DNA of 64,000 nucleotides from Candidatus Melainabacteria bacterium. Its GTDB lineage: Bacteria; Cyanobacteriota; Vampirovibrionia; Vampirovibrionales; JAJTHC01. The notes under the pieces are model-generated. The model was not told the DNA's origin. It ran no database searches and saw only the letters and a program-made list of their open reading frames with translations. Below, piece by piece: positions 1 to 64,000 of the stretch. The translations under genes were made by a program, and so were the position numbers. The DNA is taken from the NCBI GenBank assembly GCA_033763415.1, contig JANRKP010000007.1, positions 9,046-73,045 on the forward strand, read 5' to 3'. Positions within the stretch are counted from its first letter, which is position 1; every line of letters begins with the position of its first letter.

Positions 1-312
1 CGCCAACGCACGGGCCAAGCCAATGGGATCCACCCCAAAGTGATCAAAAAATCGACGATCTTCCGTGGCCAGCAAGGCGTTAATAAAGTGGGGGCTCACA
101 TCGTTCAGCTTGACGTTTCGGTGGCGAAACTGACCGTTGGAATAGATGACCGAACCATCAGCGGCCAACACCTGGGTGGTTTCAATGGGTGGACGGCTCA
201 CATCCTCGCTTAGCAACACATCCATCGAAGGCAGGTTGCGCGTAACCCACCACACGTAACCGCCTGCCGCAATGACCCCCACCACCAGCAGGTTAAACAG
301 CCATCGAAGCAT
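1..312 (-). CDS. Penicillin-binding protein / peptidoglycan glycosyltransferase (class A PBP), N-terminal part. Partial: the CDS continues beyond the 5' edge of the window.
   Basis: Minus-strand translation from the ATG at ~312 gives MLRWLFNLLVVGVIAAGGYVWWVTRNLPSMDVLLSEDVSRPPIETTQVLAADGSVIYSNGQFRHRNVKLNDVSPHFINALLATEDRRFFDHFGVDPIGLARALA. This has an N-terminal TM helix plus the GT51 transglycosylase motif EDxxFxxHxG. The reading frame is open to position 1. Confidence 0.7.
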   Translation of the reverse strand, partial: MLRWLFNLLVVGVIAAGGYVWWVTRNLPSMDVLLSEDVSRPPIETTQVLAADGSVIYSNGQFRHRNVKLNDVSPHFINALLATEDRRFFDHFGVDPIGLARALA

Positions 313-1547
313 CAGGGGTCACCGTCCTTTCAGCACAACGCATCCATATTTCATTGAGGGCAAAAGCGTTTTCAAATCATACCCAATAGCAGGCAGGATG
401 GCAAAAAAGAACACAGCCCACGCCAGCATCCGGGGAGCCGAGAAAGGGGGTGCGCTGGTCCGTGTTGAGCACCGAGCACCCGTTGAATGTTACAAATGTT
501 AAGCGCTTGAATGACCCCGGAACAAAGAACAGACAAGGATTTCGGACACTCCCAAAAGATATACGAACCCAATCCTAAAAAAATAATTAATAAAAAAACA
601 ATATTTCAGTTTGGCATGTTTTTATTACAGTGTGAGGAGAGAGGAAGCGGGAAACGCAAACGGGCTAGGTAAAACAAAAGCAACATTCGCAATAAAACAA
701 GCAACGCTAAACAATAGCTGACTTGAGGAGGAGGAAATACCAGCCCACGGGGTTTAATAGGGCTGGGGGTGTCCGTTCAACAGGGTTCACGTTCGTATTC
801 ATTGGTTGGTTCGGTCGCAGGTTGGGGTTCAGGGGTTATTCATCATCGTCCATCGTTTTTGTATAACGGCTAAAGCAAATCGGCATACGGGCATTATTGG
901 CTGATTATTTTTTCAATGCCAAACGGCATCGCATCGTCATTCAAACGGTGGGGGTGCAAACGTCACGCAAAGCATACAGGCAAACATTGCGCAAACGCAC
1001 GCAAAAGGATGGACCAACGGCAACACGAACGACGACGGCTGCCATAACAGCCAACGGACACCTTCGTTTGGGGAAAAGAACAACACGCAACAGGATGGTA
1101 GGTTGGCAAACACTTCATTTTTTTTGAGGAAACGGTTGGGGAAAACGGGTTCGGGTCGGTATTTGGGTAGGCATCGGGTAGGTATTGGTCAGGCGACAAC
1201 ACAGCGCCATTGCGCGGCACAGTAACACAAAGCACAGTTTGAGAAGAAATGGCGGCAAACAATACGCACAATTTCGTTGGATGAACGCTGCAAAACAGTA
1301 CACAGATTGATCTATTGGTCTAAAGTGTCCCTGAGCCGAATGGTTGCAGGGATTTTTTATGCCCACCTGTTTAAAAAATGGGGGGCGACAGGTGCGAATC
1401 AGGTTGACAAGGTGCTGACAATCTCAATAGTGGTTATGTTTTTGCTACACTAATAGGCCGTTCGTTAATGTTTCGCTTTCGCCTTTTAAGCTCAGAGTTA
1501 TTGCCTCCCCCCCATTGTTCTCGTTTGCGCTTGGAGATTACTCCCTC

Positions 1548-2657
1548 ATGACTCACCCCGCCCCCGTGACCACCGAACTCGTACTGGCAGCTTTGGATCA
1601 GGTGAACGACCCGGAATTGCACCAAAGCCTCACTCGGCTGGGCATGGTGGAAAACATTCGCATTTGTGAGGCCAACGTGGCGTTTGACCTGGTACTGACC
1701 ACCAGCGCCTGTCCGCTGAAAGCCAAAATACAGGAAGACGCCAAAGCCGCCGTACAGGCAATACCGGGCGTGGCCCAGGTAGAAGTGTCTATTTCTGGCA
1801 AAACGCTGGCCGCCAAAGTACCCGGCCGCGAACCCCTACCGGGTATTAAAAACATTATTGCCGTTTCCAGCGGCAAGGGCGGGGTAGGCAAAACCACGGT
1901 TTCTGTCAACCTGGCGTGTGCGCTGCAGCAGCGCGGGGCCCGCGTTGGCATTTTAGATGCCGACATCTACGGCCCGAACGTTCCGCTGATGATGGGGCTT
2001 CGGCAGGCAAAAATTAAAGAGCAAACCGAAGACGGCAAGCTGGTTCTACCGGTAGGACACCAGGTTAAAGTGGTTAGCACGGCCTTTTTCATTCAGGAAG
2101 ATCAGCCTGTGGTGTGGCGCGGCCCGATGCTTGATAAAATGATCCGCGACTTTATGACCCGCATGGACTGGGGCGAATTAGACTATCTGGTTATCGATCT
2201 GCCCCCCGGCACAGGCGACGCCCAGTTGACCATTGTACAAGCGGCGCCGCTTTCGGGTGCCATTATTGTAACCACCCCACAGGAAGTGGCCATTTTAGAC
2301 AGCCGCAAAGGGCTGAAAATGTTTGCCAATGCTCAAATTCCGGTATTTGGTATTGTGGAAAACATGAGCCACTACATTAACCAGCACGGCGAACGAGAAG
2401 AACTGTTTGGTACAGGCGGGGGCAAACGCGCTGCCGAGGAACTGGGCGTTCCGTTGCTGGCCGAAGTGCCCTTGGTGCCTCGGGTTCGCGCCAACGCCGA
2501 TGAAGGCACACCGATTGTGGTGGGAGACCCCCATAACCCAGCCGCACAAGCACTGATGCAGGTTGCCGACCAGGTGATCGCCCAAATTTGTGCCCAAGGC
2601 GTTGCGCAACGAGGAGAACAGCCGGAAAGCACGAATCCTCAGCCGGTGGCCGTATGA
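1548..2657 (+). CDS. apbC: Mrp/ApbC/NBP35-family Fe-S cluster carrier ATPase, with an N-terminal DUF59 domain.
   Basis: P-loop SSGKGGVGKTTVSVNLA and ParA/MinD-like fold motifs. The N-terminal MTHPAPVTTELVLAALDQVNDPEL resembles a DUF59/MIP18 domain. The track ORF starts at 1515; the internal Met at 1548 fits family length. Confidence 0.85.
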   Translation: MTHPAPVTTELVLAALDQVNDPELHQSLTRLGMVENIRICEANVAFDLVLTTSACPLKAKIQEDAKAAVQAIPGVAQVEVSISGKTLAAKVPGREPLPGIKNIIAVSSGKGGVGKTTVSVNLACALQQRGARVGILDADIYGPNVPLMMGLRQAKIKEQTEDGKLVLPVGHQVKVVSTAFFIQEDQPVVWRGPMLDKMIRDFMTRMDWGELDYLVIDLPPGTGDAQLTIVQAAPLSGAIIVTTPQEVAILDSRKGLKMFANAQIPVFGIVENMSHYINQHGEREELFGTGGGKRAAEELGVPLLAEVPLVPRVRANADEGTPIVVGDPHNPAAQALMQVADQVIAQICAQGVAQRGEQPESTNPQPVAV

Positions 2658-3757
2658 CGCCGATACCAGGCAAGCAAACCAGCAACAGTGTTTCGCCCGC
2701 TTTGGCTACAATCGCTTCAGCGCGGCCATTAATGGAGCGAGAAACCCTGCTGAGAGCCCAATCTGCCATGAGCTGCTACAACCAGTTTCCAATTCATCTG
2801 CAAACGCTTCAGCAAGCCCGGCAATGGGTATACCGAGATCTTTCTCCCACGGCGCAGTACGAGTGGCCACTACTCTCTAAAGCAGTGGGGTGTCGGGTTT
2901 GGGTCAAGCACGAAGGCCACGCCCCAACAGGATCGTTTAAAATCCGAGGGGGGCTGGTGTACTTGCACTGGCTGGCGAAAACCCAACCTCAGGTACAAAC
3001 CGTGGTCACCAGCACGCGCGGCAACCACGGGCAAAGCATTGCCTACGCCGCCAAAGCCAGCGGAAAACATGCCGTTATTGTGGTGCCCAACGGCAACAGT
3101 GCTTGCAAAAACCGTGCCATGATCGCCCTGGGAGCCGAACTGATTGAGCACGGAGACGATTTGGTCGCCGCCAAAGAACACGCCATGAGCCTGGCACAAG
3201 CCAACGGCTGGCATTTCATTCCATCCTTTGCGCCGCCCCTGGTGGCGGGCGTGGCCAGCTACGCCCTGGAGTTTTTGGAAGCCCAGCCTCATTTGCAAGC
3301 CATTTACGTACCCATTGGCATGGGGTCGGGCATCTGCGGGTTTATCCAGGCCCGCAACGCGCTGGGCCTGGCCACCCAAATCATCGGGGTGGTGGCCAGC
3401 GGGGCCGATGCCTACGCTCGCTCGTTGGCAAGTGGTCAGTTGCAATGTACCGAAGCCGCCAATACCCTGGCCGATGGCATTGCGTGCCGAACGCCGGACC
3501 CGGTGGCGTTTGATCTCATTCGGCATGGGGTGGAACGCATTGTTACCGTCAGTGATGACGCAATCCTGGACGCGATGGCGCAATTCTTCCACTGCACGCA
3601 TCACGTGGCGGAAGGGGCTGGCGCCGCCTCATTGGCCGGATTAATGCAGGAAGCGGCCCTGTGGAAACCACACCAGCAGGTGGGGGTTGTTCTTTCCGGC
3701 GGCAACGTGGATGCCCCCTTGCTTCAACACGCGTTAACCCACTGTGCCCAGCCCTAG
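2654..3757 (+). CDS. PLP-dependent threonine/serine dehydratase (threonine ammonia-lyase, short form without an ACT regulatory domain).
   Basis: GSFKIRGG PLP-lysine motif and a glycine-rich loop (GNHGQS). It is ~367 aa, so it lacks the C-terminal regulatory domain. ATGA overlap with the apbC stop suggests translational coupling. Confidence 0.85.
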   Translation: MTPIPGKQTSNSVSPALATIASARPLMERETLLRAQSAMSCYNQFPIHLQTLQQARQWVYRDLSPTAQYEWPLLSKAVGCRVWVKHEGHAPTGSFKIRGGLVYLHWLAKTQPQVQTVVTSTRGNHGQSIAYAAKASGKHAVIVVPNGNSACKNRAMIALGAELIEHGDDLVAAKEHAMSLAQANGWHFIPSFAPPLVAGVASYALEFLEAQPHLQAIYVPIGMGSGICGFIQARNALGLATQIIGVVASGADAYARSLASGQLQCTEAANTLADGIACRTPDPVAFDLIRHGVERIVTVSDDAILDAMAQFFHCTHHVAEGAGAASLAGLMQEAALWKPHQQVGVVLSGGNVDAPLLQHALTHCAQP

Positions 3758-3821
3758 TAGGGCGTGTCCTCACAGTAAATTATCCCAAGGCACCCTCACC
3801 CATCGCAGGAGGACGGCTGTT

Positions 3822-4004
3822 GTGCAGGTGGAAATTGTTCCAGGATGTATCGCCTGTGGTGTTTGTCAGTCGATTTGTCCAGAAGTGTTTACTGTTACGG
3901 AAACGGCGTTTATCAGCGGGCCAGAGATGATTCCCCATTGCGCCAACGCGTGCTTGGAAGCAGCCCGGGCTTGTCCTGTTCAAGTCATTCAGGTTGAGGA
4001 ATAA
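3822..4004 (+). CDS. Small ferredoxin with a single Fe-S cluster.
   Basis: CIACGVCQSICPEVF ... CANAC cysteine pattern. GTG start preceded by AGGAGG at ~9 nt. 60 aa. Confidence 0.7.
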   Translation: MQVEIVPGCIACGVCQSICPEVFTVTETAFISGPEMIPHCANACLEAARACPVQVIQVEE

Positions 4005-4063
4005 TGGAGGGCGTATCCTCCACAGCCAATCCACAACAGCCTTTTTAGTTTGGGAGAGACAGT

Positions 4064-6271
4064 ATGGCAAACCCCGAAAACCCCACCCGTGTGGAACACG
4101 CCTCCACGGAACACGCAGAAAACCGACTGGCTGTGGCAAGCAGCGCCTACTTGCGCAGCGCCGCCCATCAACCCATTGATTGGTACGAATTTGGCCCCGA
4201 AGCATTCGAGCGGGCCCGAACGCTAGACCGCCCTCTGTTATTGGATATTGGCGCCGTCTGGTGCCACTGGTGCCATGTGATTGACCGGGAATCCTACGAA
4301 GATCCCGATATTGCTCAGATCATCAATCAGCACTACGTGGCGGTTAAGGTGGACCGGGATCAACGCCCGGATGTGGATAGCCGCTACCAGCAGGTCGTCA
4401 TGTCCATGACGGGCCAGGGGGGCTGGCCACTGACTGCTTTTTTAACCCACGACGGGCGCGTTATTTATGGCGGCACTTACTTTCCGCCCCAAACCATGAA
4501 ATCTCTGCTGAATCAGATTCATCAGGTCTATCAGCAGGAAAAAGCCAACATTTTTGCCAGCAACGCCGAGCAGGCCCAGGGCGAACCAGCAGACAACAAG
4601 ACGGATAGCGCCATTGCATCCACCATTCTGGCGCTTTCCACCCTGGCGGAAGCGGACGCGCACGCCCAACTGAAAACCGCCACCGATACCATGCTGGAAC
4701 ATATTCTTAGCCGCTACGACGGTATTTATGGCGGATTTGGCCAGCAGCCCAAGTTCCCGCACTTTAGCACCCTTCAGTGGCTCATTCAGCGCGTGCAGCA
4801 ACACGAGCTGGAGGGAAAACCCAACGCCCCCCTAAAAAGCCTGGTTCTCAACACGCTGGAAGAAATGGCCCGAGGCGGCATTTACGATCAGCTGGCCGGG
4901 GGCTTTCATCGCTATTCCGTGGATCGGGTTTGGCACGTGCCGCATTTTGAAAAAATGGCCTACGACAACGCAGAGGCACTGACCGTCTACAGCCAGGCAG
5001 CCCGGCTGTTTAAGCACGCTTACTTTGAAGAAATTACCGATGGCATTCTGCGCTGGGTGACCGAGCATTTGTCAGACACGGAACAGGGCGGCTTTTACGC
5101 CTCGCAGGATGCAGACATTGACCTGCATGATGACGGCGATCACTTTACCTGGAGCAGGGATGAAATTCTCAGCGTCCTGAACGCCGAACAGGCCGAGCTG
5201 GCCATGGCCTACTACGATGTCAACGAAGCCGGAGATATGCACGATCGCCCCGGTAGAAACGTGCTTTGGGCCAAACAATCCCTGGAGGAGGTCGCCGTTC
5301 GCTTTCGGATGTCGCCCCACCAACTGGTAGGGGAGCTCGCCGATATTAAAAGCCGATTGTACCAGCATCGGTTGGCCCATCGGCCCGTGCCGTTTATTGA
5401 TACCACGCTGTACACCAACTGGAACGGTATGATGATTGTTGGCTTTCTGGAAGCGGCGGACTTACTCCAGCGGCCCGAGGCGCAAGCCCTGGCCCTACGC
5501 TCACTGGAGCGAATGCTCCACCTGTTTTACTTGCCGAATCAGCGGGTATTCCACACGGAAGGCATCCACGGCCTGCTGGAAGATTATGCCTGGCTGGGCC
5601 TGGCAGCCCTCCGCGCGCACGAATCCACCGGCAATGCCACCTACCTGGCCGCTGCCAACGACATTGCCGCACTGATGATTCAGCAATTTTCTCCCCAAAC
5701 ACAGGACTCCACCGATTTTCAGGAGTCCGTGCCCGCATTTGTGCAAGGCTTTTTCGATACAGCCACGGAAGAAACACCGATTGGCCTGCTCAAATACCGC
5801 CGTCGTCCCCTGGAAGACAGCCCGAGCAGCAGTGCCAATGCAACCGCGCTCCAGCTCCTTTACCGGCTCAGTGTACACCAGCCCAACAGTCGCTATGGAC
5901 AATGGGTTCAGGCAACGCTTTGCTACCTGCTGCGCACCGAGGGCGGATTGGCCCCCCTGGGCTTATTTGTAAGCGCACTGGGCATTTTGGCGGATTGGCA
6001 ACACGCCCCGCCGCTGAAAATAGAATTGGTGGGCAACGCACCGGAGGCGTGGCAACAGGCGGTGTGCTCCGTGTTTTTTCCTGGAAAAATGGTGGTACAC
6101 CCGCAGCCCAGCACCAGCCCGGATCAGCCGCATGAGGTTCGCCCCGGCCCCGAAATTCGTCTCTGCGTTGGGCGGCAGTGTTTAGCACCCATTACCACCA
6201 CAGAGGCATTGGAAGCAATCCTCCAGTCACCTAACAGGCACTTCTCGGCCGGGTTGGCGTCTCTGTTTTAG
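4064..6271 (+). CDS. Thioredoxin-domain protein of the DUF255/YyaL family: N-terminal thioredoxin-like fold plus an (alpha/alpha)6 six-hairpin domain.
   Basis: N-terminal LLLDIGAVWCHWCHVIDRESYEDPDIAQIINQHYVAVKVDRDQRPDVD is typical of DUF255. The ~735 aa length fits the family. ATG at 4064 confirmed in the sequence. Confidence 0.8.
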   Translation: MANPENPTRVEHASTEHAENRLAVASSAYLRSAAHQPIDWYEFGPEAFERARTLDRPLLLDIGAVWCHWCHVIDRESYEDPDIAQIINQHYVAVKVDRDQRPDVDSRYQQVVMSMTGQGGWPLTAFLTHDGRVIYGGTYFPPQTMKSLLNQIHQVYQQEKANIFASNAEQAQGEPADNKTDSAIASTILALSTLAEADAHAQLKTATDTMLEHILSRYDGIYGGFGQQPKFPHFSTLQWLIQRVQQHELEGKPNAPLKSLVLNTLEEMARGGIYDQLAGGFHRYSVDRVWHVPHFEKMAYDNAEALTVYSQAARLFKHAYFEEITDGILRWVTEHLSDTEQGGFYASQDADIDLHDDGDHFTWSRDEILSVLNAEQAELAMAYYDVNEAGDMHDRPGRNVLWAKQSLEEVAVRFRMSPHQLVGELADIKSRLYQHRLAHRPVPFIDTTLYTNWNGMMIVGFLEAADLLQRPEAQALALRSLERMLHLFYLPNQRVFHTEGIHGLLEDYAWLGLAALRAHESTGNATYLAAANDIAALMIQQFSPQTQDSTDFQESVPAFVQGFFDTATEETPIGLLKYRRRPLEDSPSSSANATALQLLYRLSVHQPNSRYGQWVQATLCYLLRTEGGLAPLGLFVSALGILADWQHAPPLKIELVGNAPEAWQQAVCSVFFPGKMVVHPQPSTSPDQPHEVRPGPEIRLCVGRQCLAPITTTEALEAILQSPNRHFSAGLASLF

Positions 6272-6377
6272 TAAGTGGCACTCCAGTGGACTTGTTTGGC
6301 CAAGGAACGGTCCAACACCCACCAGTTGCCGTTTTAATTGTTGTTATATTGTACGAGTGGGAGGGTACCAGCCGACT

Positions 6378-6614
6378 ATGGATGCCTACAATGTGATGCA
6401 AGACCATGAAGACCACCTGATGAGCCTGCCCAATGTGACGGGTGTTGGCATTGGAGAAGACGAAAAGGGCCAGGAAACCATCGTCATTTACCTGAGCCAA
6501 CTGCCGGAAGCACAAACGGAATGGCTCAACACCACCTACCCCAATTCGTTAAACGGTATACCGGTGGTACTCCAAGATGCAGGGGGCCATTTTTTAGCCC
6601 TGGCGGAACGATAA
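6378..6614 (+). CDS. Hypothetical small protein (78 aa).
   Basis: ORF with GGGAGGG about 8 nt upstream of ATG (MDAYNVMQDHEDHL...). No recognisable domain. Confidence 0.4.
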   Translation: MDAYNVMQDHEDHLMSLPNVTGVGIGEDEKGQETIVIYLSQLPEAQTEWLNTTYPNSLNGIPVVLQDAGGHFLALAER

Positions 6615-7244
6615 ACACCGCCATTGCCACCCGCTGGCCCCAGATGATTCCAATAGGAAAAAACAATCCACCCATGCGGCCCGCTTTGCCCTGGGTGGAT
6701 TGTTTCTGGGTAGACTGTTTATAGAATTCGGTTATAAATATTTTTTTTAAATAAAAACGAATATTTATTCAGCTCAATTGAACAACAATTGGGTATAACT
6801 AAAAGCAGAACCGAGCATCCATCTTTCTTTAGATGGGGCCAATTTTTGGTTGCGTGGGGTCGGGGTCATTGCTCCGCATAAAGCCAAGCACGCGCCACAT
6901 CTTTAAAAAAACCCGCAAGAGCCACCACCGTGAGACTGTAGAAAATCCGTTAATCGTTCGATATTGAATGTTATACGAGAGAACGCCACTGAAAAAATGG
7001 CCAGCCGCTGCGCAATACGGCTGTAGTTGGCACGCCCCGGCAAGCAGGCCGTCCGTGTTATACACGGGCGCGAAAAATCAGCCAATATTATCCAGCCCAA
7101 CGGCCAACAAGCCACCTTCCCCGAGGGAGAAAGCGCCACACACCTTGATTACACCCTTTTTTGATAGCACCCTTTATCGCGTTTTAGCTTAGCCGCATTT
7201 AGCGCCCATCGTAGGTCAGGAGTGACGCATGCAGTTAGAGCACT

Positions 7245-7667
7245 TTATGGACGAGTTGCTGTCACTAGTTCAAGAAGCGCATGTTTGGTATGAGCATGGG
7301 CAGGCGGAAAACCTCCCGCCTCCAATTCCCGCCGAAGTTGATCGAAAAAGTCCTCTGGTAGTTGGGCAATGGCTCCATGGCGGACCAGTTCCACCAAGGC
7401 CAAAATAAGCTGGGATAAACTGTACTCGTCGGCGGCTCGCAACGCCTTTAGTTTATCCAACGTAAAGCCCGCCCGAGAAAAGGACGGCGTGTTGGCCAAA
7501 CGCTCCAGCGTCTCGTCACGAAACCGTCTGCGCCCGTGCATCAGGTTTGACAACCCGTCGGCAGATATTCCCATTTCTCTGGCCAATCGCTCCACAGATA
7601 AACCCTGATGCAGCATCAGCGTTTGAATGGCCAACCCCAAACTGTTTTCGGAACGCTTCATGACCAA
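7245..7667 (-). CDS. XRE-family helix-turn-helix transcriptional regulator.
   Basis: HTH_XRE-like segment LSVERLAREMGISADGLSNLMHGRR near the N-terminus. 140 aa. Confidence 0.6.
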   Translation of the reverse strand: MVMKRSENSLGLAIQTLMLHQGLSVERLAREMGISADGLSNLMHGRRRFRDETLERLANTPSFSRAGFTLDKLKALRAADEYSLSQLILALVELVRHGAIAQLPEDFFDQLRRELEAGGFPPAHAHTKHALLELVTATRP

Positions 7668-8095
7668 TCTCTTTCAAAAACAAAACTTTCAAAAAAGAAA
7701 GTTTTACTAACAGCATTGACAGGTTTTTGGTCCGGCGTGCTATAATTCATTGCCAAAGACTTCGTACCTGAAGCGTTTAACGCAACGTACAAACAGACGC
7801 CAGGGTTCGTCGTTTACTGATGGTATTGTATTACAAATCTGGCAATTGTTCTGAACTTTTCATATTGGCTCGATTCTTTATTTCCGTTTTAGTCCGTATT
7901 CATCACGCTGTTGTAGGTTGAGGAAGAAATACACGCGCCACCACTCTGGTAGCGTAGCGCAACGCACATTCTGTAGGCTGCCATAGAAGTATGTATGGAT
8001 GGATAGCGCAAGATTTGCTCGATGTGCACTGTTAGCTCGTTCAGGCGGTAAGCGTTTGCGATTGTACGCCACCAAAAAACAGAAAGGAATCTCTG

Positions 8096-8299
8096 GTGCT
8101 ACCATTCCGACTTCGGATTCACGAACTGTTGCAGAAACAACGCAAGGGTTGGTCCATGAAAACGCTGGCTGAAAAACTGGACGTGGATCATCAAACCGTC
8201 CTGTACTGGAACCAAGGACGCACCTACCCCAGACTGCCCACCCTGGTACAACTGGCCCGGCTATTGGGCTGTCCTCTGCAAGATTTATTGGAAGAATAG
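8096..8299 (+). CDS. XRE/Cro-C1-type helix-turn-helix transcriptional regulator (67 aa).
   Basis: Canonical HTH_3 pattern: LRIHELLQKQRKGWSMKTLAEKLDVDHQTVLYWNQGRTYPRLPTLVQLARLLGCPLQDLL. Divergent from the regulator at 7245..7667. Confidence 0.65.
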   Translation: MLPFRLRIHELLQKQRKGWSMKTLAEKLDVDHQTVLYWNQGRTYPRLPTLVQLARLLGCPLQDLLEE

Positions 8300-8667
8300 G
8301 CTGAATGTGACCCTGGACAACAATTTGTAACAGAAACATTAAGACAGTCTTAAGATTTTAATAATTTCCTAAAACATTGTCTGGTATTGGATTTTAGGCA
8401 TTTCTTCATTCGAACTTCATTTTTTAATTTTTATCCCTATACAAACAAATTAAAATCAAATGGATCCATCCTGTTTTTATGCCTATGTAGGGAATCCTTA
8501 AGAAAACCTTAAGTAACCCCGCAGAGAGAGAAAGCGAGTAAGTGGAGTGAGTTTAATTCATCAGCACCCAATCGCAACCAGTGCAAAGGCTGCACAATAT
8601 ACAGCCCATTAGCGTTGGTAAAGCTTCTCACGCATTACACGGAGTAGAGAGCACGGAGAAGAGCACA

Positions 8668-8871
8668 ATGTCTGGCTTTAAAACCAACGCAAATGCTGCC
8701 TTTGCTGCACATGCTGCCGTGTTCTCGGTAGCACCCAACCTTAGGCCCGCAGGCAGTGCACCGCTGTTTAACAACCCGGTATTTGGCGCCCAAAGAAGCC
8801 ACTACGGGCAAATGGCCACCGGTATGATGGCCGATAACAGCAATGGCCTACAATTAAACCTCAAAGTATAA
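8668..8871 (+). CDS. Hypothetical small protein (67 aa).
   Basis: GGAGAAGAG RBS ~7 nt upstream of ATG (MSGFKTNANAAFAAHAAVF...). No recognisable domain. Lies in an otherwise low-coding region. Confidence 0.35.
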   Translation: MSGFKTNANAAFAAHAAVFSVAPNLRPAGSAPLFNNPVFGAQRSHYGQMATGMMADNSNGLQLNLKV

Positions 8872-10052
8872 GTTTTCCCCTCCTTAGTTTTATTCGTCCA
8901 TTCCTCAGTAAACCCTCCCCCCCTTAAAAAAAGCAGACGTAAAGCCCAAAAAAGAAGCAAGAAACATAAAAAACAAAAGCGTTAAACCAACGGTTATCGA
9001 GTCGTTTGGTTCCCATTAGAGTGTTCCATTGATTTATTGATTCCCCTTCAGTTATGTCCGTATCACCCCCTTACCCCCTAACCTGAAACAACTTTGCCAG
9101 GGTTGAGTAAGGCTGAGCCCGTTGTGTTGGAAAGCGAGAATCTTGCTCCATCTCAACGACAACCGCCCGCTGACTCAACCCCGTTTTAACAAACCGTTTA
9201 CACAAACTTCCCTTCCCTCCCCTGTCCCATCATCCTTTCCCCCTGTTGTCAGCGCCTCAGGCAATACTGATGTGCTGAAAACCATTTCCCCAACTGTCTG
9301 GCCAATGGCCAGATACCCCCCCTGCGTGTTGCCCGGTTTTAACGGACAAGCGCTTTTTCTTTTTTGGGGTTGTTTTTAGGCAATTTTTTTACTGGCGCCA
9401 GCCAGCAGACAACACTACCTCCACATAGCCCTGCCCTATATCCGCACGGAGAACATCCATACAAAAAAGCTGCCCACCCCCATTCAAGAGGAATGAACAG
9501 CTTTTTTACACGGCGCAAAAAATACCCGGCTTTTCATAAAGCAACATGGACAGTAGGGCCGTATTTTTTAATTTAAAAACAGGCTCGCCACGGTGCCCAC
9601 ACACAGTAGCGCCCCAATCAGCGCACCCGTTACAAACGCATTGGTATTATTGCCAAACAGCAACTTGGTCATACTGTTAAACACTCCCCTCTTTCGTCTG
9701 TTGTTTTGTTCTATTGATGATGCACAAGAAAACCCAAACAAACGGCCCGTTTAAAAAAACATGGCCGCACAACGCTTTATTATAGTGGGTTTTATCCTGC
9801 CCGAATATTCCCCCAAACGGGTGAACCACTACCCAGGAGAGCAGTAAAACCAACTGAGCCAGAATGGGGAAAGCGGCAACAGCAGCCCACCCCTTGGCTT
9901 AGGGACAACGTTTTTTTACACCCAGACGCGGCAAACTTCCTAAATTTTTGGCAACGGCTTTTTTGCACTGGCGACAAAACCGTACGGGTTTCTGCCTGAT
10001 GAATTGGAGCCCTCTGGGTTAGAGCCTCTGGATAGAGCCGGGGGGTCGTTGG

Positions 10053-10850
10053 CTAACCATTCCCCGCGGGTTGCTTTTTGGCTAAGGATTGAAACGCTTC
10101 GAGAAACTCCAGGGGAATGGGCATAACAATGGTGGTGCTCTGGCTTTCCGCGCTCATTTCCGTCATGGTTTGTAAATAGCGCATTTGTAAAGACATGGGC
10201 TGAGTTGCCATGGTTTGAGCCGCCAGCGTGAGTTTCTCCGCCGCCTGGAACTCGCCTTCGGCAGAAATAATTTTAGCGCGACGCTCCCGTTCGGCCTCGG
10301 CCTGACGGGCCATGGCGCGTTGCATATCGGCCGGTAAATCCACGTGTTTAATTTCCACGTTAGAGACCTTAATGCCCCACGGGTCCGTTTGAATGTCTAA
10401 AATCTCTTGCACCCGATGGCTAATTTCTTCGCGCGAGGCCAGCAGGCCATCCAGTTCCGCCTCGCCCACAATGCTGCGCAGGGTGGTTTGCGCCATTTGC
10501 GAAGTGGCGTAGCTGTAGTTCTCGATTTCCATAACCGCCTTAATGGGGTCCACCACGCGGTAGTACACCACGGCATTTACCTTAATGGAAACGTTGTCCC
10601 GCGTAATGACATCCTGTGGAGGAACATCGAGTGTAACGGTGCGCAAATCCACCTTCACCAAGCGGTCAATTAATCCAGGCGCAATTAAAAGCTGAATCCC
10701 CGGTCCCAAGGGCTTGCGGATCAATCGTCCCAAGCGAAACACCACCCCGCGTTCGTACTCATTAATAATCCGAATCCAACTAATGAGTACAAACAGCACA
10801 AAAACCGTAGCGGGCATTAAAACAAAAAGCCCGGAAAATAAAGGATTCAT
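10053..10850 (-). CDS. SPFH/band-7 domain protein (stomatin/prohibitin/HflKC-like), membrane-anchored.
   Basis: N-terminal hydrophobic helix ([22 protein letters not shown]) followed by an SPFH core ([12 protein letters not shown] ... [35 protein letters not shown]) and a coiled-coil [19 protein letters not shown]. The internal Met start is preceded by GGGGAGCGAG. No nfeD partner seen. Confidence 0.8.
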
Positions 10851-11203
10851 CTCGCCAACTCGCTCCCCAGCACCCGATAGATAGAACCTTTTACCAAAAA
10901 AGGATTCGATCATCTTACAACACGTTACTGGTTTATTGTACCAAAGCCATGGTTTCGCTACGCAAAAAAAGCGGACGCATCACCGGTATTTTCAGCAGCC
11001 CACCAAGCCACTACAGCCTGCACCAAAAAGCCGCCCCCCCCCCCCTACGGTTCTGTGTGGCAGTGTTATGTCACACGGGTCTGTCCCACACTGAGGGAGG
11101 GGTCGGCTTCTGGATTTGCTTCTGTCCTGGTTCGTTCATCATCGGGCTTAAACAAAGCGGGCCAGCAATCACCAGAACGAGTAGCTATTTTCTTGGCTGC
11201 TGG

Positions 11204-12190
11204 TTAGTCCTCGGTTTCCTCCGGGTTCGTTGTGGCCTGTGGCTGCGCGTTGGCAGAGGCTGGCTGAACTTCGGGTGGACGCTCCGCCTGGCTGGCACCC
11301 ACTTCCAAGGCTTTGCCGGTTTTCACCTCATTGCCACTGGCATCGGTTGCAGAGGTAATTTTAATTTCCGCCGTGGGTGTGGGCACGGTGGCAGTACCGG
11401 AAACGCCACTGGACTGAACAGATGCCTCCGTGGTGTCAATTTCTGGCGTGCTCTCCTGGTAGCTGGCAGCATCCCACTTGCCTTGCTGGAGCACCTGTGC
11501 GCCATCACCACGGTCCTGGTACACGGTGTAGGTACCGTTGTTACGGCGGTAAATTTCCGTGGTCCGTACGCCATCCACCTCGCGCGTCATAATAATGTTG
11601 TCGCCTATTGCAGAGGCATCGTGCTCACCAATCCGCACAGTTCTGGCCGTGCGAGAGTCGTGACCCTCGTTGTTATAGTTCAACACCACGTTGGCCCCGT
11701 TTACTTTGGTGGCCGTAATTTCATTCGCACCAGTGCCATCACCCGTGTTAACAGAGGCCTGGGTTTGGTCCACCTCGGTTACCTTGCTGTCGCGCGGCAC
11801 TTCACGAAGGGCATCGGAAAACACGGAACGTTCCACCCCTTGCGGTAGATTGACCGAGGCAATTTGGTTATCCTTCACCTGGCCTTCAAACGCCAAGCTG
11901 GTGTTGTTGCCACCGGCACCTTCGTTAAACAACGAGTAGCCAAAACGATGGACATCAAACTGGCCCGTCTTGGGGTCGTATACCGTAAACGTGTTACGAT
12001 CGCCCTGGTTGCGGTAAATATGGTACTCTCGCCCGCCTTGGGTTACGGCAAAGCCTTCGCCACGGAACGGACCGTTTTGCTCGGTTAGCCGCTTGGCGTT
12101 AGGGTCTTCCTGGGCGCGGTTGTACCAGTCCTGAAGATCTCTTCCGCGCCAGCGAATATCATTGGTGCCAGTGTACGTATTTCCAGGCAT
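11204..12190 (-). CDS. Hypothetical protein (328 aa). The N-terminal domain is of unknown function; the C-terminus is Thr/Ala/Pro-rich low complexity.
   Basis: Strong RBS GGGAGGAG immediately upstream of the ATG (MPGNTYTGTNDIRWRG...). No signal peptide. The plus-strand ORF 10949..11848 overlapping it is judged a shadow ORF. Confidence 0.6.
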   Translation of the reverse strand: MPGNTYTGTNDIRWRGRDLQDWYNRAQEDPNAKRLTEQNGPFRGEGFAVTQGGREYHIYRNQGDRNTFTVYDPKTGQFDVHRFGYSLFNEGAGGNNTSLAFEGQVKDNQIASVNLPQGVERSVFSDALREVPRDSKVTEVDQTQASVNTGDGTGANEITATKVNGANVVLNYNNEGHDSRTARTVRIGEHDASAIGDNIIMTREVDGVRTTEIYRRNNGTYTVYQDRGDGAQVLQQGKWDAASYQESTPEIDTTEASVQSSGVSGTATVPTPTAEIKITSATDASGNEVKTGKALEVGASQAERPPEVQPASANAQPQATTNPEETED

Positions 12191-12257
12191 GGGTAAAAAC
12201 TCCTCCCAATCGAGCGTGTTTACTTAGCCCGCATCGTCTTTCGCGGAGCCAAGCAGG

Positions 12258-12290
12258 CATAGGGTTTAGGGTCTAGGGTTTAGGGTCTAT
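12258..12290. repeat. Tandem heptamer array TAGGGTT-TAGGGTC-TAGGGTT-TAGGGTC (telomere-like, G-tract rich).
   Basis: Read directly in the divergent promoter region between 11204..12190 (minus) and 12669..14177 (plus). Confidence 0.6.
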
Positions 12291-12668
12291 CGGGTAAAAT
12301 GGGTGCTACTGCGCATCGCGCCAATTAAAATCAAAGCCAATGCTACTGTTGGTCTTCACGGCTTTGTTTTGGCCGATACTATCTGCATTCATTTCAAAAG
12401 GTTCAACACAGTCGCGTGCATTCCAAGGGTATAAAGTTTTGTTTGTTTCCCTTAGTGCTACGGTTAACAATGGTTTAAGAATTCACCCTTCCTGGGCGGT
12501 CGGGGGTCGGGGGGTCACAAGTAACAGTTCGTAACAAGAGAGGCAAGCGAGCCCTTTAAATTGTTTTTATATTTTTATATTGCTTACGATAATACCCCCT
12601 TCAATTAACTAACACACATTGGTTGCTATGGAAGTTCCAAGAGAGTTCACTTGGGAGGAAGGATTGTT

Positions 12669-14177
12669 ATGGGAACTGGAATGAACAGCCGTGCGATTCA
12701 GGGCGATTTATACGGCCTGGCACGACAAAATACCCTCGAAGGCCTGATGAATAATTTATCCATTGGCGGGTCCGCACGGCGCGGCAGCGAATGGGAACAA
12801 ATTGGCAATGGCTACAACATTGCCAATGTTCAAAACCGATTTAACGGCAACGGCTGGCAAATTAGTAACGCCAGCGATGGATACAACCAGTTTGGTAGCG
12901 ATGTATTTGGACGCTACGGCAACTTGTATCAACAAAGCAGTTTTGCAAACGTGCTTGGCACCAACCAGTTTGGTGGAGACGCCATGCAGATTGGCCCGTG
13001 GAACTGGGCTGGTTTTGACCAAGCCGGTGCCAATGGCGACCTTTACCAAGAAGGCCTGCTGAATGGCGCCTACACGGTCAACAACTTTAATGGCGAGGCC
13101 ACCCAGTATGGCCTGCTGAACGATTTTAGCGTCTATGGCGATTTTGATGGCAGCTATTACGGAGAATCTACCGGGCTGAACAATTTTTACACAGGCGGCA
13201 ATTTCCAAAATAACGGGCAGGCCAGCCTGATTGGACCCAGCAACGTGTTTGGCATTGGCGGCAATTTGCTCCAAAACCTGCACCAAACCGGCGGTAGCCG
13301 TAACGAAGCCGCGCTAAACCTGGCGGGCATTTACGGCAACGTGGATGGAAACCTGATTCAAGACGGCATTAACCCGGACTACTACAACCTGCAAAAATTA
13401 AACGCCAGCGGCATTTGGGGCAACCTCAACGGTAACGCCACGCTGGGCGGAGAAAATATGGTTAACCTGTTTGGGGTTGGCGGGGATATCTCTGGAAACG
13501 CCCGACTGGGCGGCACGGGGAACCTCAACCTGGGCTATGTTGGCGGCAATCTGGGGGGCAACCTTCGGTTCAGCGGCAACGACAACCTCAACCTGCTTTC
13601 CGTAGGTGGCAACGTTCCACAGGCAACGCTCAACGGCAGCAACAACCTCCATTGGCTGTCGGCGGGTAGCATCGATCAACTCAACGCCCGTGGCAATGGA
13701 AACATCGGCAGTGTTTGGTCTACCGATGATATTTTCAACACCACCATTAGCGGCAACGGCAACACGTACGATATTAGTACCGGCGGCGCGCTGCGAGATG
13801 TGCAATTAAACGCACAAAACAGCAATGTATCCCTAACGGAATACAACGTATGGCCCGGCACGCAGGACAGCAACGCCTACCTGTACGGCAACAACAACAC
13901 CGTTGCCTACAACAGCTATGGCAATACCAACAACAACTACTACTTAGGTGACAACCAGTACACCCAAATTAACGATGCCGGCGGCGACAACGCCTACTAT
14001 GTGCAAGACGCCACGGGCACCATTTACATTAACGATGCGGGTGGCGCCGGGGTGTTGCACGCCGATGGACTGCGCACCTTTACCCGGAGCGATGGAACGG
14101 TCATTGCCTGGTCTCCCATTGGCAACCAAGGCCCAATGACCTTTGTACGAGCCACTGGCGTGACACTGAACCAGTAA
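12669..14177 (+). CDS. Asn/Gly/Gln-rich repeat protein, beta-solenoid or curlin-repeat-like (503 aa).
   Basis: GGGAGGAAGG RBS, then ATG (MGTGMNSRAIQ...). Dozens of degenerate repeats of the type N-x-x-N-V-x-Q-x-G-x-x-N / GGNL-x-GN. About 20% Asn and 17% Gly. No signal peptide. Confidence 0.6.
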   Translation: MGTGMNSRAIQGDLYGLARQNTLEGLMNNLSIGGSARRGSEWEQIGNGYNIANVQNRFNGNGWQISNASDGYNQFGSDVFGRYGNLYQQSSFANVLGTNQFGGDAMQIGPWNWAGFDQAGANGDLYQEGLLNGAYTVNNFNGEATQYGLLNDFSVYGDFDGSYYGESTGLNNFYTGGNFQNNGQASLIGPSNVFGIGGNLLQNLHQTGGSRNEAALNLAGIYGNVDGNLIQDGINPDYYNLQKLNASGIWGNLNGNATLGGENMVNLFGVGGDISGNARLGGTGNLNLGYVGGNLGGNLRFSGNDNLNLLSVGGNVPQATLNGSNNLHWLSAGSIDQLNARGNGNIGSVWSTDDIFNTTISGNGNTYDISTGGALRDVQLNAQNSNVSLTEYNVWPGTQDSNAYLYGNNNTVAYNSYGNTNNNYYLGDNQYTQINDAGGDNAYYVQDATGTIYINDAGGAGVLHADGLRTFTRSDGTVIAWSPIGNQGPMTFVRATGVTLNQ

Positions 14178-14325
14178 TGGCAAAGAGCCACGCAGAGTAA
14201 CACTGCATCTTCCATTAACCGGAATGAACATAACCGGAATGAGCATAAACAGGGCCGAACGTAAGCCGGTCCAATCCTCTCGGCAAACTTTCTAATACCC
14301 GAACAATTCTTAAAAAAGCGAAAAT

Positions 14326-14368
14326 AGGCGATAGACTGCAACCGCGCAATCTATCGCCTTCTTTTATG
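14326..14368. terminator. Putative bidirectional rho-independent terminator between two convergent genes.
   Basis: Perfect 10-bp inverted repeat AGGCGATAGA...TCTATCGCCT with a 14-nt loop, followed by TCTTTTAT on the plus strand. Confidence 0.45.
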
Positions 14369-14418
14369 GGCCGTAAAAACGGAAACAAACTGGCCAAACA
14401 ACCTCTAACCCAAAAGGG

Positions 14419-14904
14419 TTAGCCCAGGCTAAACGGATTGGAACCTCTTGCCAGAGCCTCCGTACTCCAGGGATCCGGGCTGCTGCCACGGGGCTGAATG
14501 GAATTGTTGGCAGGCCCAAACACCCGCTGCCACGGGGTGGTTGCGTTGTTGGCGTCTGTTGCAGCAGGTTCGGCCAGTGCAAACGGATTGGATCGGTTAT
14601 CGGTGCCAGTGGTCGGGGTGGTTGCACGCCAACTTTGCGAGGCGGTTGGCGGACTGAGTGGGCCGGTCACCGAGGATTGGTTGGCGTTTGGTCTCAGCAC
14701 CTCGGTGCTGGTCAGCCAACTTTCCAGCCCCGTGTTGCCAGGCAACGGATCGAGCCGGGCCGGAAATGGATTGACCCCCGCAAAGGGATCGACGGGCGAG
14801 CCTTGCGGCAACCGCTCAGGCTTGGTTTGTGCTTGCCAATGATTTCCGTAAACGTGCGTGGCACTGGATGGCGCCAACGCAGGTCGGCTGAGCCAATCAC
14901 TCAT
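14419..14904 (-). CDS. Hypothetical low-complexity protein with repeated NPF/DPF/DPW motifs (161 aa).
   Basis: ORF with GGGAGAAAGAG upstream. Composition is Pro/Ser/Thr/Asn-rich and looks intrinsically disordered. Convergent with 12669..14177. Confidence 0.45.
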   Translation of the reverse strand: MSDWLSRPALAPSSATHVYGNHWQAQTKPERLPQGSPVDPFAGVNPFPARLDPLPGNTGLESWLTSTEVLRPNANQSSVTGPLSPPTASQSWRATTPTTGTDNRSNPFALAEPAATDANNATTPWQRVFGPANNSIQPRGSSPDPWSTEALARGSNPFSLG

Positions 14905-15301
14905 ACGAGAACTCTTTCTCCCTGGATGCCAAACATCTCAAACTGGTGCTATGCGATCGAAACCTTGAATCAGAAAAAACAGAGGGCTGAAGCAATAAAA
15001 AATGAGAACTGAACCAACGATCCCAAGATAAGCAAGAATTAAGATCGTGTCTGATGATCGTGCCTATGGATAAAACCCCGCTTTTTTTAATTCGGAACCC
15101 AAACAGACCCCCGCTGCGCTTAATTTAATGATTTATTCCACTTGTGTTAAAAGCCCATTGCGTTGAAGCCCCTTCAGCGCCGGGCAACGAAAGCCTGTTT
15201 TTTCAAAAATGCATTGTCGTCAAGGCCGCGTTGTACCATAATGGAGCCATTCCGTTTTTGTTTTAAGTTAGCTAGCAAAAGACAGACAGGCGCTTGGCAC
15301 C

Positions 15302-17506
15302 ATGCTTGAATCCTCCGCATCCTCGAACACCCACTGTTACCTGCTGGAAGTTGGCACCGAAGAACTGCCAGCCAGCTTCCTATCCACAGCGCCCGAAGAG
15401 CTTCAGGAAAAAGTACAAAAATTTCTGGCAGAAGCGCATTTGCTCTCCAACAAAGTATCCCTCCAGCCGGAAGTGACCATCTACAGCACGCCGCGACGGT
15501 TGGCCATTGCCATTCACCATCTGCCCGAGCGGCAACCCGACAGCCTGTTAATGCTGAAAGGCCCACCCGTTTCCGTAGGGCTGGATGCCAACGGCACGCC
15601 CACGGCAGCCGCCCACGGGTTTGCCAAGAAAAACAATATTTCCGCGGAGCAGCTTCGTCCTTTGACGATTGAAGGCACCGACTACCTGGTTTACGAACAA
15701 CAGCAACCCGGCCGCGCCACACCCGAATTACTGGCGGAAGCGCTTCCCGAGTTAGTTTTGAGCCTGACCGGATCGCACTTTATGCGCTGGGGTAACACGC
15801 AAGCCCGTTTTTCCAGGCCCATCCGCTGGATTGTCTCTCTCTGGAACGAGCAGCACATTCCCGTTTCCATCGAGCATATTCAATCCGGGACCGTTAGCTA
15901 TGGTCATCGGGTACTGGCCGGTCCGTCGGCGCTTTCCATTCCATCGGCAAGCAGTTACGCCCAGGTGCTGGAGCAGCACGGTTTCGTACTGGTAGACCCT
16001 GCACGCCGAAAGGCGGCCATTTTGGAGGCCCTTCAGCAGGCAGCCGCCCGTCTGAATGGCGAGTCCCGGCCCGATGCCGACTTGTTGGAAACCGTTACCC
16101 ACCTGGTGGAATGGCCTTCGGTGGTGGTAGGCCATTTTGATGAACGCTACCTGGAACTACCGCCTGCGGTGCTCTCTACCGTAATGGCGGCACACCAAAA
16201 GTACTTTTCGATTTATAAAACAAACGAAAGCAGCCTGTTGCCAAACTTTCTAGTGGTGTCTAACGGTAAGACGGCAGTGGCGGCGGAAACCATTCGGGCC
16301 GGAAATGAGCGCGTGCTCAGGGCCCGCTTTGAAGATGCCCGCTTCTTTTTTGAAGAGGATCGCAAACAGACCCTGGAAGCCCGGGTGGACGCGCTCAAAG
16401 GCATTACCTTCCAAAAAGGGCTGGGAAGCCTGTACGACAAAACCCAGCGGCTTATTCCGCTGGCAGAAGCCATTGCCAACGACCTCTGTCGGTCAGATTC
16501 CGCTTTGAGTGCAGCGATTATTGACCACGCCAAACGGGCTGCCTTGTTGAGTAAAACCGATCTGGTGACCCGCATGGTCTATGAGCTGACGGAACTCCAG
16601 GGAGAAGTGGGGCAACGATACGCCGAACTGGACGGAGAGCCCGAGGAAGTTGCCCAAGCCATTGCGGACCATTACTTCCCCCGCTACAGTGGCGCGCCCT
16701 CTCCCACCCAACCGGTAAGCCGCGCACTAAGCCTGGCGGACAAGGCGGATACCCTGGTTGCCGTTTTCAGCCAGCAGGACGCCAAACTACCCACCGGCTC
16801 CAAAGATCCGCTGGGGTTACGTCGCCTGGGTGTAGGCGCACTGGTTGAGCTAATGGACACACCGCTTAGTTGGCATCGTATTTTAGAGCAAGCCTATCAA
16901 GGATTAGGCACCCTGGCACAATGCGACTGGCCCACAACCCAGGCCCGGTGCGACAGCTTTTTGCGTCAGCGTATGGAAAACGCGCTCCACTGGGTGGGCG
17001 GCTTAGAGACGACCCCCCACGAGATAGAAGCCGTTATGGATGCAGGCAACCCGTTTGAAAATCTGAAGCAGTTTTACGAACGGCTTCGTAAGCTATCGCA
17101 ACTGACTGCCACGGAAAGCTTTCACAAAATTTATCCGGCGGCCAATCGGGTGGATCGGATTTTGGCAGGCCGAACGCAGCCACTGGATGTGTTAGACAAC
17201 GTGGATGTTTCTCTGCTTCAACACGGCAGCGAACACGATTTGCTCAACGTGCTGTTGGCCATGCGCAGCCAGCCACCGGTCCATTGGTCCGACCCGGCTT
17301 CAGTCGATCAGTTGTTGCGCAATATGGAAGCACTCTCCCCTTGGGTGAATGCGCTGTTTGAGCACGTGATGGTCAACGACCCCGATGTGGCCGTAAAAGC
17401 CAACCGGGTGGAGTTACTTTCGGTGGTCAATGGTTATTACTATCAACTGGCACGATTTTCCAAGCTGATAGCCCCTGTAGAGTTGGCTGAAATGGCGACC
17501 CGCTAA
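15302..17506 (+). CDS. glyS: Glycine--tRNA ligase beta subunit.
   Basis: Full-length match to the GlyS architecture: N-terminal YLLEVGTEELPASF, a central catalytic region and a C-terminal anticodon-binding region. 734 aa. No glyQ in the window. Confidence 0.9.
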   Translation: MLESSASSNTHCYLLEVGTEELPASFLSTAPEELQEKVQKFLAEAHLLSNKVSLQPEVTIYSTPRRLAIAIHHLPERQPDSLLMLKGPPVSVGLDANGTPTAAAHGFAKKNNISAEQLRPLTIEGTDYLVYEQQQPGRATPELLAEALPELVLSLTGSHFMRWGNTQARFSRPIRWIVSLWNEQHIPVSIEHIQSGTVSYGHRVLAGPSALSIPSASSYAQVLEQHGFVLVDPARRKAAILEALQQAAARLNGESRPDADLLETVTHLVEWPSVVVGHFDERYLELPPAVLSTVMAAHQKYFSIYKTNESSLLPNFLVVSNGKTAVAAETIRAGNERVLRARFEDARFFFEEDRKQTLEARVDALKGITFQKGLGSLYDKTQRLIPLAEAIANDLCRSDSALSAAIIDHAKRAALLSKTDLVTRMVYELTELQGEVGQRYAELDGEPEEVAQAIADHYFPRYSGAPSPTQPVSRALSLADKADTLVAVFSQQDAKLPTGSKDPLGLRRLGVGALVELMDTPLSWHRILEQAYQGLGTLAQCDWPTTQARCDSFLRQRMENALHWVGGLETTPHEIEAVMDAGNPFENLKQFYERLRKLSQLTATESFHKIYPAANRVDRILAGRTQPLDVLDNVDVSLLQHGSEHDLLNVLLAMRSQPPVHWSDPASVDQLLRNMEALSPWVNALFEHVMVNDPDVAVKANRVELLSVVNGYYYQLARFSKLIAPVELAEMATR

Positions 17507-17508
17507 GT

Positions 17509-19626
17509 ATGCGACCGTTTCAACTGCCGGTGGATGTGCCCCGGAAATCCGAAATTGTTCAAAACCGCATTGGGTTTATCATCGTTCTGTGCATTCTGGC
17601 CGTTATGGTCTTTCTGCTGTTTTTGCTCTCGGTTAACGTGGGGTTTTTGCTGGCCAAAGGCGCCGCCGCACTGCCGGATATTCGGCTGCTGGAAAACTGG
17701 CGTCCCAACGAAAGTACGCGCATCTACGATCGATACGGCTCTTTGGTGGCCAACATTCACGGAGACGAAGACCGCGTTGTGGTTCGCCTGAGCCAGATTT
17801 CGCCAAACGTTCAGCGGGCCGTGATGGCCATTGAAGACAACCGGTTTTATCAGCACAACGGCGTCGATTTTCGCGGAACGTTTCGGGCGCTGATTCAAAA
17901 CGCACGCGGCGGGGACGTTCAGGGCGGCAGCACCCTGACCCAGCAGTTGATTAAAAACCTCTTTCTCACCCCGGAGCGCTCCATTGGCCGTAAACTGGCC
18001 GAAGCGCTACTGGCCATGCGGGTGGAAAGCTACTACAGCAAAAATACCATTCTGGAAATGTACCTGAACCAGGTGTATTGGGGCAACCAGGCCTATGGCA
18101 TTGAAAAAGCCGCCCGTCGTTACTTTAAAAAGCCCGCCGCCGATTTAACCATTGCCGAATCGGCCATGCTGGCAGGCCTTTTAAAGGCACCCGAAGGCTT
18201 GTCTCCATTCGCCTATCCGCAGCGTTCGCGCGAGCGCCAGCAGGAAGTGCTCAACAGTATGGTGAAATACGGCTACATTACCGAAGAACAACGCCGGGCC
18301 GCCGCCAAAGAGGAACTCAGCTTTAACGATCGAACGCCCAAGCCTTCTAAGTACCCGTATTTCGTTACTTACGTCATTCAGGACTTAATTCAAACCTTCA
18401 ACCGGGCCGGACAAAATGGCGAAGATCTCGTGCGGCGTGGCGGCTTGGAAGTGTTCACCACTGTTGATCCGCAGGTGCAGGAGGCCGCAGAAAAGGCGTT
18501 ACTGAGTTCCATTAACAGCTTGCCCAAGTACTCAATGGTGACGCAAGGGGCGCTGGTGGCCATTGATGTGAAGACCGGCAACATTTTGGCCATGGTCGGG
18601 GGTAAGGACTTTCAGAAAAGTCAGTTCAATAACGTCACCCAGGCGCGCCGGGCCGCAGGCTCCACATTTAAGCCAGTGGTTTACCTCACGGGCTTTCGGA
18701 TGGGGATTATCACACCACAGTCGATTATCTCGGACCGACCCGTTTACTTTAACACCGGCTATAGCGTGTGGACGCCCAAAAACTGGGACGGCCGATTTAT
18801 GGGGCCCATGACCGTTCGGCAGGCCTTGGCGCTGTCTCGCAACACCACCACTGTTCAGGTGGGTATGAAGGTTGGCATTAAAGAGGTGATTGAAACCGCC
18901 AAACTCGCAGGCATTACCTCGCCAATTGATCCCAATTTTTCCAGTTTGCTGGGTTCTTCCGGTATTTCTCCCTTAGAGATGGCCACGGTTTACAGTACGT
19001 TTGCCCGCGGCGGTATGAGCCTGACGCCCACTGGCGTGCAGCGGGTGGAAAATACCCGTGGCGAGCCGGTAGAACTGCGCCGAGGCGCGGCCAAACAGGT
19101 GTTTGACTCTGAAGACGTCTGGAACCTGGTTTCCATTTTGGTGGATGTGGTTGAAAAAGGCACGGGTAAAAGCGCACAACTGCCCAAACGCCAGGTGGCG
19201 GGCAAAACCGGCACCACCGATAAAGTAAGAGACATTTGGTTTGCGGGCTTTACACCGGATATGGTTTGCGTGGTGTGGATGGGCAACGAAAAGTATGTCC
19301 CTCTCCGTGGGGTGTTTAGTTCCAACGCGGCCAAGGTATGGCACGATTTTGCAGACGCCTACTACCAGATTACCCGTATTCAGGCTTCGACGTTCCCGAC
19401 ACCGCAGGTAACAAAGGTCAGCAAGCAGATTATTGACGTTTCGCCCACCCGCCCGTCCCAACAGCGCGCGGCTGGCCAAAAGCGCCCGGACAGTGACTCT
19501 GGAAATTCCTCCCAGGGCGAGGCGACAAACAATACCAACGCTCCGGCGCCTCCGTCTTTACCCGCGCCCCCCATTGCGCCAGAGAGTATGGATCTGCCCC
19601 CGGTCCCCATTCCGCCCAGCAATTAG
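17509..19626 (+). CDS. Class A penicillin-binding protein (PBP1A-type bifunctional transglycosylase/transpeptidase).
   Basis: N-terminal TM helix. GT51 motifs (MAIEDNRFYQHNGVDFRG, GGSTLTQQL). Transpeptidase motifs (STFKP, SRN, KTGTT). Pro-rich C-terminal tail. Starts 2 nt after the glyS stop. Confidence 0.9.
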   Translation: MRPFQLPVDVPRKSEIVQNRIGFIIVLCILAVMVFLLFLLSVNVGFLLAKGAAALPDIRLLENWRPNESTRIYDRYGSLVANIHGDEDRVVVRLSQISPNVQRAVMAIEDNRFYQHNGVDFRGTFRALIQNARGGDVQGGSTLTQQLIKNLFLTPERSIGRKLAEALLAMRVESYYSKNTILEMYLNQVYWGNQAYGIEKAARRYFKKPAADLTIAESAMLAGLLKAPEGLSPFAYPQRSRERQQEVLNSMVKYGYITEEQRRAAAKEELSFNDRTPKPSKYPYFVTYVIQDLIQTFNRAGQNGEDLVRRGGLEVFTTVDPQVQEAAEKALLSSINSLPKYSMVTQGALVAIDVKTGNILAMVGGKDFQKSQFNNVTQARRAAGSTFKPVVYLTGFRMGIITPQSIISDRPVYFNTGYSVWTPKNWDGRFMGPMTVRQALALSRNTTTVQVGMKVGIKEVIETAKLAGITSPIDPNFSSLLGSSGISPLEMATVYSTFARGGMSLTPTGVQRVENTRGEPVELRRGAAKQVFDSEDVWNLVSILVDVVEKGTGKSAQLPKRQVAGKTGTTDKVRDIWFAGFTPDMVCVVWMGNEKYVPLRGVFSSNAAKVWHDFADAYYQITRIQASTFPTPQVTKVSKQIIDVSPTRPSQQRAAGQKRPDSDSGNSSQGEATNNTNAPAPPSLPAPPIAPESMDLPPVPIPPSN

Positions 19627-19804
19627 GGTAACGGTTCACGCACGCGCCTTGGCGGCTGAACCGCGTCCAGCTTCGCGATGGCAAACAATTTGCTTAATAC
19701 CAAGGTTGGACTGTTGAATGCCAGAGGGAGACCGTGGTATTGTAGCCGTTACGTTGCAAAATCGTTTACAACGTTTATTGAAAATTAAAAAACACTTTTT
19801 GTGT

Positions 19805-19888
19805 GCCGGTGTGGCGAAATGGTAGACGCATGCGACTCAAAATCGCACGGAGCAATCCATGTCAGTTCGAGTCTGACCACCGGTACCA
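19805..19888 (+). tRNA. tRNA-Leu (anticodon CAA).
   Basis: Cloverleaf folded by eye. Acceptor stem GCCGGTG/CACCGGT, U8, 3-bp D-stem, anticodon stem TGCGA/TCGCA with loop CTCAAAA, long 13-nt variable arm (class II), T-arm GTCAG-TTCGAGT-CTGAC. Encoded CCA, followed by a T-run. Coordinates +/-2 nt. Confidence 0.85.
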
Positions 19889-20038
19889 TTTTTATTTTTA
19901 GGTTGGCTTACAAAAAATTGATGGAAACCCTGAGGAACATCGCATAACCCAGGCTTCGGCTTCTGTGCGAACGTATCAAAACATTCAGCACCACCCTACA
20001 GGCACTTGGGGTGTTGTGGTGGTGGGTATGGGGCGGGG

Positions 20039-20764
20039 TTAATGCTTTACAAAACCCTGGCGCATGGCCAACACCGCCGCCTGTGTGCGATCATCCACAC
20101 ACAGTTTTTGTAAAATGCTGTGCACATGGGCCTTTGCCGTGGCCTTGGTTATAACCAGTTTATCGGCAATTTCGGGGTTCGAATAACCATCCACAATGAG
20201 GCCAAGCACCTCCATTTCACGCGCCGTGAGCGGACAGTCCACCGGCAAAGCGGCTTTGTCTACCACCGCAGAACCGTTAGCCTGCGGATGATTTTGCAAG
20301 GCATCTACACCAACCCCCTGGAAGCGACCGAGCACCAGCCTGGCAATTGCCGGATCCAGCCAGCCGGTGCCTTCGTTCACCGCACGAATGGCGGAAGACA
20401 AGGCCTCGGCAGAAACACCCTTCATGCAGTAGCCATCGGCTCCGGCCCCCAGGGCGGCAAATACGTCCTGTTCGCTGTCTTTGGAAGTGAGCATAAGTAT
20501 TTTAATGGCCGGGTGCTGCGCTTTGAGCTGCCGCGTGGCTTCCACGCCATCCATTTCCGGTAAGCCAATATCCATCAGCACCAATTCCGGCTGGTACTGC
20601 TCTGCCAAACGAAGCGCCTGCACGCCATCGCTGGCTTCGGCCACCACTTGTACAAACGGGTCTCGTTCCAGCAATAATTTCAGCCCCATCAGGGTCATTT
20701 GATGATCTTCCACCAACAGCACGCGAATGGCTGGGTTGGTCGTCTGGTTGCTGGCATCGGTCAT
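20039..20764 (-). CDS. NarL/FixJ-family response regulator (REC + LuxR-type HTH).
   Basis: REC domain (IRVLLVEDHQMTLMGLKLLL...DIGLPEMDG...LMLTSKD). C-terminal LuxR HTH (LTAREMEVLGLIVDGYSNPEIADKLVITKATAKAHVHSILQKL). The internal Met start is chosen; the track ORF extends to 20830. Confidence 0.85.
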   Translation of the reverse strand: MTDASNQTTNPAIRVLLVEDHQMTLMGLKLLLERDPFVQVVAEASDGVQALRLAEQYQPELVLMDIGLPEMDGVEATRQLKAQHPAIKILMLTSKDSEQDVFAALGAGADGYCMKGVSAEALSSAIRAVNEGTGWLDPAIARLVLGRFQGVGVDALQNHPQANGSAVVDKAALPVDCPLTAREMEVLGLIVDGYSNPEIADKLVITKATAKAHVHSILQKLCVDDRTQAAVLAMRQGFVKH

Positions 20765-20988
20765 AGCGGCGGTAGTCTCCCCACGAATGTTCCTGTTGGC
20801 TTTCTTGGCCAAACAGCGCGCTTGCATCAACCACCCGTGAGGCGAACCCGCTGTGCCAAAAAGCCTCTCTCATGCATTAGTTTACTATAGCACGGGGTTC
20901 GGTTGCACCAAGCCGCATTCCACACAATCTAGGGCGTATTACAGTCCGGGTCATCCACATTACCGCTAGAGCGCTTGTGCAAGACGTC

Positions 20989-22674
20989 CTAGGGCGCCAA
21001 CGGGGTTTCTTCTTCCCACACAGCAGGTAGATATACCCGAAACGTACTACCCGCCCCAATTTGGCTATCCACAGTCATTTGCCCGTGGTGCGCCTCCACA
21101 ATTTGGCGGCTTAGGTACAGGCCCAACCCAGAACCCGAATTGCGCAACTGCTGCGTGCCCTGAGAAAAACGCTGAAACAAATGGGGAAGATCTTCTGCCG
21201 GAATGCCCCGACCGTTGTCCGTTACCGCAATAACCGCTCTGGCCGATTGTTCCGGCGTCGGAGGCTCCCACTCAAGAGAAAGCGTAATTTGGCCCCCCAC
21301 CGGGGTAAAACGAATGGCGTTTGCCAGCAGGTTGGCCACCACGCGGCGCAGCTCATGGCGATCGCCTTGTAAATGGGCGTTTTTCGTGGATGGCTTCGGC
21401 AGGAAAAGCGACAAGGACTGTTGCTTTTGCGCCGACAGGCTCCGATGCTCATCCACCAGTTGGCTGAGCAGCTCTTCCACCGGAACACGATCGACAATGA
21501 GGCGCTGTCGGCCCGATTCGTAGCGATAGACATCCAGCAAGGTATTGACCAAGTAGAGCAAATCCTGGTGACTGCCCTGAAGGGTCTGCAACACCGTGGA
21601 CTGCTTTTCGGTCAATGGCCCCAGGGATTGATCCAGAAAAAACACGAACGTTTGCAGTGCCGCCAGCAGTGGGGTGCGCAAATCGTGGGTCAGTGTGGCC
21701 ACAAAATCTTCCCGAAGGCGCTCGACCGTTTTTCGTTCGGTAATATCGCGCAAAATCAAAACGTAGCCGTGCACCTCCGGCAGGGCGGAAGCATTGATTT
21801 CCAGCACCTGGTGAATGCCGGTTGCCGTGTCTCGGGTTGCCTCACAGGTCCACGGTCGCATGTTTGGGGAAAGGGCTTGTAAAAGGGCCTGGTATGCGGT
21901 CTCGGTCACCAAAGGGGTCAGGTCTGGCGCCTCGGCCAAAGGGGGCTCCGTTCCGCCGCCAGGCAAAAGATCGTTGTGGTTAGCCGCAGACGACGGAGAC
22001 TGCTGGGCCATGCCCAGCCAGGCCCTTGCCGTAGGGTTGATTGACGTAACTGCAAAAGACTCGTCTAACGTAATGACACCATCGGCGCTGTTTTGAATAA
22101 TGGAGTGGAGCAGCTCGTGGGTTTGGCGCAAGTCTGCCGTTCGCGCGGCAACTTGCTGGGTTAAGGTTTGGTTGTATTGGGCCAGGCTGTTTCTGGCAGC
22201 ACTGAGATCTCCGACCGTTTGGCGCAAATTTTGCACCAGCCGGGAACGTTCCAGACCACTTTGAATGTGCAAGGCCAGTTCGTGATTGTTCCAGGGTTTT
22301 TCCAGGTAACGATAAATACCCGCCTGATTGATGGCCTGAATGGCATTTTCTTTATCGGCATAGCCTGTAAGCAAAATGGCCGTCACATCCGGCAAATGTT
22401 GCCGTGCCTGGCTGAGAAATTCAATGCCCGTCATCTCAGGCATTAAAAAATCCGACAAAATTACATCCGGCTTTAAAGTCGCCAACTGGGCCAACGCTTC
22501 TTGCGGACTGTTGAACGTAAACACCTGGTGCTCGGTTTCCAGCCGTAAAAACACCTCAATGCTTCGGGTCACCATTACTTCGTCATCCACCACCAGCACC
22601 GTAGCCACGGAGCTGGCCTGAAGCAGGCTGTCCTGGTGATTTTCCGCTATTTGTGCCTTGGGATGTACCACCAC
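20989..22674 (-). CDS. Hybrid sensor histidine kinase (N-terminal REC, PAS-like region, HisKA, HATPase_c).
   Basis: N-terminal receiver (VLVVDDEVMVTRSIEVFL...ILSDFLMPEMTGIEF). H-box ATLTHDLRTPL. N/G boxes ANLLANAIRFT ... DNGRGIPAEDLPHLFQRFSQG ... GSGLGLYLSRQIV. Confidence 0.85.
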   Translation of the reverse strand: MVVHPKAQIAENHQDSLLQASSVATVLVVDDEVMVTRSIEVFLRLETEHQVFTFNSPQEALAQLATLKPDVILSDFLMPEMTGIEFLSQARQHLPDVTAILLTGYADKENAIQAINQAGIYRYLEKPWNNHELALHIQSGLERSRLVQNLRQTVGDLSAARNSLAQYNQTLTQQVAARTADLRQTHELLHSIIQNSADGVITLDESFAVTSINPTARAWLGMAQQSPSSAANHNDLLPGGGTEPPLAEAPDLTPLVTETAYQALLQALSPNMRPWTCEATRDTATGIHQVLEINASALPEVHGYVLILRDITERKTVERLREDFVATLTHDLRTPLLAALQTFVFFLDQSLGPLTEKQSTVLQTLQGSHQDLLYLVNTLLDVYRYESGRQRLIVDRVPVEELLSQLVDEHRSLSAQKQQSLSLFLPKPSTKNAHLQGDRHELRRVVANLLANAIRFTPVGGQITLSLEWEPPTPEQSARAVIAVTDNGRGIPAEDLPHLFQRFSQGTQQLRNSGSGLGLYLSRQIVEAHHGQMTVDSQIGAGSTFRVYLPAVWEEETPLAP

Positions 22675-22897
22675 AAAACAGGATCCTCGCTATTGAAAGA
22701 CGCTTGGACTTGGCAGGCTGGGATGATGGACATTGAGACGAACCACCACCAGGAGGTCTATCTTGAACTCAGCCCTGGCGCAGAGATTGCCCCCAACCTC
22801 TCGCAACAAAGTGTTCTCTTCTATTACAATACCACAGCACACCGTTTCCACAGCCCCCTTATCGGTGAACAGTCGGCTAACAAAAGGAACCCACCTG

Positions 22898-23509
22898 GTG
22901 ACCACACTGACCCCCGATGCTGCCGGTCGTCTATACGTCCTCTCTGGGCCTTCGGGCGTAGGGAAAGGCACCTTATGCCAACTGCTGTTGCCGCAGCGGC
23001 CCGCGCTCAAACTCAGCATTTCCACCACCAGCCGCACCATGCGACCCGGCGAGGTAGACGGAACCCACTATGATTTTGTAGACCGCCCGACTTTTATGCA
23101 GCAGGTGGCACAGGGCGCTTTTATTGAATGGGCCGAATATAACGGAAACTGCTACGGCACCCCCTTCCACACGGTGGAACAGGCCTTAAGCCAAGGATTT
23201 GATTTGCTACTGGAAATTGAGGTGCAGGGAGCCCTCCAGGTGCGGGAGCGTTTGGCAGACCGTTGCTGCCTAATTATGGTAGTGCCCCCTACCTTTGAGA
23301 CCCTGGCCCAACGGCTTCGCACCCGCGCAACGGAAACGGATGAAGTCATTCAGCGGCGGCTTTCCATTAGCCAGCACGAACTAACGCAGACAGACGCCTT
23401 TGACCACGTGGTGGTCAACGACCGACTGGAAGACGCCTTGAATCAACTGTTGGTGATTATTCCCTGGCGCCCAGCACCTGACACACCTGCCACCGATAAT
23501 CCATCCTGA
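22898..23509 (+). CDS. gmk: Guanylate kinase.
   Basis: P-loop LYVLSGPSGVGKGT and the GMP-binding region TTRTMRPGEVDGTHYDFV. The longest ORF starts at 22733, about 55 aa upstream. The GTG at 22898, preceded by AAAGGAA, gives a typical ~203-aa Gmk. Start uncertain. Confidence 0.85.
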   Translation: MTTLTPDAAGRLYVLSGPSGVGKGTLCQLLLPQRPALKLSISTTSRTMRPGEVDGTHYDFVDRPTFMQQVAQGAFIEWAEYNGNCYGTPFHTVEQALSQGFDLLLEIEVQGALQVRERLADRCCLIMVVPPTFETLAQRLRTRATETDEVIQRRLSISQHELTQTDAFDHVVVNDRLEDALNQLLVIIPWRPAPDTPATDNPS

Positions 23510-23653
23510 GCAGCCAAACAACCCCACCTTGCCCACTAGCCCATCCGTAACGATTGCTTAAAACTTTGAGCGCAAAAGGCAATTCAAATCGGATAACTTT
23601 TTTATATATATTAGATATTTATTTCTGGCAAAAAAATTTGGAGTCTTTTCACA

Positions 23654-24070
23654 ATGGGCCAACCAGCAAACGATTCGCAGAGCAGCGCTTCGCAGATGCG
23701 GCATCCGCTTCAGGTTGCGCCAGAAAACCCCTCCTATCAGGCCACAAGCCAGGCTCTTTCAATGCTAGAGCAGTTAATTGTAGGCCAAGAAACCAAACGT
23801 TACCGGCGCAGCGCCACAGAAGACGCGTTGTTACAGGCCAGTAGCCAAAGTAACCCAGAACAGCGCCTGCACCACTCCACGGTGGATATGCTTAAGCGCC
23901 TGAGCGTTAGCGCCCCTTTGCCTCACAGCGCCAACGCCTACGAAGATTTAGCCTACCTGAGCGCAGAAGCCGCTCTGTTGGACGAGGGCATTCAGTTGGG
24001 TGCAACCCACAGCACGGAAATGTTTATTGAACAAATGGTTCATCATTTAAAGGCGGAACGCCTACTATAA
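23654..24070 (+). CDS. Hypothetical protein (138 aa).
   Basis: ORF with a GGAG RBS upstream. No recognisable domain. Confidence 0.4.
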   Translation: MGQPANDSQSSASQMRHPLQVAPENPSYQATSQALSMLEQLIVGQETKRYRRSATEDALLQASSQSNPEQRLHHSTVDMLKRLSVSAPLPHSANAYEDLAYLSAEAALLDEGIQLGATHSTEMFIEQMVHHLKAERLL

Positions 24071-24264
24071 CCAGGCCGAACCCAACGCAACACCCACTTT
24101 TTTAAATTTCAGGCAGAACGAGAGAGGGCAAAGCAGAGAGAAAGAGAGAGAGCACACGCCACAATTCAGTCGGCGTGAGAACAAACATTCAATGGATCAA
24201 AACATCCCCCAGGCTACTTAAACGCCCTGGGGGAATTTGTTCGGTTATGGCCACCGCCACCAGC

Positions 24265-24849
24265 CTACGCGTCCTCTGTAAAACGGCGGCTACGACGATG
24301 GGCCTGCGCGTCCAAATAGTCTTGCAAAATCTGGCGGGCGGCCTCCTGGTCCACCAGATGTTTTTGACGAGAGGGCTGCACGCCCTTTTCCCGCAAAGTG
24401 CGCTCGGCCATCACGCTGGTCAATCGCTCATCCATATACGCCACGGGAATCTCCAGCATTTCGGCCAGGAGATCGCCCAATTCGTACACCACTTCGGCCA
24501 GGTCACCTTCGCGGCCATCCATATGGCGCGGCAAGCCCAACACCACGGCCGTCACGGCGTGCTGCCTGGCCAGTTGACACAGTTGGTCCAATACATCGGT
24601 TTTGGCCGTCACGCTCAACGTCTCCAAGCCTCGGGCCAGCAGTTGAGCCGGATCACTCAGGGCGAGGCCAATGCGCTTTAGGCCGTAATCAATCGCCAAC
24701 ACACGGCCCGGTAAAACATCGGGCGGCAATGCCTCCCATACAGGGGCCTGGGGCTGCAATAACGCACCCGGTTCGGCGCTCGCATGCTCGTTACTCGCAT
24801 CTTTGGCGCTGCGGTGGTCGTCAGGGTTCATCTCGTCCAACTCGTCCAA
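24265..24849 (-). CDS. ruvX: Holliday-junction resolvase-like protein RuvX/YqgF.
   Basis: RNase H-like YqgF core (RVLAIDYGLKRIGLALSD ... VTAVVLGLPRHMDGREGDLAEVV ... ERLTSVMAER). The ORF carries a ~45-aa N-terminal extension; the true start may be internal, around 24700. Confidence 0.8.
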   Translation of the reverse strand: MDELDEMNPDDHRSAKDASNEHASAEPGALLQPQAPVWEALPPDVLPGRVLAIDYGLKRIGLALSDPAQLLARGLETLSVTAKTDVLDQLCQLARQHAVTAVVLGLPRHMDGREGDLAEVVYELGDLLAEMLEIPVAYMDERLTSVMAERTLREKGVQPSRQKHLVDQEAARQILQDYLDAQAHRRSRRFTEDA

Positions 24850-24920
24850 GGGCGCTGTCCCCTAATCCTCGTGAGAGAAATCCCTCTCTGCTCTAAGCCT
24901 ATATCCATTTGCAACGCTAT

Positions 24921-26603
24921 TTACACAGCCCAGCGGGCCAATAGGCGGCCCACCAGCTCGCGCAGTTCCGAGGGAAGATTCAGTTGCTCTTTGACCCGCA
25001 GCAACTCCTCTTCCACACAACGGCGCCCATACTGCTGCAAAAAGCCGGGCGTTTCCACCAGTTTCTGGTTGTCCACCTCCTGACGCAACTGCACGGCCGC
25101 CGAAGCGGCTAGCTGGCTGAAACTGTGAATTTCCTGACAGTGCAGCAAATAGGCGGCTTCCGTCAAACGAGGAATCAGCAAGGCCTTCCATCCACTATTT
25201 ACCAAAGCCCGGGTTACCTGATGGGACAATGTGTCCAACAGGTCAAAAAATACCGCGTCGGATTCCGGCGGATGCGCCACGGCAGCCTCTAGCATAGCGC
25301 TTACCTGGCCCAGCAGTTCCGTCACTTCCGGGTGATCGCCGGGCTCTAAAAACCAGGTTTCAAAATCGGGGTGCTGGTATAAATTGGCGCCCAACACCAT
25401 ACCCGCCTCGGTGGCCCACGGCTGCACGGTTTCCATTAAATCCATCGGTTCTAGCGAAACATCTTCCAGCAAGACCTTCCAACAGCTATATTCATACGGA
25501 ATGCGGCTGCCGTTGTTGCGACTCATTTTTTCAGCCCACTGAATTTTGTTACGGCAATAGCTGACCGGCACCCGAATTTTCGTGTTGCCCTCGTGGAACT
25601 TCTGCAAAATGCGCTCAAAGTCTTCCTGGGCCAACTGATAAAAACCAAAGCAGTCAATAATGCCGTGCAGGTCGTTTAGCGCCAGGCTCATCATCGTAAT
25701 GTCGCCATTACTCCACTGACGACTGACCACCATGCCCTGGTTTCCCACCCCATCGGGAAGCGTGGCATAACAGTCAAACAAAACCGTTTGCTGCACCAGT
25801 GGGTGGCGAACACTCTGCTCCTGGAACGCCTCCACGGCTTCTTCCCTTAAGGCGCCAGACAGGCGAATTTCACTCAGGGCCCGTTGAATGGCACGGATCA
25901 AATCCGGAGAGGCGGCCACGTAACTGCCCTGCAAAGCCGCCAACCAGTCCGCCAAAAACATACCGGCCGGGGTCAGGCCACTTTTGCCCAAACTGCGTAT
26001 CAAGCGCTGTCGCACCTCGGTTGGAGGCTCCGCCTGAATGAGCGGAATGTAGATATTCATCAGGTAATCGGGCCGGTAATCGTTCTGCAAGGACTCGATG
26101 AGATGAATTTGCTCTGGTTCGGGCAAGGAGCAAATAAAGTCGATAAAATCAATCAGCGCTTCCGGGTTTTGCGAAGACACCTCCAACATGCGTTCGGTTT
26201 CGCGGTTAATCAGCCCCAAGGGATCGTCGAGATACTCCAGGTACAGATCCGGGTCGGTTTCATCGCCCAAGTGGCGCAAAATCAGGTTGGCCGCATCCTT
26301 TACCTCATCGGTGGTGTTGGGGTTGCGGATCAGTTCCCAAAGCGGGGTTTGAAGATGCGCAATGGTGCCCAGTTCCATTAAAATTTCGGCCACGGCCTGA
26401 ATATCCGACGGTTTTTTAGCGCGCTGGAGTTCTTTAACTAAAATGAGCAGCACGGCTTCCCGATCGGCGATTTCTCGCAAACGACGAAACTGTTTGGCCC
26501 GGTCGTGACGAGACGGTGTTTCCACCGAAGTCAGCACGCCCATCACTGCGAGCACTTCGCTACGAATATAAAGTTTGGAAGAAATCTGTGGAACGTCTGT
26601 CAT
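24921..26603 (-). CDS. Conserved-looking hypothetical protein of unknown function (560 aa, soluble, predominantly alpha-helical composition).
   Basis: Long uninterrupted ORF co-directional with the graspetide precursor upstream and ruvX downstream. No motif I can assign. Confidence 0.7.
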   Translation of the reverse strand: MTDVPQISSKLYIRSEVLAVMGVLTSVETPSRHDRAKQFRRLREIADREAVLLILVKELQRAKKPSDIQAVAEILMELGTIAHLQTPLWELIRNPNTTDEVKDAANLILRHLGDETDPDLYLEYLDDPLGLINRETERMLEVSSQNPEALIDFIDFICSLPEPEQIHLIESLQNDYRPDYLMNIYIPLIQAEPPTEVRQRLIRSLGKSGLTPAGMFLADWLAALQGSYVAASPDLIRAIQRALSEIRLSGALREEAVEAFQEQSVRHPLVQQTVLFDCYATLPDGVGNQGMVVSRQWSNGDITMMSLALNDLHGIIDCFGFYQLAQEDFERILQKFHEGNTKIRVPVSYCRNKIQWAEKMSRNNGSRIPYEYSCWKVLLEDVSLEPMDLMETVQPWATEAGMVLGANLYQHPDFETWFLEPGDHPEVTELLGQVSAMLEAAVAHPPESDAVFFDLLDTLSHQVTRALVNSGWKALLIPRLTEAAYLLHCQEIHSFSQLAASAAVQLRQEVDNQKLVETPGFLQQYGRRCVEEELLRVKEQLNLPSELRELVGRLLARWAV

Positions 26604-26763
26604 CGTCAGCTAATACTTCAATCCGGCTTGTATAAACTACCCTCTGCCACAGCGCTTTCACTCCGCACAGCGGCCATAAAGCCTTTGGCTTGGTTTATCA
26701 CACAAGCCCTAGCATACCGTGGCCAAGGCCGATTGAACAGCACGAGCCCACCTAACGCCGCAA

Positions 26764-26780
26764 GCCTTATTGACATTGAA
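26764..26780. promoter_or_regulatory. 17-bp palindrome TTGACATTgAATGTCAA upstream of the 560-aa hypothetical gene.
   Basis: Read directly. It contains a TTGACA -35-like hexamer on each strand. A direct repeat AAAAATCAGGCCCT x2 lies nearby at ~26849-26880. Confidence 0.3.
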
Positions 26781-26937
26781 TGTCAACACGGCTTGGCACT
26801 TCCTTTAACCCAGGCATCCGGCTATGGCGTTTACACGCGTTCCGGCACAAAAATCAGGCCCTCACGAAAAATCAGGCCCTTGGATCATTCGCAGAACCAA
26901 GAGCCTAATTCATTATGATCCGTAGTCTGTCAAAAAA

Positions 26938-28059
26938 TTACTGAATATCGCGGTTCAGCCTAGGACGTTGCCAAGCCTGAAGCGAGCTGCCTTCGGGTGG
27001 AACATCCATCAGAATAGCGGGCGGTTGCGCGTCTTCTTCCAACGCTTCTACCGGCAGCCACTCTTGGGAAGAACCGGGCTGAATGCTATGGCCAAAGTCC
27101 TCTTCCATTAACTCAGGGCCCCATTCCTGCACATCGGCAGGCGGCATATGGGGTGCGTCCTCTTCTATCAGGCCCGGAAAACAGTCAATAAAGTCCTGGC
27201 GGCCCATCGGAATCAGGGTTTCGTCTACCTCTAAACCGGGTGGAATATAGCCAGGGGAAGGCTCGGGTTCGATCGGCAGTTCCTCCATCCAGCGACCGTT
27301 GCCGGGCACGATAATGATGTCATCGCCAGGCGCTTCGCCCACACCCCCGGTTTCAGCATCGGATGGGAATGCCAACGTTTGTTCCACAATACTGGGGTTT
27401 GACGGCTCCCACGGCATCGGCCCTTCAATTCCACCAGGCTCCATAGAGCCCCCATCTTCGCTGTCAGATGGGTACTTCATCGTTTCTATGCCACTGTCGG
27501 GCAAGGGAAAAATACCACCATCGCCAGGCGCTTCACTTGCGCCCCCATCTTCACTATCGGACGGATACTTCAGGGTTTCTATGCCACTGTCGGGCAAGGG
27601 AAAAATACCGCCATCGCCAGGCAGCTCACCCACACCACCCTCTTCGCTGTCAGATGGGTACTTCATCGTTTCTACGCCACTGTCGGGCAAGGGAAAAATA
27701 CCGCCATCGCCAGGCAGCTCGCCCACACCACCCTCTTCGCTATCCGAAGGTGCCTTCATAGTTTGGTAGCCACCGCCCAAATCGCCGGGTTGGGTAGCCC
27801 AGGGCGCTTCGCTAGAACCACCCTCTTCACTGTCAGAGGGGTATTTCATCGTCTGAATCACCGTATCTGGAGATAAGGGCGAATCCCAGGACGTGCCACC
27901 CACGCCACCTTCTTCACTATCCGATGGCGCTTTTTCGGTCTCACCACGAATGCCATCCATCCATTGACGCCCCTCTGGGTTGGCTTGGGCCAAGCGCGGC
28001 AACGGTTGCGGGGGGGTTTGGCCGCTAGTCGCAAAATTGAGGAAATAACGATCTGTCAT
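26938..28059 (-). CDS. Multi-core graspetide (microviridin-like) precursor peptide: leader, 7 tandem core-like units, and an acidic C-terminal tail.
   Basis: The translation contains TEKAPSDSEEGG, TMKYPSDSEEGG, TMKAPSDSEEGG, TMKYPSDSEEGG, TLKYPSDSEDGG, TMKYPSDSEDGG and TLAFPSDAETGG, spaced ~31 aa apart. T-x-K-Y-P-S-D-x-E-E is the microviridin core signature. The N-terminal DRYFLNF resembles the PFFARFL leader motif. Adjacent to three ATP-grasp genes. Confidence 0.75.
   Translation of the reverse strand: MTDRYFLNFATSGQTPPQPLPRLAQANPEGRQWMDGIRGETEKAPSDSEEGGVGGTSWDSPLSPDTVIQTMKYPSDSEEGGSSEAPWATQPGDLGGGYQTMKAPSDSEEGGVGELPGDGGIFPLPDSGVETMKYPSDSEEGGVGELPGDGGIFPLPDSGIETLKYPSDSEDGGASEAPGDGGIFPLPDSGIETMKYPSDSEDGGSMEPGGIEGPMPWEPSNPSIVEQTLAFPSDAETGGVGEAPGDDIIIVPGNGRWMEELPIEPEPSPGYIPPGLEVDETLIPMGRQDFIDCFPGLIEEDAPHMPPADVQEWGPELMEEDFGHSIQPGSSQEWLPVEALEEDAQPPAILMDVPPEGSSLQAWQRPRLNRDIQ
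27448..27726. repeat. Three near-identical tandem ~93-bp coding repeats inside the precursor gene (the core plus linker units).
   Basis: Protein units VGELPGDGGIFPLPDSG(V/I)ET(M/L)KYPSDSE(E/D)GG repeat three times. The DNA is near-identical. The plus-strand shadow ORFs also show the repeats (PLSGKGKIPPSPG...). Confidence 0.8.
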
Positions 28060-28320
28060 AGGAAAAACGAAACCTCTCTGCTCTCTAATCTTTTATGTTG
28101 GCTTGGCAAAAAACCGAACACATCGACGTTTCAGTCTGTCACCCAAGCAACGGGGTAACATCTGTTACTGAAAACTGCTTCATGCACGCCAGCACAGCTC
28201 TTTAACTCTCTATTTACAGGTTTTAGTTCTCTCTCTCTTGATAACCCTTGGATGCAGCCCGAAGAGATGCAACCCAAAGCATATTTGACACCTGACGGGG
28301 ATTTTTTTAAGCGGAAACGA

Positions 28321-28340
28321 AACCTGCAACAATGCAGGTT
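28321..28340. promoter_or_regulatory. Perfect 8-bp inverted repeat (AACCTGCA-ACAA-TGCAGGTT) in the divergent intergenic region between the graspetide precursor and the ATP-grasp operon.
   Basis: Read directly. Flanked by GAAACGAAAC-type direct repeats at ~28067, ~28315 and ~28352. Confidence 0.3.
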
Positions 28341-28702
28341 GAATGCATAAAGTAGAAACGAACCGCTTTTGTGCTAGACACACCCACCTTTAGCGCTTGG
28401 GCAAAGTATTTAGCCTTGTGGAGCGGCGCGCTCAGTGGTTGCATTCTGCCCTACATCGTTGCATGGTGCTTAGGGCCTGTCGCTGGGCTTGCTGACAGCT
28501 TGCCCTACCCCCCCGATAAAGGACACCACTTTCATTTTGGTAGAGGGTTTGTCTTGCAGAAATTTTTTGGAAAGATGGCCTCGTTTCCGCTGGACAGGGG
28601 AACCCAAACACCCGAGCGCCTGTTAAAATCGAGCCAATGTAGGCACTGTACCTGCGGTATCCTACTCCGCCGGTATTACAAACGGGTTTTACAATAGCCA
28701 CT

Positions 28703-29650
28703 ATGTTTTTAATCATTGGCGGCAGCAACAGCCTAACCAACCGACTCTACGCCAAGCTGCGCGCACGCGGGCACCGAAGCTGCTTTTGGCCCTCGGACAG
28801 TTTTCCCCTGGAATCCTGGGTCGCGCTGGAAACCGGCCCCCCCCCCAAAGGACGGTTCTGGCTACCTGGTATTGGGCAACAAAGCCTCTCTCTGCAAGAA
28901 ATTGAGGGTGTTTATTGGTGGTTTTATGAAGGTCCGGCATTACTGAAAGCCCCACCTGTCGAAGGAGAAACCCCGGAGCAGGCCGCTCGACGCCAGCGCC
29001 AGGAGTTGGATGCCTGCCTGCTGACAGCCTATCACTTGATGGATTGCCCCTGGATTAACCCGCCAGGCAGCGTCCTAAACCACCGTTACAAGGTAGAGCA
29101 GCTCACCGAGGCGACCGCGTTGGGGTTCACCATTCCAGATAGCCTGATGAGCAACGATCCTCAAGCAATTGCAGCCTTTTACCAGGATTGCCAGGGCGAA
29201 GTGGTTGTAAAAAGTGTGGCCACCACTGGGGTGCCCAGCCGGTTAACCCAAGCACAACTAAGCCAATGGCAGAAAAATGGCGAAAGTAAGCCTGCCACCC
29301 GGCTGTTTCAGCGGTTTATACCCGGCACCGATGTGCGGGTACACGTGGTGGGCCAGCGCCTGTTTGCGTCTGAGGTATTAAGCGATCATTGGGTGTCCAA
29401 GGTCGATCTCAAAGATCCGCAACCTGTTTCCATTCCCGATGCGCTGGCGCAGCAATGCCTTACATTGTGCGAAAAACTCAATCTGGTACTGGCCGGGATT
29501 GACTTTAGGAAAACATCGGACGGGGAATACGTTTTTTTGGAAGCCAACCCCAGCCCACAGTACCCCGCCTACGAAGACCGAAACCACTACCCGATTAGTG
29601 ACGCCATTGTAGAGGCCTTGATCCGTGGCGTGGGGGCAAAACACCGATGA
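28703..29650 (+). CDS. ATP-grasp ligase, RiPP-modifying (MdnB/MdnC-like graspetide maturase), paralog 1.
   Basis: Pre-ATP-grasp N-terminus MFLIIGGSN... ATP-grasp motifs: VVKSVATTG (Lys), IDFRKTSDGEYVFLEANPSPQY (E-x-N Mg site). ~315 aa. Stop overlaps the next start (ATGA). Confidence 0.85.
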   Translation: MFLIIGGSNSLTNRLYAKLRARGHRSCFWPSDSFPLESWVALETGPPPKGRFWLPGIGQQSLSLQEIEGVYWWFYEGPALLKAPPVEGETPEQAARRQRQELDACLLTAYHLMDCPWINPPGSVLNHRYKVEQLTEATALGFTIPDSLMSNDPQAIAAFYQDCQGEVVVKSVATTGVPSRLTQAQLSQWQKNGESKPATRLFQRFIPGTDVRVHVVGQRLFASEVLSDHWVSKVDLKDPQPVSIPDALAQQCLTLCEKLNLVLAGIDFRKTSDGEYVFLEANPSPQYPAYEDRNHYPISDAIVEALIRGVGAKHR

Positions 29651-30591
29651 TTTTGATTATAGGCCACCGAGACGAACACACCCAGCGCGTGGAAGCCCAC
29701 CTGGAAACCCTGGGCCAGCGCGTCATCTACTGGAACACACAAAGTTTTCCGGCGGAAGCCAGCCTTAGCCTGCACCTGGGAGATTTTTCCCAATCCTGTT
29801 TGGAACTGCACCAGGAGCGGTTGTTTCTTTCAGATATTGAGGGCGTTTACTGGTACCACTACCACGGCGTGCGCCCAGGCAGCCGAACAACAGACCCGGA
29901 GGCAGACGTTTCTCTGCTCAATCTGTTTCGCAGTTGGCAAACAAACTGGGTCAACCCGCCCGCATCCGTTATGCGCCACAGACTGAAAATCTATCAGCTA
30001 CAACAGGTCGCACAGCTTGGTATTCGGACTCCACACACGCTGGTGAGTAACGATATTGGCAGCCTGCAATCCTTTTGCGAACAAATGGGCGGCACCATTA
30101 TTTCTAAAAACTACACGGGCATTGGCATTCCGCAAAAACTGACCAGCGCCTCACTGGCCAGTAACCTTCAGGCCGATTCATCTCAGCGCAGCATGATGCC
30201 TGCCATTTTTCAGGAATACATCCAAGGGCTGGATATCCGCATCCACGCGATAGGAGACGCCCTGTTCGCCACGGAACTGCACACGCAGGACTGGACGTTT
30301 GTGCTGGATCGCCAGGTGGAACTGCGCGCCACCAGCGTGCCAGACGATTTGGCCGAACAGTGCCAGCGGATTATACAACGGTTGGGACTGGTTTTTTCCG
30401 GGTTAGATTTTAGACGAACCCAAACAGGAGAGTACGTTTTTATTGAAGCCAACCCCAGCCCGCAATTTGGCGCCTACGAAGCGGCCTGCCACTACCCCAT
30501 TAGCGAACACGTGGCCAAACGGCTCTGTGGCAAGCACCCCAACTACCCAACCGGCCCATCCCGGCCCGGAACGGAGGGACACACGGCATGA
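29647..30591 (+). CDS. ATP-grasp ligase, RiPP-modifying (MdnB/MdnC-like), paralog 2.
   Basis: Paralogous to 28703..29650 (WVNPPASVMRHRLKIYQL vs WINPPGSVLNHRYKVEQL; LDFRRTQTGEYVFIEANPSPQF). ATGA-type overlap with both neighbours. Confidence 0.85.
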   Translation: MILIIGHRDEHTQRVEAHLETLGQRVIYWNTQSFPAEASLSLHLGDFSQSCLELHQERLFLSDIEGVYWYHYHGVRPGSRTTDPEADVSLLNLFRSWQTNWVNPPASVMRHRLKIYQLQQVAQLGIRTPHTLVSNDIGSLQSFCEQMGGTIISKNYTGIGIPQKLTSASLASNLQADSSQRSMMPAIFQEYIQGLDIRIHAIGDALFATELHTQDWTFVLDRQVELRATSVPDDLAEQCQRIIQRLGLVFSGLDFRRTQTGEYVFIEANPSPQFGAYEAACHYPISEHVAKRLCGKHPNYPTGPSRPGTEGHTA

Positions 30592-31511
30592 CCATTCTCA
30601 TTGTGGGCAAAGAAGAAGATCTCACCTCCATTGTGATCAAGGAAAAAGTCGCCTATCGCGGCATTCCCGCCTATTACCTGGATACCCGGCAGTTTCCGTA
30701 CAAAACCCGACTGAGCTTCAACATCGAATCGCCCACGGAAGGCGTTTTTCAGGAGGCGCCCCATCAGCCCGTGGTTCCTCTGGGCGACATTCGCGGCGTG
30801 TTTCGTCGCTGGTCCGACGGCGTGGTGGTTCCAGCAGACGAGACCGACCCCTTGCGGCGACGCCTGGTGCAACGAAACCTGGAATCGGCCATCAACACGT
30901 TTTTCAACCTGCTGGATTGCCAATGGGTCAATACCGCCGAGGCCACGGACCGACACCGGCAAAAAGGCGTGCTGCTGAAAGAACTGAAACAGGCTGGCAT
31001 CCGTGTTCCAGAAACCCTGATTTCCAACCACCCTGAGGAGGTCAAAGCGTTTTACGAACAACTCAACGGCCAGGCCATTTTCAAACCCGTATTCAGTTGG
31101 GCCAGCACCGAGGCGCTGATGCCTGAACACCTGACAGACGAATCCCTGGCGCGGCTGAGCAATATGCCCATTACCGTTCAGGAGCTGATTAACGGAACAG
31201 ACTTACGCATTTACGTGGTGGGCCAAGAGGTGTTCGCCATGGAAATTCGCAGCGAAACGCTGGATTTTAGAGACGATCCGGGCGCCACGCGAGTTGCAAT
31301 AAAGCTTCCAATGGATATTGAAGCCCGCTGCATCGAGATTACCCGTCGGCTGGGCCTGGTGTTTTGCGGTATCGATATGCGCAGAACACCAGACGGCGAG
31401 TACGTGTTTTTCGAAGGCAATCCCACACCCGTTTTTCTGATGGATGAAGACATGACCGGCTACCCCATCGGGGATCGCATCGTGGATTTGCTCACCCAAG
31501 GCGAGCGTTAA
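30588..31511 (+). CDS. ATP-grasp ligase, RiPP-modifying, paralog 3 (more divergent).
   Basis: Same architecture (MTILIVGKEED... IFKPVFSWAST ... IDMRRTPDGEYVFFEGNPTPVF) but lower similarity to paralogs 1 and 2. Confidence 0.85.
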   Translation: MTILIVGKEEDLTSIVIKEKVAYRGIPAYYLDTRQFPYKTRLSFNIESPTEGVFQEAPHQPVVPLGDIRGVFRRWSDGVVVPADETDPLRRRLVQRNLESAINTFFNLLDCQWVNTAEATDRHRQKGVLLKELKQAGIRVPETLISNHPEEVKAFYEQLNGQAIFKPVFSWASTEALMPEHLTDESLARLSNMPITVQELINGTDLRIYVVGQEVFAMEIRSETLDFRDDPGATRVAIKLPMDIEARCIEITRRLGLVFCGIDMRRTPDGEYVFFEGNPTPVFLMDEDMTGYPIGDRIVDLLTQGER

Positions 31512-31592
31512 AAAACAGGGGAAGCCTCCAACAAAGCCAAACCGGCCATCTTGAGCAGACAGCCGGTCCAGCAAAGAAAAATAAGGCAGAGG

Positions 31593-32588
31593 TTACACCA
31601 CAAACGAGGCCAGGGCAGAGGTTAAGTCTGTCGTGGGTTTCATTTGATCGTCGTGGTATGGAATTTCTACCGGTGAGTGCTCCCGCAACGGGGGCAGGTT
31701 TTGCTTCAGCAACTCATCGTACGTTGGCAAGCCCACCTGGAAGTAGACGCCCAAGGGCACCCGCTCTTCCACTTCGTAGGCTTTTTGCAACGCCTGCTGA
31801 CGTTTCTGGCTGACTTCCGCCGGGTCGGTGGGGTTTTCCACCACGCCGTTATAGCCGGTGTCTTCCAGGTAGTAGGTTCTTGGGTATTCCACGCCTTCAA
31901 AGGAAACCACACCGGAATAGTAGTCCTTGGTATGGAGGTCGTTATAGGTGGGGCAAGGCTGGAACACATCCACAAGCGCCATACCGCGGTGCTCGATGGC
32001 TTTCATCAGGGTTTCTTTCAGATGTTTGCCATCAAACGCGTAGCTACGGGCAATAAACGTGTAACCACAGGATACCGCAACGGCCAACGGGTTGATTGCC
32101 TGGCTAATGTTAGGCAGCGGCAGCGATTTTGGCTGAGCCCCCAGCGCCAACGTCGGGGCAGCCTGCCCCTTGGTTAGGCCGTACACCTCATTGTTGAACA
32201 CAATGTAGGTCATATCCACGTTGCGGCGGCCCGCATGCAGAAAGTGACCCGCACCGATGCCGTAACCATCACCATCGCCACCGGCGGCAACCACCACCAG
32301 GTTTGGGTTGGTTAGTTTGGCACCCAACGCGTAGGGCAGCACACGGCCATGGAGCGTATGAATGCCATACGTGTTCACCGCTTGCGACGCCTTACCCGAG
32401 CAACCGACCCCGGTGAAAAAGGCCACTTCCCAGGGAGGCAAACCCAATTCGGCAATGGCTTGCTGAAGGGCGCCATTGATACCAAAGTCGCCGCAACCAG
32501 GACACCATTCCGGGCTGTAGTCGCCCTTTAACTGAGAAAACTTGTAGCTGCCCTTGTACCGGGCTTTCTCTTGCAGATTAGTGACCAC
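31593..32588 (-). CDS. korB: 2-oxoacid:ferredoxin oxidoreductase beta subunit (TPP-binding; KorB/OorB-like).
   Basis: N-terminal ...YSPEWCPGCGDFGI... and the TPP-binding GDGDG motif (VVVAAGGDGDGYGIGAGH). Overlaps the upstream alpha-subunit gene by 11 nt. Confidence 0.85.
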   Translation of the reverse strand: MVTNLQEKARYKGSYKFSQLKGDYSPEWCPGCGDFGINGALQQAIAELGLPPWEVAFFTGVGCSGKASQAVNTYGIHTLHGRVLPYALGAKLTNPNLVVVAAGGDGDGYGIGAGHFLHAGRRNVDMTYIVFNNEVYGLTKGQAAPTLALGAQPKSLPLPNISQAINPLAVAVSCGYTFIARSYAFDGKHLKETLMKAIEHRGMALVDVFQPCPTYNDLHTKDYYSGVVSFEGVEYPRTYYLEDTGYNGVVENPTDPAEVSQKRQQALQKAYEVEERVPLGVYFQVGLPTYDELLKQNLPPLREHSPVEIPYHDDQMKPTTDLTSALASFVV

Positions 32589-34422
32589 AGGTCAGCACCA
32601 CCTTTCTGGACGCTTTTTCAGCAACTTCTTTCACTGCGGCTACCACTTCGGTCTCAGAAATGGGACGACCCGTCCACTTGAGCACCTGGTGTTGGATATC
32701 AAAGCCGGTGCGCAGGCGAATGAGCTGTGCCAACTGACCGCTGTAGTTGGATTCAATGGACAGAACCGTCTTGGCCTGACGCAAGATATCCAGTACGGCC
32801 TCAGAAGGGAATGGACTCATCATGCGAATTTGCAGGAAGTTCACCTTCATGCCGTGCTCTTTCTCAAGCACTTTCAGCGCATCGATCACAGCGCCCTTGG
32901 TGGAGCCCCAGGCCACAATCGTGACATCGGCCTGGCTGGGACCATAGAAGTTGTACTGGCGATCCACCGGAATTTCCTGGGAGGCCAAATCCAGCTTCTT
33001 CATCCGCTTTTCCATCATCTGGAGACGGATTTCAGGCTTTTCGGTAATGTGACCCAGCGGATCGTGCTCATCACCCGTCAGCCAGTGTACCCGGCCCGGC
33101 TCTCCCAGCAAGGGGCGCGGAGAAATACCGGATTCCGTGATTTTAAACCGCTCGTATAGCTGCATGCCCGTCTTCACATCATCTGGATTGAAGTCGGGAG
33201 AAGGACCACACAGCTCGCCGCGATCCACCCGCAGGCTGGCCTCATCAAACTGCGCAATCGATTGGGTGGAGTTGGCCAAGGCTTTATCCACCAGCACAAT
33301 TACCGGCGTTTGGTAGCGCTCCGCGTAGTTAAAGCTGTAGAACGCGTCCTCAAAACACTCGTGCATATCGCCAGGGGCAATCACAATTTTCGGAAAGTCC
33401 CCGTGGCCCGTGTGCAGCGCAAACAACAAGTCACCCTGTTCGTTGCGGGTGGGCAAGCCCGTAGAAGGACCGCCGCGTTGGTAATTGAAGACCACGGTTG
33501 GCACTTCGTTAATGCCTGCCCAGCCAATGCCTTCTGCCATTAAGGAGAAACCAGGCCCAGAGGTTGCGGTTGAGGAGCGGGCTCCGGTCAGCACGGCGCC
33601 ATTGGTCATGTTAATGGCAGCCAGTTCATCTTCTGCCTGATACACAACAATGCCGTACTCCGGGTGCTCTTCCAGGTAGATGCATTCATCCACGGCTGGG
33701 GTAATGGAGTAATAGGTTTGAAAACGGCAACCCGCTTTCAGTTTACCCACCCCGCAGGCCGCCGCGCCATTCATGAGCAAACGCGAGCCTTTTTCAGGCT
33801 TGTTAGAAACTTCCACCAGCTTGAAGCCGTAGTCCTCAAAGCCATCGAGGCGAGAAACGCACTCGTAGGCCTGACGGGCAGCCAATACGTTGATTGGAAT
33901 GGCCTTGGCCCGACGACCACTAAACAGCTCCAATATGGCGGTTTCCACCGCTTCAAACGGAACACCCTGAAGTGCCGCCGCCGCCACCGAAATGGTGTTT
34001 TTGGTAATGGCCAGCTTGACCATATTTTGGCCGGTTTGATCCGCCATGTTTTTGATCAAATCGTCGTAGGGAATGGGAAAACGCTTGACCGACGATTCCA
34101 TTTCCAACGCATCGGGATCTACCGTGTTGGGGTCGTACAGCAAAGCGCCGCCAGGCACCAACTCGTGGGCATGAATTTGCGCCGTGGTTTTTTCAAACGT
34201 GGCCAGCAGATGAATGGGATCGATAAACGAATGGACCGGCTCGGTATTGACCCGAATTTGAAAGTAGCTGTGCTTGCCCTTGATGTTGGAATGGTATTCC
34301 CGTTTTCCATACACCCAGTAGCCTGCAACCGCCATTGTACGAGCATAGAGGGTTGCGGAAGAATCCACCCCACTGCCCTGTGGCCCGCCAATCATCCAGC
34401 AGACATCGGTTTTTCTACTCAT
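32578..34422 (-). CDS. korA: 2-oxoacid:ferredoxin oxidoreductase alpha subunit (fused gamma-alpha; KorA/OorA-like).
   Basis: N-terminal gamma-like domain (MIGGPQGSGVDSSATLYARTMA) followed by the alpha catalytic domain. 614 aa. Confidence 0.85.
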   Translation of the reverse strand: MSRKTDVCWMIGGPQGSGVDSSATLYARTMAVAGYWVYGKREYHSNIKGKHSYFQIRVNTEPVHSFIDPIHLLATFEKTTAQIHAHELVPGGALLYDPNTVDPDALEMESSVKRFPIPYDDLIKNMADQTGQNMVKLAITKNTISVAAAALQGVPFEAVETAILELFSGRRAKAIPINVLAARQAYECVSRLDGFEDYGFKLVEVSNKPEKGSRLLMNGAAACGVGKLKAGCRFQTYYSITPAVDECIYLEEHPEYGIVVYQAEDELAAINMTNGAVLTGARSSTATSGPGFSLMAEGIGWAGINEVPTVVFNYQRGGPSTGLPTRNEQGDLLFALHTGHGDFPKIVIAPGDMHECFEDAFYSFNYAERYQTPVIVLVDKALANSTQSIAQFDEASLRVDRGELCGPSPDFNPDDVKTGMQLYERFKITESGISPRPLLGEPGRVHWLTGDEHDPLGHITEKPEIRLQMMEKRMKKLDLASQEIPVDRQYNFYGPSQADVTIVAWGSTKGAVIDALKVLEKEHGMKVNFLQIRMMSPFPSEAVLDILRQAKTVLSIESNYSGQLAQLIRLRTGFDIQHQVLKWTGRPISETEVVAAVKEVAEKASRKVVLTCGH

Positions 34423-34638
34423 GGTTCGTCGTCTTTCCTATGGGTTACGTTCATTCACCACACGGTTGTTGGGAACTGTGGAGAACGTCTTCAGGCGCGC
34501 TCATGACAAACGGTGCTTGCGACAGAAGCGATGAAATCCTAGCACAAAGTTACAACAACCGGCAGCATTGTTGCCCTCGGCTGCATTTTTTTACAAAAAG
34601 ACGCCTCACTGGTTGAGAAATCGCAATAAGCTTGCCAC

Positions 34639-36063
34639 TTAAGCACCCACCGCCGCGTCCTCAAAAACCTCAATCAGCACCATACTCATATCATCTTGTA
34701 GCGGGTAGCCCTGCGTGTAGTCGGAAAGCTGCTGAATCAAGGCGTCTAAAATACGGGGTTCGCCCGAATCGACCACCCGTTTGAACAACTGCTCCAACGC
34801 CGGTTCGTCGTAAATTTGCCCCAGTGGGTTTTTAATCTCCGAAATGCCATCGGTAAAAATGAGAACCTTATCGCCTGGCTCCAGGTACAGCTCCCCCATG
34901 GGGTAGTCCATATCCGGAATCCACACCAGCGGCGTGCCATTTTCAGCCAAGCGCTCCAGGGCGCCGCTACGCGGGCGGTACAAAATAGGGTACGGATGCC
35001 CTGCGCCACTGTATTCCAGGCGAGTACCACCATCGGTTAGACGCCCATAGAAGCTGGTGACATAATCGCCCGTTTTAATAATGCTGGCCAACTCGTTATT
35101 CAGGTGGTAGAGCATCTGATCCGGTCGGTCATAGGTAAGCGCAATCCGGTAAAACGAAGACTTGTAGATGGCCGTAATAAAGGCCGCCGGTACGCCGTGG
35201 CCAGACACATCCGCTACGGAAATGCCAATGGTTCCATCGTTAAACGGCACAATGTCGTACAAATCGCCCCCCAGAGAGTCGCAGGGCAGATACATGCCGG
35301 TAATCCGCATGCGATGGTCCAGATAATGCGTTTTGGTAAACTGTGGCGGGGCGCTCAGGTCGTTTTGTCCTTCTGCCTGGGCGGCAGCCAGCACAGGATC
35401 CGCAATAAAAGTGGGCAGCAAGCTCTGCTGCAACTGTCTGGCAACGTACAGTTCCTTTTCCACCTGTCGGTTTCGCTCGTAAAGTTCGTTGTTTAAATCC
35501 GTCATTTGCGAAGCCAGTTGCTCGGACTGGTACAACGCTTGTTTTTGACGAATATTCCACTGAAGACGCGTTAGAATGACGTGTTGATAGTCGTAGTTGT
35601 CTGGCAGCAGTATAAAATCGTCCACGCCTGCGGCATACAGCCGGTCCGGCAGGCCTTTGGTAACATCAAACGTGGCCATTTCCACCAAAATTAAAGAACA
35701 GTGGCTTTCCTGGCACCAGCGCTTCAGTTGCGACGAATACGCCGGGTTGGCAATTAAAAAATCCAGGTGCGACGAGCCCAGCAGCACCGCCTCGGCCATT
35801 TGCTGTTGAGACCACTCTGTCAGGGCCTCTAAACTCGGCAAAGTTAATAACGTTTGCCCTTGGGCTTCCAACGCCGTTTGGAGCACCGCGTGCCAACTGC
35901 CCAACCTGTTTCCCAATACCACCATAGGCAGGGTCGCTGAGGCCCCTTGCTCAAACAGGTTAAACAACCCAGACATCTCTGTCGGCAAGGATGCTTCATT
36001 CAGGCTAGGCATTTGCGTCAGCGAGATTGAAGTGGAAACCGTTTCCGTGGGAATGCCATCCAT
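34639..36063 (-). CDS. Response-regulator receiver domain fused to a PP2C/SpoIIE-type serine phosphatase (RsbU-like).
   Basis: C-terminal PPM motifs GGDLYDIVPFNDGTIGISVADVSGHGVPAAF ... FTDGISE. N-terminal ~120 aa is receiver-like. Central coiled-coil. Confidence 0.8.
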   Translation of the reverse strand: MDGIPTETVSTSISLTQMPSLNEASLPTEMSGLFNLFEQGASATLPMVVLGNRLGSWHAVLQTALEAQGQTLLTLPSLEALTEWSQQQMAEAVLLGSSHLDFLIANPAYSSQLKRWCQESHCSLILVEMATFDVTKGLPDRLYAAGVDDFILLPDNYDYQHVILTRLQWNIRQKQALYQSEQLASQMTDLNNELYERNRQVEKELYVARQLQQSLLPTFIADPVLAAAQAEGQNDLSAPPQFTKTHYLDHRMRITGMYLPCDSLGGDLYDIVPFNDGTIGISVADVSGHGVPAAFITAIYKSSFYRIALTYDRPDQMLYHLNNELASIIKTGDYVTSFYGRLTDGGTRLEYSGAGHPYPILYRPRSGALERLAENGTPLVWIPDMDYPMGELYLEPGDKVLIFTDGISEIKNPLGQIYDEPALEQLFKRVVDSGEPRILDALIQQLSDYTQGYPLQDDMSMVLIEVFEDAAVGA

Positions 36064-36639
36064 GGGATTACTTCAATCCTCAACATCAGTCTGGTATTGG
36101 GTGAAAACGCGGGGTTACTTGTGCAGCTTCGGCAAAGGTTCCGCAAAATTGAATATGGTCAAATCCCTTGTCGGGTATTCATTAAACTTTTGGGTTGGAT
36201 TTGATCCGGCATTTAACCGCCAAAAGCCCCCTAACAAGCACACAGCAAGCTTTATTATACGGTAGTTTACACCAGGGCTTTAAAAGCGGTATACAAAAAT
36301 TACAACAGATGAAGGAGCCCAATAAACGCTCCTTTTTTTATGATAAAGCCGATATCTGTGCTGATTTGAAAAACAGGCTAAAAGCCACCCGTCCAAACAC
36401 CCAACAGCAACAACACCCGTGGGAAATATTTATAGAACCTGTAGATTTTTCAGGGAGCGCTATCGTTAGGAACGCCCGATATCTAGGAACGCCTGATATT
36501 TTTTAAATATTTTTTTTCCAGAATGCAATGGCAAGCACTCCATTTTTAAATTTTAAAGAAAGAGAAAAAGAAAGAGATTCATTTCCTGCAAGCACCCATT
36601 GAACACCAAGTAGAGAAAAGAGAGAGGAAGTTAGGGTTT

Positions 36640-37074
36640 ATGGCAACCGTCCGCGCAAAGTATCAACAACTGATGCAAAGCAAAAATCCAACAGCGGAAG
36701 ACGCCGATGCACTGCCACCGGAGGACGAACATTTGGAAAATTGGGCAGGCGAATCACTCTCTCCAGAGGACACGCCAGAGGACACGGCCAGCCACGGGTT
36801 ACTCAGCCGCTATGGCGTTAGCAAGCCCAACTGGCACAACCGCATCAGCCCGCAGGAAAAAGACAACGTCTCGCATTCCATTACCCAAACCTGGACGGAC
36901 CAGGCCATTAAATGCTACCTGACTGAGGCAGATTGCGCCAACTGCTCCATTCCTCGCGGAAACTATTCCTTTGTGTGCCAAATGAACAAAGTGGTGCCCG
37001 TGCTGCTGGAGCAAATTGGCGAGCCCGATGCGGAGCGTGTACGCAAGTGCCTGCCCTACTTAAGCCAATACTAG
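36640..37074 (+). CDS. Hypothetical protein (144 aa): acidic N-terminus, Cys-containing C-terminal region.
   Basis: ORF only. Cys pattern C-x7-C-x2-C ... C-x15-C. Preceded by a tandem 17-nt direct repeat. Confidence 0.4.
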   Translation: MATVRAKYQQLMQSKNPTAEDADALPPEDEHLENWAGESLSPEDTPEDTASHGLLSRYGVSKPNWHNRISPQEKDNVSHSITQTWTDQAIKCYLTEADCANCSIPRGNYSFVCQMNKVVPVLLEQIGEPDAERVRKCLPYLSQY

Positions 37075-37701
37075 GCCGTGCAGACCTTACAATGTTTTCG
37101 CGAAGCTTTTGTAGGCGTGAGGCACACAGCCAGAGACACGCTCTTGGAATGCACCCGAGGGAAATGCCCGAGGTGGTACTGCATTGATTTACCTAGCATC
37201 ACGTAACTGAACAATTAAAAAATAAAATTGAGAACCTAACATAGCCTGGGATCAACATTCCAGGCTATTTGTATTGGCGGCCATGCGTGGCCAGGTCAAA
37301 TATCCTCCCGATGTTGAATAGAATCCTGAATTCAAATCGTGGTATAAAGAAAAAGAGCCAGTCAATAGCACACCAACCTTTTCGTAAAAAAATCAGCAAA
37401 ATAAATAAAGGCCTGCCTCAGTTTACGCCAAACGCCCATCCATTAAGCACAGCCAAAACAAACACAATAACCACCCCAACAATAATTTTCAAAAAAAGGA
37501 CAAAATAAAACCGGACTGTCTCACCAGAGTCCGGCCAATCGAAGGGGTATAAAGTGATAGGTTGATTATATCATCGGGTGGTAATTTAAACAAAGCGCTT
37601 TTAAGGAAAACATCCACTCTTTGAAGGAGTGGATGCCGATTTATTTCCATTGCCAACCCGATGCAACGCAGGCGCTTTTCGCCAGAAAACCCAGGTTGGG
37701 T

Positions 37702-38814
37702 TTAATCTTCCGGGGTCAGGGTTTCTACGGTAAACGGCGTGGTTTGTTTGGGGCTAAAGCGAATATGCACCCCATACACGTCCCTGTCTCCATAAACAAT
37801 AACCCGGGTCACTTGCGACAGAAGCCCTCCGGTCTGTGGGTCGCGCAACGGATGATCCACCCGAAACAGGTGGGAATCGCCATGAACAAGTAACACCGGC
37901 TTTTGGTAGGCTTTTACCAGCCGAACTAACGCTTCGGTAAACGGTAAAAATCCCGCACGCACCGCCTCGGGCTGCTCTAACATCGGGTCTGCATGGAAAA
38001 ACAACCCGACCGCCGGAGCATTCTCGCGCCGGGCCACCTCAAACACGTGGGTTAGCCAGGCCTCGTTGGCCAACTGCCGATCTTTAAATTCCGACAGACC
38101 TGCCAGCGATAAATGGTTATTGCTCCCCACGACATGGAGGGTGGCAAACACCACGCCGTTTACCTGCCACAGCATATTTTCCACATAGGGGGCATGGGGG
38201 CCGGAACGATAAGCACCCACCGTGGGCAGCGCATTGCCCGAAACCAAAAACGCCCCTTGACGCTCCAGCCTGTGTGTTTTTTCCAGGCCCGCCGTATAAA
38301 ACACATGGCGCAGCAAATGGAGGCGTTCTAAAGGGTCGTAGGCGCCCGCCCTTAAGCGACTGCAATCTGTCCATTCGTTATCGCCAGGCGTGTAAAATAA
38401 TGGCGCAGAGACCAACTGCATTTGCGCCAGTCTGGCCTCGTACAGCGATCGATCACAGGGCTCCGTGCCCGATTTAATATCGCCCACGTGCACCACAAAA
38501 TCGGGCGCCAAACGGTTTATTCGCCCAATTAACCCCTCAACCTTCGCTCCGTCTTCGGGCACGTAGGGCATATCGCCAAACACCGCCATATCCACGGAAG
38601 CCGAATGAGGGACGGGTCTTGTTGAAGAACCCCGTTCCCGACGGTTAGCAACAGCGCTGGCTTTGGGCCGAACTGCTTTTTCGATGTGTGTTGCCTGTTG
38701 TGTTGAAGACGGCAAAACGGCCTGCGCCAGACTGCCGCAAGAGAGCAAATAAACCGTGCCCAGCAGAAAATAGGCAACCAGTACAAAGCAGGAAAATCGC
38801 TGAATTGGGGGCAT
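37702..38814 (-). CDS. Calcineurin-like metallophosphoesterase, secreted or lipoprotein.
   Basis: Signal-peptide-like N-terminus (FVLVAYFLLGTVYLLSCGS). Phosphoesterase motifs DMAVFGDMPY ... VHVGDIKSG ... GDNEW ... HVVGSNNH. Confidence 0.8.
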   Translation of the reverse strand: MPPIQRFSCFVLVAYFLLGTVYLLSCGSLAQAVLPSSTQQATHIEKAVRPKASAVANRRERGSSTRPVPHSASVDMAVFGDMPYVPEDGAKVEGLIGRINRLAPDFVVHVGDIKSGTEPCDRSLYEARLAQMQLVSAPLFYTPGDNEWTDCSRLRAGAYDPLERLHLLRHVFYTAGLEKTHRLERQGAFLVSGNALPTVGAYRSGPHAPYVENMLWQVNGVVFATLHVVGSNNHLSLAGLSEFKDRQLANEAWLTHVFEVARRENAPAVGLFFHADPMLEQPEAVRAGFLPFTEALVRLVKAYQKPVLLVHGDSHLFRVDHPLRDPQTGGLLSQVTRVIVYGDRDVYGVHIRFSPKQTTPFTVETLTPED

Positions 38815-39266
38815 TCGTCATCCATCCACTGTAAGTTTATACCAGCCAGCACTCTAACACAGAGAGAGAGCCCAGCGGCACACAAACGTGCGGCATACAA
38901 ACCTACTGGGTCTCATTTGAGCGTTAAAGGCTAAAACCCGTAAAACAGTCAGGAGACAAATCGAGCATTTGCCATGTGCTGATGCAAACAATGGCGGTAG
39001 ACTTCTTGAAGTTGGCTTGCCACAAGACAACGCCGCATACGCCCGAGAATTCAAAACGATCCGTGAGGCTTAACATTACAGAATGTAGCAAATCCACGAA
39101 TTGTCCTTGTGCATGGACCTACTTGACAGATACGATGCCAAAGATTCAACTTTATTTATTGAGTTGAATAAGGCCATTCCTCTTCGAGCAACTTTTGCAT
39201 TCTCTGACTGAACGCCGTTTAATTCTTTACACACAACGCCGATCTAAACACACAACGCGACAATCT

Positions 39267-40331
39267 ATGCTTGAACTTTCCATTCAGCGCGGTGGGCCTA
39301 TTTCCATCCACCACCAGTTGGTCACCCAAATCTCTCTACAAATTGCATCGGGCAGGCTACCCGAAGGTAAGCGCTTGCCGAGCATTCGGGCAATGGCCAG
39401 CCGGTTAAACGTTCATTACAACACCTGTCTGGCGGTTTATAAGGAACTGGAAGCCTCCGGCCTGGTAGAAATTCGCCAAGGCAGCGGGGTGATCGTTTTA
39501 AACAAGGCCCAAATTGCCAACGCACTGCTATCTTCCTTAGATACCAAGTTGACCAGTACCGGGTTGAATCGTTTAACACAGCAGTTTTTAACCCACGCTT
39601 ACCGAATGGGCTACACCTGGCCCGATATTTTAGAGACCTTGGAACAAAATCGTCTACACCTTCAGCACGAAGGCCCTTCCACCCTATACTGGGTTAGTGC
39701 CAACAGCGATTGGAGCCCACTCTACATTGCCGAGTTGGAGCGTCTTTTGAAACAACCGGTGCTTGCGCTAAACCCCACCGAAGAGCGACTGACCCAATGC
39801 CCGGCCAACAGCCGATTTTTAACCGAACAGCACCAAGTTAGCCTTTTGCAGGACTTATTGGGCGCCGACCCGCGCATTACCGGGGTCGAATCCAGTTGGT
39901 GCCCCAACGACCTGGACACCTTGCGCAAATTGCCCTCTGGCACCTTCGTTCTGGTTTTATCCACATCCAGCCTATTTCTACAGTCGGTAAGCGCTTTGCT
40001 CAAAGCGTTGCGTGGCAGTGAACTGGCCGTTACTGCGCTAAGGTACCGCCCTGAGGCCAGTGTCAGCCATCAGATTAGCAGCGCACGCATTCTGCTGACC
40101 GATTGCCTGGTGGGAGATTTACTCATTGGCCTAACAGATAAACCGCTCCGAGTGCTCTCGCTATTGCCGGTTCAGGAACAAGCGCGGCTAAAAGCGCTAT
40201 TGCTGCCAGAAACAACAGCCCAGGCGCTGGCCAATCCAACAGAGACGGACACAGCAGAAGATTTGGCGTGGAACGGTCAACAAGCGCACGAAGAGCAACC
40301 CACCGACCGACGACCCACCGTGGGCGTCTAA
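39267..40331 (+). CDS. GntR-family transcriptional regulator with a C-terminal effector domain of unclear type.
   Basis: N-terminal winged HTH: IASGRLPEGKRLPSIRAMASRLNVHYNTCLAVYKELEASGLVEIRQGSGVIV. The internal Met is chosen; the track ORF starts at 39195. Confidence 0.7.
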   Translation: MLELSIQRGGPISIHHQLVTQISLQIASGRLPEGKRLPSIRAMASRLNVHYNTCLAVYKELEASGLVEIRQGSGVIVLNKAQIANALLSSLDTKLTSTGLNRLTQQFLTHAYRMGYTWPDILETLEQNRLHLQHEGPSTLYWVSANSDWSPLYIAELERLLKQPVLALNPTEERLTQCPANSRFLTEQHQVSLLQDLLGADPRITGVESSWCPNDLDTLRKLPSGTFVLVLSTSSLFLQSVSALLKALRGSELAVTALRYRPEASVSHQISSARILLTDCLVGDLLIGLTDKPLRVLSLLPVQEQARLKALLLPETTAQALANPTETDTAEDLAWNGQQAHEEQPTDRRPTVGV

Positions 40332-41260
40332 CGCGGCCGCAGCGGGTAGACGGTATCGAGTGGCGGGCTTTCAAAGCGCTGGTTTGCCTCCAACAGCACC
40401 ACCTTTAGCTGGCTGCCCTGGCTAAGCGGTTCGGTCTGAATTCGGGTGTAGGGATTACGAACCGGCTCCTTTTTATCGCCAATGTACTCCTCCTGCTGGT
40501 AAACTTTCTCTGGTTTAGCCTCGCTGTAATAGGTGACCGGTTCGTTGGTGCTTCCGGCTGCGGTTAGCGTCAGTTCAAACAAGCGCAAAGACCCCTTCCA
40601 TACAGAAATGTGCCGCTCCACCGAAGGGTTGGCGTTTGCAGAGGCGGTGGTCGTCATCGTTGGTTGCATGGTGGGTCGCATGGTGGGTTGCGTTGTCTGT
40701 CGAACCAGGTAAAACCCTGCCGGAATCAACTGCTCATCCACCCGAATCGCCACCGGCAGTCGCAGCAGCGGGTCCGGCCTTGCCACAGATAGCCGTGGCC
40801 CCACATTGACAATATCTTCTTCCTTGGGCGGAGGGGCTTCGGCCTGCTTTTTGTTGCCAAACGGCCACCATTTTCTGCCGTTTTTCTGAGGCGTTGGCGA
40901 ATGATCGGCAGGAAGGTTCAGCGCACCCGGCACACCGGAAGGAGACAAAACCTGCCCCTGCTTTGCGGGGGATTGCACCGGCGCTTGGCCCGGAGTGGGT
41001 GAACTGACCGTTTGCTGGTACGGAATCACCTCGCCTGGGGCGTAATAGCGCCGGGCATTGGCTGGGTGTCCTGGCGGGTAAATAACCGGTGGGGCGGGCG
41101 CCGGATCGTTGTCTTCCAGCAGGGTATACCAGCCGTCATCATTTCCACCCCCCGATTCTTGCGCAAGTAGGACGGGCGCGGGCACCGGTGCCCAGCCAAC
41201 GGCCTGCAATACCAGCCAAAGCAGGAGTACAATCGGTAAAAATCCACCGGCATTCAACAT
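40328..41260 (-). CDS. Proline-rich membrane-anchored hypothetical protein.
   Basis: N-terminal TM/signal anchor LPIVLLLWLVLQAVGWA, then a Pro-rich region (PAPAPPVIYPPGHP..., SPTPGQAPVQSPAKQGQ). The upstream part of the track ORF (to 41359) is a likely 5' over-extension. Confidence 0.5.
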   Translation of the reverse strand: MLNAGGFLPIVLLLWLVLQAVGWAPVPAPVLLAQESGGGNDDGWYTLLEDNDPAPAPPVIYPPGHPANARRYYAPGEVIPYQQTVSSPTPGQAPVQSPAKQGQVLSPSGVPGALNLPADHSPTPQKNGRKWWPFGNKKQAEAPPPKEEDIVNVGPRLSVARPDPLLRLPVAIRVDEQLIPAGFYLVRQTTQPTMRPTMQPTMTTTASANANPSVERHISVWKGSLRLFELTLTAAGSTNEPVTYYSEAKPEKVYQQEEYIGDKKEPVRNPYTRIQTEPLSQGSQLKVVLLEANQRFESPPLDTVYPLRPR

Positions 41261-41489
41261 CGTTCGTCTACGGAGAAGCATTGGACAGTGTTTCCTCACG
41301 GGGGGTGCAGAACTCCTGTAAATAGCCGAAATACACCTCATAGCTGCCCGAACCCGCAATCGCAGCTCTTACAATAAATCGCTAAGGAAACAGGCTTCCG
41401 TTTCGGTTCACACCCCTGCGGGGGGGGAGGTCTCGTTCGGTCTCGGTCTGGTTCAGCACCGTTAAGCGCTGGGAGGGTTCGCATCTACT

Positions 41490-41624
41490 ATGGACTTTAG
41501 AGAACTTACCGTGGTTGTCAACAAGTACCTTGCCTATATTTTAAACGCCTTGCTGGTTGCCGCCTTCATCGGAATGATTGGCTTTAGTGTTTTTGGCGTG
41601 TACAAAATGGCCACCAGCCCCTAG
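41490..41624 (+). CDS. Candidate small single-pass membrane peptide (44 aa).
   Basis: GGGAGGG ~12 nt upstream of ATG. MDFRELTVVVNKYLAYILNALLVAAFIGMIGFSVFGVYKMATSP has one predicted TM helix. Below the ORF-track size cutoff. Confidence 0.3.
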   Translation: MDFRELTVVVNKYLAYILNALLVAAFIGMIGFSVFGVYKMATSP

Positions 41625-41856
41625 GCCGAACATCCGCTAAGGCACGGCCGTGCCTGTGGCAACAAATCTCAATTTAAATAATAAAAAACAAAATACTGAC
41701 ACTCGTGCTACCTTTATTCCTTCTCAGTCATACGATTGCACTTCTACGATTGGACTTCCTGGGTCATTAGGGTGCGTCCCTCAAGTCGATGGTGTCATCT
41801 CCCGCTTTGACCTAAAGGAGGTTGGATAGAGACTTTGAAAGAAGGAGCCGGGGTCC

Positions 41857-42774
41857 ATGCGTTTATCAAACAACCCGCTGGGCGTATTTGCGCGACATTC
41901 GCACCCGTTTTTTGTAAAGACAGAGCAGGTACCTCAACCTCAACAGCAGCCCTTTTCCCCGGGTGGCGCACTCCAGCAAGGCCCGTTCTATAGTCGCCTT
42001 GGGCAAGATGTGTTTAGCCCGGCCACACACCCCTCGGAAGGGCCCCGGCTAGCAAGCCCGTTGGCACAAAAATTTGGGCAGACCGAACCGGCAGCACCCG
42101 CAGGCAGCCCCGATGATTTTCAGTGGCTCCAGGCGCTGAACCAAAACGCCGACAAAGCCAACCCCAACGCCCCCGTGGCCATACCCGCCGGAAGCAACCT
42201 AAACAACCGGCAGTTGCAGGGTTCAAACCTTCACCGTGCCCAGCTCAACCAGGTGCGTCTGCAATCGGCCTGTTTGGCCCACAGCAATTTAAGCCAAGCC
42301 CAGTTGCAGCAGGCCCAGTTGCAATATGCAAACCTGCAAGGAGTCGATCTTCGGGAAGCCAATCTTCGCCAAGCCAATCTTCAAGGGGCAAACCTTCACC
42401 AAGCCAACCTTGCCAAGGCAAACCTAAGCGGCGCCAACTTGCAAAATGCCGACCTCAGCGGTGCGGATTTGACCCATGCCCAACTCAACGGCGCCAACCT
42501 CAGCCATACCCGCTGGAACAGCGCCATACTCGACGGCACCCAGCTGTCCGGAGCCAAGCTCAACGGCGCAGATTTTAAATCCGTGGCTGTTCTTCAGGAT
42601 GTGCAGGTGTACAACTACGGCCAGCAGAGCCACTACCAAACCAGTCAATTTCCGCCAGGCACCCGACACTGGTTTTTTAAGGCCAACCCCAACCACCCGG
42701 AAACTCGGGTAATAGAAGCCTGGCTCAACCCCAGCTTTCCCACCCACGGCAAGGTAACCTCGCCAACAACCTAA
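41857..42774 (+). CDS. Pentapeptide-repeat protein.
   Basis: Tandem A(N/D)LxxA(N/Q)L pentapeptides (ANLRQANLQGANLHQANLAKANLSGANLQNADLSGADLTHAQLNGANL). The N-terminal ~110 aa is Pro/Gln-rich. Confidence 0.85.
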   Translation: MRLSNNPLGVFARHSHPFFVKTEQVPQPQQQPFSPGGALQQGPFYSRLGQDVFSPATHPSEGPRLASPLAQKFGQTEPAAPAGSPDDFQWLQALNQNADKANPNAPVAIPAGSNLNNRQLQGSNLHRAQLNQVRLQSACLAHSNLSQAQLQQAQLQYANLQGVDLREANLRQANLQGANLHQANLAKANLSGANLQNADLSGADLTHAQLNGANLSHTRWNSAILDGTQLSGAKLNGADFKSVAVLQDVQVYNYGQQSHYQTSQFPPGTRHWFFKANPNHPETRVIEAWLNPSFPTHGKVTSPTT

Positions 42775-42926
42775 GGGGCCTGCCCGCGGGCTTTGTGTTG
42801 ATAATGCCTGCCACTCAATGCTTTTGGATATAATAGACGAAGCTGCTTCGGCCCAAACAGGCCGCCCACGCCTTGGCCAGTTTGCCTGTGCTCGGTTTGT
42901 ACAATCCGTGGAGGAGAACACCCCCC

Positions 42927-44231
42927 GTGCTCGATATTCGTCGCATTCGTCAGGAACCAGAACTCATCAACGCCGCACTCCAGCGACGAAACCCAACCCT
43001 CAGCGTGGACCCCATTTTAGCGCTGGACGTCGAACGGCGAAAACTCCTCCAGGAAGAAGAAACCCTGCGCAGTGAGCGAAACCAACTGACCAAACAGGTA
43101 GCGGAACTTAAAAAAAACGGGCACGACGCCACCGAACCATTGGCGCAATCCAAAGCGGTGGGGGACCGCATTAAGCGAATTGAGCAAGAGAAAGAGGCCC
43201 TGGATCATCAGCAAAACACACTCCTGCTCACCATTCCCAACATTCCGCTAGACAGCACGCCCACCGGAAGTTCCGCCGAAGAAAACCGGGTCATCAAAAC
43301 CTGGGGAGACGACTTCAAATCCCGAACCCTCGCCAACCCGAAACCTCACTGGGAAATTGGCGATCACCTGGGCATTCTGGACTTTGAACGCGGCGTGAAA
43401 GTGGCCAAGTCTCGGTTTTCCGTCTACCGCGGCGTGGGCTCTCAACTGGCCCGTGGGCTCGTGGGCCTAATGCTGGACCTGCACGCCCACCACGGCTATG
43501 AAGAAATTCTGCCCCCCTATTTGGTTAACCGGGCGGCAATGCAAGGCACGGGGCAACTACCCAAGTTTGAAGAAGACATGTTCAAGACGGCGCAAGACGA
43601 TCTGTTTCTCATTCCCACCGCCGAGGTGCCCCTGACCAACCTTTACCGAGACGAACTGCTGGAAGAAGCCGCACTACCGGTACAACTAACGGCCTATACG
43701 CCCTGTTTTCGCCGGGAGGCGGGCAGCGCCGGACAAGACACCCGAGGGCTGATTCGTCAGCACCAGTTTGACAAGGTCGAGCTGGTCATGCTCATTCATC
43801 CGGCGCAAGCCGCCGCCGCCCACGAAAAGCTGATTGCTGACGCCGAGCGGGTGTTACAAGTATTGGAGCTTCCCTATCGATTGCTCGAACTTTGCACGGG
43901 AGATCTGGGCTTTGGCGCGGCCCGGTGTGTGGATATTGAAGTATGGATGCCCGCCCAAGGCGTGTATCGGGAAATTTCCAGTTGCAGCTACTTTGGCGAT
44001 TTCCAGGCCAGGCGGGCCAACCTCAAATATCGCGACCGCGAGACGGGAAAGCCCACCTATCTGCACACGCTAAACGGTTCTGGGCTAGCTGTAGGAAGAA
44101 CCATTGCCGCCATTTTAGAAAATTACCAGGCGCACGATAACGAGGTAATAGTGCCCGCTGCGCTAAAACCGTATTTGCGAAATAACCCCGAGGTACTACG
44201 CTGCCTTGACGACGCCTGCCCCGTTGCCTGA
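42927..44231 (+). CDS. serS: Serine--tRNA ligase.
   Basis: N-terminal coiled-coil arm ([14 protein letters not shown]...), class II motifs ([25 protein letters not shown]; [18 protein letters not shown]). GTG start inferred; the track ORF starts at 42873. Confidence 0.9.
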
Positions 44232-44556
44232 GTTTCAGCCTGCTGTAGTCAATCCGGCTGATGTGTTGGCCTTGGCGCCAAACGATGAAACCCCGGATGA
44301 ACCGACTGCAGAGCTTGTTTGCGCCATTACGCAAGACAACGTGTTACCACCCGAAGCCGAAGCATCGGCGGATTGTGCGCTTTTGGAGACAGAAGCAGGG
44401 GCAATCGGCCAAGCGCCGTTGGAGTCTTTTCGAGAAACCCTGAGCGCCAGTATTAACGTGGAGCTGGGCCCCGATCCCACCCAACCCCTTACGCCACACG
44501 AACCCGTCACCCTGAGCGTGGAAGCGGGCTTTGTTGAAAGCTTTACCTTTTTACGC

Positions 44557-45606
44557 ATGGCCTTGGCCCAGGGCGTCTCAGATATTCACCTGCGGGTGGG
44601 TACGCCCCCGATGCTGCGCAAAGACGGCGATATTCTCTTTACCAAACTGGCCCCGCTGAGCGAAGCGGGAATGCAAGCTTTCCTTAAGGATATTTTGCCC
44701 GAAGCATTGCAAGAGCGCGCCCAACAGCAAACCGACCTGGATTTTGGGGTGGAAATGGACCGAGGCGCCCGGTTTCGGGTAAACCTTTTTTACGAAATGG
44801 GCCGCATGGGCCTGGTGTTGCGCGTTATTCCGGCACACATTCCCACCATTGAGCAGTTGGGCATACCGGCCGTCATTAAAAAGTTTGCCGAACTTCCCAA
44901 AGGCATTGTGCTCGTCACGGGCCCTACCGGCTCCGGGAAGTCCACCACCTTGGCCGGGTTGCTGAACCTCATTAACCACACCCAATCGCGCCACATTGTG
45001 ACCCTGGAAGACCCCATCGAGTTTGTCTACAAAAATGCCAAGTCGGTCATTTCTCAACGGCAGTTGGGCACGGATACCGACTCGTTTCCACACGGGTTGA
45101 AGTACGCCCTGCGCCAGGACCCTGACGTGATTTTGCTGGGCGAGTTGCGAGACCGAGAAACCATTAACAGCGCGCTGCACGCCTCGGAAACAGGCCATTT
45201 GGTTTTCTCCACCCTGCATACCACCGATGCCGTACAGACCATTAACCGAATTATCAACGTGTTTGAACCCCACGAACGAGAGCCGGTACGCCAACAGTTG
45301 GGGGCCGTTCTAATGGGAACCGTGTCTCAGCGGCTGGCCAAGCGGGCCGACGGACAGGGCCGGTTGGCCGTGGCGGAAATTATGATGGTAACACCGGCCG
45401 TACGAGACTATATTTTAAAAGGCCAAATGGACGAAATTTACCAATTGCTGCGCGAAGGCGAATACGACGGCATGTGCAGCCTGAACCAGGCCTTGTTTCG
45501 GGCCTACCGAAACGGACTGATTACAGGCGATGAAGCGCTACGGGTTTCTCAAGAACCGCTGGAGCTACAGCAAATGCTCCGCGGCTTCTATCACGGAACC
45601 CAGTAG
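44557..45606 (+). CDS. pilT: PilT/PilU-family type IV pilus retraction ATPase.
   Basis: MALAQGVSDIHLRVGTPPMLRKDGD, Walker A VLVTGPTGSGKSTTL, the conserved Asp and His boxes, and the C-terminal AIRNLIREGK-equivalent region. The track ORF begins at 44206, overlapping the serS 3' end. The upstream 117 codons lack PilT homology, so the start is set at the internal Met. Confidence 0.85.
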   Translation: MALAQGVSDIHLRVGTPPMLRKDGDILFTKLAPLSEAGMQAFLKDILPEALQERAQQQTDLDFGVEMDRGARFRVNLFYEMGRMGLVLRVIPAHIPTIEQLGIPAVIKKFAELPKGIVLVTGPTGSGKSTTLAGLLNLINHTQSRHIVTLEDPIEFVYKNAKSVISQRQLGTDTDSFPHGLKYALRQDPDVILLGELRDRETINSALHASETGHLVFSTLHTTDAVQTINRIINVFEPHEREPVRQQLGAVLMGTVSQRLAKRADGQGRLAVAEIMMVTPAVRDYILKGQMDEIYQLLREGEYDGMCSLNQALFRAYRNGLITGDEALRVSQEPLELQQMLRGFYHGTQ

Positions 45607-46277
45607 CAGAAGCCGCCCAAGACTGCTTCGAAAGGCTTCTCAAATCTGAACGCTTATACTATACTATTTATAGTGGAGGATGCGTTCAATTCCGCCCAAG
45701 ATGCGTTGACGGATTCCCTCCATGGCGTTCAAAATATAAAGATGGCAGCGTCGTACCAACGGTAATCCAAATGGTTATCCAAAGAGTCGCTGCTACCCTG
45801 CCAAAACAACCCAAATACCGGGGGCGGTTATTACCCATCCACTGCTTGAGGTTGTATGATGGAAACAGAGTCACAGCGCATCGCCAAACACATACGCCGG
45901 GGACCAATGCCAGAAAGATTCAACCCGGGCCCGCTCTGGCCGATGACTATGGAGACAACGTTTTTATTGACAACAACGGCCGGAGTCAATGGCTCCTTTC
46001 CGCCGAAATGATAACCCGACAAGCCAAACGCCAGTAGAGAGTTAAACGGAAAGTATCTTGTTCCAAGGGTCACCAGACCCCGCCAGAGGGAGGCTTGCCG
46101 CAGGGAAGCCCCACCGTCCGCGGCAAAGCCATTGGCCTCTGGCAACAGGTGTTCCTAAGCGATAACGCCAGCGATAAAAGAAATGAGAACCAGGATTAAA
46201 ACGGGCGGTTCCAACCGGAACACACCAGACTAGAACCACGGTGCTAGAACCAAGGTATCAGGGTGAGACAGGACACA

Positions 46278-48311
46278 ATGAAAGTGAGGTTTCGATTGAT
46301 TTCTAGGCGGTTGAGTCAGGCGTTGTGTGCCAGCATTGGCCTATTGGTCAGTCTCGTCGTGTCTTTACCGGAACTGGCCCCTTTCTCACCCAATACGCCT
46401 GCATCCGCCATCCTGCCCGGCGCATCAGCCGGTGTGTTATTCAGCGCCGTGGCAGCCACGCCAGAAGTGGTGGATATTCAGGCCATTAGCGTTTCTGCCG
46501 ATGGACGCACCCTACAGCTACAAAGCAGCGGCCCGTTGGGTGCACCCAAAGTGTTGCCCTACACGGTTATGAAGCTGCCCAACCCCAGCCGGATGATTAT
46601 CGATTTTCCCAACGCCCGGCTTAACCCGCGCCTCACGGAACGGGTGATTCCGTTACGCAAAAACGGACTGATTGAAGCCATCGTCTCAGAGAACCGCGGC
46701 ACCCTCTACAGTTCGGTTCGCATGACGCTGTATGTGGATGGTTCTGACACGCTGAACAAGCTGAAAGCGGCCTACGATGACCGCAACCTGGTTTTAACAC
46801 TCAACGATTCTCCACAAAAAATAACCGAAGCCGCAGCCAGTCCGGCCAACAAACCACCCTCACTGCCAAACACGGCCACGGCGGAAACCACCGCCGCCCC
46901 TCCCAATGCCGTGGTGGAAGCCACGACTCGCGAAGACAAGCGCCAACGCATTAAAGATATCTACTACCGCGATGGTCGGCTGACCATTGCCGGTTTACCG
47001 GGTAGCGAACTGTTTGTTAAACGACAATTTGGGCTGGAAAAGCCCAGCCGACTGGTTATTGATATTCAGAACGCCGTCTTGGTCAATAAAGACCTGCTGG
47101 CCCCCATTAACCCTGGCCGACCCGAAGCCAGCCAGATTCGCGTGGGCCAGTTTGACGAAGACACGGTACGCATTGTCATGGATACGCAAAGCCCGCTCGG
47201 CTTCCATGCGGTGTACCCAGAAAAAGATCGCGCCACATTGGTCCTTCAGCACGCCTCGCTGTCTAAGGGAGATGAAACCTTTGCCACGGTGCCCAACACG
47301 GCGGTTGCCGGGCTAATTAAAACCATTGCCGTGGCCCCTCACGATAACAAAGGGGTCAGTCGCATTCTCGTGGAATCCAACGTACCCATTGCCCACCGCC
47401 TGCAACATTACGGACGCCGCATTGTGGTGGATTTGAGCAACCTGGCCAACCCGGCTGGCGATGTGCAGTACGATGTGAGCCGCTTCCCCCAGTTTGCCAG
47501 CGTGCGGGTGGAAAGTAACCCTGCTGGCCGACCGGGTAGCCGACTGATTATCGATCTCAAAAGCCCGGTCGAACTGGATACACAGTCCATTAACAATCAT
47601 CGCGGTCTGGAACTCTCCCTCATGCCGCAAGAGAACCCCTGGCAGGATGACGATGACCCCAATGAGGCCGCAGGCACCTCCATTGTGATTGGCAATTCGC
47701 ACCACCGTTCCACCAGCGGACGCAAGGCGCCCTATGCCGCCCGCGTGGTAGTGGATGCAGGCCATGGCGGCAAAGACAACGGCGCCACTCGGGCCGGGGT
47801 GATGGAAAAAGAACTCAACCTCCAGGTGGCACTGCGCCTTAAAAAAGCCCTGGAAGCCCGCGGTTTAAAAGTGTACCTGACCCGCAGCAGCGATGTATTT
47901 TTGCCACTGCCTGAAATTACGGCCATTACCAACCGCATTCAGCCGGATTTGTTTGTGAGTGTGCACCACAACGCCAGTACCAACAGCAGCATTTATGGCA
48001 TAGAAACCTACTATTACACCTCTCGAAGCCTACCACTGGCCAATCGCGTTCATAAGCAAATGGTACGCACCGTGGGCGCCCCGGACCGTGGCACGCGACG
48101 CGCCATGTTCTACGTGATTCATCACACCAATGTGCCAGCCATTCTGTGCGAGGTGGGTTACGTATCCAACCCCAACGAGCGAGAAGACCTAACCACCGGC
48201 CAGCGCCAGCAAAACACCGCCGAAGCCATTGCCGATGGCGTGGTGGATTATTTGCGAAGTTCTACCACGGCCCAAGCACCCAGCGATATGACCAACATTG
48301 CGGAACCTTAA
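46278..48311 (+). CDS. N-acetylmuramoyl-L-alanine amidase (Amidase_3, AmiC-like) with N-terminal AMIN domain(s).
   Basis: Signal peptide. AMIN-like beta-rich repeats (...RMIIDFPNARL..., ...RLVIDIQNAVL..., ...RLIIDLKSPV...). C-terminal catalytic domain (VVDAGHGGKDNGA ... SVHHNA ... EVGYVSNPNE). Confidence 0.85.
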   Translation: MKVRFRLISRRLSQALCASIGLLVSLVVSLPELAPFSPNTPASAILPGASAGVLFSAVAATPEVVDIQAISVSADGRTLQLQSSGPLGAPKVLPYTVMKLPNPSRMIIDFPNARLNPRLTERVIPLRKNGLIEAIVSENRGTLYSSVRMTLYVDGSDTLNKLKAAYDDRNLVLTLNDSPQKITEAAASPANKPPSLPNTATAETTAAPPNAVVEATTREDKRQRIKDIYYRDGRLTIAGLPGSELFVKRQFGLEKPSRLVIDIQNAVLVNKDLLAPINPGRPEASQIRVGQFDEDTVRIVMDTQSPLGFHAVYPEKDRATLVLQHASLSKGDETFATVPNTAVAGLIKTIAVAPHDNKGVSRILVESNVPIAHRLQHYGRRIVVDLSNLANPAGDVQYDVSRFPQFASVRVESNPAGRPGSRLIIDLKSPVELDTQSINNHRGLELSLMPQENPWQDDDDPNEAAGTSIVIGNSHHRSTSGRKAPYAARVVVDAGHGGKDNGATRAGVMEKELNLQVALRLKKALEARGLKVYLTRSSDVFLPLPEITAITNRIQPDLFVSVHHNASTNSSIYGIETYYYTSRSLPLANRVHKQMVRTVGAPDRGTRRAMFYVIHHTNVPAILCEVGYVSNPNEREDLTTGQRQQNTAEAIADGVVDYLRSSTTAQAPSDMTNIAEP

Positions 48312-48457
48312 AGCAATCTCATCACTTCTAGTGCCGGAAAAATCGCTACCAGACCGTGCTGCGCTTTCTGTGCTACACTTTAGCTGCTTGTTTTTAAGTT
48401 GGTTTGTTAGCACCGTGGGCAGCGGCCCAACAGTGGATGAATTGTTCAGGCAGCCCT

Positions 48458-49360
48458 ATGGTTCCATCGCCTACTTATCGCTCTTCCAGAGATTTTGAAC
48501 ACACGCCGCTGCGTATTGGGGTTTTCGATTCCGGCGTGGGTGGGCTCACGGTTCTGGATCGCCTGCTGGACCGGCTGCCACCAGCCGAGTACTTTTACCT
48601 GGGCGATACGCTGTTGATGCCTTACGGCCTTCGGCCGCTTGATGAGCTCAAGTACCGGCTACTGCAAATCCTGGACTGGTTTCAGCGAGAGCATCAACCC
48701 GATTTGGTGGTGGTGGCCTGTAACACGGCCTCTGCCACACTGCCCATTCTTCCAGAACTGCCCTACCGAGGGCACCAGATTGATCGATTGGCCGTGGTGG
48801 ATACCATTCATCCCATCTGTAGTCATCTCGGGGGGCTGGAGCAACCGTTTGAACGGGTGGGACTTATGGCCACGCCTTCCACCATTCATAGCCGACGCTA
48901 CAACGAACTGATGCACCAGTGGAGCAGTAAAACCCGGTTGAGGGCCATTCCGTGTCTGGGTCTCGCCTCTGCCATTGAACACGGGCAAACGCACACCCCT
49001 GGGTTTATGTCTCTGTTGGAAGGCTACGTTAAGCCACTGGCCAATTGGAACGCCCAGGGCATTATTTTGGGCTGCACCCACTATCCACACATTCGTCCGC
49101 AAATCGAACGCATTCTAAAGACGCCGGGGCCGCTTATTTTGGATCCCGCCGAGTGTGTGGCGGCGGTGGTTGCCGCGCATTTTGGCCTGACGGAGGAACC
49201 CTCCACCGGCGGCGCGAGCGAACCGGGACGACGCCCGCCGCGTCGCGTGCATTGTATGGTCACTGGCTCGGCAGATGCGTTTTTAACCAGCCTGAAGCGT
49301 CTGGCCATCCAGGATCTGTTGTTAAACGCGGTAGAAAACGTCCACATCCGTCATCAGTAA
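48458..49360 (+). CDS. murI: Glutamate racemase.
   Basis: IGVFDSGVGGLTVL and VVACNTAS motifs plus GCTHYP. The track ORF starts at 48404; the internal Met is chosen. Confidence 0.85.
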   Translation: MVPSPTYRSSRDFEHTPLRIGVFDSGVGGLTVLDRLLDRLPPAEYFYLGDTLLMPYGLRPLDELKYRLLQILDWFQREHQPDLVVVACNTASATLPILPELPYRGHQIDRLAVVDTIHPICSHLGGLEQPFERVGLMATPSTIHSRRYNELMHQWSSKTRLRAIPCLGLASAIEHGQTHTPGFMSLLEGYVKPLANWNAQGIILGCTHYPHIRPQIERILKTPGPLILDPAECVAAVVAAHFGLTEEPSTGGASEPGRRPPRRVHCMVTGSADAFLTSLKRLAIQDLLLNAVENVHIRHQ

Positions 49361-49410
49361 CTGACGCATCCGCCTTCAGGCAGCATTTTCCCGAATTCGG
49401 CACAGCACAC

Positions 49411-51039
49411 CTAGTGCCGCGAAGCCTCGGTCGTCGGGCTTTGGGAGGATGGGGACGATGACTGTGATTGTGGCGGTGACGTGGTTGCCGACGGGGAAGG
49501 CTTGGGCAGCGTGGTAACGTTGGGCAGTGCCGGTTTAGGCGCAGGCGTTGGCTTAGGCACCGACAGTTTGGGCTGTGGCGGCTTGGCAGGGGCGGACGCC
49601 GCCGAAGCTTTTGGGGTGGGCTTGGTGGCCGCTGCCGGTTTGGGCACTGGTTTAGCAACGGGTTGTTTGGGCGTCGGTTTCGGGGCAACTGGCTTTACCG
49701 GAGACGAGGGCGTGGAAGCTGCTGCGTTGGCGGATGGCTTGGTGGCCGCAGGAGCACTTTGCGCCTTTGGTGGAGATTGCGGTTGCGGCTGGGCTGCTTG
49801 TGGTTGCAATTGAGGCTTCACCCCGGATTCTGGCTCTGCCTTTGCTGCCGAGGACGATTTTTCAGCCGCGTCCGCAGCAGTGGCAGGTTCCGCAGCAGGG
49901 GTGCCCGCCGCTTTGGCAGGGGTGGGCGGCTTTGGCACAGGCAACGCAGGCATACCGGGTGGCAGGGAAGTAGGCGGTAGCGTTTGATGCAGCCAACGGA
50001 TTAATTCGTCCTGAATGGGCGGATGGTTAAACAGCATTTCCACCCCGGTGCCCACCCCGCGATACAGCCGAATGGCCTTGGCCCCCACCACCATTTGGTA
50101 CAACTTTTGGGTTGCCGAAAAACTAACCGGATCTTCCTCGCTGGCCATGAGCATAACCGCGTTGGGATACGCCACCAACGGCACCGGGGTTTCAATACCC
50201 TTAAGATTAATGCCAGGGGATAGCAACGCCAGCGCCTGGATCGTATCCGGGTAATTGCTCCCGGCTACCACGGCCGTGTTGGCGCCAATACTGGCGCCCA
50301 ATACCGCGACGTGCTCGGCATCGATTTGCGGATAGTCACTTTCCGAGGATTTTTTCAAATAGCGCAGCACCCGGCCCAGGTCGTTGGGCATCTGGCGCCA
50401 TTCCGTTTCCGTTAAAGTTCGCCAGGAACGCTGCTTTTGCGGGCCCGTGTAACCCACACTTTCGCCATGGCCGCGCAAATCCAAGGTCAGTACGGCGTAG
50501 CCTTGCCACACCAAACGCTTTACAAAAAAGCCCCAATCCGCCTGCCGCCCATCCAGGCCATGGAGCAACACCACCAAAGGGTAAGGCTCCGGGGGTCTGG
50601 GTTTTTTCTTAGGGGGTAATGGCAACGCTTCCTCTTCCTCGGCAGCCGCTTCGTCCGTTGCGGGGGGCGGGGCCGGAGGATGAGTCACTTGCCAGGGATC
50701 GTACAGTCGGCCCACCACCTTAAAACCATCGGCCGAATTCATTTGAATAAGCTCTGAAGGCAAGGGCTTTTCTGCCGGAGCGAGGGTCGTGTGCGCACTG
50801 GCGGCTTCTGCGGCTTCTTCTTCCGAGGTGGCTTCTTCCTCCTCCTCCGTGGCGGCGTGTTCGCCTTCTGGCGGAGTCGGTCCCCCGGATTGACAGCCCA
50901 CCAGCAGTAAAGAGGAACTCAACAAAATGATCAACAACACCCAAACAGCAAGGTGGTTCACGGTGCTTGGCCCTACACCGGTTGATCTTTCACCTCGCCC
51001 TTGCGGTTGAACGAACCCCAGCATCCGCATTCCGAACAA
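49411..51039 (-). CDS. Alpha/beta hydrolase (dienelactone-hydrolase-like) lipoprotein with a ~170-aa Pro/Ala/Lys-rich C-terminal tail.
   Basis: Lipobox-like LLLVGCQ after a hydrophobic segment. Hydrolase core PLVVLLHGLDGRQADW...LDLRGHGES...LGASIGAN. The tail is PAKP-type low complexity. Start position uncertain. Confidence 0.75.
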   Translation of the reverse strand: MFGMRMLGFVQPQGRGERSTGVGPSTVNHLAVWVLLIILLSSSLLLVGCQSGGPTPPEGEHAATEEEEEATSEEEAAEAASAHTTLAPAEKPLPSELIQMNSADGFKVVGRLYDPWQVTHPPAPPPATDEAAAEEEEALPLPPKKKPRPPEPYPLVVLLHGLDGRQADWGFFVKRLVWQGYAVLTLDLRGHGESVGYTGPQKQRSWRTLTETEWRQMPNDLGRVLRYLKKSSESDYPQIDAEHVAVLGASIGANTAVVAGSNYPDTIQALALLSPGINLKGIETPVPLVAYPNAVMLMASEEDPVSFSATQKLYQMVVGAKAIRLYRGVGTGVEMLFNHPPIQDELIRWLHQTLPPTSLPPGMPALPVPKPPTPAKAAGTPAAEPATAADAAEKSSSAAKAEPESGVKPQLQPQAAQPQPQSPPKAQSAPAATKPSANAAASTPSSPVKPVAPKPTPKQPVAKPVPKPAAATKPTPKASAASAPAKPPQPKLSVPKPTPAPKPALPNVTTLPKPSPSATTSPPQSQSSSPSSQSPTTEASRH

Positions 51040-51119
51040 ACCTCTCTCTCCATATCCTTACAGACTGGATGCCAGGGTTTACCCAGCACACCTGCTCACA
51101 ATACCACCAAACAACATAA

Positions 51120-52580
51120 CTAATGCACCGGCTTGGGAAGCGTCAGCGCAAAGGTGGCGCCTTCTCCTGGCTTACTACGCAACAGTTCTGCATTACCCCC
51201 ATGGGCTTGCAGTATTTTACGAACATGCGCCAAGCCCAGGCCCGTGCCCTGCTCCTTTGTGGAAAAATAGGGGGTAAACAGCTTGGGTGCTACCTCTGGT
51301 GCAATCCCGGGGCCTTCATCGGCCACTTTAACGTAGAAATGGGCATCCTGCTTGCGGCTCGCCAAGGTCACCGTCACGGTGGTGTCTTTGGAAGATGCCT
51401 CCAGCGCATTTTTCAGAAAGTTGATGAGCGACTGCCGAATGCGTCCGACATCCAATGGCATTTCAAAGCTCTGGTCACAATCGGCATTGCGCGGCAACTT
51501 TAGCAGTAGCCTCACTCCCTTTTCCTCGTAGGAGGGGCGGTAAAACTCGGTGGTTTCTGCAACCAGTTTGGCCAAATTGCTGGTTTCCAGCTTCAGGGTC
51601 AGCGGACGGGCATAGTCCGTCAATTCCGACAGAATGGTCTCCAGGTTTTGGGTGGCCGAACGAATCATGCCCAGGTTTTTAAGCAGCTTGCCCTCGGCCT
51701 CCGGGTCGCTGGCCAAATGGCCCGCCTTCTGCTGCTGAATTTGCGTTTCTACCAACTTGGCGTACAGGTCAATTAAACCCAACGGGTTACGAATTTCATG
51801 CGCAATGACGGAACACAACTGACCCACGGCCGCCATTCGTTCGCTTTCTACCACGCGCTTGTGCAGGCGGCTTTCCCGCTCCAGGGCCATGGTCAGCTCG
51901 CGATTGCGGGTTTCCAGCCCATGGATGAGCGACGATGACAGTAGGTTTAACTTGTCGTCGTAACGGCGATCGACCGGCGTATTTTCTAACGCCTGCATCA
52001 GTTCGGCGTCTTCCAGCGGTTCTAGCAGGTGTGTGGCAATGGTTCGGGTATCGGAAGGATGAAACGTCCACCCGCCCTCGTACATCCGAAACGTGTCATC
52101 GGTTTCCGAAGTCCAATAAATGGTGGCGCACAGGCGGTTGGTAAGCACCACCAAAAAGCCGGTTTGGGCCGATAAATCCCACTGTGTGTTCGAAATGGCA
52201 TCCGTCCGGTAAAGCCTTAAACCAGGCCGATGCTCCAACGCCAACGTGGTTGCCTGAAAATCGGCATCTCCATTGGTGCGGGCCAACACCAACCCCCCGA
52301 GGTTTTGATCCCGAATAATGCGCGTAACACAGTGCGCCAGCCCTAAAAAAGTAGCCTTGGAAAACAACCCATGCGACGTACTGAGGTGAGACAACAGGGC
52401 TTCCAGGCGGGCCTGAGACTGATTGGTTGCAGTGACCGCCGGGGTACTGGCATGGCCGCCATGAAAAGACTCAACCGCATCGCCATCCGTTGGTAGAGCC
52501 GGGGTCGAAGATAGTATATTTCCTGAAGATTTGGACGATGACGACACGGTAAACCATTCCCTCAACAACATCCAACGCAA
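51120..52580 (-). CDS. Sensor histidine kinase (N-terminal sensory domain, HisKA, HATPase_c).
   Basis: H-box AHEIRNPLGLI. N/G boxes NFLKNALEAS ... ADEGPGIAPEVAPKLFTPYFSTKEQGTGLGLAHVRKIL. Downstream of the response regulator 52892..53608. Confidence 0.8.
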   Translation of the reverse strand: MRWMLLREWFTVSSSSKSSGNILSSTPALPTDGDAVESFHGGHASTPAVTATNQSQARLEALLSHLSTSHGLFSKATFLGLAHCVTRIIRDQNLGGLVLARTNGDADFQATTLALEHRPGLRLYRTDAISNTQWDLSAQTGFLVVLTNRLCATIYWTSETDDTFRMYEGGWTFHPSDTRTIATHLLEPLEDAELMQALENTPVDRRYDDKLNLLSSSLIHGLETRNRELTMALERESRLHKRVVESERMAAVGQLCSVIAHEIRNPLGLIDLYAKLVETQIQQQKAGHLASDPEAEGKLLKNLGMIRSATQNLETILSELTDYARPLTLKLETSNLAKLVAETTEFYRPSYEEKGVRLLLKLPRNADCDQSFEMPLDVGRIRQSLINFLKNALEASSKDTTVTVTLASRKQDAHFYVKVADEGPGIAPEVAPKLFTPYFSTKEQGTGLGLAHVRKILQAHGGNAELLRSKPGEGATFALTLPKPVH

Positions 52581-52891
52581 TGGGCTTTATTCTGGCCACG
52601 AATCGATTAGAAAAACCACAGGTGCCGCTCTAACAGCATCTCCCGGGAGGCATTGTCTACTTTCTCGCAAGCTTTGTGTTTAGCAACCACACCCGGCAGT
52701 CTATCAGGGTGCTACCGGCCTAAGCTGCCGGGGAGTAGGAAAGAAAACACAAACGCTTTGAAGACAATACGCACACCGAATTGGCTGCAAGCACGCACCT
52801 GTGGCGATTGAAGTTTATTTTATACCAAATTGAACAATACTGGGTAAAAACGGCTTCGTGCTTATTTAAAGCCGCACTACCAGAGGTGCGC

Positions 52892-53608
52892 CTAAACTGC
52901 CGTGGGCAGTTTGTTGCTGGTATCCACCAGGCCGTATTTCAGGGCGTACAAAACCGCCTGGGTGCGATCGTTGACCTGAAGCTTTTGAAAGATATTGTTC
53001 ACGTGGGTTTTAACGGTTGTTTCGCTAATAACCAACCGATCGGCCACACCCTTGTAGGTAATACCTTCCGTCAGCAACTTGAGCACTTCTTTCTCTCGGC
53101 TGGTTAAGTAGCTGAGCATGGCCTGTTTGTTGGGGTCCGGCTTGCCGGAATCGGATACCCGGTTGTGGAATTCATCGAAGAATTTAGTGGCCAACGTGGT
53201 GGGCAAAAACACACGGCTGGCCGCAATGTCTTCGATGGCAGAAATGAGCTGCGAGGTGACCATGGTTTTTAAAATGTAGCCGCGGGCCCCATTGCGCATG
53301 GCTCTAAACACAAGCTCGGGGTCATCGTAGCCGGTGAGGGCCAAAATTTTAATTTCCGGGCGGCGGGCCAAAATTTGCTGAATGGCGTTAATGCCATCCA
53401 CCTCTGGCATATTCATGTCCATCAGCACCACGTCAATATCGGCATTGTTAATGCGCTTGAGCGCCTCTTCGCCGTTGGTGCAAATGCCTGCAATTTTGTA
53501 ACTAGACTGTAATTCCAGCAACTGTTTAATACCAGCGCTATGGTTGGGGTTATCATCCACAATTAGCACCCGAAGGCCAATTTTAGTGGTTTCCGTACTT
53601 CTCATCAT
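52892..53608 (-). CDS. NarL/LuxR-family response regulator.
   Basis: REC (LRVLIVDDNPNHSAGIKQLL...VLMDMNMPEVDG) plus LuxR HTH (LTSREKEVLKLLTEGITYKGVADRLVISETTVKTHVNNIFQKL). Confidence 0.85.
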   Translation of the reverse strand: MMRSTETTKIGLRVLIVDDNPNHSAGIKQLLELQSSYKIAGICTNGEEALKRINNADIDVVLMDMNMPEVDGINAIQQILARRPEIKILALTGYDDPELVFRAMRNGARGYILKTMVTSQLISAIEDIAASRVFLPTTLATKFFDEFHNRVSDSGKPDPNKQAMLSYLTSREKEVLKLLTEGITYKGVADRLVISETTVKTHVNNIFQKLQVNDRTQAVLYALKYGLVDTSNKLPTAV

Positions 53609-54204
53609 CTCGTTCCGACTCTCCTATTCACCCGGTAGCACACAGTGATTCATTCAACAAATCAAGTCATCTATTTTGCAATACAACCGCAGGGGGCCAA
53701 CTGGTGCATAACGGTTGGCAACTGCTTCCTATTGCAATCTATCGCAACGGCTGCTTCACAGGCCTCGCCCAATACTTTTTGGTGTTTCGTTAAAATGCCC
53801 CATTAAACGCAACGGGTCTGGCGTCACTGGTATTCATCGCGGGTTTGGGCGATACAGCCAGTCCGTTTCCCCCAGGAGGCTTACAAGAGCATTTTTTAAA
53901 AAAGGTGGGCGGCTCTCTCTCTAACTGGTCATTTGTTTATAACAAGCACAGTATTCACAAGTACCGTACAAAAGCTGTGACCCAAACAACACTGGATTAC
54001 TGCAAAACGCAATAGGGAAGCAACCCGTGGCGCGTCTCTGGTAAAAGCATCCTTTGGACTACACTGGTTATCATAATGCAGGGCGACCTCTGGGTACATC
54101 GTCTGGAGGATGGAAACACGTCCGCGTAAAATCCACCCAATGGCCAATAGCGGGTTTACTCCCATTTGTATCTATCCATTGGCGAAACCCCTACCAGGGC
54201 ATGT

Positions 54205-57200
54205 TTATGTTGCCGTGCTTTGCGGGCACACTGCCCGGTAGGCGCAACGGTTACAGTGCGCGTGCTCCGAGCGCAGGGGCAAGGCATCGGGTTGGCGGAG
54301 TAAATCCTGCACCAGGGCAGGAACAACCGAAAGCAGGGTCTGCTGGCCATCTATGGCCCAATCGGCCAAAGACGACTCCCACACCTGTTGAGGGCCACAC
54401 ACAATCAGGCGCACCTGCTCGTTGGGAATCTCTCTGGAATACTGCGGCAAAGAGACGTTTAACGCCTGTTGGTAAAACCATAGCTGTTGAAAGTACGCCT
54501 GTTGCCTTGCCTGAGAAGGAGGCGCCGCGCTTTGTGTTGTTTTAAAGTCCAACAGCAGGGTGGTTTCCGTGGCCGGGTTAAACGCCAGGGCATCCATTTT
54601 ACCGCGCAACACCACGGCCTGGGCCGGTTCAAAGGAAAAACCGTAACGGCTAAGCAGTGGGTTTAAATGAAAGCGAATGGGTTGCTCCGTCCACACCTGC
54701 CGGTAGCCTTGCTGCAAAAGCGCAGGCCAGGCGTAGGCAGATTGCTCAAATTGTCGGTACAGCGCCCGAACCAACGCATCTTCCTCTGCCGATAGTCCGG
54801 CAAAACGCAGCAGGTCGTTCATTGCACTGTCTGCCAGTAAGCCATTGGAATGTTGCTGGCCTGGTTGCTGCTGACCACCGTGTTGGCCATACCCGTGCTG
54901 CCGATAGTGTTGCTGAATAAGCCGGTGGACCCACTCGCCGCGCAGAGCCGCCGTCTGTGTTTCAGGCAGTGGCGAGGGGGGGCTTTGCGCTTCGGCGGCA
55001 CACACCGTTGTTGAGAGCACAGGCGGCGGCTCTGGCAAGTGCAACACATCTCGCCAGTAGTACCAAACCGGGCATTCCTGGTAGCGTTGCAGGGCCGATA
55101 CACTGACATGCACCGTCATTTTTTGCGCCAAAGCAACCGAATGTCCTTCCAGCAAAAGCGCTTCCATCCCCGCGCCAAATGGCGCCTGTTCTCGGTCAGG
55201 CAAACACGGCTCCGCCTGCCGGGCCTCCACCGCCACAGTGGTTGTCGCCAGGGAGCTTTCTGCCGTTTGCAGGCGCGCTTGTACCTGCTGCCGCCAACGC
55301 CCTCGATCCGCTGAGGCGTACTGCGTGTGTAACGGGCACTGTGCGTCAGATTCCTGCCAATGCACCAGCGCGTTGGGTGGCAGCGCATACTCCCTGAGCA
55401 GTCCCTCAATAGAAGGAACGAGCGTCCACTCGGCAGATTGAACAGACCGGGTCACATACAGCCGGTCTCGCGCGCGGGTCACCGCCACGTAAAACAGCCG
55501 CAAGCGCTCGGCCTCCTCTTGCGGCTTCTTCCAAATGTGGCGATACCAATCCTTTTTCCAGTTTTTACGCCCGTTCACCCGGCCCAACATTAAACCAAAG
55601 CCCGGCTTTCCAGGGTACTGCGGATCAAATACCACGGGCGCGCGACTGCTGGGTGCGGCCTGCTTGGCGCGCCCCACCCAGGACACAAACACCACGGGAA
55701 ACTCCAAACCTTTGGCCGCATGGAAGGTTAAAACCTGAACCGCCTGACGCTCGCCCAGGCCGGGTGGCAACGGCAAGGTCAAATCTTTTTCCTGGGCCAG
55801 TTCGGTCAACGCCCCAAGCAACCATTCGCCCGCTACCATTTCACCGTTCAACGCCCAATGATTGGCACGCCCCTGCAAGGCGGCGCGGTTTTCCTGGAGC
55901 GCGCGGGTCATCAGGGCTTCCAGCACCTGTAGCTGTAACCGCTGCTGAACGGCCTCTGTCGGAGAGGCATCTGGCAAAATAAGCCCTAGCGTGTTGGCGG
56001 CCTGGTGAAACAGCCGAACCCAATCTCCCTGTTTTTTACGCTGGGCCAGCAGAACAGAAAACGACTGCTGAAAGTGCACCAAGGCCTGCTGAACCTCGGG
56101 CGGAATCCGCTCCAGCCAGCGCAAGCATTCCAACTCCAGCGCGTGATCCACACCAGGTATTGCCTGGCCAGATTTTGGCTGGGCCAACAGCCCTGGCAAC
56201 TGCTGCAACAACTGCCAGTAGGAGGCCCGATGAGGGAGCGTTTCTGCTGCTTGGTCCTGCAAGCGCCTTGCCAGCGATACACGCTTACGAAGCTGATTGA
56301 GCGCCACCAACTGCAACGCAGACAAACGCCCCTGCAACAGGCGAACCATGCTCAAGTCATCCTCTGGATTCACCAGCAGGCGCAAAAGCGCCATCGCGTC
56401 CATAATCACGGGCTCTCGAAAAAAGCCGGGGTTTTTGGGCCGAATAACAGGCAGGCCCATTTGCCGAAGGCTTTGCTCCATTGCGTAGGCCTGTGCATGC
56501 GTTTCCACCAGGACGGCAATGTCTCCAGGCATCACGCCTTCATCTGCCACCAAGCGAGCCGCCTCAGCGGCGATAAACTGCCGCTCTCTCACTCTTAGGG
56601 CCGCAATCGGTTCCGGCGGTTTTTTTTCAGTCCCTTGGCCAAGGGTCGCCTCTTCCTGTCCCAAAGTCACCCAGTGGACACTCCCTGGGGAATGCTCACA
56701 CAGGGGGCGACCCACGTGCAAGCGCTGGGCAGGGTCTTCCGCCGTAATGCGATCCGCCAGTACGTTGGCAAAGGCCACCACGGGCGGTTGGCACCGATAG
56801 TTTGCCTGAAGCGCCACCGTGTTGGGCGGGCATTTGCGATCAAACATCAGCGTGAGGTTTTCCGGCTGGGCAAACCGAAAACCATAGATAGACTGCTTGA
56901 TATCGCCCACCACCGTAACGTTAGAGGTGGTTTGAGGCGGTTGGGCCTCCTCCTGCGGCTGACTGCGTTGCAGGAGGCGCAGCAAACGCAATTGGCTGCC
57001 ATCGGTATCCTGAAATTCATCCACCAGAATGGCGTGAAATTGCCCTTGATACTGGGCGCGAATCTCCGGGTACGCATCGAGCATCTCGATGGTTCGGTTA
57101 ATCAAATCGTTAAAATCGCAGCGGTTTTGCTGCTGTAGCGTGTATTGGTAAAGCGCATACAAGGCGGCTGTTAGCCGGGTTAAATGGCATTCGGCCTGGG

Positions 57201-58236
57201 TCCAGGCGTTTAGGGTGGGTTCATCCAGCGTAAGGCGCGCATTTTTTTTGAGAGTACTGCCCAAATACCACTTGCTCTTCCACAGGGGTTTTACCTTTTC
57301 TCGGTACGCCTCGTTGTTCTCTGCCTCTTCGTAGCAGTGCTGTAGCCAGCAGGCATCCGCCCAATCCTTCCAGTGCGAAGCCCATTCCCAGCAAACGGAC
57401 TGCATCTCCATAAAGGGTTCGCCCGTTTGCGGATGAACCGTTGGAACGGAGCGAATTTGCCGGTCAAAACGCTGAATTTGTGCCAGGGTATTGTCTAAAA
57501 ACTCCTTGGGAGACCACCCGGAAGCTTTGACCTGATGAATGATACCGGGCAACAGGGGCAACAGCTCCGAAAGGTTTTGCAAGCCGAGGGTTTGCAGGCT
57601 GGGTAACGTAAAGTAGTCGGCAGGCAAATCCTCCTGCAAGCCCACCTGGCGCAGGGCGGCCTCCAGGTGAGGACAGTGACCGGCGTGCACCTGCTGAATG
57701 ATCGATTGCCAGAGCCCCTCCTGCGTGGCTGCGTCCATCGGGCTGACCGATTCGCTCAGGGCGGCTTCCAGCGGGTGTTTTCTCAACAAGCGGTTGCAAA
57801 AGCTGTGAAAAGTGGTAATCCAGTCTTCCGCGGAAGATAAGGCGGCTTCATCCGCCTGGCGCATGGGCTGTAAATGTCGCTGCAAGCCCTGATGGATGCG
57901 TTCGCGCATTTCGCCCGCCGCTTTTTCGGTAAACGTTAACACCAGCAAATGCTGCTGTGGCACTACAACGCCTTGCGCCAACAGCTCGCTGGCCAGGTGT
58001 AGAAAGCGTGTGGTAATTACCCGGGTTTTACCCGTACCCGCACCCGCCATCACCCGAAGCCCCTGGGTGCTTGCGGCGGCAGTGGCCTCCAGTTGGGCGG
58101 CGTTTAGGCCTTGGAGATACTCTGGTATGGTTTGCACACCGGCAGGCAGACGGACCTCACTCATTTGCAACAACCTCCCCGTCGGACGCCAAATCCTCCA
58201 AGTCGTCTGCAACAGAAGCTTCGCACACCTGAGCAT
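54205..58236 (-). CDS. UvrD/Rep-type helicase fused to a C-terminal PD-(D/E)XK nuclease with a Cys cluster (AddA/AdnB-like subunit).
   Basis: Walker A MAGAGTGKTRVITTRFL, helicase motifs across ~900 aa, and a C-terminal nuclease region ending ...HAHCNRCAYRAVC. 1343 aa. Confidence 0.8.
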   Translation of the reverse strand: MLRCAKLLLQTTWRIWRPTGRLLQMSEVRLPAGVQTIPEYLQGLNAAQLEATAAASTQGLRVMAGAGTGKTRVITTRFLHLASELLAQGVVVPQQHLLVLTFTEKAAGEMRERIHQGLQRHLQPMRQADEAALSSAEDWITTFHSFCNRLLRKHPLEAALSESVSPMDAATQEGLWQSIIQQVHAGHCPHLEAALRQVGLQEDLPADYFTLPSLQTLGLQNLSELLPLLPGIIHQVKASGWSPKEFLDNTLAQIQRFDRQIRSVPTVHPQTGEPFMEMQSVCWEWASHWKDWADACWLQHCYEEAENNEAYREKVKPLWKSKWYLGSTLKKNARLTLDEPTLNAWTQAECHLTRLTAALYALYQYTLQQQNRCDFNDLINRTIEMLDAYPEIRAQYQGQFHAILVDEFQDTDGSQLRLLRLLQRSQPQEEAQPPQTTSNVTVVGDIKQSIYGFRFAQPENLTLMFDRKCPPNTVALQANYRCQPPVVAFANVLADRITAEDPAQRLHVGRPLCEHSPGSVHWVTLGQEEATLGQGTEKKPPEPIAALRVRERQFIAAEAARLVADEGVMPGDIAVLVETHAQAYAMEQSLRQMGLPVIRPKNPGFFREPVIMDAMALLRLLVNPEDDLSMVRLLQGRLSALQLVALNQLRKRVSLARRLQDQAAETLPHRASYWQLLQQLPGLLAQPKSGQAIPGVDHALELECLRWLERIPPEVQQALVHFQQSFSVLLAQRKKQGDWVRLFHQAANTLGLILPDASPTEAVQQRLQLQVLEALMTRALQENRAALQGRANHWALNGEMVAGEWLLGALTELAQEKDLTLPLPPGLGERQAVQVLTFHAAKGLEFPVVFVSWVGRAKQAAPSSRAPVVFDPQYPGKPGFGLMLGRVNGRKNWKKDWYRHIWKKPQEEAERLRLFYVAVTRARDRLYVTRSVQSAEWTLVPSIEGLLREYALPPNALVHWQESDAQCPLHTQYASADRGRWRQQVQARLQTAESSLATTTVAVEARQAEPCLPDREQAPFGAGMEALLLEGHSVALAQKMTVHVSVSALQRYQECPVWYYWRDVLHLPEPPPVLSTTVCAAEAQSPPSPLPETQTAALRGEWVHRLIQQHYRQHGYGQHGGQQQPGQQHSNGLLADSAMNDLLRFAGLSAEEDALVRALYRQFEQSAYAWPALLQQGYRQVWTEQPIRFHLNPLLSRYGFSFEPAQAVVLRGKMDALAFNPATETTLLLDFKTTQSAAPPSQARQQAYFQQLWFYQQALNVSLPQYSREIPNEQVRLIVCGPQQVWESSLADWAIDGQQTLLSVVPALVQDLLRQPDALPLRSEHAHCNRCAYRAVCPQSTAT

Positions 58237-61200
58237 ACGCGCACGATTGGCAAATCTGGCCGGGTTTCGCCGTTAGCTGCGGCTGCTGAACCAACGGCTG
58301 CCAAAAAAAAGTGTTCAAGTCCTGCATGATGGTGGGCAAACCTGCCTCCAATCGGGCGGAATCCAGCGAAATGGCGACAGCGCCCTGTTCAGGATCATCG
58401 GCAAAGGCGGGCCGAACCACCTGAAGACAAACCCCGGCCAGTTCGCCCGTAGGAAGCGTTACTGTTGGTGAATCCAACGCCGCTTGGGAAGCATTTGCTG
58501 TTTGCTGCCGCATTTGCTGTTGCAACAGCGCGTAATACAGCGGGAGCTGATAGTGACCTTTTTCAAACCGCAGTTGCGGCTGGGCGGTTTCCTGTTCTCC
58601 CAGGACGGACGCCAACTGTTTGGCCCGCCTGTCTGGATCCTTGGGCTTCCACTCGGAAGGACCATAAAATTTATAATCAATCAAGGTCCAACGGTTCTGT
58701 TCATCAGCCGTCAGCGCATCTACACGCCCTTGCCACAACACCCCCGGCAAGTCCGGCAGTTGAAGGTCCTGAAAGCCATATTCCGAAAAAACCATGGTCG
58801 GCGGATGCCGAAAAAACCCTTTGTGGGCCAAGTCGTGACAGGCCGCCGTCACACGCTGCGTTAACTCCACACGCTCCAGGGGAGACAGTAGCAGCCAGTC
58901 ATCCAGTGTGGCTTCCGAATAGCCTAAGGCCATTGCCGCCTCACGCGCCACCAGAGATTCCGCCGACTGGCTGAGTACGCTGACGGTTTGCTGCAACTGC
59001 TCTGGCGTGTAATAGGTAGGTACACACCCTTGGGCCACGTACTGCCGGTTAAACACTTCCAAAATACTGTGCACCAATTTTCCCAGTGTGGCGGCAGAGG
59101 CCGAAGGCTGGGGCAGGGATAACAACCGGCTGTAATAAAACTGCCTGGGGCATTGCTGAAAAGACGAAAGCCCGCTCGCACTGAGTGACAAGATTTCTGC
59201 TTCGGGCCAGCAGGCCATCGGTTTTACCGAAGACCGCGCCAGACTTCCCCAGGCAGTGCCCGTCGCGCGATAGACATTCTCCTGAAAGGAGGCCGAAGCC
59301 ACAGGGGACTGGAAGCGCTTTTGACAGAACAACATGGCACAAGCCAACACGGTACCGGGCGGGTCGGCTTCAGCTTCCGGCCAGGTGGAAGACAACGAGG
59401 AGGCAGCCAGCCCCATCCTCTCCGCGTCACAAGGGCAAAGGGCTGGCGTTCTCCAAGCATCCTGAGACTGAAGCCCAAGCCCATGAACTGCTTGCCATAA
59501 CTGCCGATACGCCGGACTAACGAAAACCGGCTGATTTCTATCATCCAGTCGGCTAACCGTGAGTAAGCAAGCTTTTTTAGCCAGCGCAACGCCCGCCGCA
59601 AGCCCCACCGATAGCGCAATGGCCGAATCTTTTTCCAACGGCGTCTCCACCGAAGATTCCGGGTTGGGCAAAGGCGGCTGGCTTAGGCCAACCAGGGCAA
59701 CCGCATCAAACGTTAAGCCACGGGCGGCCTCCAGGGGTAACACCTGAAGAACTTCCCGGCTGATTTCCAACGGATGCTTGGAATGGAGAGACACTTCCGT
59801 GGGCCACAATGCATCTATTTGCCCGTCCAACAACGACAGGGGCATCGGTTGCTCAAAAGCCTGCCAGTAGAGCTGTTCTTGTTCGGTCAAGCGGTCTAAA
59901 AACCGCGCAATAACGGAAAGCCTTTTCGTGTGCACAGGGGGCAAACCGGCTTGAATTGCCTCCGTGGTTGCTTCCATATGAAAACACCCGGCCCACCCAA
60001 GCACCCGCCACAACGTGGGCTGCCAGGGCCCTTGCTGCAAGCAGGCATCGCACAGGCAGGCCATTAAGCTTTCCAGCGCCGTTTGCAACCGTTTGGGCCC
60101 TGTCTGCTCAGGGGCCGATTGCCAGGCACGGGCCAGTGACGTGCCCAACCATTCGTTAAACCGTTCGGACTGTTGAGCCACTTTTTGCAACCAGCGGCGC
60201 AAGGTCGGCATCGAGTGGGCCGAAAAACGACTATCGCGAGAGGCGGCGGCCCCTTCTAAAAAAGCCAGCAACAGCCACAGCAACGAGCGGTTCACCAAAG
60301 ACAGATCCGCCTGAGGGAAAGGAGGAGGATTATCGTGCTGAAAGTACCCTTGCCTAACGGCATCCACAGACGAGGTGGGCAATGAATGCAGCCATTGCAA
60401 GAGGTACACCGCATGGTGCAACAGGCTATTGATTTTGTGTTCCGGTTTTTGCCCATAAGACCCAGCAGACGCCGACTCCGCCACAAATGGAGCTTCGCCC
60501 ACCGGAAGACCCCGCTGCAAAAGTCCGCGCTGACAAAGCGCCTGTTGCCAGCGCCTTGCCTGAGCCAGCGTTGGGGTTAGCACTGCAACGGCAGGCAAAA
60601 GTGCTGCATCGTCTGCCACATTTTTCACCCAGTGTGCCTTCAACCAGTCGGCCACTGCATCATACTCCTGGGCAGGGGTTTCCAAGTAGCCAAAGGAGAA
60701 AAACGTGCGCAGGTCCTCGTCTTCCAGAAAAAGCGCATCTTCTGTCTGTGGGTTCGTGTCGTCTGGGGCTGGCTTGTTTTCTGGCCGCGCCGCGCGAGAC
60801 GCCGCCAGCAGCGCCTGAAAATCCGACCGTGTTTCTGCATTCCACCGAAGGGGAGAGCGCCAGTTCGCCACCGGCCGTTCCGTCCAGGGAAGTCGCGGGG
60901 CGTTCCAGGTGGAAAATTCACTTTCAACGCAATCGTTGCCCGCCATAATCCAACGCGTCTTGCCGTGCTGCGTCAGGGCTTGCATCAGCGCTAGGGCCTC
61001 TGCGGACCACTCGTGGGCGTCATCTATTAAAACGGCCTGCCATGGCAGGTTAGACCAAGGCAAATTGGAAGAAGGCAAACGCGAATTCAGACAATGGGCG
61101 TACAAGGTCGGTAACACCATGGCGGGCATTAACAGGCCTTTCTCCACAGTGGCCGCCTGCCACTGGCTAACCAGTTTTTCTAACCAGCCACTTTGTGCCA

Positions 61201-62023
61201 TTAACGCCGGAGACGACCCCGCCCATTGCCACAAAGCGTCCTGCGACGGCACCAGGCCCCCACCAGCTTTTGTGGGCGCGGCCAAACACTGGTACAAACG
61301 CTCCACAAAGCCCTCGTTCTCTAACACCGGTCGCAACCGATCATCTGGGACAGGGTATTGTTGCAGCAAAGATTGAAGCAATAACCGCGCCCCACGAGGA
61401 CGCAACACACGGTACTTGCCACCAGCCGATTTAAAATGCGCTTCCGGCTGATTTTCAGCCGCTTTGGCCTTTACCTGTGGCTTTACCTCGGCAGGCTGCG
61501 CGCTGGGCGCAACCCCGGGCAGCCAATCGAGCAACGCAATCCACAGCGCCTCCTGGGTATAGACCCCCGAAGCCAGTGGCGATTCCAACGCGTTGGTGGA
61601 GTCGTTTTGGCTTTGCACGGCAGAGGGCCAACATTCGGCCAGCCAGGCACGCATTTGACTTTGCTGCAAGGGTGTTTGAACCACCAGGCAGATAGATTCC
61701 GGCGCAAGGCCGTCTTCTACCACCAGGCGGGTGGCCTCTTGGGCTAAAAATCGGCTTTTACCACATCCAAACGGACCGGCTATTTTTAATCGCAGGTTTT
61801 CTGAGCGATCCTGAGCAGCAGGGGGGTCAGCACCCTGCCATGGAACTGGAGAGCAGACATCCCCCGCAGATTGTTCCGTCATAATGGCTCCGTCTGGCCT
61901 GTTTTCACTCCGTGTACGGCCACCCACTACCGGAGGACTGGCTTCTCTGGCTTTTAATGGGGGGGGCCGGCCTGGTTTTGCAAGTATTGGTTTTGCAAGT
62001 ACCAGGGTATCAGTAACAGACAT
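58157..62023 (-). CDS. Partner helicase-nuclease subunit (AddB/AdnA-like) with degenerate Walker A and a C-terminal nuclease with a Cys cluster.
   Basis: IAGPFGCGKSRFL P-loop-like motif and a C-terminal ...CQSCAYAQVC. 1288 aa. Its 3' end overlaps the start of the AddA-like gene by ~80 nt. Confidence 0.7.
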   Translation of the reverse strand: MSVTDTLVLAKPILAKPGRPPPLKAREASPPVVGGRTRSENRPDGAIMTEQSAGDVCSPVPWQGADPPAAQDRSENLRLKIAGPFGCGKSRFLAQEATRLVVEDGLAPESICLVVQTPLQQSQMRAWLAECWPSAVQSQNDSTNALESPLASGVYTQEALWIALLDWLPGVAPSAQPAEVKPQVKAKAAENQPEAHFKSAGGKYRVLRPRGARLLLQSLLQQYPVPDDRLRPVLENEGFVERLYQCLAAPTKAGGGLVPSQDALWQWAGSSPALMAQSGWLEKLVSQWQAATVEKGLLMPAMVLPTLYAHCLNSRLPSSNLPWSNLPWQAVLIDDAHEWSAEALALMQALTQHGKTRWIMAGNDCVESEFSTWNAPRLPWTERPVANWRSPLRWNAETRSDFQALLAASRAARPENKPAPDDTNPQTEDALFLEDEDLRTFFSFGYLETPAQEYDAVADWLKAHWVKNVADDAALLPAVAVLTPTLAQARRWQQALCQRGLLQRGLPVGEAPFVAESASAGSYGQKPEHKINSLLHHAVYLLQWLHSLPTSSVDAVRQGYFQHDNPPPFPQADLSLVNRSLLWLLLAFLEGAAASRDSRFSAHSMPTLRRWLQKVAQQSERFNEWLGTSLARAWQSAPEQTGPKRLQTALESLMACLCDACLQQGPWQPTLWRVLGWAGCFHMEATTEAIQAGLPPVHTKRLSVIARFLDRLTEQEQLYWQAFEQPMPLSLLDGQIDALWPTEVSLHSKHPLEISREVLQVLPLEAARGLTFDAVALVGLSQPPLPNPESSVETPLEKDSAIALSVGLAAGVALAKKACLLTVSRLDDRNQPVFVSPAYRQLWQAVHGLGLQSQDAWRTPALCPCDAERMGLAASSLSSTWPEAEADPPGTVLACAMLFCQKRFQSPVASASFQENVYRATGTAWGSLARSSVKPMACWPEAEILSLSASGLSSFQQCPRQFYYSRLLSLPQPSASAATLGKLVHSILEVFNRQYVAQGCVPTYYTPEQLQQTVSVLSQSAESLVAREAAMALGYSEATLDDWLLLSPLERVELTQRVTAACHDLAHKGFFRHPPTMVFSEYGFQDLQLPDLPGVLWQGRVDALTADEQNRWTLIDYKFYGPSEWKPKDPDRRAKQLASVLGEQETAQPQLRFEKGHYQLPLYYALLQQQMRQQTANASQAALDSPTVTLPTGELAGVCLQVVRPAFADDPEQGAVAISLDSARLEAGLPTIMQDLNTFFWQPLVQQPQLTAKPGQICQSCAYAQVCEASVADDLEDLASDGEVVANE

Positions 62024-62402
62024 TTTGAAAAATAGTCGCCCACAAACAACCGACGAACACTAAGTACAGACAGAAAGCAGAGCCCCAGAGACGCCGCACA
62101 ACGCCAACGGCGTTAGCAACCCTGTTGGCGAAAGGCTTGACCAAACGGTCAACCAATACGCCTCGCTCGGCTATTTGACCCAACCCCTCACTCTGCCCCA
62201 TAATGCAAAACAGCACATGTGCATGCGCTAGGCGTGGTTTTTTATAAACCATCGTGTACAAACGTAGTTTACGTTTTCCAAACGTGCTGGTATCAGACGC
62301 CTGTCTTTCGGTGTATTCGGCTTTTACGGAATGAACGCTCCACTTCCCTCCTCACAGCTCTCTGCCGTTGACAACAACCCAAGCGTGTCAACCGAAGAAA
62401 CC

Positions 62403-63446
62403 ATGGGTGCGCAACCGCCAGCCAACCTGCCCCTTACGCTGGAGGATTGCTATAAGCCAATCCTACCTGGGCTGGAGGCGCTAAAAAATTGCCTGGAACA
62501 GCTAGCCCGGCCCGACTCCGTTTTGTTAATTCAGGCGTTGGACGCCTCGTTATCCACGGAAGGCAAGCTGTTACGCCCCGCCCTAAGCCTGCTGATTGGC
62601 CAAATGCTCGGCATTCCCCAAGATCGGCTGGTGCCCGTTGCCGCCGTCAGTGAAATGATCCACGTGGCCACCCTGCTCCACGATGACGTATTGGATGAGG
62701 CCGATCTCCGCCGAGGACAACCCACCGTTCGGCAGCACTTGGGCAATACCATTTCCATTTTGGCCGGAGATTATTTGCTGGCTCAAGCCAGCTTAAAATT
62801 GGCGGAAATTGGCAACATTGCCGTGGTTGGTCTGTTTTCTCAGGTACTGGCGGATCTTTGCGACGGCGAGGTTGAGCAGATTCGTAGCAGCTACCGAATG
62901 GATGGCTCCTTGGAAACCGCTTGGAAACACTACTTTAAGAAAACCATTTGCAAAACGGCCAGCTTGTACGCCGCCGCCTGCAAGGCGCCCGCGTTGCTAA
63001 TCCAGGCATCCAGCGACCAGCAAGAGGCGCTCGGGGTGTTTGGTCACCACTTTGGAATTGCGTTCCAGATTGTGGACGACTTGCTAGACTACACATCCAC
63101 CACTCAACACCTGGGTAAGCCGGTATTGGATGATCTTCGCAACGGATTGTTAAACGCCCCGGTGCTTTTGGCGCTGGAAGCCGCCGCCAACCAAAATAAC
63201 TCCACACTCAAAGCCAATATTGAAGGCATGTTTCGGCGTCTGAAAGCAGGACAAGCCCCCCAAGAGGAAGAACTGCTCCACATTCGGCAAGAGATGGTTG
63301 CCCTGGGCGCCATTGAACAAACCAAACAACTGGCGCAGCATCACTGTCATCAGGCAACCCACGCGCTGGGCCATTGGCCGGAAGTGTCTGCAGAAAAACA
63401 GTCTTTACAAGCGCTGGTGCATTTGCTGGTAAGCCGTAGCCATTAG
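62403..63446 (+). CDS. Trans-polyprenyl diphosphate synthase (solanesyl/octaprenyl-type).
   Basis: FARM LLHDDVLDEADLRRGQPT and SARM FQIVDDLLDYT motifs. The track ORF starts at 62331; the internal Met is chosen. Confidence 0.85.
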   Translation: MGAQPPANLPLTLEDCYKPILPGLEALKNCLEQLARPDSVLLIQALDASLSTEGKLLRPALSLLIGQMLGIPQDRLVPVAAVSEMIHVATLLHDDVLDEADLRRGQPTVRQHLGNTISILAGDYLLAQASLKLAEIGNIAVVGLFSQVLADLCDGEVEQIRSSYRMDGSLETAWKHYFKKTICKTASLYAAACKAPALLIQASSDQQEALGVFGHHFGIAFQIVDDLLDYTSTTQHLGKPVLDDLRNGLLNAPVLLALEAAANQNNSTLKANIEGMFRRLKAGQAPQEEELLHIRQEMVALGAIEQTKQLAQHHCHQATHALGHWPEVSAEKQSLQALVHLLVSRSH

Positions 63447-63656
63447 AAAGCCCGGCAACGGCTCCTCTGAACAGAGGAACGGATAGCGGAAAAATCAACA
63501 ACAAGATTCAATATTCAGTCTCCCTGGCCGACACAAGCTAATAGACAGACGTTTGATTTAGCAAGCAGATTGCCGCGCCGTACAAAGGGTTGCACGCAAA
63601 GGGTTGCGCCCCCAATGCAACGGCTCGTAAGCAGGGAGAATGAGGTTGTTGCCGGA

Positions 63657-64000
63657 ATGACGCATTCATCATACTCGTACCACAGTGGCCACGAAGCCAA
63701 CTCCTCCGCAGAGCCGCTAGGCAACATGGAACCAGAAGGACTGCCAGGCTTTGAAAAAAGCGCCATGATGCCGGTGCGCGTTAGCATTGTTACCGCCGAT
63801 CATGAAATTCAGGGCGTGGTCTATGTCTCTCGGAACACCCGAGAAGATCGTCGGCTCACCGAACTGCTCAGCGACCCCGACCGACGCTTTTTAGCCATTA
63901 CCGACGCCGAGCTTATCAGTCGACATGTGCCCAGTTCCGTTAGGCACTACGCGTTTTTACAAATCCACATTGATACGATTATGATGCTGCACCCGGCCAC
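63657..64000 (+). CDS. Hypothetical protein, 3'-partial (runs off the window end).
   Basis: Open frame from the ATG at ~63657 (MTHSSYSY...VRVSIVTADHEIQGVVYVSRNTREDRRLTELL...) to the window edge. The true start may be a downstream Met. Confidence 0.3.
   Translation, partial: MTHSSYSYHSGHEANSSAEPLGNMEPEGLPGFEKSAMMPVRVSIVTADHEIQGVVYVSRNTREDRRLTELLSDPDRRFLAITDAELISRHVPSSVRHYAFLQIHIDTIMMLHPA

Follow-up and report, generated by a model that had tools for sequence, protein, structure and literature searches.

The open reading frame at 12669..14177, here called g2, lies in a Melainabacteria (Vampirovibrionia) genome and encodes an orphan protein that most likely forms, as judged from its predicted models, a beta-helical rod similar to a domain of a bacterial adhesin. 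The explanation favoured here, tentatively and at somewhat less than an even chance, is that g2 would be a lineage-specific, fast-evolving beta-solenoid, probably a surface or extracellular rod with signal-peptide-independent export. The genes on its two sides, g1 and g3, are regarded as independent orphans neighbouring g2 by chance and not as demonstrated partners of it. The features of the locus, in the coordinates of the window (the whole 64-kb stretch of DNA analysed), are as follows:

11204..12190, minus strand: g1 (SFZ03_02645), 328 aa; open reading frame and PGAP hypothetical protein
12191..12668: divergent control region of g1 and g2, 478 bp, from the sequence
12201-12209 (minus) and 12651-12659 (plus): Shine-Dalgarno contexts TTGGGAGGA in the g1/g2 control region
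12260-12289: heptamer array (TAGGGTT/TAGGGTC)x4 in the g1/g2 control region, from the tandem-repeat search
12566-12593, plus strand: promoter-like site from the promoter scan, the number of such sites being no more than chance
12669..14177, plus strand: g2 (SFZ03_02650), 502 aa and stop; open reading frame and PGAP hypothetical protein
12669..13028, plus strand: N-terminal region of g2 (residues 1-120), rich in G, N, Q and aromatic residues, period ~39 (2 x 19.5)
13029..13988, plus strand: core of g2 (residues 121-440), by prediction a right-handed parallel beta-solenoid with ~15-16 coils of 19-21 residues each
13410..13661, plus strand: four regular 21-residue repeats, g2 residues 248-331, from autocorrelation and the unit HMM
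13989..14174, plus strand: C-terminal tail of g2 (residues 441-502), in which two degenerate NDAGGxxxx turns precede ~40 non-repeat residues
14326..14359: hairpin with a 15-bp stem and T-runs on both strands, from the terminator scan and the sequence
14419..14904, minus strand: g3 (SFZ03_02655), 161 aa; open reading frame and PGAP hypothetical protein

All three open reading frames named in the preliminary description were found in place and are also called by PGAP, with g1 and g2 divergent and g2 and g3 convergent as it had reported; the g2 frame itself stood, while its length of 503 aa had to be corrected to 502 aa and a stop. The g1 and g2 frames are intact (987 and 1509 nt), and each has, 9-10 nt 5' of the ATG, the Shine-Dalgarno sequence TTGGGAGGA (GGGAGGA in g2), which occurs three times in the window versus 0.5 expected. 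These two sites are the strongest matches among the ~33 genes checked in the window, so that the near-consensus sites attributed to all three genes hold for g1 and g2, whereas g3 has the weaker GGGAGAAAGAG. High expression of the genes is an inference from such sites. With a housekeeping reference of 0.16-0.34 per codon (12 genes), the codon-usage LLR was 0.274 per codon for g1, the housekeeping level, and 0.221 for g2, every other frame being negative in both cases; g3, at 0.039, gave the highest value of its six frames, yet one far under real genes. The codon usage is, accordingly, native in g1 and g2 and marginal in g3. The genes form three separate transcription units, as follows from the divergent promoter region between g1 and g2 and the bidirectional terminator between g2 and g3, the hairpin at 14326..14359 being, by its sequence, likely to serve both convergent genes; the earlier idea of a three-gene module was not supported. 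The control region 12191..12668 had no Rfam match at E<=1.

The g2 product consists of 17.5% G, 15.7% N and 5.8% Q, has no Cys and a pI of 4.16, and contains a single Lys in 502 residues (0.2%, versus the background of 3.1%). Its BLOSUM autocorrelation at lag 21 was -0.135, ~7 sd above the best-lag shuffle mean of -0.53 +/- 0.056 (shuffle maximum -0.31), and climbed to 1.1-1.7 in the windows 221-350. The protein had been described as built almost entirely of repeats, of which the periodicity was borne out, but recognisable units are limited to ~4-8 central 21-mers at residues ~195-372, outside of which the composition is alike and the period is 19-20 (39) residues, lag 38-39 being the best period in the windows 61-190. 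The unit HMM gave 27-35 bits solely for the four units at residues 248-331, with the consensus x-V-G-G-N-L-x-G-N-x-x-L-G-G-x-N-x-L-N-L-x. No tandem repeat at the DNA level was found within the g2 frame, and the conserved repeat residues use differing synonymous codons in the register/codon table, so that the repeats did not arise by recent duplication of DNA. Only g2 itself was recovered when 1.84 billion representatives were searched exhaustively with HMMER, the word-indexed search gave self-matches only, the metagenome and viral (IMG/VR) scans gave no relatives, and there was no match of any kind in Pfam and NCBIfam. By such sequence searching, g1, g2 and g3 are all singletons with no known relatives.

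The structure prediction proposed earlier as a check on g2 returned a beta-solenoid: the AF2 model shows this topology at residues 121-440 with moderate confidence, and the fold rests on two single-sequence predictions of that confidence, in which no residue attains a pLDDT of 90. The flanks were not folded at residues 1-120 (pLDDT 24-32), with 26-46 at residues 441-502. Structurally, the model is matched best by large right-handed beta-helices and not by curli, the top match being the RTX-type solenoid 3p4g; the Foldseek E-values are weak (0.05-0.1). This structure is region IV of the ice-binding RTX adhesin of Marinomonas primoryensis (MpAFP/MpIBP RIV), a Ca2+-dependent ligand-binding beta-helix that is the nearest structural analogue of the g2 model, with sequence homology to g2 not detectable. 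MpIBP RIV is composed of 19-21-residue repeats with the consensus xGTGNDxuxuGGxuxGxux and one Ca2+ per coil (PMC3492233). The period of g2 matches and its Gly turns are analogous, but the xGTGND Ca2+-binding turn is missing and no G.GN[DN] motif is found; moreover, g2 is a stand-alone protein of 502 aa with no T1SS genes in its window, whereas MpIBP RIV is a domain of a 1.5-MDa adhesin.

On the favoured explanation, ~15-20 coils of 19-21 residues would be stacked as a rod ~7-10 nm long, a right-handed parallel beta-helix, the core of which would be filled by the small hydrophobics L/V/I at repeat positions 2, 6, 12, 18 and 20, and the turns of which would be made by Gly. Stacked Asn at positions 5, 9 and 19 may stabilise these turns, where RTX-type solenoids have Asp-bound Ca2+. 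Provided that the model is right, a 19-21-residue solenoid of the RTX-adhesin type does not require Ca2+-binding Asp turns, which would be of relevance to the design of Ca2+-independent beta-helical scaffolds and to the folding of such repeats, Ca2+-driven folding being believed to supply the power for type I secretion.

The placement of g2 outside the cytoplasm, as a putative adhesin or matrix element, is suggested by its acidic, Cys-free and almost Lys-free composition together with the absence of a Sec signal, and it might be exported without a signal peptide, for instance by a type I-like pathway that uses a C-terminal signal. None of the three proteins has an N-terminal hydrophobic segment, the maximal Kyte-Doolittle value of a 15-residue window being <=0.37 in the first 45 aa. 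The stop-to-stop frames add at most ~20 upstream codons and contain no earlier start giving a hydrophobic leader, the only earlier g2 start being the TTG at 12651 with six additional non-hydrophobic residues; the lack of a Sec signal claimed for all three genes is, thus, confirmed, with no leader hidden upstream.

The slot directly 5' of glyS is variable among Vampirovibrionales, and in two of the six relatives (L002 and L005) signal-peptide-less RTX-like repeat proteins are encoded there:

L002, 8734..9693, 7886..8473 and 6842..7654: glyS-adjacent RTX-like repeat proteins
L005, 8736..9521: glyS-adjacent RTX-like repeat protein

It is, accordingly, conceivable but unlikely that g2 is an extremely diverged RTX/beta-roll protein descended from the same ancestral glyS-adjacent RTX-like gene as theirs, having lost its Ca2+-binding Asp while remaining a T1SS substrate. 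The three L002 paralogues and the L005 gene occupy the same slot as g2, directly 5' of the conserved glyS-PBP1A pair; two of the L002 proteins exceed the curated Pfam cut-offs (HemolysinCabind, 33 vs 23 bits; DUF3060, 33.5 vs 23.1), and the L005 protein (L005a) keeps GGxGND and yet is G/N-rich and Lys-free like g2. These proteins and g2 alike are acidic, have a ~20-residue double-turn repeat and a short non-repeat C-terminal tail and lack a signal peptide; the lack of an N-terminal signal peptide, the acidic pI and the lack of Cys are also shared by g2 with RTX/T1SS substrates at large, whose parallel beta-roll/beta-solenoid is likewise predicted in the g2 model, and its structural top match is a solenoid of this type. 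The top pairwise alignment joins g2 residues 406-469 to L005a at E=0.06. However, the similarity is not significant once composition and periodicity are controlled: with single phmmer queries the score of the real g2 was attained by 13-506 of 1000 shuffles, and the profile score of reversed g2 was -28.9 versus -30.3 for the real one. RTX proteins are characterised by tandem Ca2+-binding nonapeptides GGxGxDxUx. The GGxGxD motif, counted 11, 2, 5 and 6 times in the L002/L005 proteins, is absent from g2 even in its relaxed form, the orientation of the genes differs, g3 intervenes, the window lacks the synteny anchors ispG and radical-SAM, and only the two of six relatives have such genes in that slot. 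No HemolysinCabind (PF00353) match was obtained with whole g2 or its sub-segments. An assignment of g2 to the RTX proteins as such was ruled out by the zero count of GGxGxD motifs. The C-terminus of g2, with its final Gly-rich turns and short tail, resembles those of the L002/L005 proteins, without statistical support.

Somewhat less probable still is a cytoplasmic self-assembling scaffold, bactofilin-like or another intracellular beta-helical polymer, that is never exported. It would agree with the absence from g2 of a signal peptide or TM segment, with the absence of secretion genes close by, and with neighbours of housekeeping and cell-envelope function (SPFH, glyS, PBP1A); the absence of a Ca2+-binding motif would permit folding in the low-Ca2+ cytoplasm. 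T1SS substrates have an uncleaved C-terminal secretion signal, of no fixed consensus, that is recognised by an ABC/MFP/TolC exporter whose genes usually lie close by. Neither the window nor the surroundings of the L002/L005 analogues contain T1SS ABC/MFP/TolC machinery, HlyD-type genes included, or curli or T5SS machinery, and, since a Ca2+-independent solenoid could fold in the cytoplasm, the T1SS analogy for g2 is weakened. The bactofilin, pentapeptide and hexapeptide family profiles did not match g2, the period of which is 19-21, not 5 or 6.

A more elaborate proposal would combine a Ca2+-independent "Asn-ladder" solenoid family, a prey-attachment rod and an endocytic-ligand mimic, and appears improbable when all three are taken together. 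It would have the RTX/MpIBP-RIV architecture kept with every Ca2+-binding Asp turn replaced by stacked Asn, and a predatory or epibiotic Vampirovibrionia lineage using the g2 surface rod on prey or substrate. The g3 protein is Pro/Ser/Ala/Thr-rich and probably disordered, and contains five [ND]P[FW] motifs (DPF39, NPF45, NPF106, DPW144 and NPF156), a count reached in none of 100,000 shuffles, with varying Pro codons (CCG/CCA/CCC). In eukaryotes, NPF, DPF and DPW motifs are endocytic-adaptor ligands that bind EH domains and the AP-2 appendage. Under the same proposal, g3 would be disordered and secreted, its five motifs mimicking such ligands, and g2 and g3 would together engage the prey in a relative of Vampirovibrio, which kills algae.

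Among other right-handed beta-helices, the pectate-lyase-like autotransporter/TPS passengers and phage tailspikes have longer and less regular coils than g2, which also lacks catalytic or receptor-binding insertions, a signal peptide, a beta-barrel translocator and a TPS domain. The PHROG and PADLOC profiles gave no match to g2. A phage tail fibre/tailspike or a defence component was rejected on these negative profiles, the housekeeping neighbours and the lack of IMG/VR relatives.

The likeness to curlin that had been noted for g2 proved compositional only. That g2 is a CsgA-type subunit polymerising into extracellular amyloid fibres, for which g1 and g3 would supply accessory or nucleator functions, is very improbable, although CsgA/CsgB are, like g2, Gly/Asn/Gln-rich and Lys- and Cys-poor, with imperfect ~20-residue repeats and, in general terms, the beta-solenoid architecture predicted for g2. 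The composition of mature CsgA (G 21/N 12/Q 8/K 1.5/C 0) is close to that of g2 (17.5/15.7/5.8/0.2/0), the repeats are of like length (~19-23 residues), and the first 120 residues of g2, unfolded in the AF2 model and N/Q/G/aromatic-rich, are prion-like by composition and contain the few strings of the Q-x-G-x-G-x-N-x-A-x-x-Q kind (Q-x-G-x-G-x-N-x-A-x-V-Q) from which the likeness arose. However, g2 is ~3x longer with ~15-20 coils versus 5, and has no match to the curlin repeat S-x5-Q-x-G-x-G-N-x-A-x3-Q (Curlin_rpt, PF07012) at E<=1 as a whole or at E<=10 in four sub-segments; of 1000 shuffles, 363 score at least as high as g2 in phmmer with E. coli CsgA, and 852 with CsgB. The N-terminal Sec signal, which in curli subunits is followed by a CsgG-targeting segment, is lacking, the model matches large beta-helices and not curli, the three genes are transcribed separately, and no CsgB/E/F/G-like genes occur in the 64-kb window (Pfam on ~35 ORFs; tblastn with the E. 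coli Csg proteins).

That all three frames are spurious or non-functional, whether annotation artefacts or the remains of decaying genes in a region that is variable and poor in genes, is hardly credible: none has a homologue, g3 combines its low codon score with several overlapping ORFs in other frames, and the adjoining 6.3-10 kb are gene-poor and lower in GC, but g1 and g2 are long and unbroken, with codon statistics like those of housekeeping genes solely in the annotated frame and with the best Shine-Dalgarno sites of the window, g2 is periodic at the protein level with varied synonymous codons, and g3 is enriched in motifs (p<1e-5) with varied Pro codons.

No major open question is changed by g2, whose function we infer; the locus illustrates the fast turnover of surface-type repeat proteins in the little-studied non-photosynthetic sister lineage of cyanobacteria, with the glyS-side syntenic slot occupied in some genomes by canonical RTX-like proteins and in another by the total orphan g2. 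As to the flanking genes, the g1 protein is acidic (pI 4.8) and Cys-free, with a weak internal duplication (score 48 vs 32 +/- 5.8 in shuffles). It had no match in Pfam, NCBIfam, PHROG and PADLOC, only self-matches in a search of 5.8 billion proteins and none in the metagenome scan. The previous description holds for its Thr/Pro-rich tail, a C-terminal stretch of ~75 residues that is Thr/Ala/Pro/Glu-rich, and for the NPF/DPF motifs in g3. A protein identical to g3 is present in three independent SRA-run assemblies.

The three neighbouring genes termed here g1, g2 and g3 originate from a 78.8-kb contig of the 'Candidatus Melainabacteria bacterium' MAG, and all three ORFs were found where the preliminary description had placed them:

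Genes and signals at 11204-14904
11204..12190, minus strand: g1, 328 aa, SFZ03_02645, PGAP hypothetical protein
12669..14177, plus strand: g2, the Asn/Gly-rich repeat protein, 502 aa, SFZ03_02650, PGAP hypothetical protein
14326-14359: hairpin with a 15-bp stem and T-runs on both strands, at the g2/g3 convergence point
14419..14904, minus strand: g3, 161 aa, SFZ03_02655, PGAP hypothetical protein

Since g1 and g2 are divergent, with a spacer of 478 bp, and g2 and g3 converge on the hairpin, plausibly a bidirectional terminator common to both, the genes are three separate transcription units and not an operon. The same string, TTGGGAGGA, stands 9-10 nt 5' of the ATG in both g1 and g2, and these Shine-Dalgarno sequences are the strongest anti-SD matches among the approximately 33 window genes compared; thus, the near-consensus SD ascribed earlier to all three genes holds for g1 and g2, while that of g3, GGGAGAAAGAG, is weaker. 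The idea of a three-gene module has accordingly been given up, as g1 and g3 are without demonstrable link to g2 except adjacency and, for g1, the common SD context. The g1/g2 spacer also contains a fourfold heptamer array (TAGGGTT/TAGGGTC, 12260..12289), the sole one of that kind in the window, which includes the plant-type telomere unit TTTAGGG, and a 15-nt tandem repeat, TAACCGGAATGAACA, occurs in 2.2 copies at 14216..14248, just 3' of the g2 stop and ahead of the hairpin. An RNA-element account of the long intergenic regions is unsupported, with zero Rfam matches at E<=1.

The coding evidence was assessed by a codon-usage log-likelihood trained on 12 confident window genes, whose own range is 0.16-0.34 per codon. 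Both g1 (0.274) and g2 (0.221) fall within this range, with all five alternative frames negative; g3 reaches only 0.039, the top of its six frames, yet weak. However, g3 carries five [ND]P[FW] motifs (DPF, NPF, NPF, DPW, NPF), a count matched by 0 of 100,000 composition-preserving shuffles; the [ND]PF motifs hold four of its five Phe residues, the DPW being additional, and the motif Pro codons vary (CCG/CCA/CCC), which argues for selection of the motifs at the protein level. An identical g3 protein was found in assemblies of three independent SRA runs. The Logan contigs bearing g3 and a part of g2 are 99.9-100% identical to the window, hence contain no informative polymorphism, and they attest to the recurrence of the strain with no signal of selection. 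The g3 product is probably a disordered NPF/DPF/DPW-motif protein. Motifs of this type are ligands of the eukaryotic EH-domain and AP-2 appendage, a curious feature in a host that is a relative of an alga-killing predator. The g1 product is acidic, with a tail rich in Thr, Pro and Ala.

The g2 protein is rich in Gly (17.5%) and Asn (15.7%), contains a single Lys (0.2% vs a background of 3.1%) and no Cys, and has a pI of 4.16. Across the whole protein, BLOSUM autocorrelation is strongest at lag 21, exceeding the value that shuffles attain at their best lag by about 7 sd. Locally, a period of 21 holds over residues ~200-350, and the remaining regions show one of 19-20 (or 39). Four regular 21-mers with the consensus x-V-G-G-N-L-x-G-N-x-x-L-G-G-x-N-x-L-N-L-x occupy residues 248-331, and the flanking units are visible by eye and strongly degenerate. 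Because no DNA-level tandem repeat was detected within the ORF, and the conserved repeat residues are encoded by differing synonymous codons, the repeats are ancient and have been preserved as protein sequence.

Full-length g2 was modelled by single-sequence AlphaFold2 with a mean pLDDT of 50, residues 1-120 and 441-502 being left unmodelled and residues 121-440 (pLDDT 55-78) forming an unbroken run of short beta-strands, with two main strands per ~20-21 residues. The core alone (185-445), when re-predicted, was again all-beta, with a mean pLDDT of 68.4 and pTM of 0.69. The beta-solenoid proposed earlier is, thus, supported by a moderate-confidence model, in which the protein appears neither disordered nor globular without a solenoid. 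The closest structural analogue of the model, at weak Foldseek E-values (0.05-0.1), is region IV, the Ca2+-dependent ligand-binding beta-helix of the Marinomonas primoryensis RTX adhesin (PDB 3p4g), composed of thirteen 19-21-residue repeats with the consensus xGTGNDxuxuGGxuxGxux in a Ca2+-bound beta-solenoid (PMC3492233); g2 matches it in the period and in the three Gly turns per coil.

By sequence, g2 matched only itself among 5.8 billion proteins (word-indexed search) and 1.84 billion cluster representatives (exhaustive phmmer), and zero matches were obtained in the PDB sequences, in Pfam and NCBIfam (whole protein and segments, the latter at E<=10), in PHROGs and PADLOC, or in JGI metagenome contigs and IMG/VR. 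The g1 protein is equally isolated, with self-hits or nothing, g3 clusters alone as a singleton and lacks relatives among viruses, and there are no paralogues inside the window. The orphan status by itself is unremarkable for the lineage, since Pfam-less ORFs are frequent in the window, such as 7878..8339 and the four large ones (315-560 aa, no Pfam match at E<=1e-5) at 24921..26603 (-), 28703..29650 (+), 37702..38814 (-) and 40328..41359 (-); orphan or poorly characterised proteins are frequent in this genome.

Related genomes were retrieved via GlyS, and the closest belong to the Vampirovibrionales, at 43-48% identity for GlyS and 61-69% for PBP1A. In 6/6 loci (L001-L005, L023) glyS and PBP1A are adjacent, while the content of the slot on the upstream side of glyS differs among them; two of these loci, L002 and L005, have the slot downstream of a common radical-SAM and ispG pair, and there it holds 20-residue repeat proteins that lack a signal peptide and follow the pattern GGxG(N/D)D...G(K/x)xN...:

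The glyS locus and the repeat proteins of relatives
15302..19626, window: glyS (glycyl-tRNA synthetase beta subunit) and class A PBP; stop at 17506, ATG at 17509, 2-nt gap
6842..9693, minus strand, L002, and 8736..9521, minus strand, L005: one to three tandem RTX-like repeat proteins between ispG and glyS

Two of the L002 proteins pass the curated Pfam cut-offs, for HemolysinCabind (279 aa; 33 bits vs 23) and DUF3060 (324 aa; 33.5 vs 23.1). The L002 and L005 repeat proteins have a small common C-terminal domain (...W....Y.N...V..[IV]EE.RF.DG), and the L005 protein and one of the L002 proteins detect each other with E of 1e-12 to 1e-19. They are fast-evolving; the L005 protein is a near-orphan with one weak match among 5.8 billion proteins and no relatives in the PDB. 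No exporter genes lie beside them.

It might be supposed that g2 is an extreme, Asp-free descendant of such a glyS-adjacent gene, as it occupies the same slot upstream of glyS, and the L005 protein (G 22-23%, N 16%) is similarly Gly/Asn-rich and Lys-free. However, BLASTP between g2 and these proteins gave E=0.06, and in the phmmer bridging of g2 to them (a test with 2000 shuffles) the scores against the four proteins were reached by 13-506 of 1000 shuffles and were not significant. The family profile of the RTX-like proteins did place real g2 above 97.5-99.3% of the shuffles (p~0.01-0.05); the reversed g2 sequence, however, reached an equal score (-28.9 vs -30.3 for real g2), so the profile signal reflects periodicity and composition, not homology. 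Given also that the radical-SAM and ispG anchors are absent from the window, homology of g2 to these proteins is unsupported, and the descent is considered unlikely.

On the best-supported reading, g2 would rather be a beta-solenoid rod specific to its lineage, with some 15-20 coils and a length of ~7-10 nm at 4.8 Å per coil, the turns being putatively stabilised by Gly and stacked Asn in place of Asp-Ca2+. The amino-acid make-up of g2, together with the type of protein that its model resembles, suggests an adhesive or structural element on the surface or outside the cell; a cytoplasmic scaffold is a less likely alternative. None of g1, g2 and g3 has an N-terminal hydrophobic segment, and there is scant room for an upstream start, in agreement with the lack of a Sec signal peptide noted in the preliminary description; because of this lack, the export of g2 may follow a Sec-independent route.

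The g2 protein resembles RTX proteins in being acidic, Cys-free, signal-peptide-less and, by prediction, solenoid-folded; as an RTX protein it is rejected on the defining feature, with zero GGxGxD motifs and no match to PF00353. The resemblance to CsgA-type curlin proved compositional (mature CsgA: G 21%, N 12%, Q 8%, K 1.5%, C 0), and the curli reading is contradicted by the lack of a Curlin_rpt match in the whole protein or its segments, of a Sec signal and of curli machinery in the 64 kb (Pfam on ~35 ORFs; tblastn with CsgB/C/E/F/G), and by E. coli K-12 CsgA and CsgB matching g2 no better than 363/1000 and 852/1000 shuffled g2, respectively.

Adjoining the orphan genes is a gene-poor stretch of ~3.7 kb (6300..10050) of lower GC (0.39-0.53), in which small ORFs only, among them an HTH_31/HTH_3 regulator (7245..7667, -), and no Rfam family were detected. 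A probable graspetide (microviridin-like) RiPP cluster lies at 26938..31511, where a 373-aa ORF (26938..28059, -) matches Inhibitor_I10 (microviridin/marinostatin precursor; 62.5 bits vs a cutoff of 21), being unusually long for a precursor and possibly multi-core, together with two MvdD/RimK-type ATP-grasp ligases (29647..30591 and 30588..31511). The window also encodes a pentapeptide-repeat protein (41857..42774), a PilB/T2SSE ATPase (44206..45606) and an AddA/AddB-type helicase-nuclease pair (1343 aa and 1288 aa; 54205..62023, -) that carries UvrD helicase and PD-(D/E)XK domains.

Follow-up and report, generated by a model that had tools for sequence, protein, structure and literature searches.

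Positions 26938-31511 of the window (the whole 64 kb stretch of DNA analysed, on a MAG contig of Vampirovibrionia-type Melainabacteria) carry four genes in a divergent arrangement: a precursor gene on the minus strand, then three ATP-grasp ligase genes, G1, G2 and G3, all on the plus strand, with 4-bp ATGA overlaps at the G1/G2 and G2/G3 junctions. The first-pass annotation had set the same limits, and a matching gene set is also present in an independent assembly. The host lineage is an uncultured, non-photosynthetic relative of cyanobacteria.

26938..28059, minus strand: precursor gene, 373 aa, MDX2084281.1 (ORF, NF033738, PF12559, codon-level purifying selection)
28060..28702, no strand: divergent intergenic (promoter) region, 643 bp
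28703..29650, plus strand: G1, ATP-grasp ligase, 315 aa, MDX2084282.1, of a rare divergent G1/G2 subfamily
29647..30591, plus strand: G2, ATP-grasp ligase, 314 aa, MDX2084283.1, of the sister subfamily to G1
30588..31511, plus strand: G3, ATP-grasp ligase, 307 aa, MDX2084284.1, a canonical-looking member

NCBI annotates all four proteins only as 'hypothetical protein', and nothing on microviridin clusters with three ligases, or on graspetides from Vampirovibrio, turned up in the literature searched, so the earlier suggestion that the products are very likely uncharacterised still holds.

The precursor clears both thresholds of its family, scoring 86.1 bits against NCBIfam NF033738 (cut-off 26) and 62.5 bits against Pfam PF12559 (Inhibitor_I10; cut-off 21), and its start codon is backed by alignment of an N-terminal motif with homologs. 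Its leader covers aa 1-40, the seven cores and their linkers occupy aa 41-239, and the rest (aa 240-373) is an acidic, Pro-rich tail; the cores are the seven occurrences of T-x-[KA]-[YAF]-P-S-D-[SA]-E-[EDT]-G-G.

28030..28047, minus strand: leader motif Y5-F-L-N-F-A10, from alignment with relatives
27448..27939, minus strand: span of cores 1-6, TxK[YA]PSDSE[ED]GG, each with T1, K3, S6, D7, E9 and E/D10
27904-27939, minus strand: core 1, aa 41, Ala at position 4
27817-27852, minus strand: core 2, aa 70, literal TxKYPSDSEEGG
27727-27762, minus strand: core 3, aa 100, Ala at position 4
27634-27669, minus strand: core 4, aa 131, literal TxKYPSDSEEGG
27541-27576, minus strand: core 5, aa 162, Asp at position 10
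27448-27483, minus strand: core 6, aa 193, Asp at position 10
27343..27378, minus strand: core 7, TLAFPSDAETGG, degenerate, aa 228, without Lys3 and the position-10 acid
27448..27741, no strand: 93-bp DNA tandem repeat, 3.2 copies, 87% identity
26938..27342, minus strand: C-terminal tail, 134 aa, and stop codon

The first-pass annotation had read seven repeats of TxKYPSDSEEGG with every ring-forming residue in place; the count of seven was right, the literal sequence occurs only in cores 2 and 4, and the residues are complete in six cores, which fully match TxKxPSDx(D/E)(D/E) with its Thr, Ser, Lys and three acidic acceptors. Core 7, lacking Lys3 and the position-10 acid, could therefore carry two esters at most. 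Marinostatin topology is bicyclic and ester-only, resembling what core 7 and the cores of a related locus, L006, could form. Gly-Gly follows every core, and the cores fall into K-Y and K-A types.

Across pairs of the six intact cores, 84 codon differences are synonymous and 25 non-synonymous, the latter confined to positions 2, 4 and 10; all four Pro codons are in use at position 5, and T1, P5, S6, D7 and E9 are invariant despite the many synonymous changes. This synonymous excess shows that the frame is translated and that purifying selection acts on it. The 93-bp repeat represents recently duplicated linker and core units, spanning cores 4-6. The precursor has exactly six lysines, each at position 3 of a core; with the family scores and the codon pattern, this puts the core array well outside what chance would give. 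Across the family, loss of Lys3 tends to go with loss of the position-10 acid: 326 cores from 64 relatives, scored for these two residues, comprised KA 302, Ka 6, kA 8 and ka 10 (Fisher p = 9e-11, for cores that are not independent where they share one protein). This joint loss lends indirect support to the predicted pattern of two omega-esters and one omega-amide.

The leader is of 'type B', Y[FLM][LN]x[FY][AP], and sits right at the N-terminus; the same type of motif lies at aa 5-14 in the precursors of L004 and L006 and in P0004, P0006, P0007 and P0009. The PFFARFL leader helix (PFFxRF) does not occur in the precursor, which has YFLNFA at aa 5-10 instead; by analogy with PFFARFL (PMC8939145), YFLNFA may take part in ligase binding. 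The tail, found in no other family member examined, has a pI of about 4, with 21 Pro, 18 Glu and 11 Asp, and contains three copies of '[LM]xEED[AF]' and two of 'QEW[GL]P'. Neither a KxxE or TxxxxD motif nor an evident signal peptide was found in the precursor.

The three ligases are paralogs, as had been proposed, with mutual identities of 32-37%, both ATP-binding lysines and the E-x-N-P motif in the forms 'LEANPSP', 'IEANPSP' and 'FEGNPTP'. A housekeeping reading, in which they are RimK/GshB-type ATP-grasps beside an unrelated or unexpressed low-complexity repeat ORF, draws on Pfam, which on its own returns mainly 'RimK-like ATP-grasp', for G1 below the gathering score. RiPP-maturase models and structures, however, outscore RimK throughout. 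Against PF21068 (cut-off 27), G2 scores above at 29.9 bits and G3 just below at 25.5, with no match for G1. The top NCBIfam models (TIGR04187, TIGR04185 and TIGR04184) give 76-142 bits against 49-73 for RimK, yet lie far below their own cut-offs, and PsnB, MdnC, MdnB, AMdnB and CdnC are matched in the PDB at E 1e-16 to 4e-27, with RimK weaker at 1e-5 to 1e-8. For G3, the closest solved relative is PsnB (PDB 7DRM; E 3.8e-27). Structural comparison covered the G1 model (AF2, pLDDT 92.6), whose match to MdnC (E 1e-25, TM 0.8) is stronger than that to RimK (3e-15); its top 32 Foldseek matches are all graspetide macrocyclases (MdnC, AMdnB, CdnC, PruB, MdnB and PsnB). With a precursor that exceeds its family cut-offs and shows codon-level purifying selection, and with precursor and ligase adjacent in three independent loci (the window, L004 and L006), we consider the housekeeping reading very improbable; affinity to RimK, GshB or cyanophycin synthetase, which the first-pass annotation had named as grounds for rejection, was not what we found. 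By sequence, G1-G3 score as RiPP macrocyclases, closer to known graspetide enzymes than to RimK, LysX or GshB, and the locus is likely a graspetide (omega-ester/omega-amide RiPP) cluster with a precursor of the microviridin/marinostatin family, its products being predicted. The proposal of a microviridin-like locus pairing a multi-core precursor with three ATP-grasp maturases thus stands, given the precursor's scores above curated thresholds and the ligases' preference over RimK.

Descent from the usual microviridin pair is a different matter. G1, G2 and G3 score 76, 94 and 112 bits against the MvdD/MdnC equivalog model TIGR04184 (cut-off 475), and 88.5, 114 and 124.5 bits against the MvdC/MdnB equivalog model TIGR04185 (cut-off 425); the canonical ligases of L002, a locus of the PFFARFL type, reach 365 and 416 bits. 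In a neighbour-joining tree the clade of MdnB/MvdC and MdnC/MvdD/CdnC excludes G1-G3 with a bootstrap of 100 (subclades MdnC/MvdD/CdnC 93 and MdnB/MvdC 96), branching within the G1/G2/G3 region being weakly supported (17-64), and an insertion of ~11 aa common to MdnB, MdnC and CdnC is absent from PsnB and from G1-G3. Scores, tree placement and the missing insertion rule out orthology with MdnB or MdnC, so the MdnC/MdnB division of labour, which the first-pass annotation had cited for microviridins, is not transferable by homology.

Residue by residue, the two ATP-binding lysines, the D and E-x-N that bind Mg, and the equivalent of PsnB Arg213 are present in all three ligases and in their orthologs. 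G3 has all the graspetide hallmark residues, retaining the RR motif (VFRRW), Arg213 and the DFR loop. In G1, YWWFY replaces PsnB Arg72 and VSK the D(F/W)R loop; in G2 these are YWYHY and TFV, the catalytic residues being intact in both. The whole G1/G2 subfamily lacks both features, as read from a MAFFT alignment rather than from structures. These two features are reported to be highly conserved across 12 graspetide groups, and PsnB activity requires both (bioRxiv 10.1101/2021.03.09.434688); G1 and G2 may thus be unable to work alone.

This raises the possibility of a cooperative hetero-complex in which only G3, or G3 with one partner, is autonomous and G1 and/or G2 physically need G3, which might provide leader binding or a D(F/W)R loop in trans. 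The PsnB DFR loop is essential and contacts the nucleotide of a neighbouring dimer (bioRxiv 10.1101/2021.03.09.434688); ligases of the G1/G2 type are seen only next to a G3 type, and the 4-bp overlaps suggest coupled, stoichiometric expression. There is also a precedent in myxomiditide biosynthesis, a four-ligase cooperative microviridin pathway (MyxF, MyxD1, MyxD2 and MyxC) published in 2026, in which MyxD2 lacks canonical recognition residues and needs MyxD1 and MyxF to be active (PMC12848669); G1 and G2 may be a parallel case. On the other side, the ATP- and Mg-binding residues and Arg213 of G1 and G2 are intact, and G1 has a Lys where the loop Arg would be. We see such a complex as a real though minority possibility, compatible with one bond per ligase rather than exclusive of it.

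The myxomiditide system resembles the window in its microviridin-type core and in having more than two ATP-grasp ligases (PMC12848669), but its ligases fall in or beside the MvdC/MvdD clades, outside which G1-G3 lie; its additional ligase works on an added (KxxE)n motif that the window precursor lacks, and its precursors are single-core with a PFFxRFx leader, against seven cores and YFLNFA. PsnB (group 2 graspetide) shares with G3 Arg213, the DFR loop and a short segment after the second ATP-binding Lys, and its precursor likewise has repeated cores, but it is a single ligase making esters only on TTxxxxEE cores, with leader and core motifs unrelated to those of the window. The marinostatin/chryseoviridin systems (CdnA/CdnB/CdnC) have a precursor of the same family and also occur outside photosynthetic cyanobacteria; chryseoviridin is a multicore product, as the title of the CdnC paper, cited in PMC11626197, has it, and CdnC groups with MdnC in our tree, unlike G1-G3.

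One-to-one orthologs of the trio occur in at least two other Melainabacteria/Vampirovibrionales assemblies: L004/L010 (Vampirovibrionales Bin_14), with G1 (50%), G2 (48%), G3 (68%) and a five-core precursor, and L171, with G1 (47%), G2 (39%) and G3 (59%); a further trio would fit the fragments L012, L014 and L009. The third ligase is therefore no chance duplicate. G3-type ligases stand alone in L007, L011, L170 and L172, whereas the G1/G2 type was found only beside a G3 type. L006 has two ligases at the locus and 14 cores, none of which (0/14) carries a position-10 acid, though a third ligase may lie elsewhere in that genome; across what are very few loci, ligase number apparently tracks ring number.

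These comparisons bear on a scheme in which one ligase makes both esters and another the lactam, leaving the third redundant or an isozyme for a subset of cores, such as those with Tyr4 against Ala4 or proximal against distal ones. MdnC and AMdnC do each install both lactones (PMC5934393), MyxD1 and MyxF behave as isozymes (PMC12848669), and the K-Y and K-A types would offer such subsets; however, each ligase has been retained in two or more other lineages (39-68% identity), which argues against redundancy, the trio is kept in L004 although its cores are nearly uniform, and the cores of the two-ligase L006 are capable of two bonds only. A spare third ligase thus seems unlikely to us.

The 643-bp intergenic region (28060..28702) contains no further precursor ORF and no Rfam match, and a promoter scan of it yielded no more than chance; it does hold four copies of a GGAAACGA-type motif (direct at 28064, 28314 and 28355, inverted at 28581-28591). 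No GNAT, C39 peptidase or ABC exporter was found among ORFs of at least 180 aa anywhere in the 64 kb window, so that the reported absence of nearby GNAT, ABC-transporter and protease genes extends to all of it, and the surroundings of the L004 and L171 trios likewise hold no C39 peptidase, no ABC exporter and no further dedicated protease. The unusualness claimed for the locus was overstated: multi-core precursors (with 8-15 cores) and multi-ligase microviridin clusters, including the four-ligase pathway (PMC12848669), are already known.

The end product might then be the uncleaved, modified 39-kDa protein, acting as a multi-headed protease inhibitor and never cut into peptides of 12-30 residues. 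The gene content of the window and of the related trios favours this, as do the long non-core tail, the fusion of core arrays to folded-looking domains in P0003 and P0011, and the separation of some precursors from ligases (in L001, and also in L171, the two are not adjacent). Yet Gly-Gly after every core is a common RiPP cleavage signal (PMC8939145), microviridins can be released by housekeeping proteases (PMC7823629), and export of the whole protein would go unexplained with no evident signal peptide, and we regard this outcome as rather doubtful. Release and export by genes elsewhere in the genome would be the other course, and the predicted products are very probably cage-shaped, microviridin-type protease-inhibitor peptides.

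Class II microviridins (AMdnA/AMdnB/AMdnC of Anabaena sp. PCC 7120 and MdnA/B/C of Microcystis), as defined in the Ahmed et al. 2017 scheme in the form summarised by PMC7823629, share with the window the core motif TxKxPSDx(D/E)(D/E) and its ring-forming residues, an array of several tandem cores behind one leader, and the macrocyclase fold, so that a tricyclic cage and serine-protease inhibition are expected (PMC5934393, PMC7823629). They differ in their two ligases and internal PFFARFL, against three non-orthologous ligases and an N-terminal YFLNFA; in having up to five cores (2017 classification), against seven; and in clusters with a C39 peptidase/ABC transporter and often a GNAT. The acidic tail and the Melainabacteria host further set the window precursor apart.

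We propose that the 373-aa protein would serve as a class-II-like multi-core precursor, with YFLNFA as the likely docking element. Ligase and ATP would phosphorylate a side-chain carboxylate (D7, E9 or E/D10), which the T1 hydroxyl, S6 hydroxyl or K3 amine would then attack, so that cores 1-6 would each become a tricyclic cage (T1-D7 ester, S6-E9 ester and K3-E/D10 lactam) and core 7 bicyclic at most, a maximum of 20 dehydrations per precursor. As to which ligase makes which bond, we infer, quite tentatively, that G3 acts first, closing the large T1-D7 lactone, and that G2 and G1 each make a single bond type, between them the remaining ester and the lactam. On present sequence comparisons, the three macrocyclases here are another branch of the ligase family than the usual microviridin pair: a trio with its own evolutionary history, conserved in this lineage, with G3 as its canonical member and G1 and G2 as a rare subfamily whose duplication, if the scheme of one bond per ligase is right, may be tied to the third, Lys-acid bond.

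The cluster, carried by a 'Candidatus Melainabacteria bacterium' MAG, consists of a precursor gene and three ATP-grasp ligase genes lying divergently across a 643-bp gap on the ORF map:

26938-28059, minus strand: precursor ORF, 373 aa
28703-29650, plus strand: G1, ligase, 315 aa
29647-30591, plus strand: G2, ligase, 314 aa
30588-31511, plus strand: G3, ligase, 307 aa

The ligase genes are linked by 4-bp overlaps and so form a single translationally coupled operon; the cluster proteins (locus tags SFZ03_02705 to 02720) are without exception annotated 'hypothetical protein'. A regular-expression scan of the precursor detects T-x-[KA]-[YAF]-P-S-D-[SA]-E-[EDT]-G-G seven times, at residues 41, 70, 100, 131, 162, 193 and 228. 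The first-pass annotation had reported seven cores with every ring residue in place; the repeats are there, but T1, K3, S6, D7, E9 and E/D10 are all present in six of the seven only, core 7 (TLAFPSDAETGG) having neither Lys3 nor the position-10 acid. The precursor has exactly six lysines, each at core position 3, and in the DNA a unit of 93 bp, linker plus core, makes up 3.2 repeats at 87% identity. Pairwise comparison of the six intact cores yields 84 synonymous versus 25 non-synonymous codon differences, the latter only at positions 2, 4 and 10, with Pro5 written in all four of its codons and Thr1 and Ser6 in three each; this pattern shows directly that the frame is translated and that purifying selection acts on the ring-forming residues. 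The precursor is a microviridin-family multi-core protein under selection, scoring 86.1 bits against the NCBIfam model NF033738 ('microviridin/marinostatin family tricyclic proteinase inhibitor'; cut-off 26) and 62.5 bits against Pfam PF12559 (cut-off 21).

Querying with the precursor, and with an alignment of seven members, gathered 64 relatives. Some carry 8-15 cores (15 each in the relatives P0002 and P0232), so that an array of seven is not exceptional. Among 326 cores, Lys3 and the position-10 acid are both present in 302 and both lost in 10, the other classes holding 6 and 8 (Fisher p = 9e-11, although repeats within a protein are not independent samples), and this joint loss supports a predicted link from Lys3 to the position-10 acid, as in microviridins. 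Among the leaders of the relatives, three or more types can be told apart. PFFxRF, frequently behind a long N-terminal domain, is accompanied by canonical MvdC/MvdD-type ligases at L002, the sole such locus with context retrieved; a second type reads 'RLMSPxxAF'; and the rare type B, Y[FLM][LN]x[FY][AP] at residues 5-14, occurs in the window, at the related loci L004 and L006 and in the proteins P0004, P0006, P0007 and P0009, with a similar leader in P0268. Precursors adjoining G1/G2/G3-type ligases (window, L004, L006) are of type B. P0009 and the G3-like ligase P0019, both on 1,924-bp contigs, are probably encoded on one contig. Elsewhere in the family, some microviridin-type proteins with several cores carry a conserved fused domain of ~80 aa ('...ALIPVGALTPTAP..DPN..F.V.RTGG.AG.T...', no Pfam match), C-terminal in P0003, P0010 and P0012 and N-terminal in P0011; many of these begin with an 'RLMSPxxAF' region in place of PFFARFL, and L003, a contig of such proteins, shows no ATP-grasp gene in the ~8 kb downstream and ~0.8 kb upstream that it covers.

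G1, G2 and G3 are three intact graspetide-type ATP-grasp ligases. Their best family matches are TIGR04187 (117-142 bits), TIGR04185 (88-125) and TIGR04184 (76-112), ahead of the RimK family (49-73) and of GshB and cyanophycin synthetase (about 16-20), and among solved structures they match PsnB, MdnC, MdnB, AMdnB, PruB and CdnC at E values of 1e-10 to 4e-27, RimK structures only at 1e-4 to 1e-8. For G1, which diverges most among the three, a confident AlphaFold2 model (pLDDT 92.6, pTM 0.90) retrieved graspetide macrocyclases as all of its top 32 Foldseek matches in the PDB (MdnC at E 1e-25, TM about 0.8), RimK and LysX following at about 3e-15. The two lysines that bind ATP, the Asp and Glu-x-Asn that bind Mg, and the Arg that recognises the carboxylate (PsnB Arg213) are conserved in all three. 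The proposed ATP-grasp identity, lysine motifs included, is thus confirmed, and of the two assignments that the first-pass annotation had set against each other, RiPP maturase prevails over a RimK, GshB or cyanophycin type.

Membership of the family does not make these enzymes MdnB or MdnC. Against the MvdC and MvdD equivalog models, G1-G3 score at roughly one quarter of the cut-offs (425 and 475 bits), compared with 365 and 416 bits for the ligases of L002, a PFFARFL-type multi-core locus where MdnB is matched at 3e-88. In a neighbour-joining tree of 76 sequences (100 bootstraps), MdnB, AMdnB, L002-MvdC, MdnC, L002-MvdD and CdnC group together at bootstrap 100 and leave all three outside, G1 and G2 falling in one rare superclade and G3 in another, broader one, with weak inner support (17-64). 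An insertion of about 11 residues past the second ATP-binding Lys, common to the MdnB/MdnC/CdnC clade and absent from PsnB and G1-G3, is an independent character that agrees with this exclusion. On these sequence characters G1-G3 are not MdnB/MdnC, and the textbook split in which MdnC makes two lactones and MdnB the lactam (PMC5934393, PMC12848669), described in the first-pass annotation too, cannot be assigned to them by homology.

The trio is conserved beyond this contig. In the Vampirovibrionales MAG Bin_14 (L004/L010), one-to-one orthologs of G1 (50%), G2 (48%) and G3 (68%) surround a precursor of 201 aa that has five T[LQ]K[AF]PSDAEDGG cores, in the order G2<-G1<-|->precursor->G3, and the Logan contig L171 carries G2<-G1<-|->G3 at 39%, 47% and 59% with no adjoining precursor. 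Fragments from the MAG HKST-UBA04 (L012, L014) and from a short contig (L009) are consistent with the L004/L171 layout, the G1-like pieces of HKST-UBA04 lying at the ends of contigs (64% over 71 aa). Bin_14 alone among GTDB species representatives has a full-length G1 ortholog (50% identity); G1 relatives are rare, a limit of E <= 1e-30 leaving only 26 clusters out of 1.84 billion representatives, and a JGI metagenome scan returned no G1 ortholog above 34% identity and no additional multi-ligase loci. At L001 (MAG HKST-UBA06), positions 2092-2718 encode P0007, a type-B multi-core precursor, with no ATP-grasp gene in 8 kb downstream; with L171, this indicates that precursor and ligases can be unlinked in this lineage.

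Two hallmarks separate the members of the trio. High conservation in graspetide ligases, and a requirement in PsnB, are reported for the residue at Arg72 and for the D(F/W)R loop (bioRxiv 10.1101/2021.03.09.434688). In a MAFFT alignment G3 retains both, as VFRRW and DFR; throughout the G1/G2 superclade the Arg72 position reads YW[WY]x and the loop VSK (G1), TFV (G2) or x[YF]K (deeper members). Wherever the sequence context reaches far enough to tell, a G1/G2-type ligase adjoins one of G3 type; ligases of G3 type are also found by themselves, accompanied by unrelated candidate precursors (loci L007, L011, L170 and L172). At L007 the G3-like gene (8001-8951, plus; 47% identical) lies beside a 209-aa Ser/Lys-rich protein (7214-7843, plus) that has LDEEGG and LGEEGG motifs, lacks PSD cores and may be the precursor of another graspetide type. 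L006 encodes a 342-aa precursor (5731-6759, minus) whose 14 cores alternate between TxK[FY]PSDNESG and TxA[YF]PSDSEGG, and two ligases only (6973-7923, minus, and 8001-8918, plus), of which one is G1/G2-like and one G3-like. The position-10 acid is found in none of these cores, which would therefore allow at most two bonds each, and from its sequence the system looks like a bicyclic, ester-only relative of that in the window.

Family knowledge suggests a route for the chemistry. The D7, E9 and E/D10 carboxylates would be converted to acyl-phosphates at the expense of ATP, and attack by T1, S6 and K3 would close one tricyclic cage per core, with up to 20 dehydrations per precursor, three in each of cores 1-6 and two in core 7 (-360.3 Da from an average mass of 39,473.6 Da); the products would be serine-protease inhibitors. 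By analogy with microviridin-protease complexes, the residue behind Thr1, here Met, Leu or Glu, would be predicted to fill the S1 pocket. Cleavage could be signalled by the GG behind each core, or the precursor protein could act uncleaved. As to the division of labour, we tentatively propose an order in which G3 initiates and G2 and G1 then add one remaining bond each, because G3 is canonical and has relatives that stand by themselves, because G1/G2-type ligases are found only with a G3-type ligase, and because the two-ligase L006 cores allow at most two bonds where three-ligase loci have three acceptor acids. The main alternative, a cooperative complex like MyxD1/MyxD2/MyxF (PMC12848669), would itself be compatible with one bond per ligase. 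Two other roles for a third ligase were rejected. An additional ring motif is countered by the precursor itself, which has neither KxxE (myxomiditide class 3) nor TxxxxD (class 2) and no Lys outside the cores; the acidic tail as substrate is countered by the tail-less L004 precursor, which still has the trio.

This tail (residues 240-373; 26938-27342, minus) is a 134-aa acidic, Pro-rich C-terminal extension of pI about 4, with three '[LM]xEED[AF]' and two 'QEW[GL]P' motifs, and is found in none of the other type-B precursors; P0009 has an acidic/aromatic stretch of similar composition between leader and first core. Most type-B precursors, the window's not among them, have a Gln/Leu/Ile-rich amphipathic segment, such as 'YLQQLLRILIQQLQGV' or 'IIQLMTQFLQIIMQLLQT':

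L004:7297-7902: segment at the C-terminus
L006:5731-6759: segment at the C-terminus
P0004, P0006, P0007: segment between first and second core

A similar segment ('MIVQVLGMVIQQLLARG') is present in a 255-aa AGN/AGT-repeat protein (L170:3420-4187, minus) beside a lone G3-like ligase, and segments of this kind may be a second ligase-recognition element.

As first noted, accessory genes are absent nearby: when every ORF of 180 aa or more was scanned with Pfam, no GNAT, C39 peptidase or ABC exporter turned up in the 64-kb window, whose genes are otherwise housekeeping and regulatory and whose base composition is unremarkable. The closest neighbours are RuvX, guanylate kinase, histidine kinases, response regulators, a SpoIIE-type phosphatase and 2-oxoacid:ferredoxin oxidoreductase alpha/beta, the beta and alpha subunits of the last (31593-34422, minus) lying directly downstream of G3 and convergent with it. 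Neither these two subunits nor a pentapeptide-repeat protein (41857-42774, plus) showed a link to the cluster, and nothing ties to it either of a pair of large genes (54205-62023, minus) encoding a UvrD helicase with PD-(D/E)XK nuclease and a PD-(D/E)XK nuclease. We rejected as a cluster member the 560-aa gene downstream of the precursor (24921-26603), which has only a sub-threshold HEAT match and no homolog at related loci, and found no extra small precursor genes in the intergenic region or the rest of the window. Promoter and terminator scans gave matches not above chance, and Rfam gave none. Within the divergent intergenic region between precursor and G1 lie all four copies of a GGAAACGA(A/C)C-type motif, three direct (28064-28073, 28314-28323 and 28355-28364, plus) and one inverted (28581-28591), which may be candidate operator sites of a regulator; RAAACGAAMC, a pattern set after the sites were seen, has no match elsewhere in the window, against 0.9 expected window-wide.

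Product class, reaction and fold are all known, and the system is of a known kind. Published work already covers precursors with several cores (PMC5934393, PMC7823629) and the making of microviridins by more than two ligases (PMC12848669), so that the number of ligases, initially singled out as unusual, is less so than it had seemed. In the searchable literature, the combination of a microviridin-type core with a YxLNFA leader at the N-terminus, a conserved non-MdnB/MdnC trio and a Melainabacteria/Vampirovibrionales host appears undescribed, and the trio includes a subfamily without two 'universal' graspetide-ligase features. A bolder reading, which we consider possible but rather doubtful, is that Vampirovibrionia/Melainabacteria build the microviridin cage by an independently evolved three-enzyme system with one bond per ligase, in which G3 is a canonical PsnB-lineage enzyme and G1 and G2, with Arg72 and D(F/W)R replaced, belong to an undescribed ATP-grasp subfamily acting only on or with G3 and its product. 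On this reading, the ability to form the lactam and the pairing of microviridin core with ligase would have arisen at least twice, under a different leader code, the N-terminal YxLNFA.

Microviridins are potent, engineerable serine-protease inhibitors, and their biosynthesis is a model of RiPP macrocyclisation, with one leader, ordered ring formation and two ligases. The same core, handled by three ligases of another family branch under another leader, would give enzymes of separated, possibly single-bond specificity, which would serve the making of defined mono-, bi- and tricyclic intermediates and multi-core display, while the G1/G2 subfamily would test the universality of Arg72 and D(F/W)R in graspetide ligases. 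The locus would also widen the range of microviridin-type chemistry to the sister lineage of cyanobacteria that is non-photosynthetic and includes some predatory members, so that protease inhibitors could matter ecologically.

Follow-up and report, generated by a model that had tools for sequence, protein, structure and literature searches.

Class II microviridins, such as those from AMdnA of Anabaena sp. PCC 7120, derive from precursors with a single leader, several tandem cores and optional double-glycine sites, and up to five cores have been published, according to the classification of Ahmed et al. cited in PMC7823629. The ligase AMdnC modifies its cores distributively (Zhang et al. 2018, PMC5934393). 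The canonical mdnA-E / mvdA-F cluster encodes one ester-forming ligase (MdnC/MvdD), one amide-forming ligase (MdnB/MvdC), a GNAT N-acetyltransferase and an ABC transporter, with a C39 peptidase in class II. Marinostatin is a bicyclic product with two ester links, made from a single core by a gammaproteobacterium. It is also cited in PMC8939145, as is chryseoviridin, which has a multi-core precursor with TxKxPSD-type cores (Zhao et al. 2021). Chryseoviridin and myxomiditide (myx) belong to the microviridin-like graspetides whose ATP-grasp ligases are supernumerary or have two functions (PMC8939145; PMC12848669); in myx, more than two ATP-grasp ligases cooperate on a single TxKxPSD-type core, whose N-terminal extension receives further KxxE lactams from the extra ligases (PMC12848669). 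Plesiocin, a group 2 graspetide, has TTxxxxEE cores and one ligase, PsnB, which binds the LFIEDL leader box of PsnA2 through Phe15 (bioRxiv 10.1101/2021.03.09.434688). In engineered graspetides, a C-terminal leader was functional, and with a second leader a trivalent core was fully modified to a greater extent (PMC13003496). Graspetide precursors with several cores are well documented, as are clusters with several ligases; the function suggested below for a C-terminal tail is conjectural.

In the 64-kb stretch of DNA analyzed here (the window; Table 1), three tandem ATP-grasp ligase genes adjoin a multi-core precursor gene and are divergent from it. As in class II microviridins, one leader precedes tandem TxKxPSDx(D/E)(D/E) cores followed by GG, ATP-grasp ligases would act per core, and the products are predicted serine-protease inhibitors (PMC7823629; PMC5934393). 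Whereas those systems have a PFFARFL leader and two ligases, the window has DRYFLNFA, three ligases and a 134-aa tail, and its precursor has seven cores; metagenomic precursors reach 19 (L099). Unlike in the canonical cluster, no C39 peptidase, ABC exporter or GNAT was detected in the window by Pfam scans, which took in about 30 ORFs and thereby the majority of its large ones. The multi-core chryseoviridin precursor and the more than two ligases of myx are similar to the window; in contrast to myx, the window has a plain 10-residue core, and its third ligase correlates with the K3-acid10 pair.

As a whole, the explanation developed here, i.e., a seven-core precursor, cross-linking by three leader-recruited ligases and a docking tail, is held tentatively, at somewhat less than an even chance. 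If it is right, microviridin-type protease-inhibitor chemistry reaches the non-photosynthetic sister lineage of the cyanobacteria with new parts: a leader box, three ligases that are not orthologues of MdnB/MdnC, and C-terminal modules outside the cores. No paper tying graspetides to Vampirovibrio was found in the literature, and microviridin and Melainabacteria are co-mentioned in four papers. That a seven-headed, very acidic inhibitor serves in attack or defence, given the predatory members of this lineage, is speculation.

Table 1. Positions in the window of the precursor gene, its parts and the adjacent ligase genes.
Feature	Position	Strand	Basis or remark
Precursor gene, 373 aa	26938..28059	minus	ORF call; NF033738 and PF12559 matches
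Leader recognition motif DRYFLNFAT, aa 3-11	28027..28053	minus	PSSM, relatives' N-termini
Core 1, TEKAPSDSEEGG	27904..27939	minus	P1-equivalent residue Glu
Core 2, TMKYPSDSEEGG	27817..27852	minus	
Core 3, TMKAPSDSEEGG	27727..27762	minus	
Core 4, TMKYPSDSEEGG (as core 2)	27634..27669	minus	
Core 5, TLKYPSDSEDGG	27541..27576	minus	
Core 6, TMKYPSDSEDGG	27448..27483	minus	
Core 7, TLAFPSDAETGG	27343..27378	minus	Lactam partners gone, lactone pairs intact
93-bp tandem repeat, 3.2 copies	27448..27741	.	TRF, 87% matches; repeat families D1-D3
C-terminal tail, aa 240-373, Pro/Glu/Asp-rich	26941..27342	minus	Codon score, sole open frame, L122 collinearity
Tail block common with L122, aa 249-290 (IIVPGNGRW...GYIPPGLEVD...GRQDF)	27190..27315	minus	BLASTP 45%, 42 aa, E=4e-4
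Four hydrophobic-acidic motifs in tail	26995..27171	minus	GLIEED aa 297, ELMEED 317, ALEED 339, ILMDVPP 350
Divergent intergenic region, precursor versus ligase operon	28060..28702	.	ORF positions
ATP-grasp ligase 1 (AG1), 315 aa	28703..29650	plus	RiPP ATP-grasp models, PDB matches
ATP-grasp ligase 2 (AG2), 314 aa	29647..30591	plus	4-nt overlap each with AG1 and AG3
ATP-grasp ligase 3 (AG3), 307 aa, PsnB-like	30588..31511	plus	PDB match 7drm

Precursor gene, core units and predicted rings

The precursor ORF ran on the minus strand from an ATG at 28059 to a stop at 26938-26940, and the plus-strand translation of the same interval was riddled with stops. In the NCBI MAG, the gene is locus SFZ03_02705, annotated as a hypothetical protein. 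The protein P0001, from a 'Candidatus Melainabacteria bacterium' MAG, was 100% identical to it. The precursor scored 86.1 bits against NCBIfam NF033738 (microviridin/marinostatin RiPP; cut-off 26; five stretches matched) and 62.5 bits against Pfam PF12559 (Inhibitor_I10; cut-off 21). Because both scores were well over their cut-offs, the seven units are far above chance. The ORF can be taken with high confidence to encode a true graspetide precursor with several cores, of the microviridin/marinostatin type, in a Melainabacteria (Vampirovibrionia-like) genome, and the preliminary description of it as a multi-core microviridin-type precursor was borne out by the two family matches. The whole precursor had a net charge of -59 and lacked an N-terminal signal sequence.

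The K/A position of the seven units was at aa 43, 72, 102, 133, 164, 195 and 230, a spacing of 29-35 aa, consistent with the seven units at about 31-aa spacing described earlier. From first to last, the units were TEKAPSDSEE, TMKYPSDSEE, TMKAPSDSEE, TMKYPSDSEE, TLKYPSDSED, TMKYPSDSED and TLAFPSDAET, with GG directly after each. KYPSD in cores 2, 4, 5 and 6 and KAPSD in cores 1 and 3, as first listed, agreed with the translated units. Cores 1 to 6 fitted TxKxPSDx(D/E)(D/E) exactly, with Thr, Lys and Ser as donors and three acidic acceptors. In core 7, both lactam partners were replaced (K3 by A and E10 by T), and the T1/D7 and S6/E9 lactone pairs were retained. The replacement of Lys makes a lactam impossible in core 7, as had been stated; that account was incomplete in leaving out the change of E10 to T, and the Ser-to-Ala change that it reported is at a non-bonding x position.

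The three ATP-grasp ligases would cross-link side chains within each T1-x-K3-x-P-S6-D7-x-E9-[E/D]10 unit. With the predicted connectivity (T1-D7, S6-E9 and K3-acid10), cores 1 to 6 would each acquire two lactones and one lactam, and core 7 two lactones only, adding up to 20 dehydrations. The core 7 product is predicted to be bicyclic, as is marinostatin, which likewise has only two ester pairs. The marinostatin core, TMRYPSDSDE, is also close to TM[K/R]YPSDS[E/D] of cores 2, 4 and 6, including Met at P1; marinostatin is single-core, whereas the bicyclic-type unit of the window is one of seven in a polyprotein. The products would inhibit serine proteases, their P1-equivalent residue being Met, Leu or Glu, and the cores might be either freed at the GG after each of them or kept together as a multi-headed inhibitor.

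Paired loss of K3 and acid10 was also found in core 1 of P0007 (TERYPSDNET), in P0006 (TLRYPSDNEG) and in P0009 (TLAYPSDHEG). In K-type precursors, both positions were lost together in four of the five variant cores, and acid10 without K3 occurred in only one of 32 cores across the clade. This joint loss, together with the relation of ligase number to acceptor acids described below, supports the predicted rings indirectly.

The 93-bp array, which the preliminary description had placed under cores 4 to 6, covered units 3-5 and, of unit 6, the core. Nucleotide identity was 89% between units 3 and 4, 82% between units 4 and 5, and 77% between units 3 and 5, with 5-10 synonymous codon differences per unit pair; within units 3-5, synonymous differences were at least as many as non-synonymous ones. 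The terms near-identical and recent, which had been applied to the repeats and their duplication, were overstated, because units 77-89% identical differ by that many synonymous changes.

No Rfam family was matched in the intergenic region or around the locus, and RNA elements were rejected; the only promoter-like match in the intergenic region was weak (plus strand, 28688-28716). A downstream gene for a 560-aa HEAT-like protein was rejected as a cluster member, its homologue being absent from every related locus.

ATP-grasp ligases and leader motif

AG1 scored 76-117 bits on TIGR04187/04185/04184, far under the cut-offs of 350-475, and the three ligases scored 76-125 bits on TIGR04184/TIGR04185 (cut-offs 475/425), not reaching the equivalog level. 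They were 22-30% identical to the ligase pairs beside PFFARFL-type precursors. 37% identity was found between AG2 and AG1, and 33% between AG2 and AG3. The top PDB matches of AG1 were MdnB, PsnB and MdnC, and orthologues of AG1 were present in L002, L004, L007 and L125. An assignment of the MdnB and MdnC roles by score was rejected, as the scores do not discriminate. Judged by these comparisons, and in contrast to the ester and amide ligases of the canonical cluster, the three ligases are not orthologues of MdnB or MdnC.

The top PDB match of AG3 was PsnB (7drm; E=3.8e-27). The PsnB leader-pocket residues Y171/I193/L196/V201/F203 aligned to F165/L187/L190/I195/V197 of AG3, with their hydrophobic character kept, and the DFR loop was present in AG3; the placement of the D(F/W)R loop in AG1 and AG2 was ambiguous between MAFFT and HMMER alignments. 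Arg181 of PsnB, which pairs with a leader Asp, corresponded to Glu in AG3 (E175); this speaks against an acidic box being bound by AG3, and the role would have to fall to AG1 or AG2. Plesiocin is similar to the window in the hydrophobic pocket of its ligase and in a precursor that is multi-core too, and differs from it in core type and in ligase number, the window having microviridin-type cores, three ligases and a predicted lactam besides esters. The plesiocin-type core motif TTxAxGEE was absent from the window.

The number of ligases tracked the number of acceptor acids per core. Cores with D7, E9 and acid10 occurred with three ligases (window and L002), cores with D7 and E9 only with two (L008, L122 and L123), and one ligase was seen at Gastranaerophilales loci with TLAYPSDDA cores; ligase counts at related loci came from 6-10 kb of flank and could be incomplete. 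This link offers a simple, testable route to assign each ligase one ring.

A PSSM built from the N-termini of relatives alone, with the window sequence excluded, placed its top site in the protein at DRYFLNFAT (18.2 bits). At least 10 relatives had a matching, DRYFLNFA-type motif right at their N-terminus, in versions including NRYLLNFA, QPYLLNFA, SNYLLNFA, NRYMLGFP and SGYFLDYA, and also SDYFLDYV, GRYLLNYV, NSYFLDYA and PAYFNKFA. DRYFLNFA would recruit the ligases as a functional analogue of LFIEDL in PsnA2 and PFFARFL in MdnA. The earlier proposal of DRYFLNF as an analogue of PFFARFL held insofar as a leader motif is concerned; LFIEDL is the nearest experimentally defined analogue, because PsnB is the best solved relative of AG3 and the PFFARFL-type pattern PFF[AS]x[FL]L was absent from all frames of the window. 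The LFIEDL box resembles Y-F-L-[ND]-[FY] as well as motifs of the tail, and LFIEDL-like strings occurred in the tail only.

The C-terminal tail and its homologue

About 134 residues followed the GG of the last core, whereas 41 of 46 multi-core precursors from metagenomes end within 13 aa of the last core, in line with the earlier statement that such precursors normally stop there. The tail contained no Lys, one Thr, six Ser and 29 acidic residues (net charge -24). It had been described as a D/E/P-rich extension of about 134 aa without a core motif; the absence of a core motif was confirmed, but the first seven residues, VGEAPGD, are the conserved start of a normal spacer, which leaves about 127 aa as novel. 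Beyond VGEAPGD, similarity to the repeat units was not above that of composition-matched shuffles, and an origin from decayed core repeats was rejected.

The codon log-odds of the tail was 0.348; chunks of genes read in frame gave 0.331 +/- 0.114, and the off-frame value was -0.53. Its reading frame was the only open one, the others being filled with stops and holding neither hidden cores nor a helix. The tail is very probably real and translated. Another reading frame, a pseudogene and a misassembled fusion had been named in the preliminary description as threats to this view; the sole open frame, the gene-like codons and a homologue in L122 speak for a coding tail.

In the AlphaFold single-sequence model, the tail had a pLDDT of 43.6 and a pTM of 0.14, by which a folded domain was rejected as unlikely; from its composition and this pLDDT, the tail is predicted to be intrinsically disordered. 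Of the docking, secretion or separate-domain functions first considered, a separate folded domain is thus disfavored, and docking is tentatively preferred.

A phmmer search of the tail over 1.84 billion representative proteins returned only the precursor protein itself and long repetitive proteins, and a back-translated scan of metagenome contigs returned no homologue. A profile search with tail alignment A3 was empty, missing even the query protein, and is uninformative for that reason. The view of the tail as an orphan was overturned by a homologous tail found among the neighbors of AG3 homologues: in the precursor of metagenome contig L122, a core array of this kind continues in frame into a collinear tail of 129 aa. 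The two tails had a Smith-Waterman score of 97, against 41.8 +/- 8.1 for composition shuffles (0/1000; z=6.8). L122, at about 35% identity, is the sole relative supporting homology of the tail; the ligase neighboring it was 51% identical to AG3 of the window. In L122, a block of the aa 249-290 type doubles as a long inter-core spacer. Two short blocks were strongly kept between both tails, GYIPPxLEVD and [IV]LMDVPPE, one of them at the extreme C-terminus.

The hydrophobic-acidic motif, which was defined post hoc, occurred four times in the window tail against 0.13 expected (composition-preserving shuffles, 0/5000) and twice in the L122 tail (P=0.009). A stricter hydrophobic-hydrophobic-acid-acid pattern was seen twice and was marginal in this acid-rich region (P=0.05). 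The internal repeat score of the tail was 45, against 30 +/- 6, and was matched by 7/200 shuffles. At the sequence level, the four motifs resemble the PsnB-bound LFIEDL leader box. A second leader copy at QDFIDCFPG was rejected (tail PSSM maximum 0.2 bits, equalled in 57% of shuffles), and the acidic pre-core stretch of P0009 (IEEDFDH) was no significant match to the tail (E=0.29).

Ten relatives have a hydrophobic helix before, within or after the core array, and it was missing only in the two tail-bearing precursors. Tail and helix were thus mutually exclusive across 12 precursors.

Readings of the tail

The tail may be a C-terminal follower, i.e., a docking module, by analogy with the engineered graspetides; this is the preferred but tentative reading, possible rather than probable. 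The tail would not itself be a substrate for cyclization. It would be a lineage-restricted follower module common to the window precursor and L122, standing in for the hydrophobic helix of the relatives, and through GLIEED, ELMEED, ALEED and ILMDVPP it would draw at least one of the ligases, or a different maturation factor, to the far end of the 200-aa core array. The independence of the helix from position fits a docking element. Against docking, the N-terminal leader PSSM had no second match in the tail, and AG3 in particular has Glu where PsnB has its Arg partner for the leader Asp.

A passive tail is somewhat unlikely; on this reading, it would be a disordered extension that arose from spacer, in effect a long inter-core linker, lacking a specific partner, discarded at core excision, and harmless or an aid to solubility. 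The tail opens as a normal spacer does, and the first half of the module is plain spacer in L122, with a core following it, so a passive role is possible; the lack of a predicted fold, the faster divergence of the tail than of the neighboring ligase and the failure to find wider conservation in proteins or metagenome contigs agree with such a role. On the other hand, the frame has remained open over about 130 codons in both lineages, whose AG3 proteins are only 51% identical, GYIPPxLEVD and [IV]LMDVPPE are kept, the hydrophobic-acidic motif is repeated, and tail and helix exclude one another. A C-terminal export signal, either similar to those of type I secretion or recognized by an unlinked ABC exporter/peptidase, would account for the missing N-terminal signal sequence in a protein of such charge and for predicted protease inhibitors usually acting outside the cell. 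L002, L008, L123, L124 and L126 carry their alternative module right at the C-terminus, as an amphipathic helix that resembles T1SS signals. ABC exporters do occur in class I/II microviridin clusters (PMC7823629). An export signal is nonetheless improbable: ABC transporter, membrane-fusion protein, TolC and C39 peptidase were absent from the scanned ORFs (most large ones of the 64-kb window), six relatives have their helix inside the core array or in front of it, and the tail had no similarity to known secretion-signal families.

Additional non-canonical core sites for one of the ligases, e.g., Ser-Glu esters in GSSQEW or GSSLQAW, are very unlikely. Three ligases face one canonical core type, AMdnC gave one dehydration above prediction on a three-core substrate (PMC5934393), and Ser and acidic residues are at hand in the tail; but it has no Lys, a single Thr and no repeated Ser/Thr-acid register, its Ser positions differ from those of L122, and the three acceptor acids per core already account for three ligases, two-acid relatives having two. 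Also very unlikely, and slightly more so, is an artefact, whether the repeats were misassembled, sequencing introduced a frameshift or the extension is a decaying pseudogene. The gene is derived from a MAG, 93-bp repeats can confuse assemblers, and the exact protein was found on one contig only. Even so, codon usage in frame is gene-like with the other frames closed, L122 was assembled independently and has the collinear in-frame tail on a core array of the same type, and the only homopolymer of at least six bases in the precursor gene is at aa 15, far from the tail.

With the tail as a docking follower, a broader proposal can be made, although it is rather unlikely: that melainabacterial graspetide precursors have natural, position-independent second modules (a helix in most, an acidic tail in the window and L122) serving as followers with which a lineage-specific set of two or three PsnB-like ligases could complete the processing of very long arrays. 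If true, a follower-directed graspetide pathway with several ligases would be known from nature for the first time, and the microviridin cage would be made here by enzymes of an origin separate from MdnB/MdnC. In graspimiditide followers (PMC13003496), a recognition sequence C-terminal to the cores still directs the ligase; these are engineered, whereas the tail of the window and L122 and the helix of the relatives are natural C-terminal modules for which ligase binding is proposed. A natural follower or second docking module would guide the engineering of long multi-core RiPP substrates.

The AG3 clade was centered on Vampirovibrionales/Melainabacteria, and ligases of this clade in cyanobacteria and some Melainabacteria adjoined plesiocin-like TTLALGEEGG repeats (L030, L015 and L018).

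Core array of the precursor

The precursor ORF (373 aa), on the evidence of its sequence, is a predicted multi-core microviridin-type graspetide precursor from Melainabacteria. What sets it apart is a leader box of another kind, ligases that form a lineage-specific triad, and an acidic tail that is genuine, disordered and shared with one other known sequence. The ORF matched NCBIfam NF033738 (microviridin/marinostatin RiPP; 86.1 bits, 5 stretches) and Pfam Inhibitor_I10 (62.5 bits), and its plus-strand translation had stops throughout. Marinostatin carries the same TM[R/K]YPSDS sequence. The identical database protein (P0001) is annotated as hypothetical (SFZ03_02705) and comes from a MAG labelled "Candidatus Melainabacteria bacterium". 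The seven core-like units of the preliminary description were present, with the Lys or Ala residue at aa 43, 72, 102, 133, 164, 195 and 230, and read TEKAPSDSEE, TMKYPSDSEE, TMKAPSDSEE, TMKYPSDSEE, TLKYPSDSED, TMKYPSDSED and TLAFPSDAET, each directly followed by GG. Within a core (T1, K3, S6, D7, E9, acid10), T1-D7 and S6-E9 lactones and a K3-acid10 lactam are predicted. Core 7, described as lacking Lys, had indeed lost Lys3, to which the loss of the acid at position 10 must be added; it retained T1/D7 and S6/E9. A C7 homopolymer (28010-28016, codon 15) was the sole run of at least 6 bases in the gene; no frameshift was indicated, because the cores that follow it are in frame with the leader motif that precedes it.

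Tandem Repeats Finder placed 3.2 copies of a 93-bp repeat (87% matches) at 27448-27741. Identity was 89% between units 3 and 4, 82% between 4 and 5 and 77% between 3 and 5, and each pair differed by 5-10 synonymous codons, so the duplication proposed from near-identical repeats was real but not recent. The repeat-unit peptide looks conserved.

The protease S1 pocket is filled, in microviridins, by the residue that lies between the ester-forming Thr and the amide-forming Lys (PMC7823629). The equivalent residue in cores 1-7 was Glu, Met, Met, Met, Leu, Met and Leu, which by analogy suggests subtilisin-, chymotrypsin- or elastase-type proteases as targets, plus one Glu-specific unit.

Positions of features in the window and in related loci (L) or precursor proteins (P), with neighbouring ligase genes and acceptor acids per core
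Feature	Position	Strand	Ligases	Acceptor acids	Remarks
Window precursor	26938-28059	minus	3	D7, E9, acid10 (+K3)	start ATG at 28059; acidic tail, no helix
AG1, ATP-grasp	28703-29650	plus			divergent from precursor
AG2, ATP-grasp	29647-30591	plus			divergent from precursor; 4-nt overlap with AG1 and AG3
AG3, ATP-grasp	30588-31511	plus			divergent from precursor
560-aa ORF	24921-26603	minus			directly downstream of precursor; weak HEAT-repeat hint
L002	7320-10924 (precursor 9297-9902)		3	D7, E9, acid10 (+K3)	C-terminal helix
L008	2461-2895		2	D7, E9	C-terminal helix
L122			2	D7, E9	acidic tail, no helix
L123	3731-4759		2	D7, E9	C-terminal helix
L012-L014			1	D7, D8 (TLAYPSDDA)	helix within array
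L124	2-568		AG3-like only, cut contig		precursor N-terminus cut off; C-terminal helix
L126	1-186		AG3-like only, cut contig		precursor N-terminus cut off; C-terminal helix
P0004, P0006, P0009				D7, E9, acid10 (+K3) in most cores	helix ahead of cores
P0007 (L001)			0 within 10 kb	D7, E9, acid10 (+K3) in most cores	helix within array
TTLALGEEGG precursor, L030	9498-9725
TTLALGEEGG precursor, L015	8220-8867
TTLALGEEGG precursor, L018	9226-9903
L099 precursor	~6001-7530

Ligases and leader in the clade

The adjoining ligases AG1, AG2 and AG3 were 32-37% identical to one another and matched RiPP-maturase models, but far under the equivalog cut-offs of the microviridin ligases MvdC/MvdD. Their nearest solved relatives were PsnB (plesiocin ligase), MdnB, MdnC, AMdnB and CdnC, with PsnB nearest to AG3 (E = 3.8e-27). 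The D(F/W)R loop is essential in PsnB. The loop was canonical in AG3 only (DFR); AG1 has DHW...VDLK (~aa 235-250) and AG2 DWT...LDR (~aa 225-240), and MAFFT and HMMER placed the loop differently. AG1 and AG2 may not be fully competent by themselves (compare MyxD2, PMC12848669). Housekeeping genes flanked the locus, and the 560-aa ORF had no NCBIfam match; the related loci contained no homologue of it.

When one genome per species was scanned with the AG3 homologue alignment (A1), the AG3 clade proved to be centred on Vampirovibrionales/Melainabacteria (45-68% identity), followed by cyanobacteria and planctomycetes (35-41%). At their very N-terminus, precursors of the clade have one motif in common, [x]-Y-[FLM]-L-[NDG]-[FY]-[APV], carried by P0004, P0006, P0007, P0009, L002, L008, L012-14, L122 and L123. 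The earlier reading of DRYFLNF as a plausible leader element was supported, DRYFLNFAT scoring 18.2 bits with a PSSM from which the window sequence had been left out. Ten relatives carried a hydrophobic helix of ~14-20 aa free of Pro and Gly (e.g. QIIQLMTQFLQIIMQLLQ, ITQILQRLQVLLNLL), placed ahead of the core array, within it or behind it. Among the precursors compared it was missing only in the window precursor and L122, the sole two with an acidic tail; helix and tail were mutually exclusive.

Counted in flanks of 6-10 kb only, three ATP-grasp genes accompanied D7/E9/acid10 and two accompanied D7/E9, but the TLAYPSDDA loci, with one ligase and two acids, break the one-to-one match. Acid10 without K3 was found in 1 of 32 cores, and K3 and acid10 were lost together in 4 of the 5 variant cores of K-type precursors. 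These counts suggest one ligase per ring, and the tracking of acceptor acids by ligase number, with the K3/acid10 co-loss, supports rings connected as in microviridins, the third ligase being the putative lactam former.

The 342-aa L123 precursor mixed K-type (TxK[YF]PSDNES) and A-type (TxA[YF]PSDSEG) units among 14 cores; position 10 is non-acidic in both, which leaves Lys3 there with no obvious lactam partner. The five-core precursor of L001 had no ATP-grasp gene nearby and L004 had a full triad with no precursor nearby, so in this clade a precursor may lie apart from the ligases. Plesiocin-like TTLALGEEGG repeat precursors adjoined AG3-clade ligases in Aliinostoc and some Vampirovibrionales/Melainabacteria, the melainabacterial ones with FINF/LFSNF-type N-termini; one ligase clade thus serves two core types.

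The acidic tail and its possible role

The tail (aa 240-373), Pro/Glu/Asp-rich with a net charge of -24, had an in-frame codon score of 0.348, at the level of bona fide window genes (0.331 ± 0.114; off-frame -0.53), and of -0.39 to -0.96 in its five other frames; the two other same-strand frames were closed and held no core or helix. Neither exhaustive phmmer (1.84 billion representatives) nor the metagenome DNA scan returned a tail homologue. A word-indexed profile search with the tail alignment (A3) gave zero matches, even to P0001, present in that database, and its negatives are untrustworthy for low-complexity acidic queries. A homologue surfaced among the neighbours of AG3 homologues, in L122 (ENA ERZ28505417, contig_85678), a locus with two ligases, one of them an AG3 orthologue (51% identical). 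Its 347-aa precursor has a GRYLLNYV leader, four TM[RM]YPSDHE[SG] cores and a 129-aa tail collinear with that of the window precursor, with I-x-I-V-x-PG-x-x-W-x-E, GYIPPxLEVD, G-x-x-DF, [IV]LMDVPPE and a basic C-terminus in common (BLASTP 45% identity, 42 aa, E = 4e-4; Smith-Waterman 97 vs 41.8 ± 8.1 in composition-preserving shuffles, z = 6.8, 0/1000). The gene-like score, the closed frames and the collinear tail argue against another reading frame, a pseudogene or a misassembled fusion; the extension described earlier is real, and an artefact is scarcely credible. The observations of the preliminary description stood with corrections, and its interpretation was supported in part only.

A hydrophobic-acidic motif occurred four times in the tail (GLIEED aa 297, ELMEED 317, ALEED 339, ILMDVPP 350) against 0.13 expected (0/5000 shuffles at four) and twice in the L122 tail (P = 0.009), the motif being defined post hoc in both. 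In engineered graspetide precursors the leader may also sit at the C-terminus, and a three-core substrate is modified more completely when it carries a second leader (PMC13003496). These precedents, the motifs and the helix/tail exclusivity make a C-terminal docking ("follower") module, by analogy, tentatively the most likely mechanism. PsnB binds the LFIEDL box of its precursor PsnA2 by means of a hydrophobic pocket for Phe15 and an Asp18-Arg181 pair (bioRxiv 10.1101/2021.03.09.434688). AG3 retains the pocket (F165/L187/L190/I195/V197) with Glu at the Arg181 position, so the non-acidic Y-F-L-N-F-A box is its natural candidate ligand; the acidic motifs, if docking anything, would more likely engage AG1, AG2 or another factor. 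A passive spacer-derived extension is nearly as likely as docking. AlphaFold gave the tail no fold (pLDDT 43.6), and the internal repeat P-x-L-[IM]-EED...QEW was marginal (reached by 7/200 shuffles). An export signal is improbable. Pfam scans of ~30 ORFs, including most large ones, of the 64-kb window gave no match to a GNAT, an ABC transporter or a C39 peptidase. Extra cores are very improbable in a segment with 0 Lys and 1 Thr.

Relation to canonical multi-core precursors

Metagenomes scanned with the precursor alignment yielded 46 precursors with several cores (19 at most), the majority of the PFFARFL (MdnA leader helix) type; 41 of the 46 ended at most 13 aa past the last core. L091, L093 and L094 had an unrelated conserved C-terminal domain of ~113 aa, also present in P0003, P0010 and P0012. 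Two ATP-grasp genes, 22-30% identical to the window ligases, lay downstream in 20 of 36 loci. Published class II microviridin precursors have at most five cores, with GG sites and C39 peptidases (PMC7823629). AMdnC processes its substrate distributively (PMC5934393), and clusters are on record in which four ligases cooperate (PMC12848669). Multi-core design and multi-ligase clusters are therefore already known; leader box, ligase lineage and tail are not among the known features.

The domain shared by P0003, P0010, P0012, L091, L093 and L094 (~110 aa; ...WH.SMPLGQRF..VPLK......F.[FY].A.IP.GA..P.......DPN....F.V.R.GG.AG.T..AGP...) sat at either end of planctomycete-like multi-core microviridin precursors, C-terminally in these six and N-terminally in P0011, L088 and L121. 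The 19-core precursor (L099, 509 aa), well above the published class II "up to five", had K[YF]PSDxEDGG cores and an N-terminal region that unites a SYRFAS-like motif and a helix with a PFFxxLLQGQ box.
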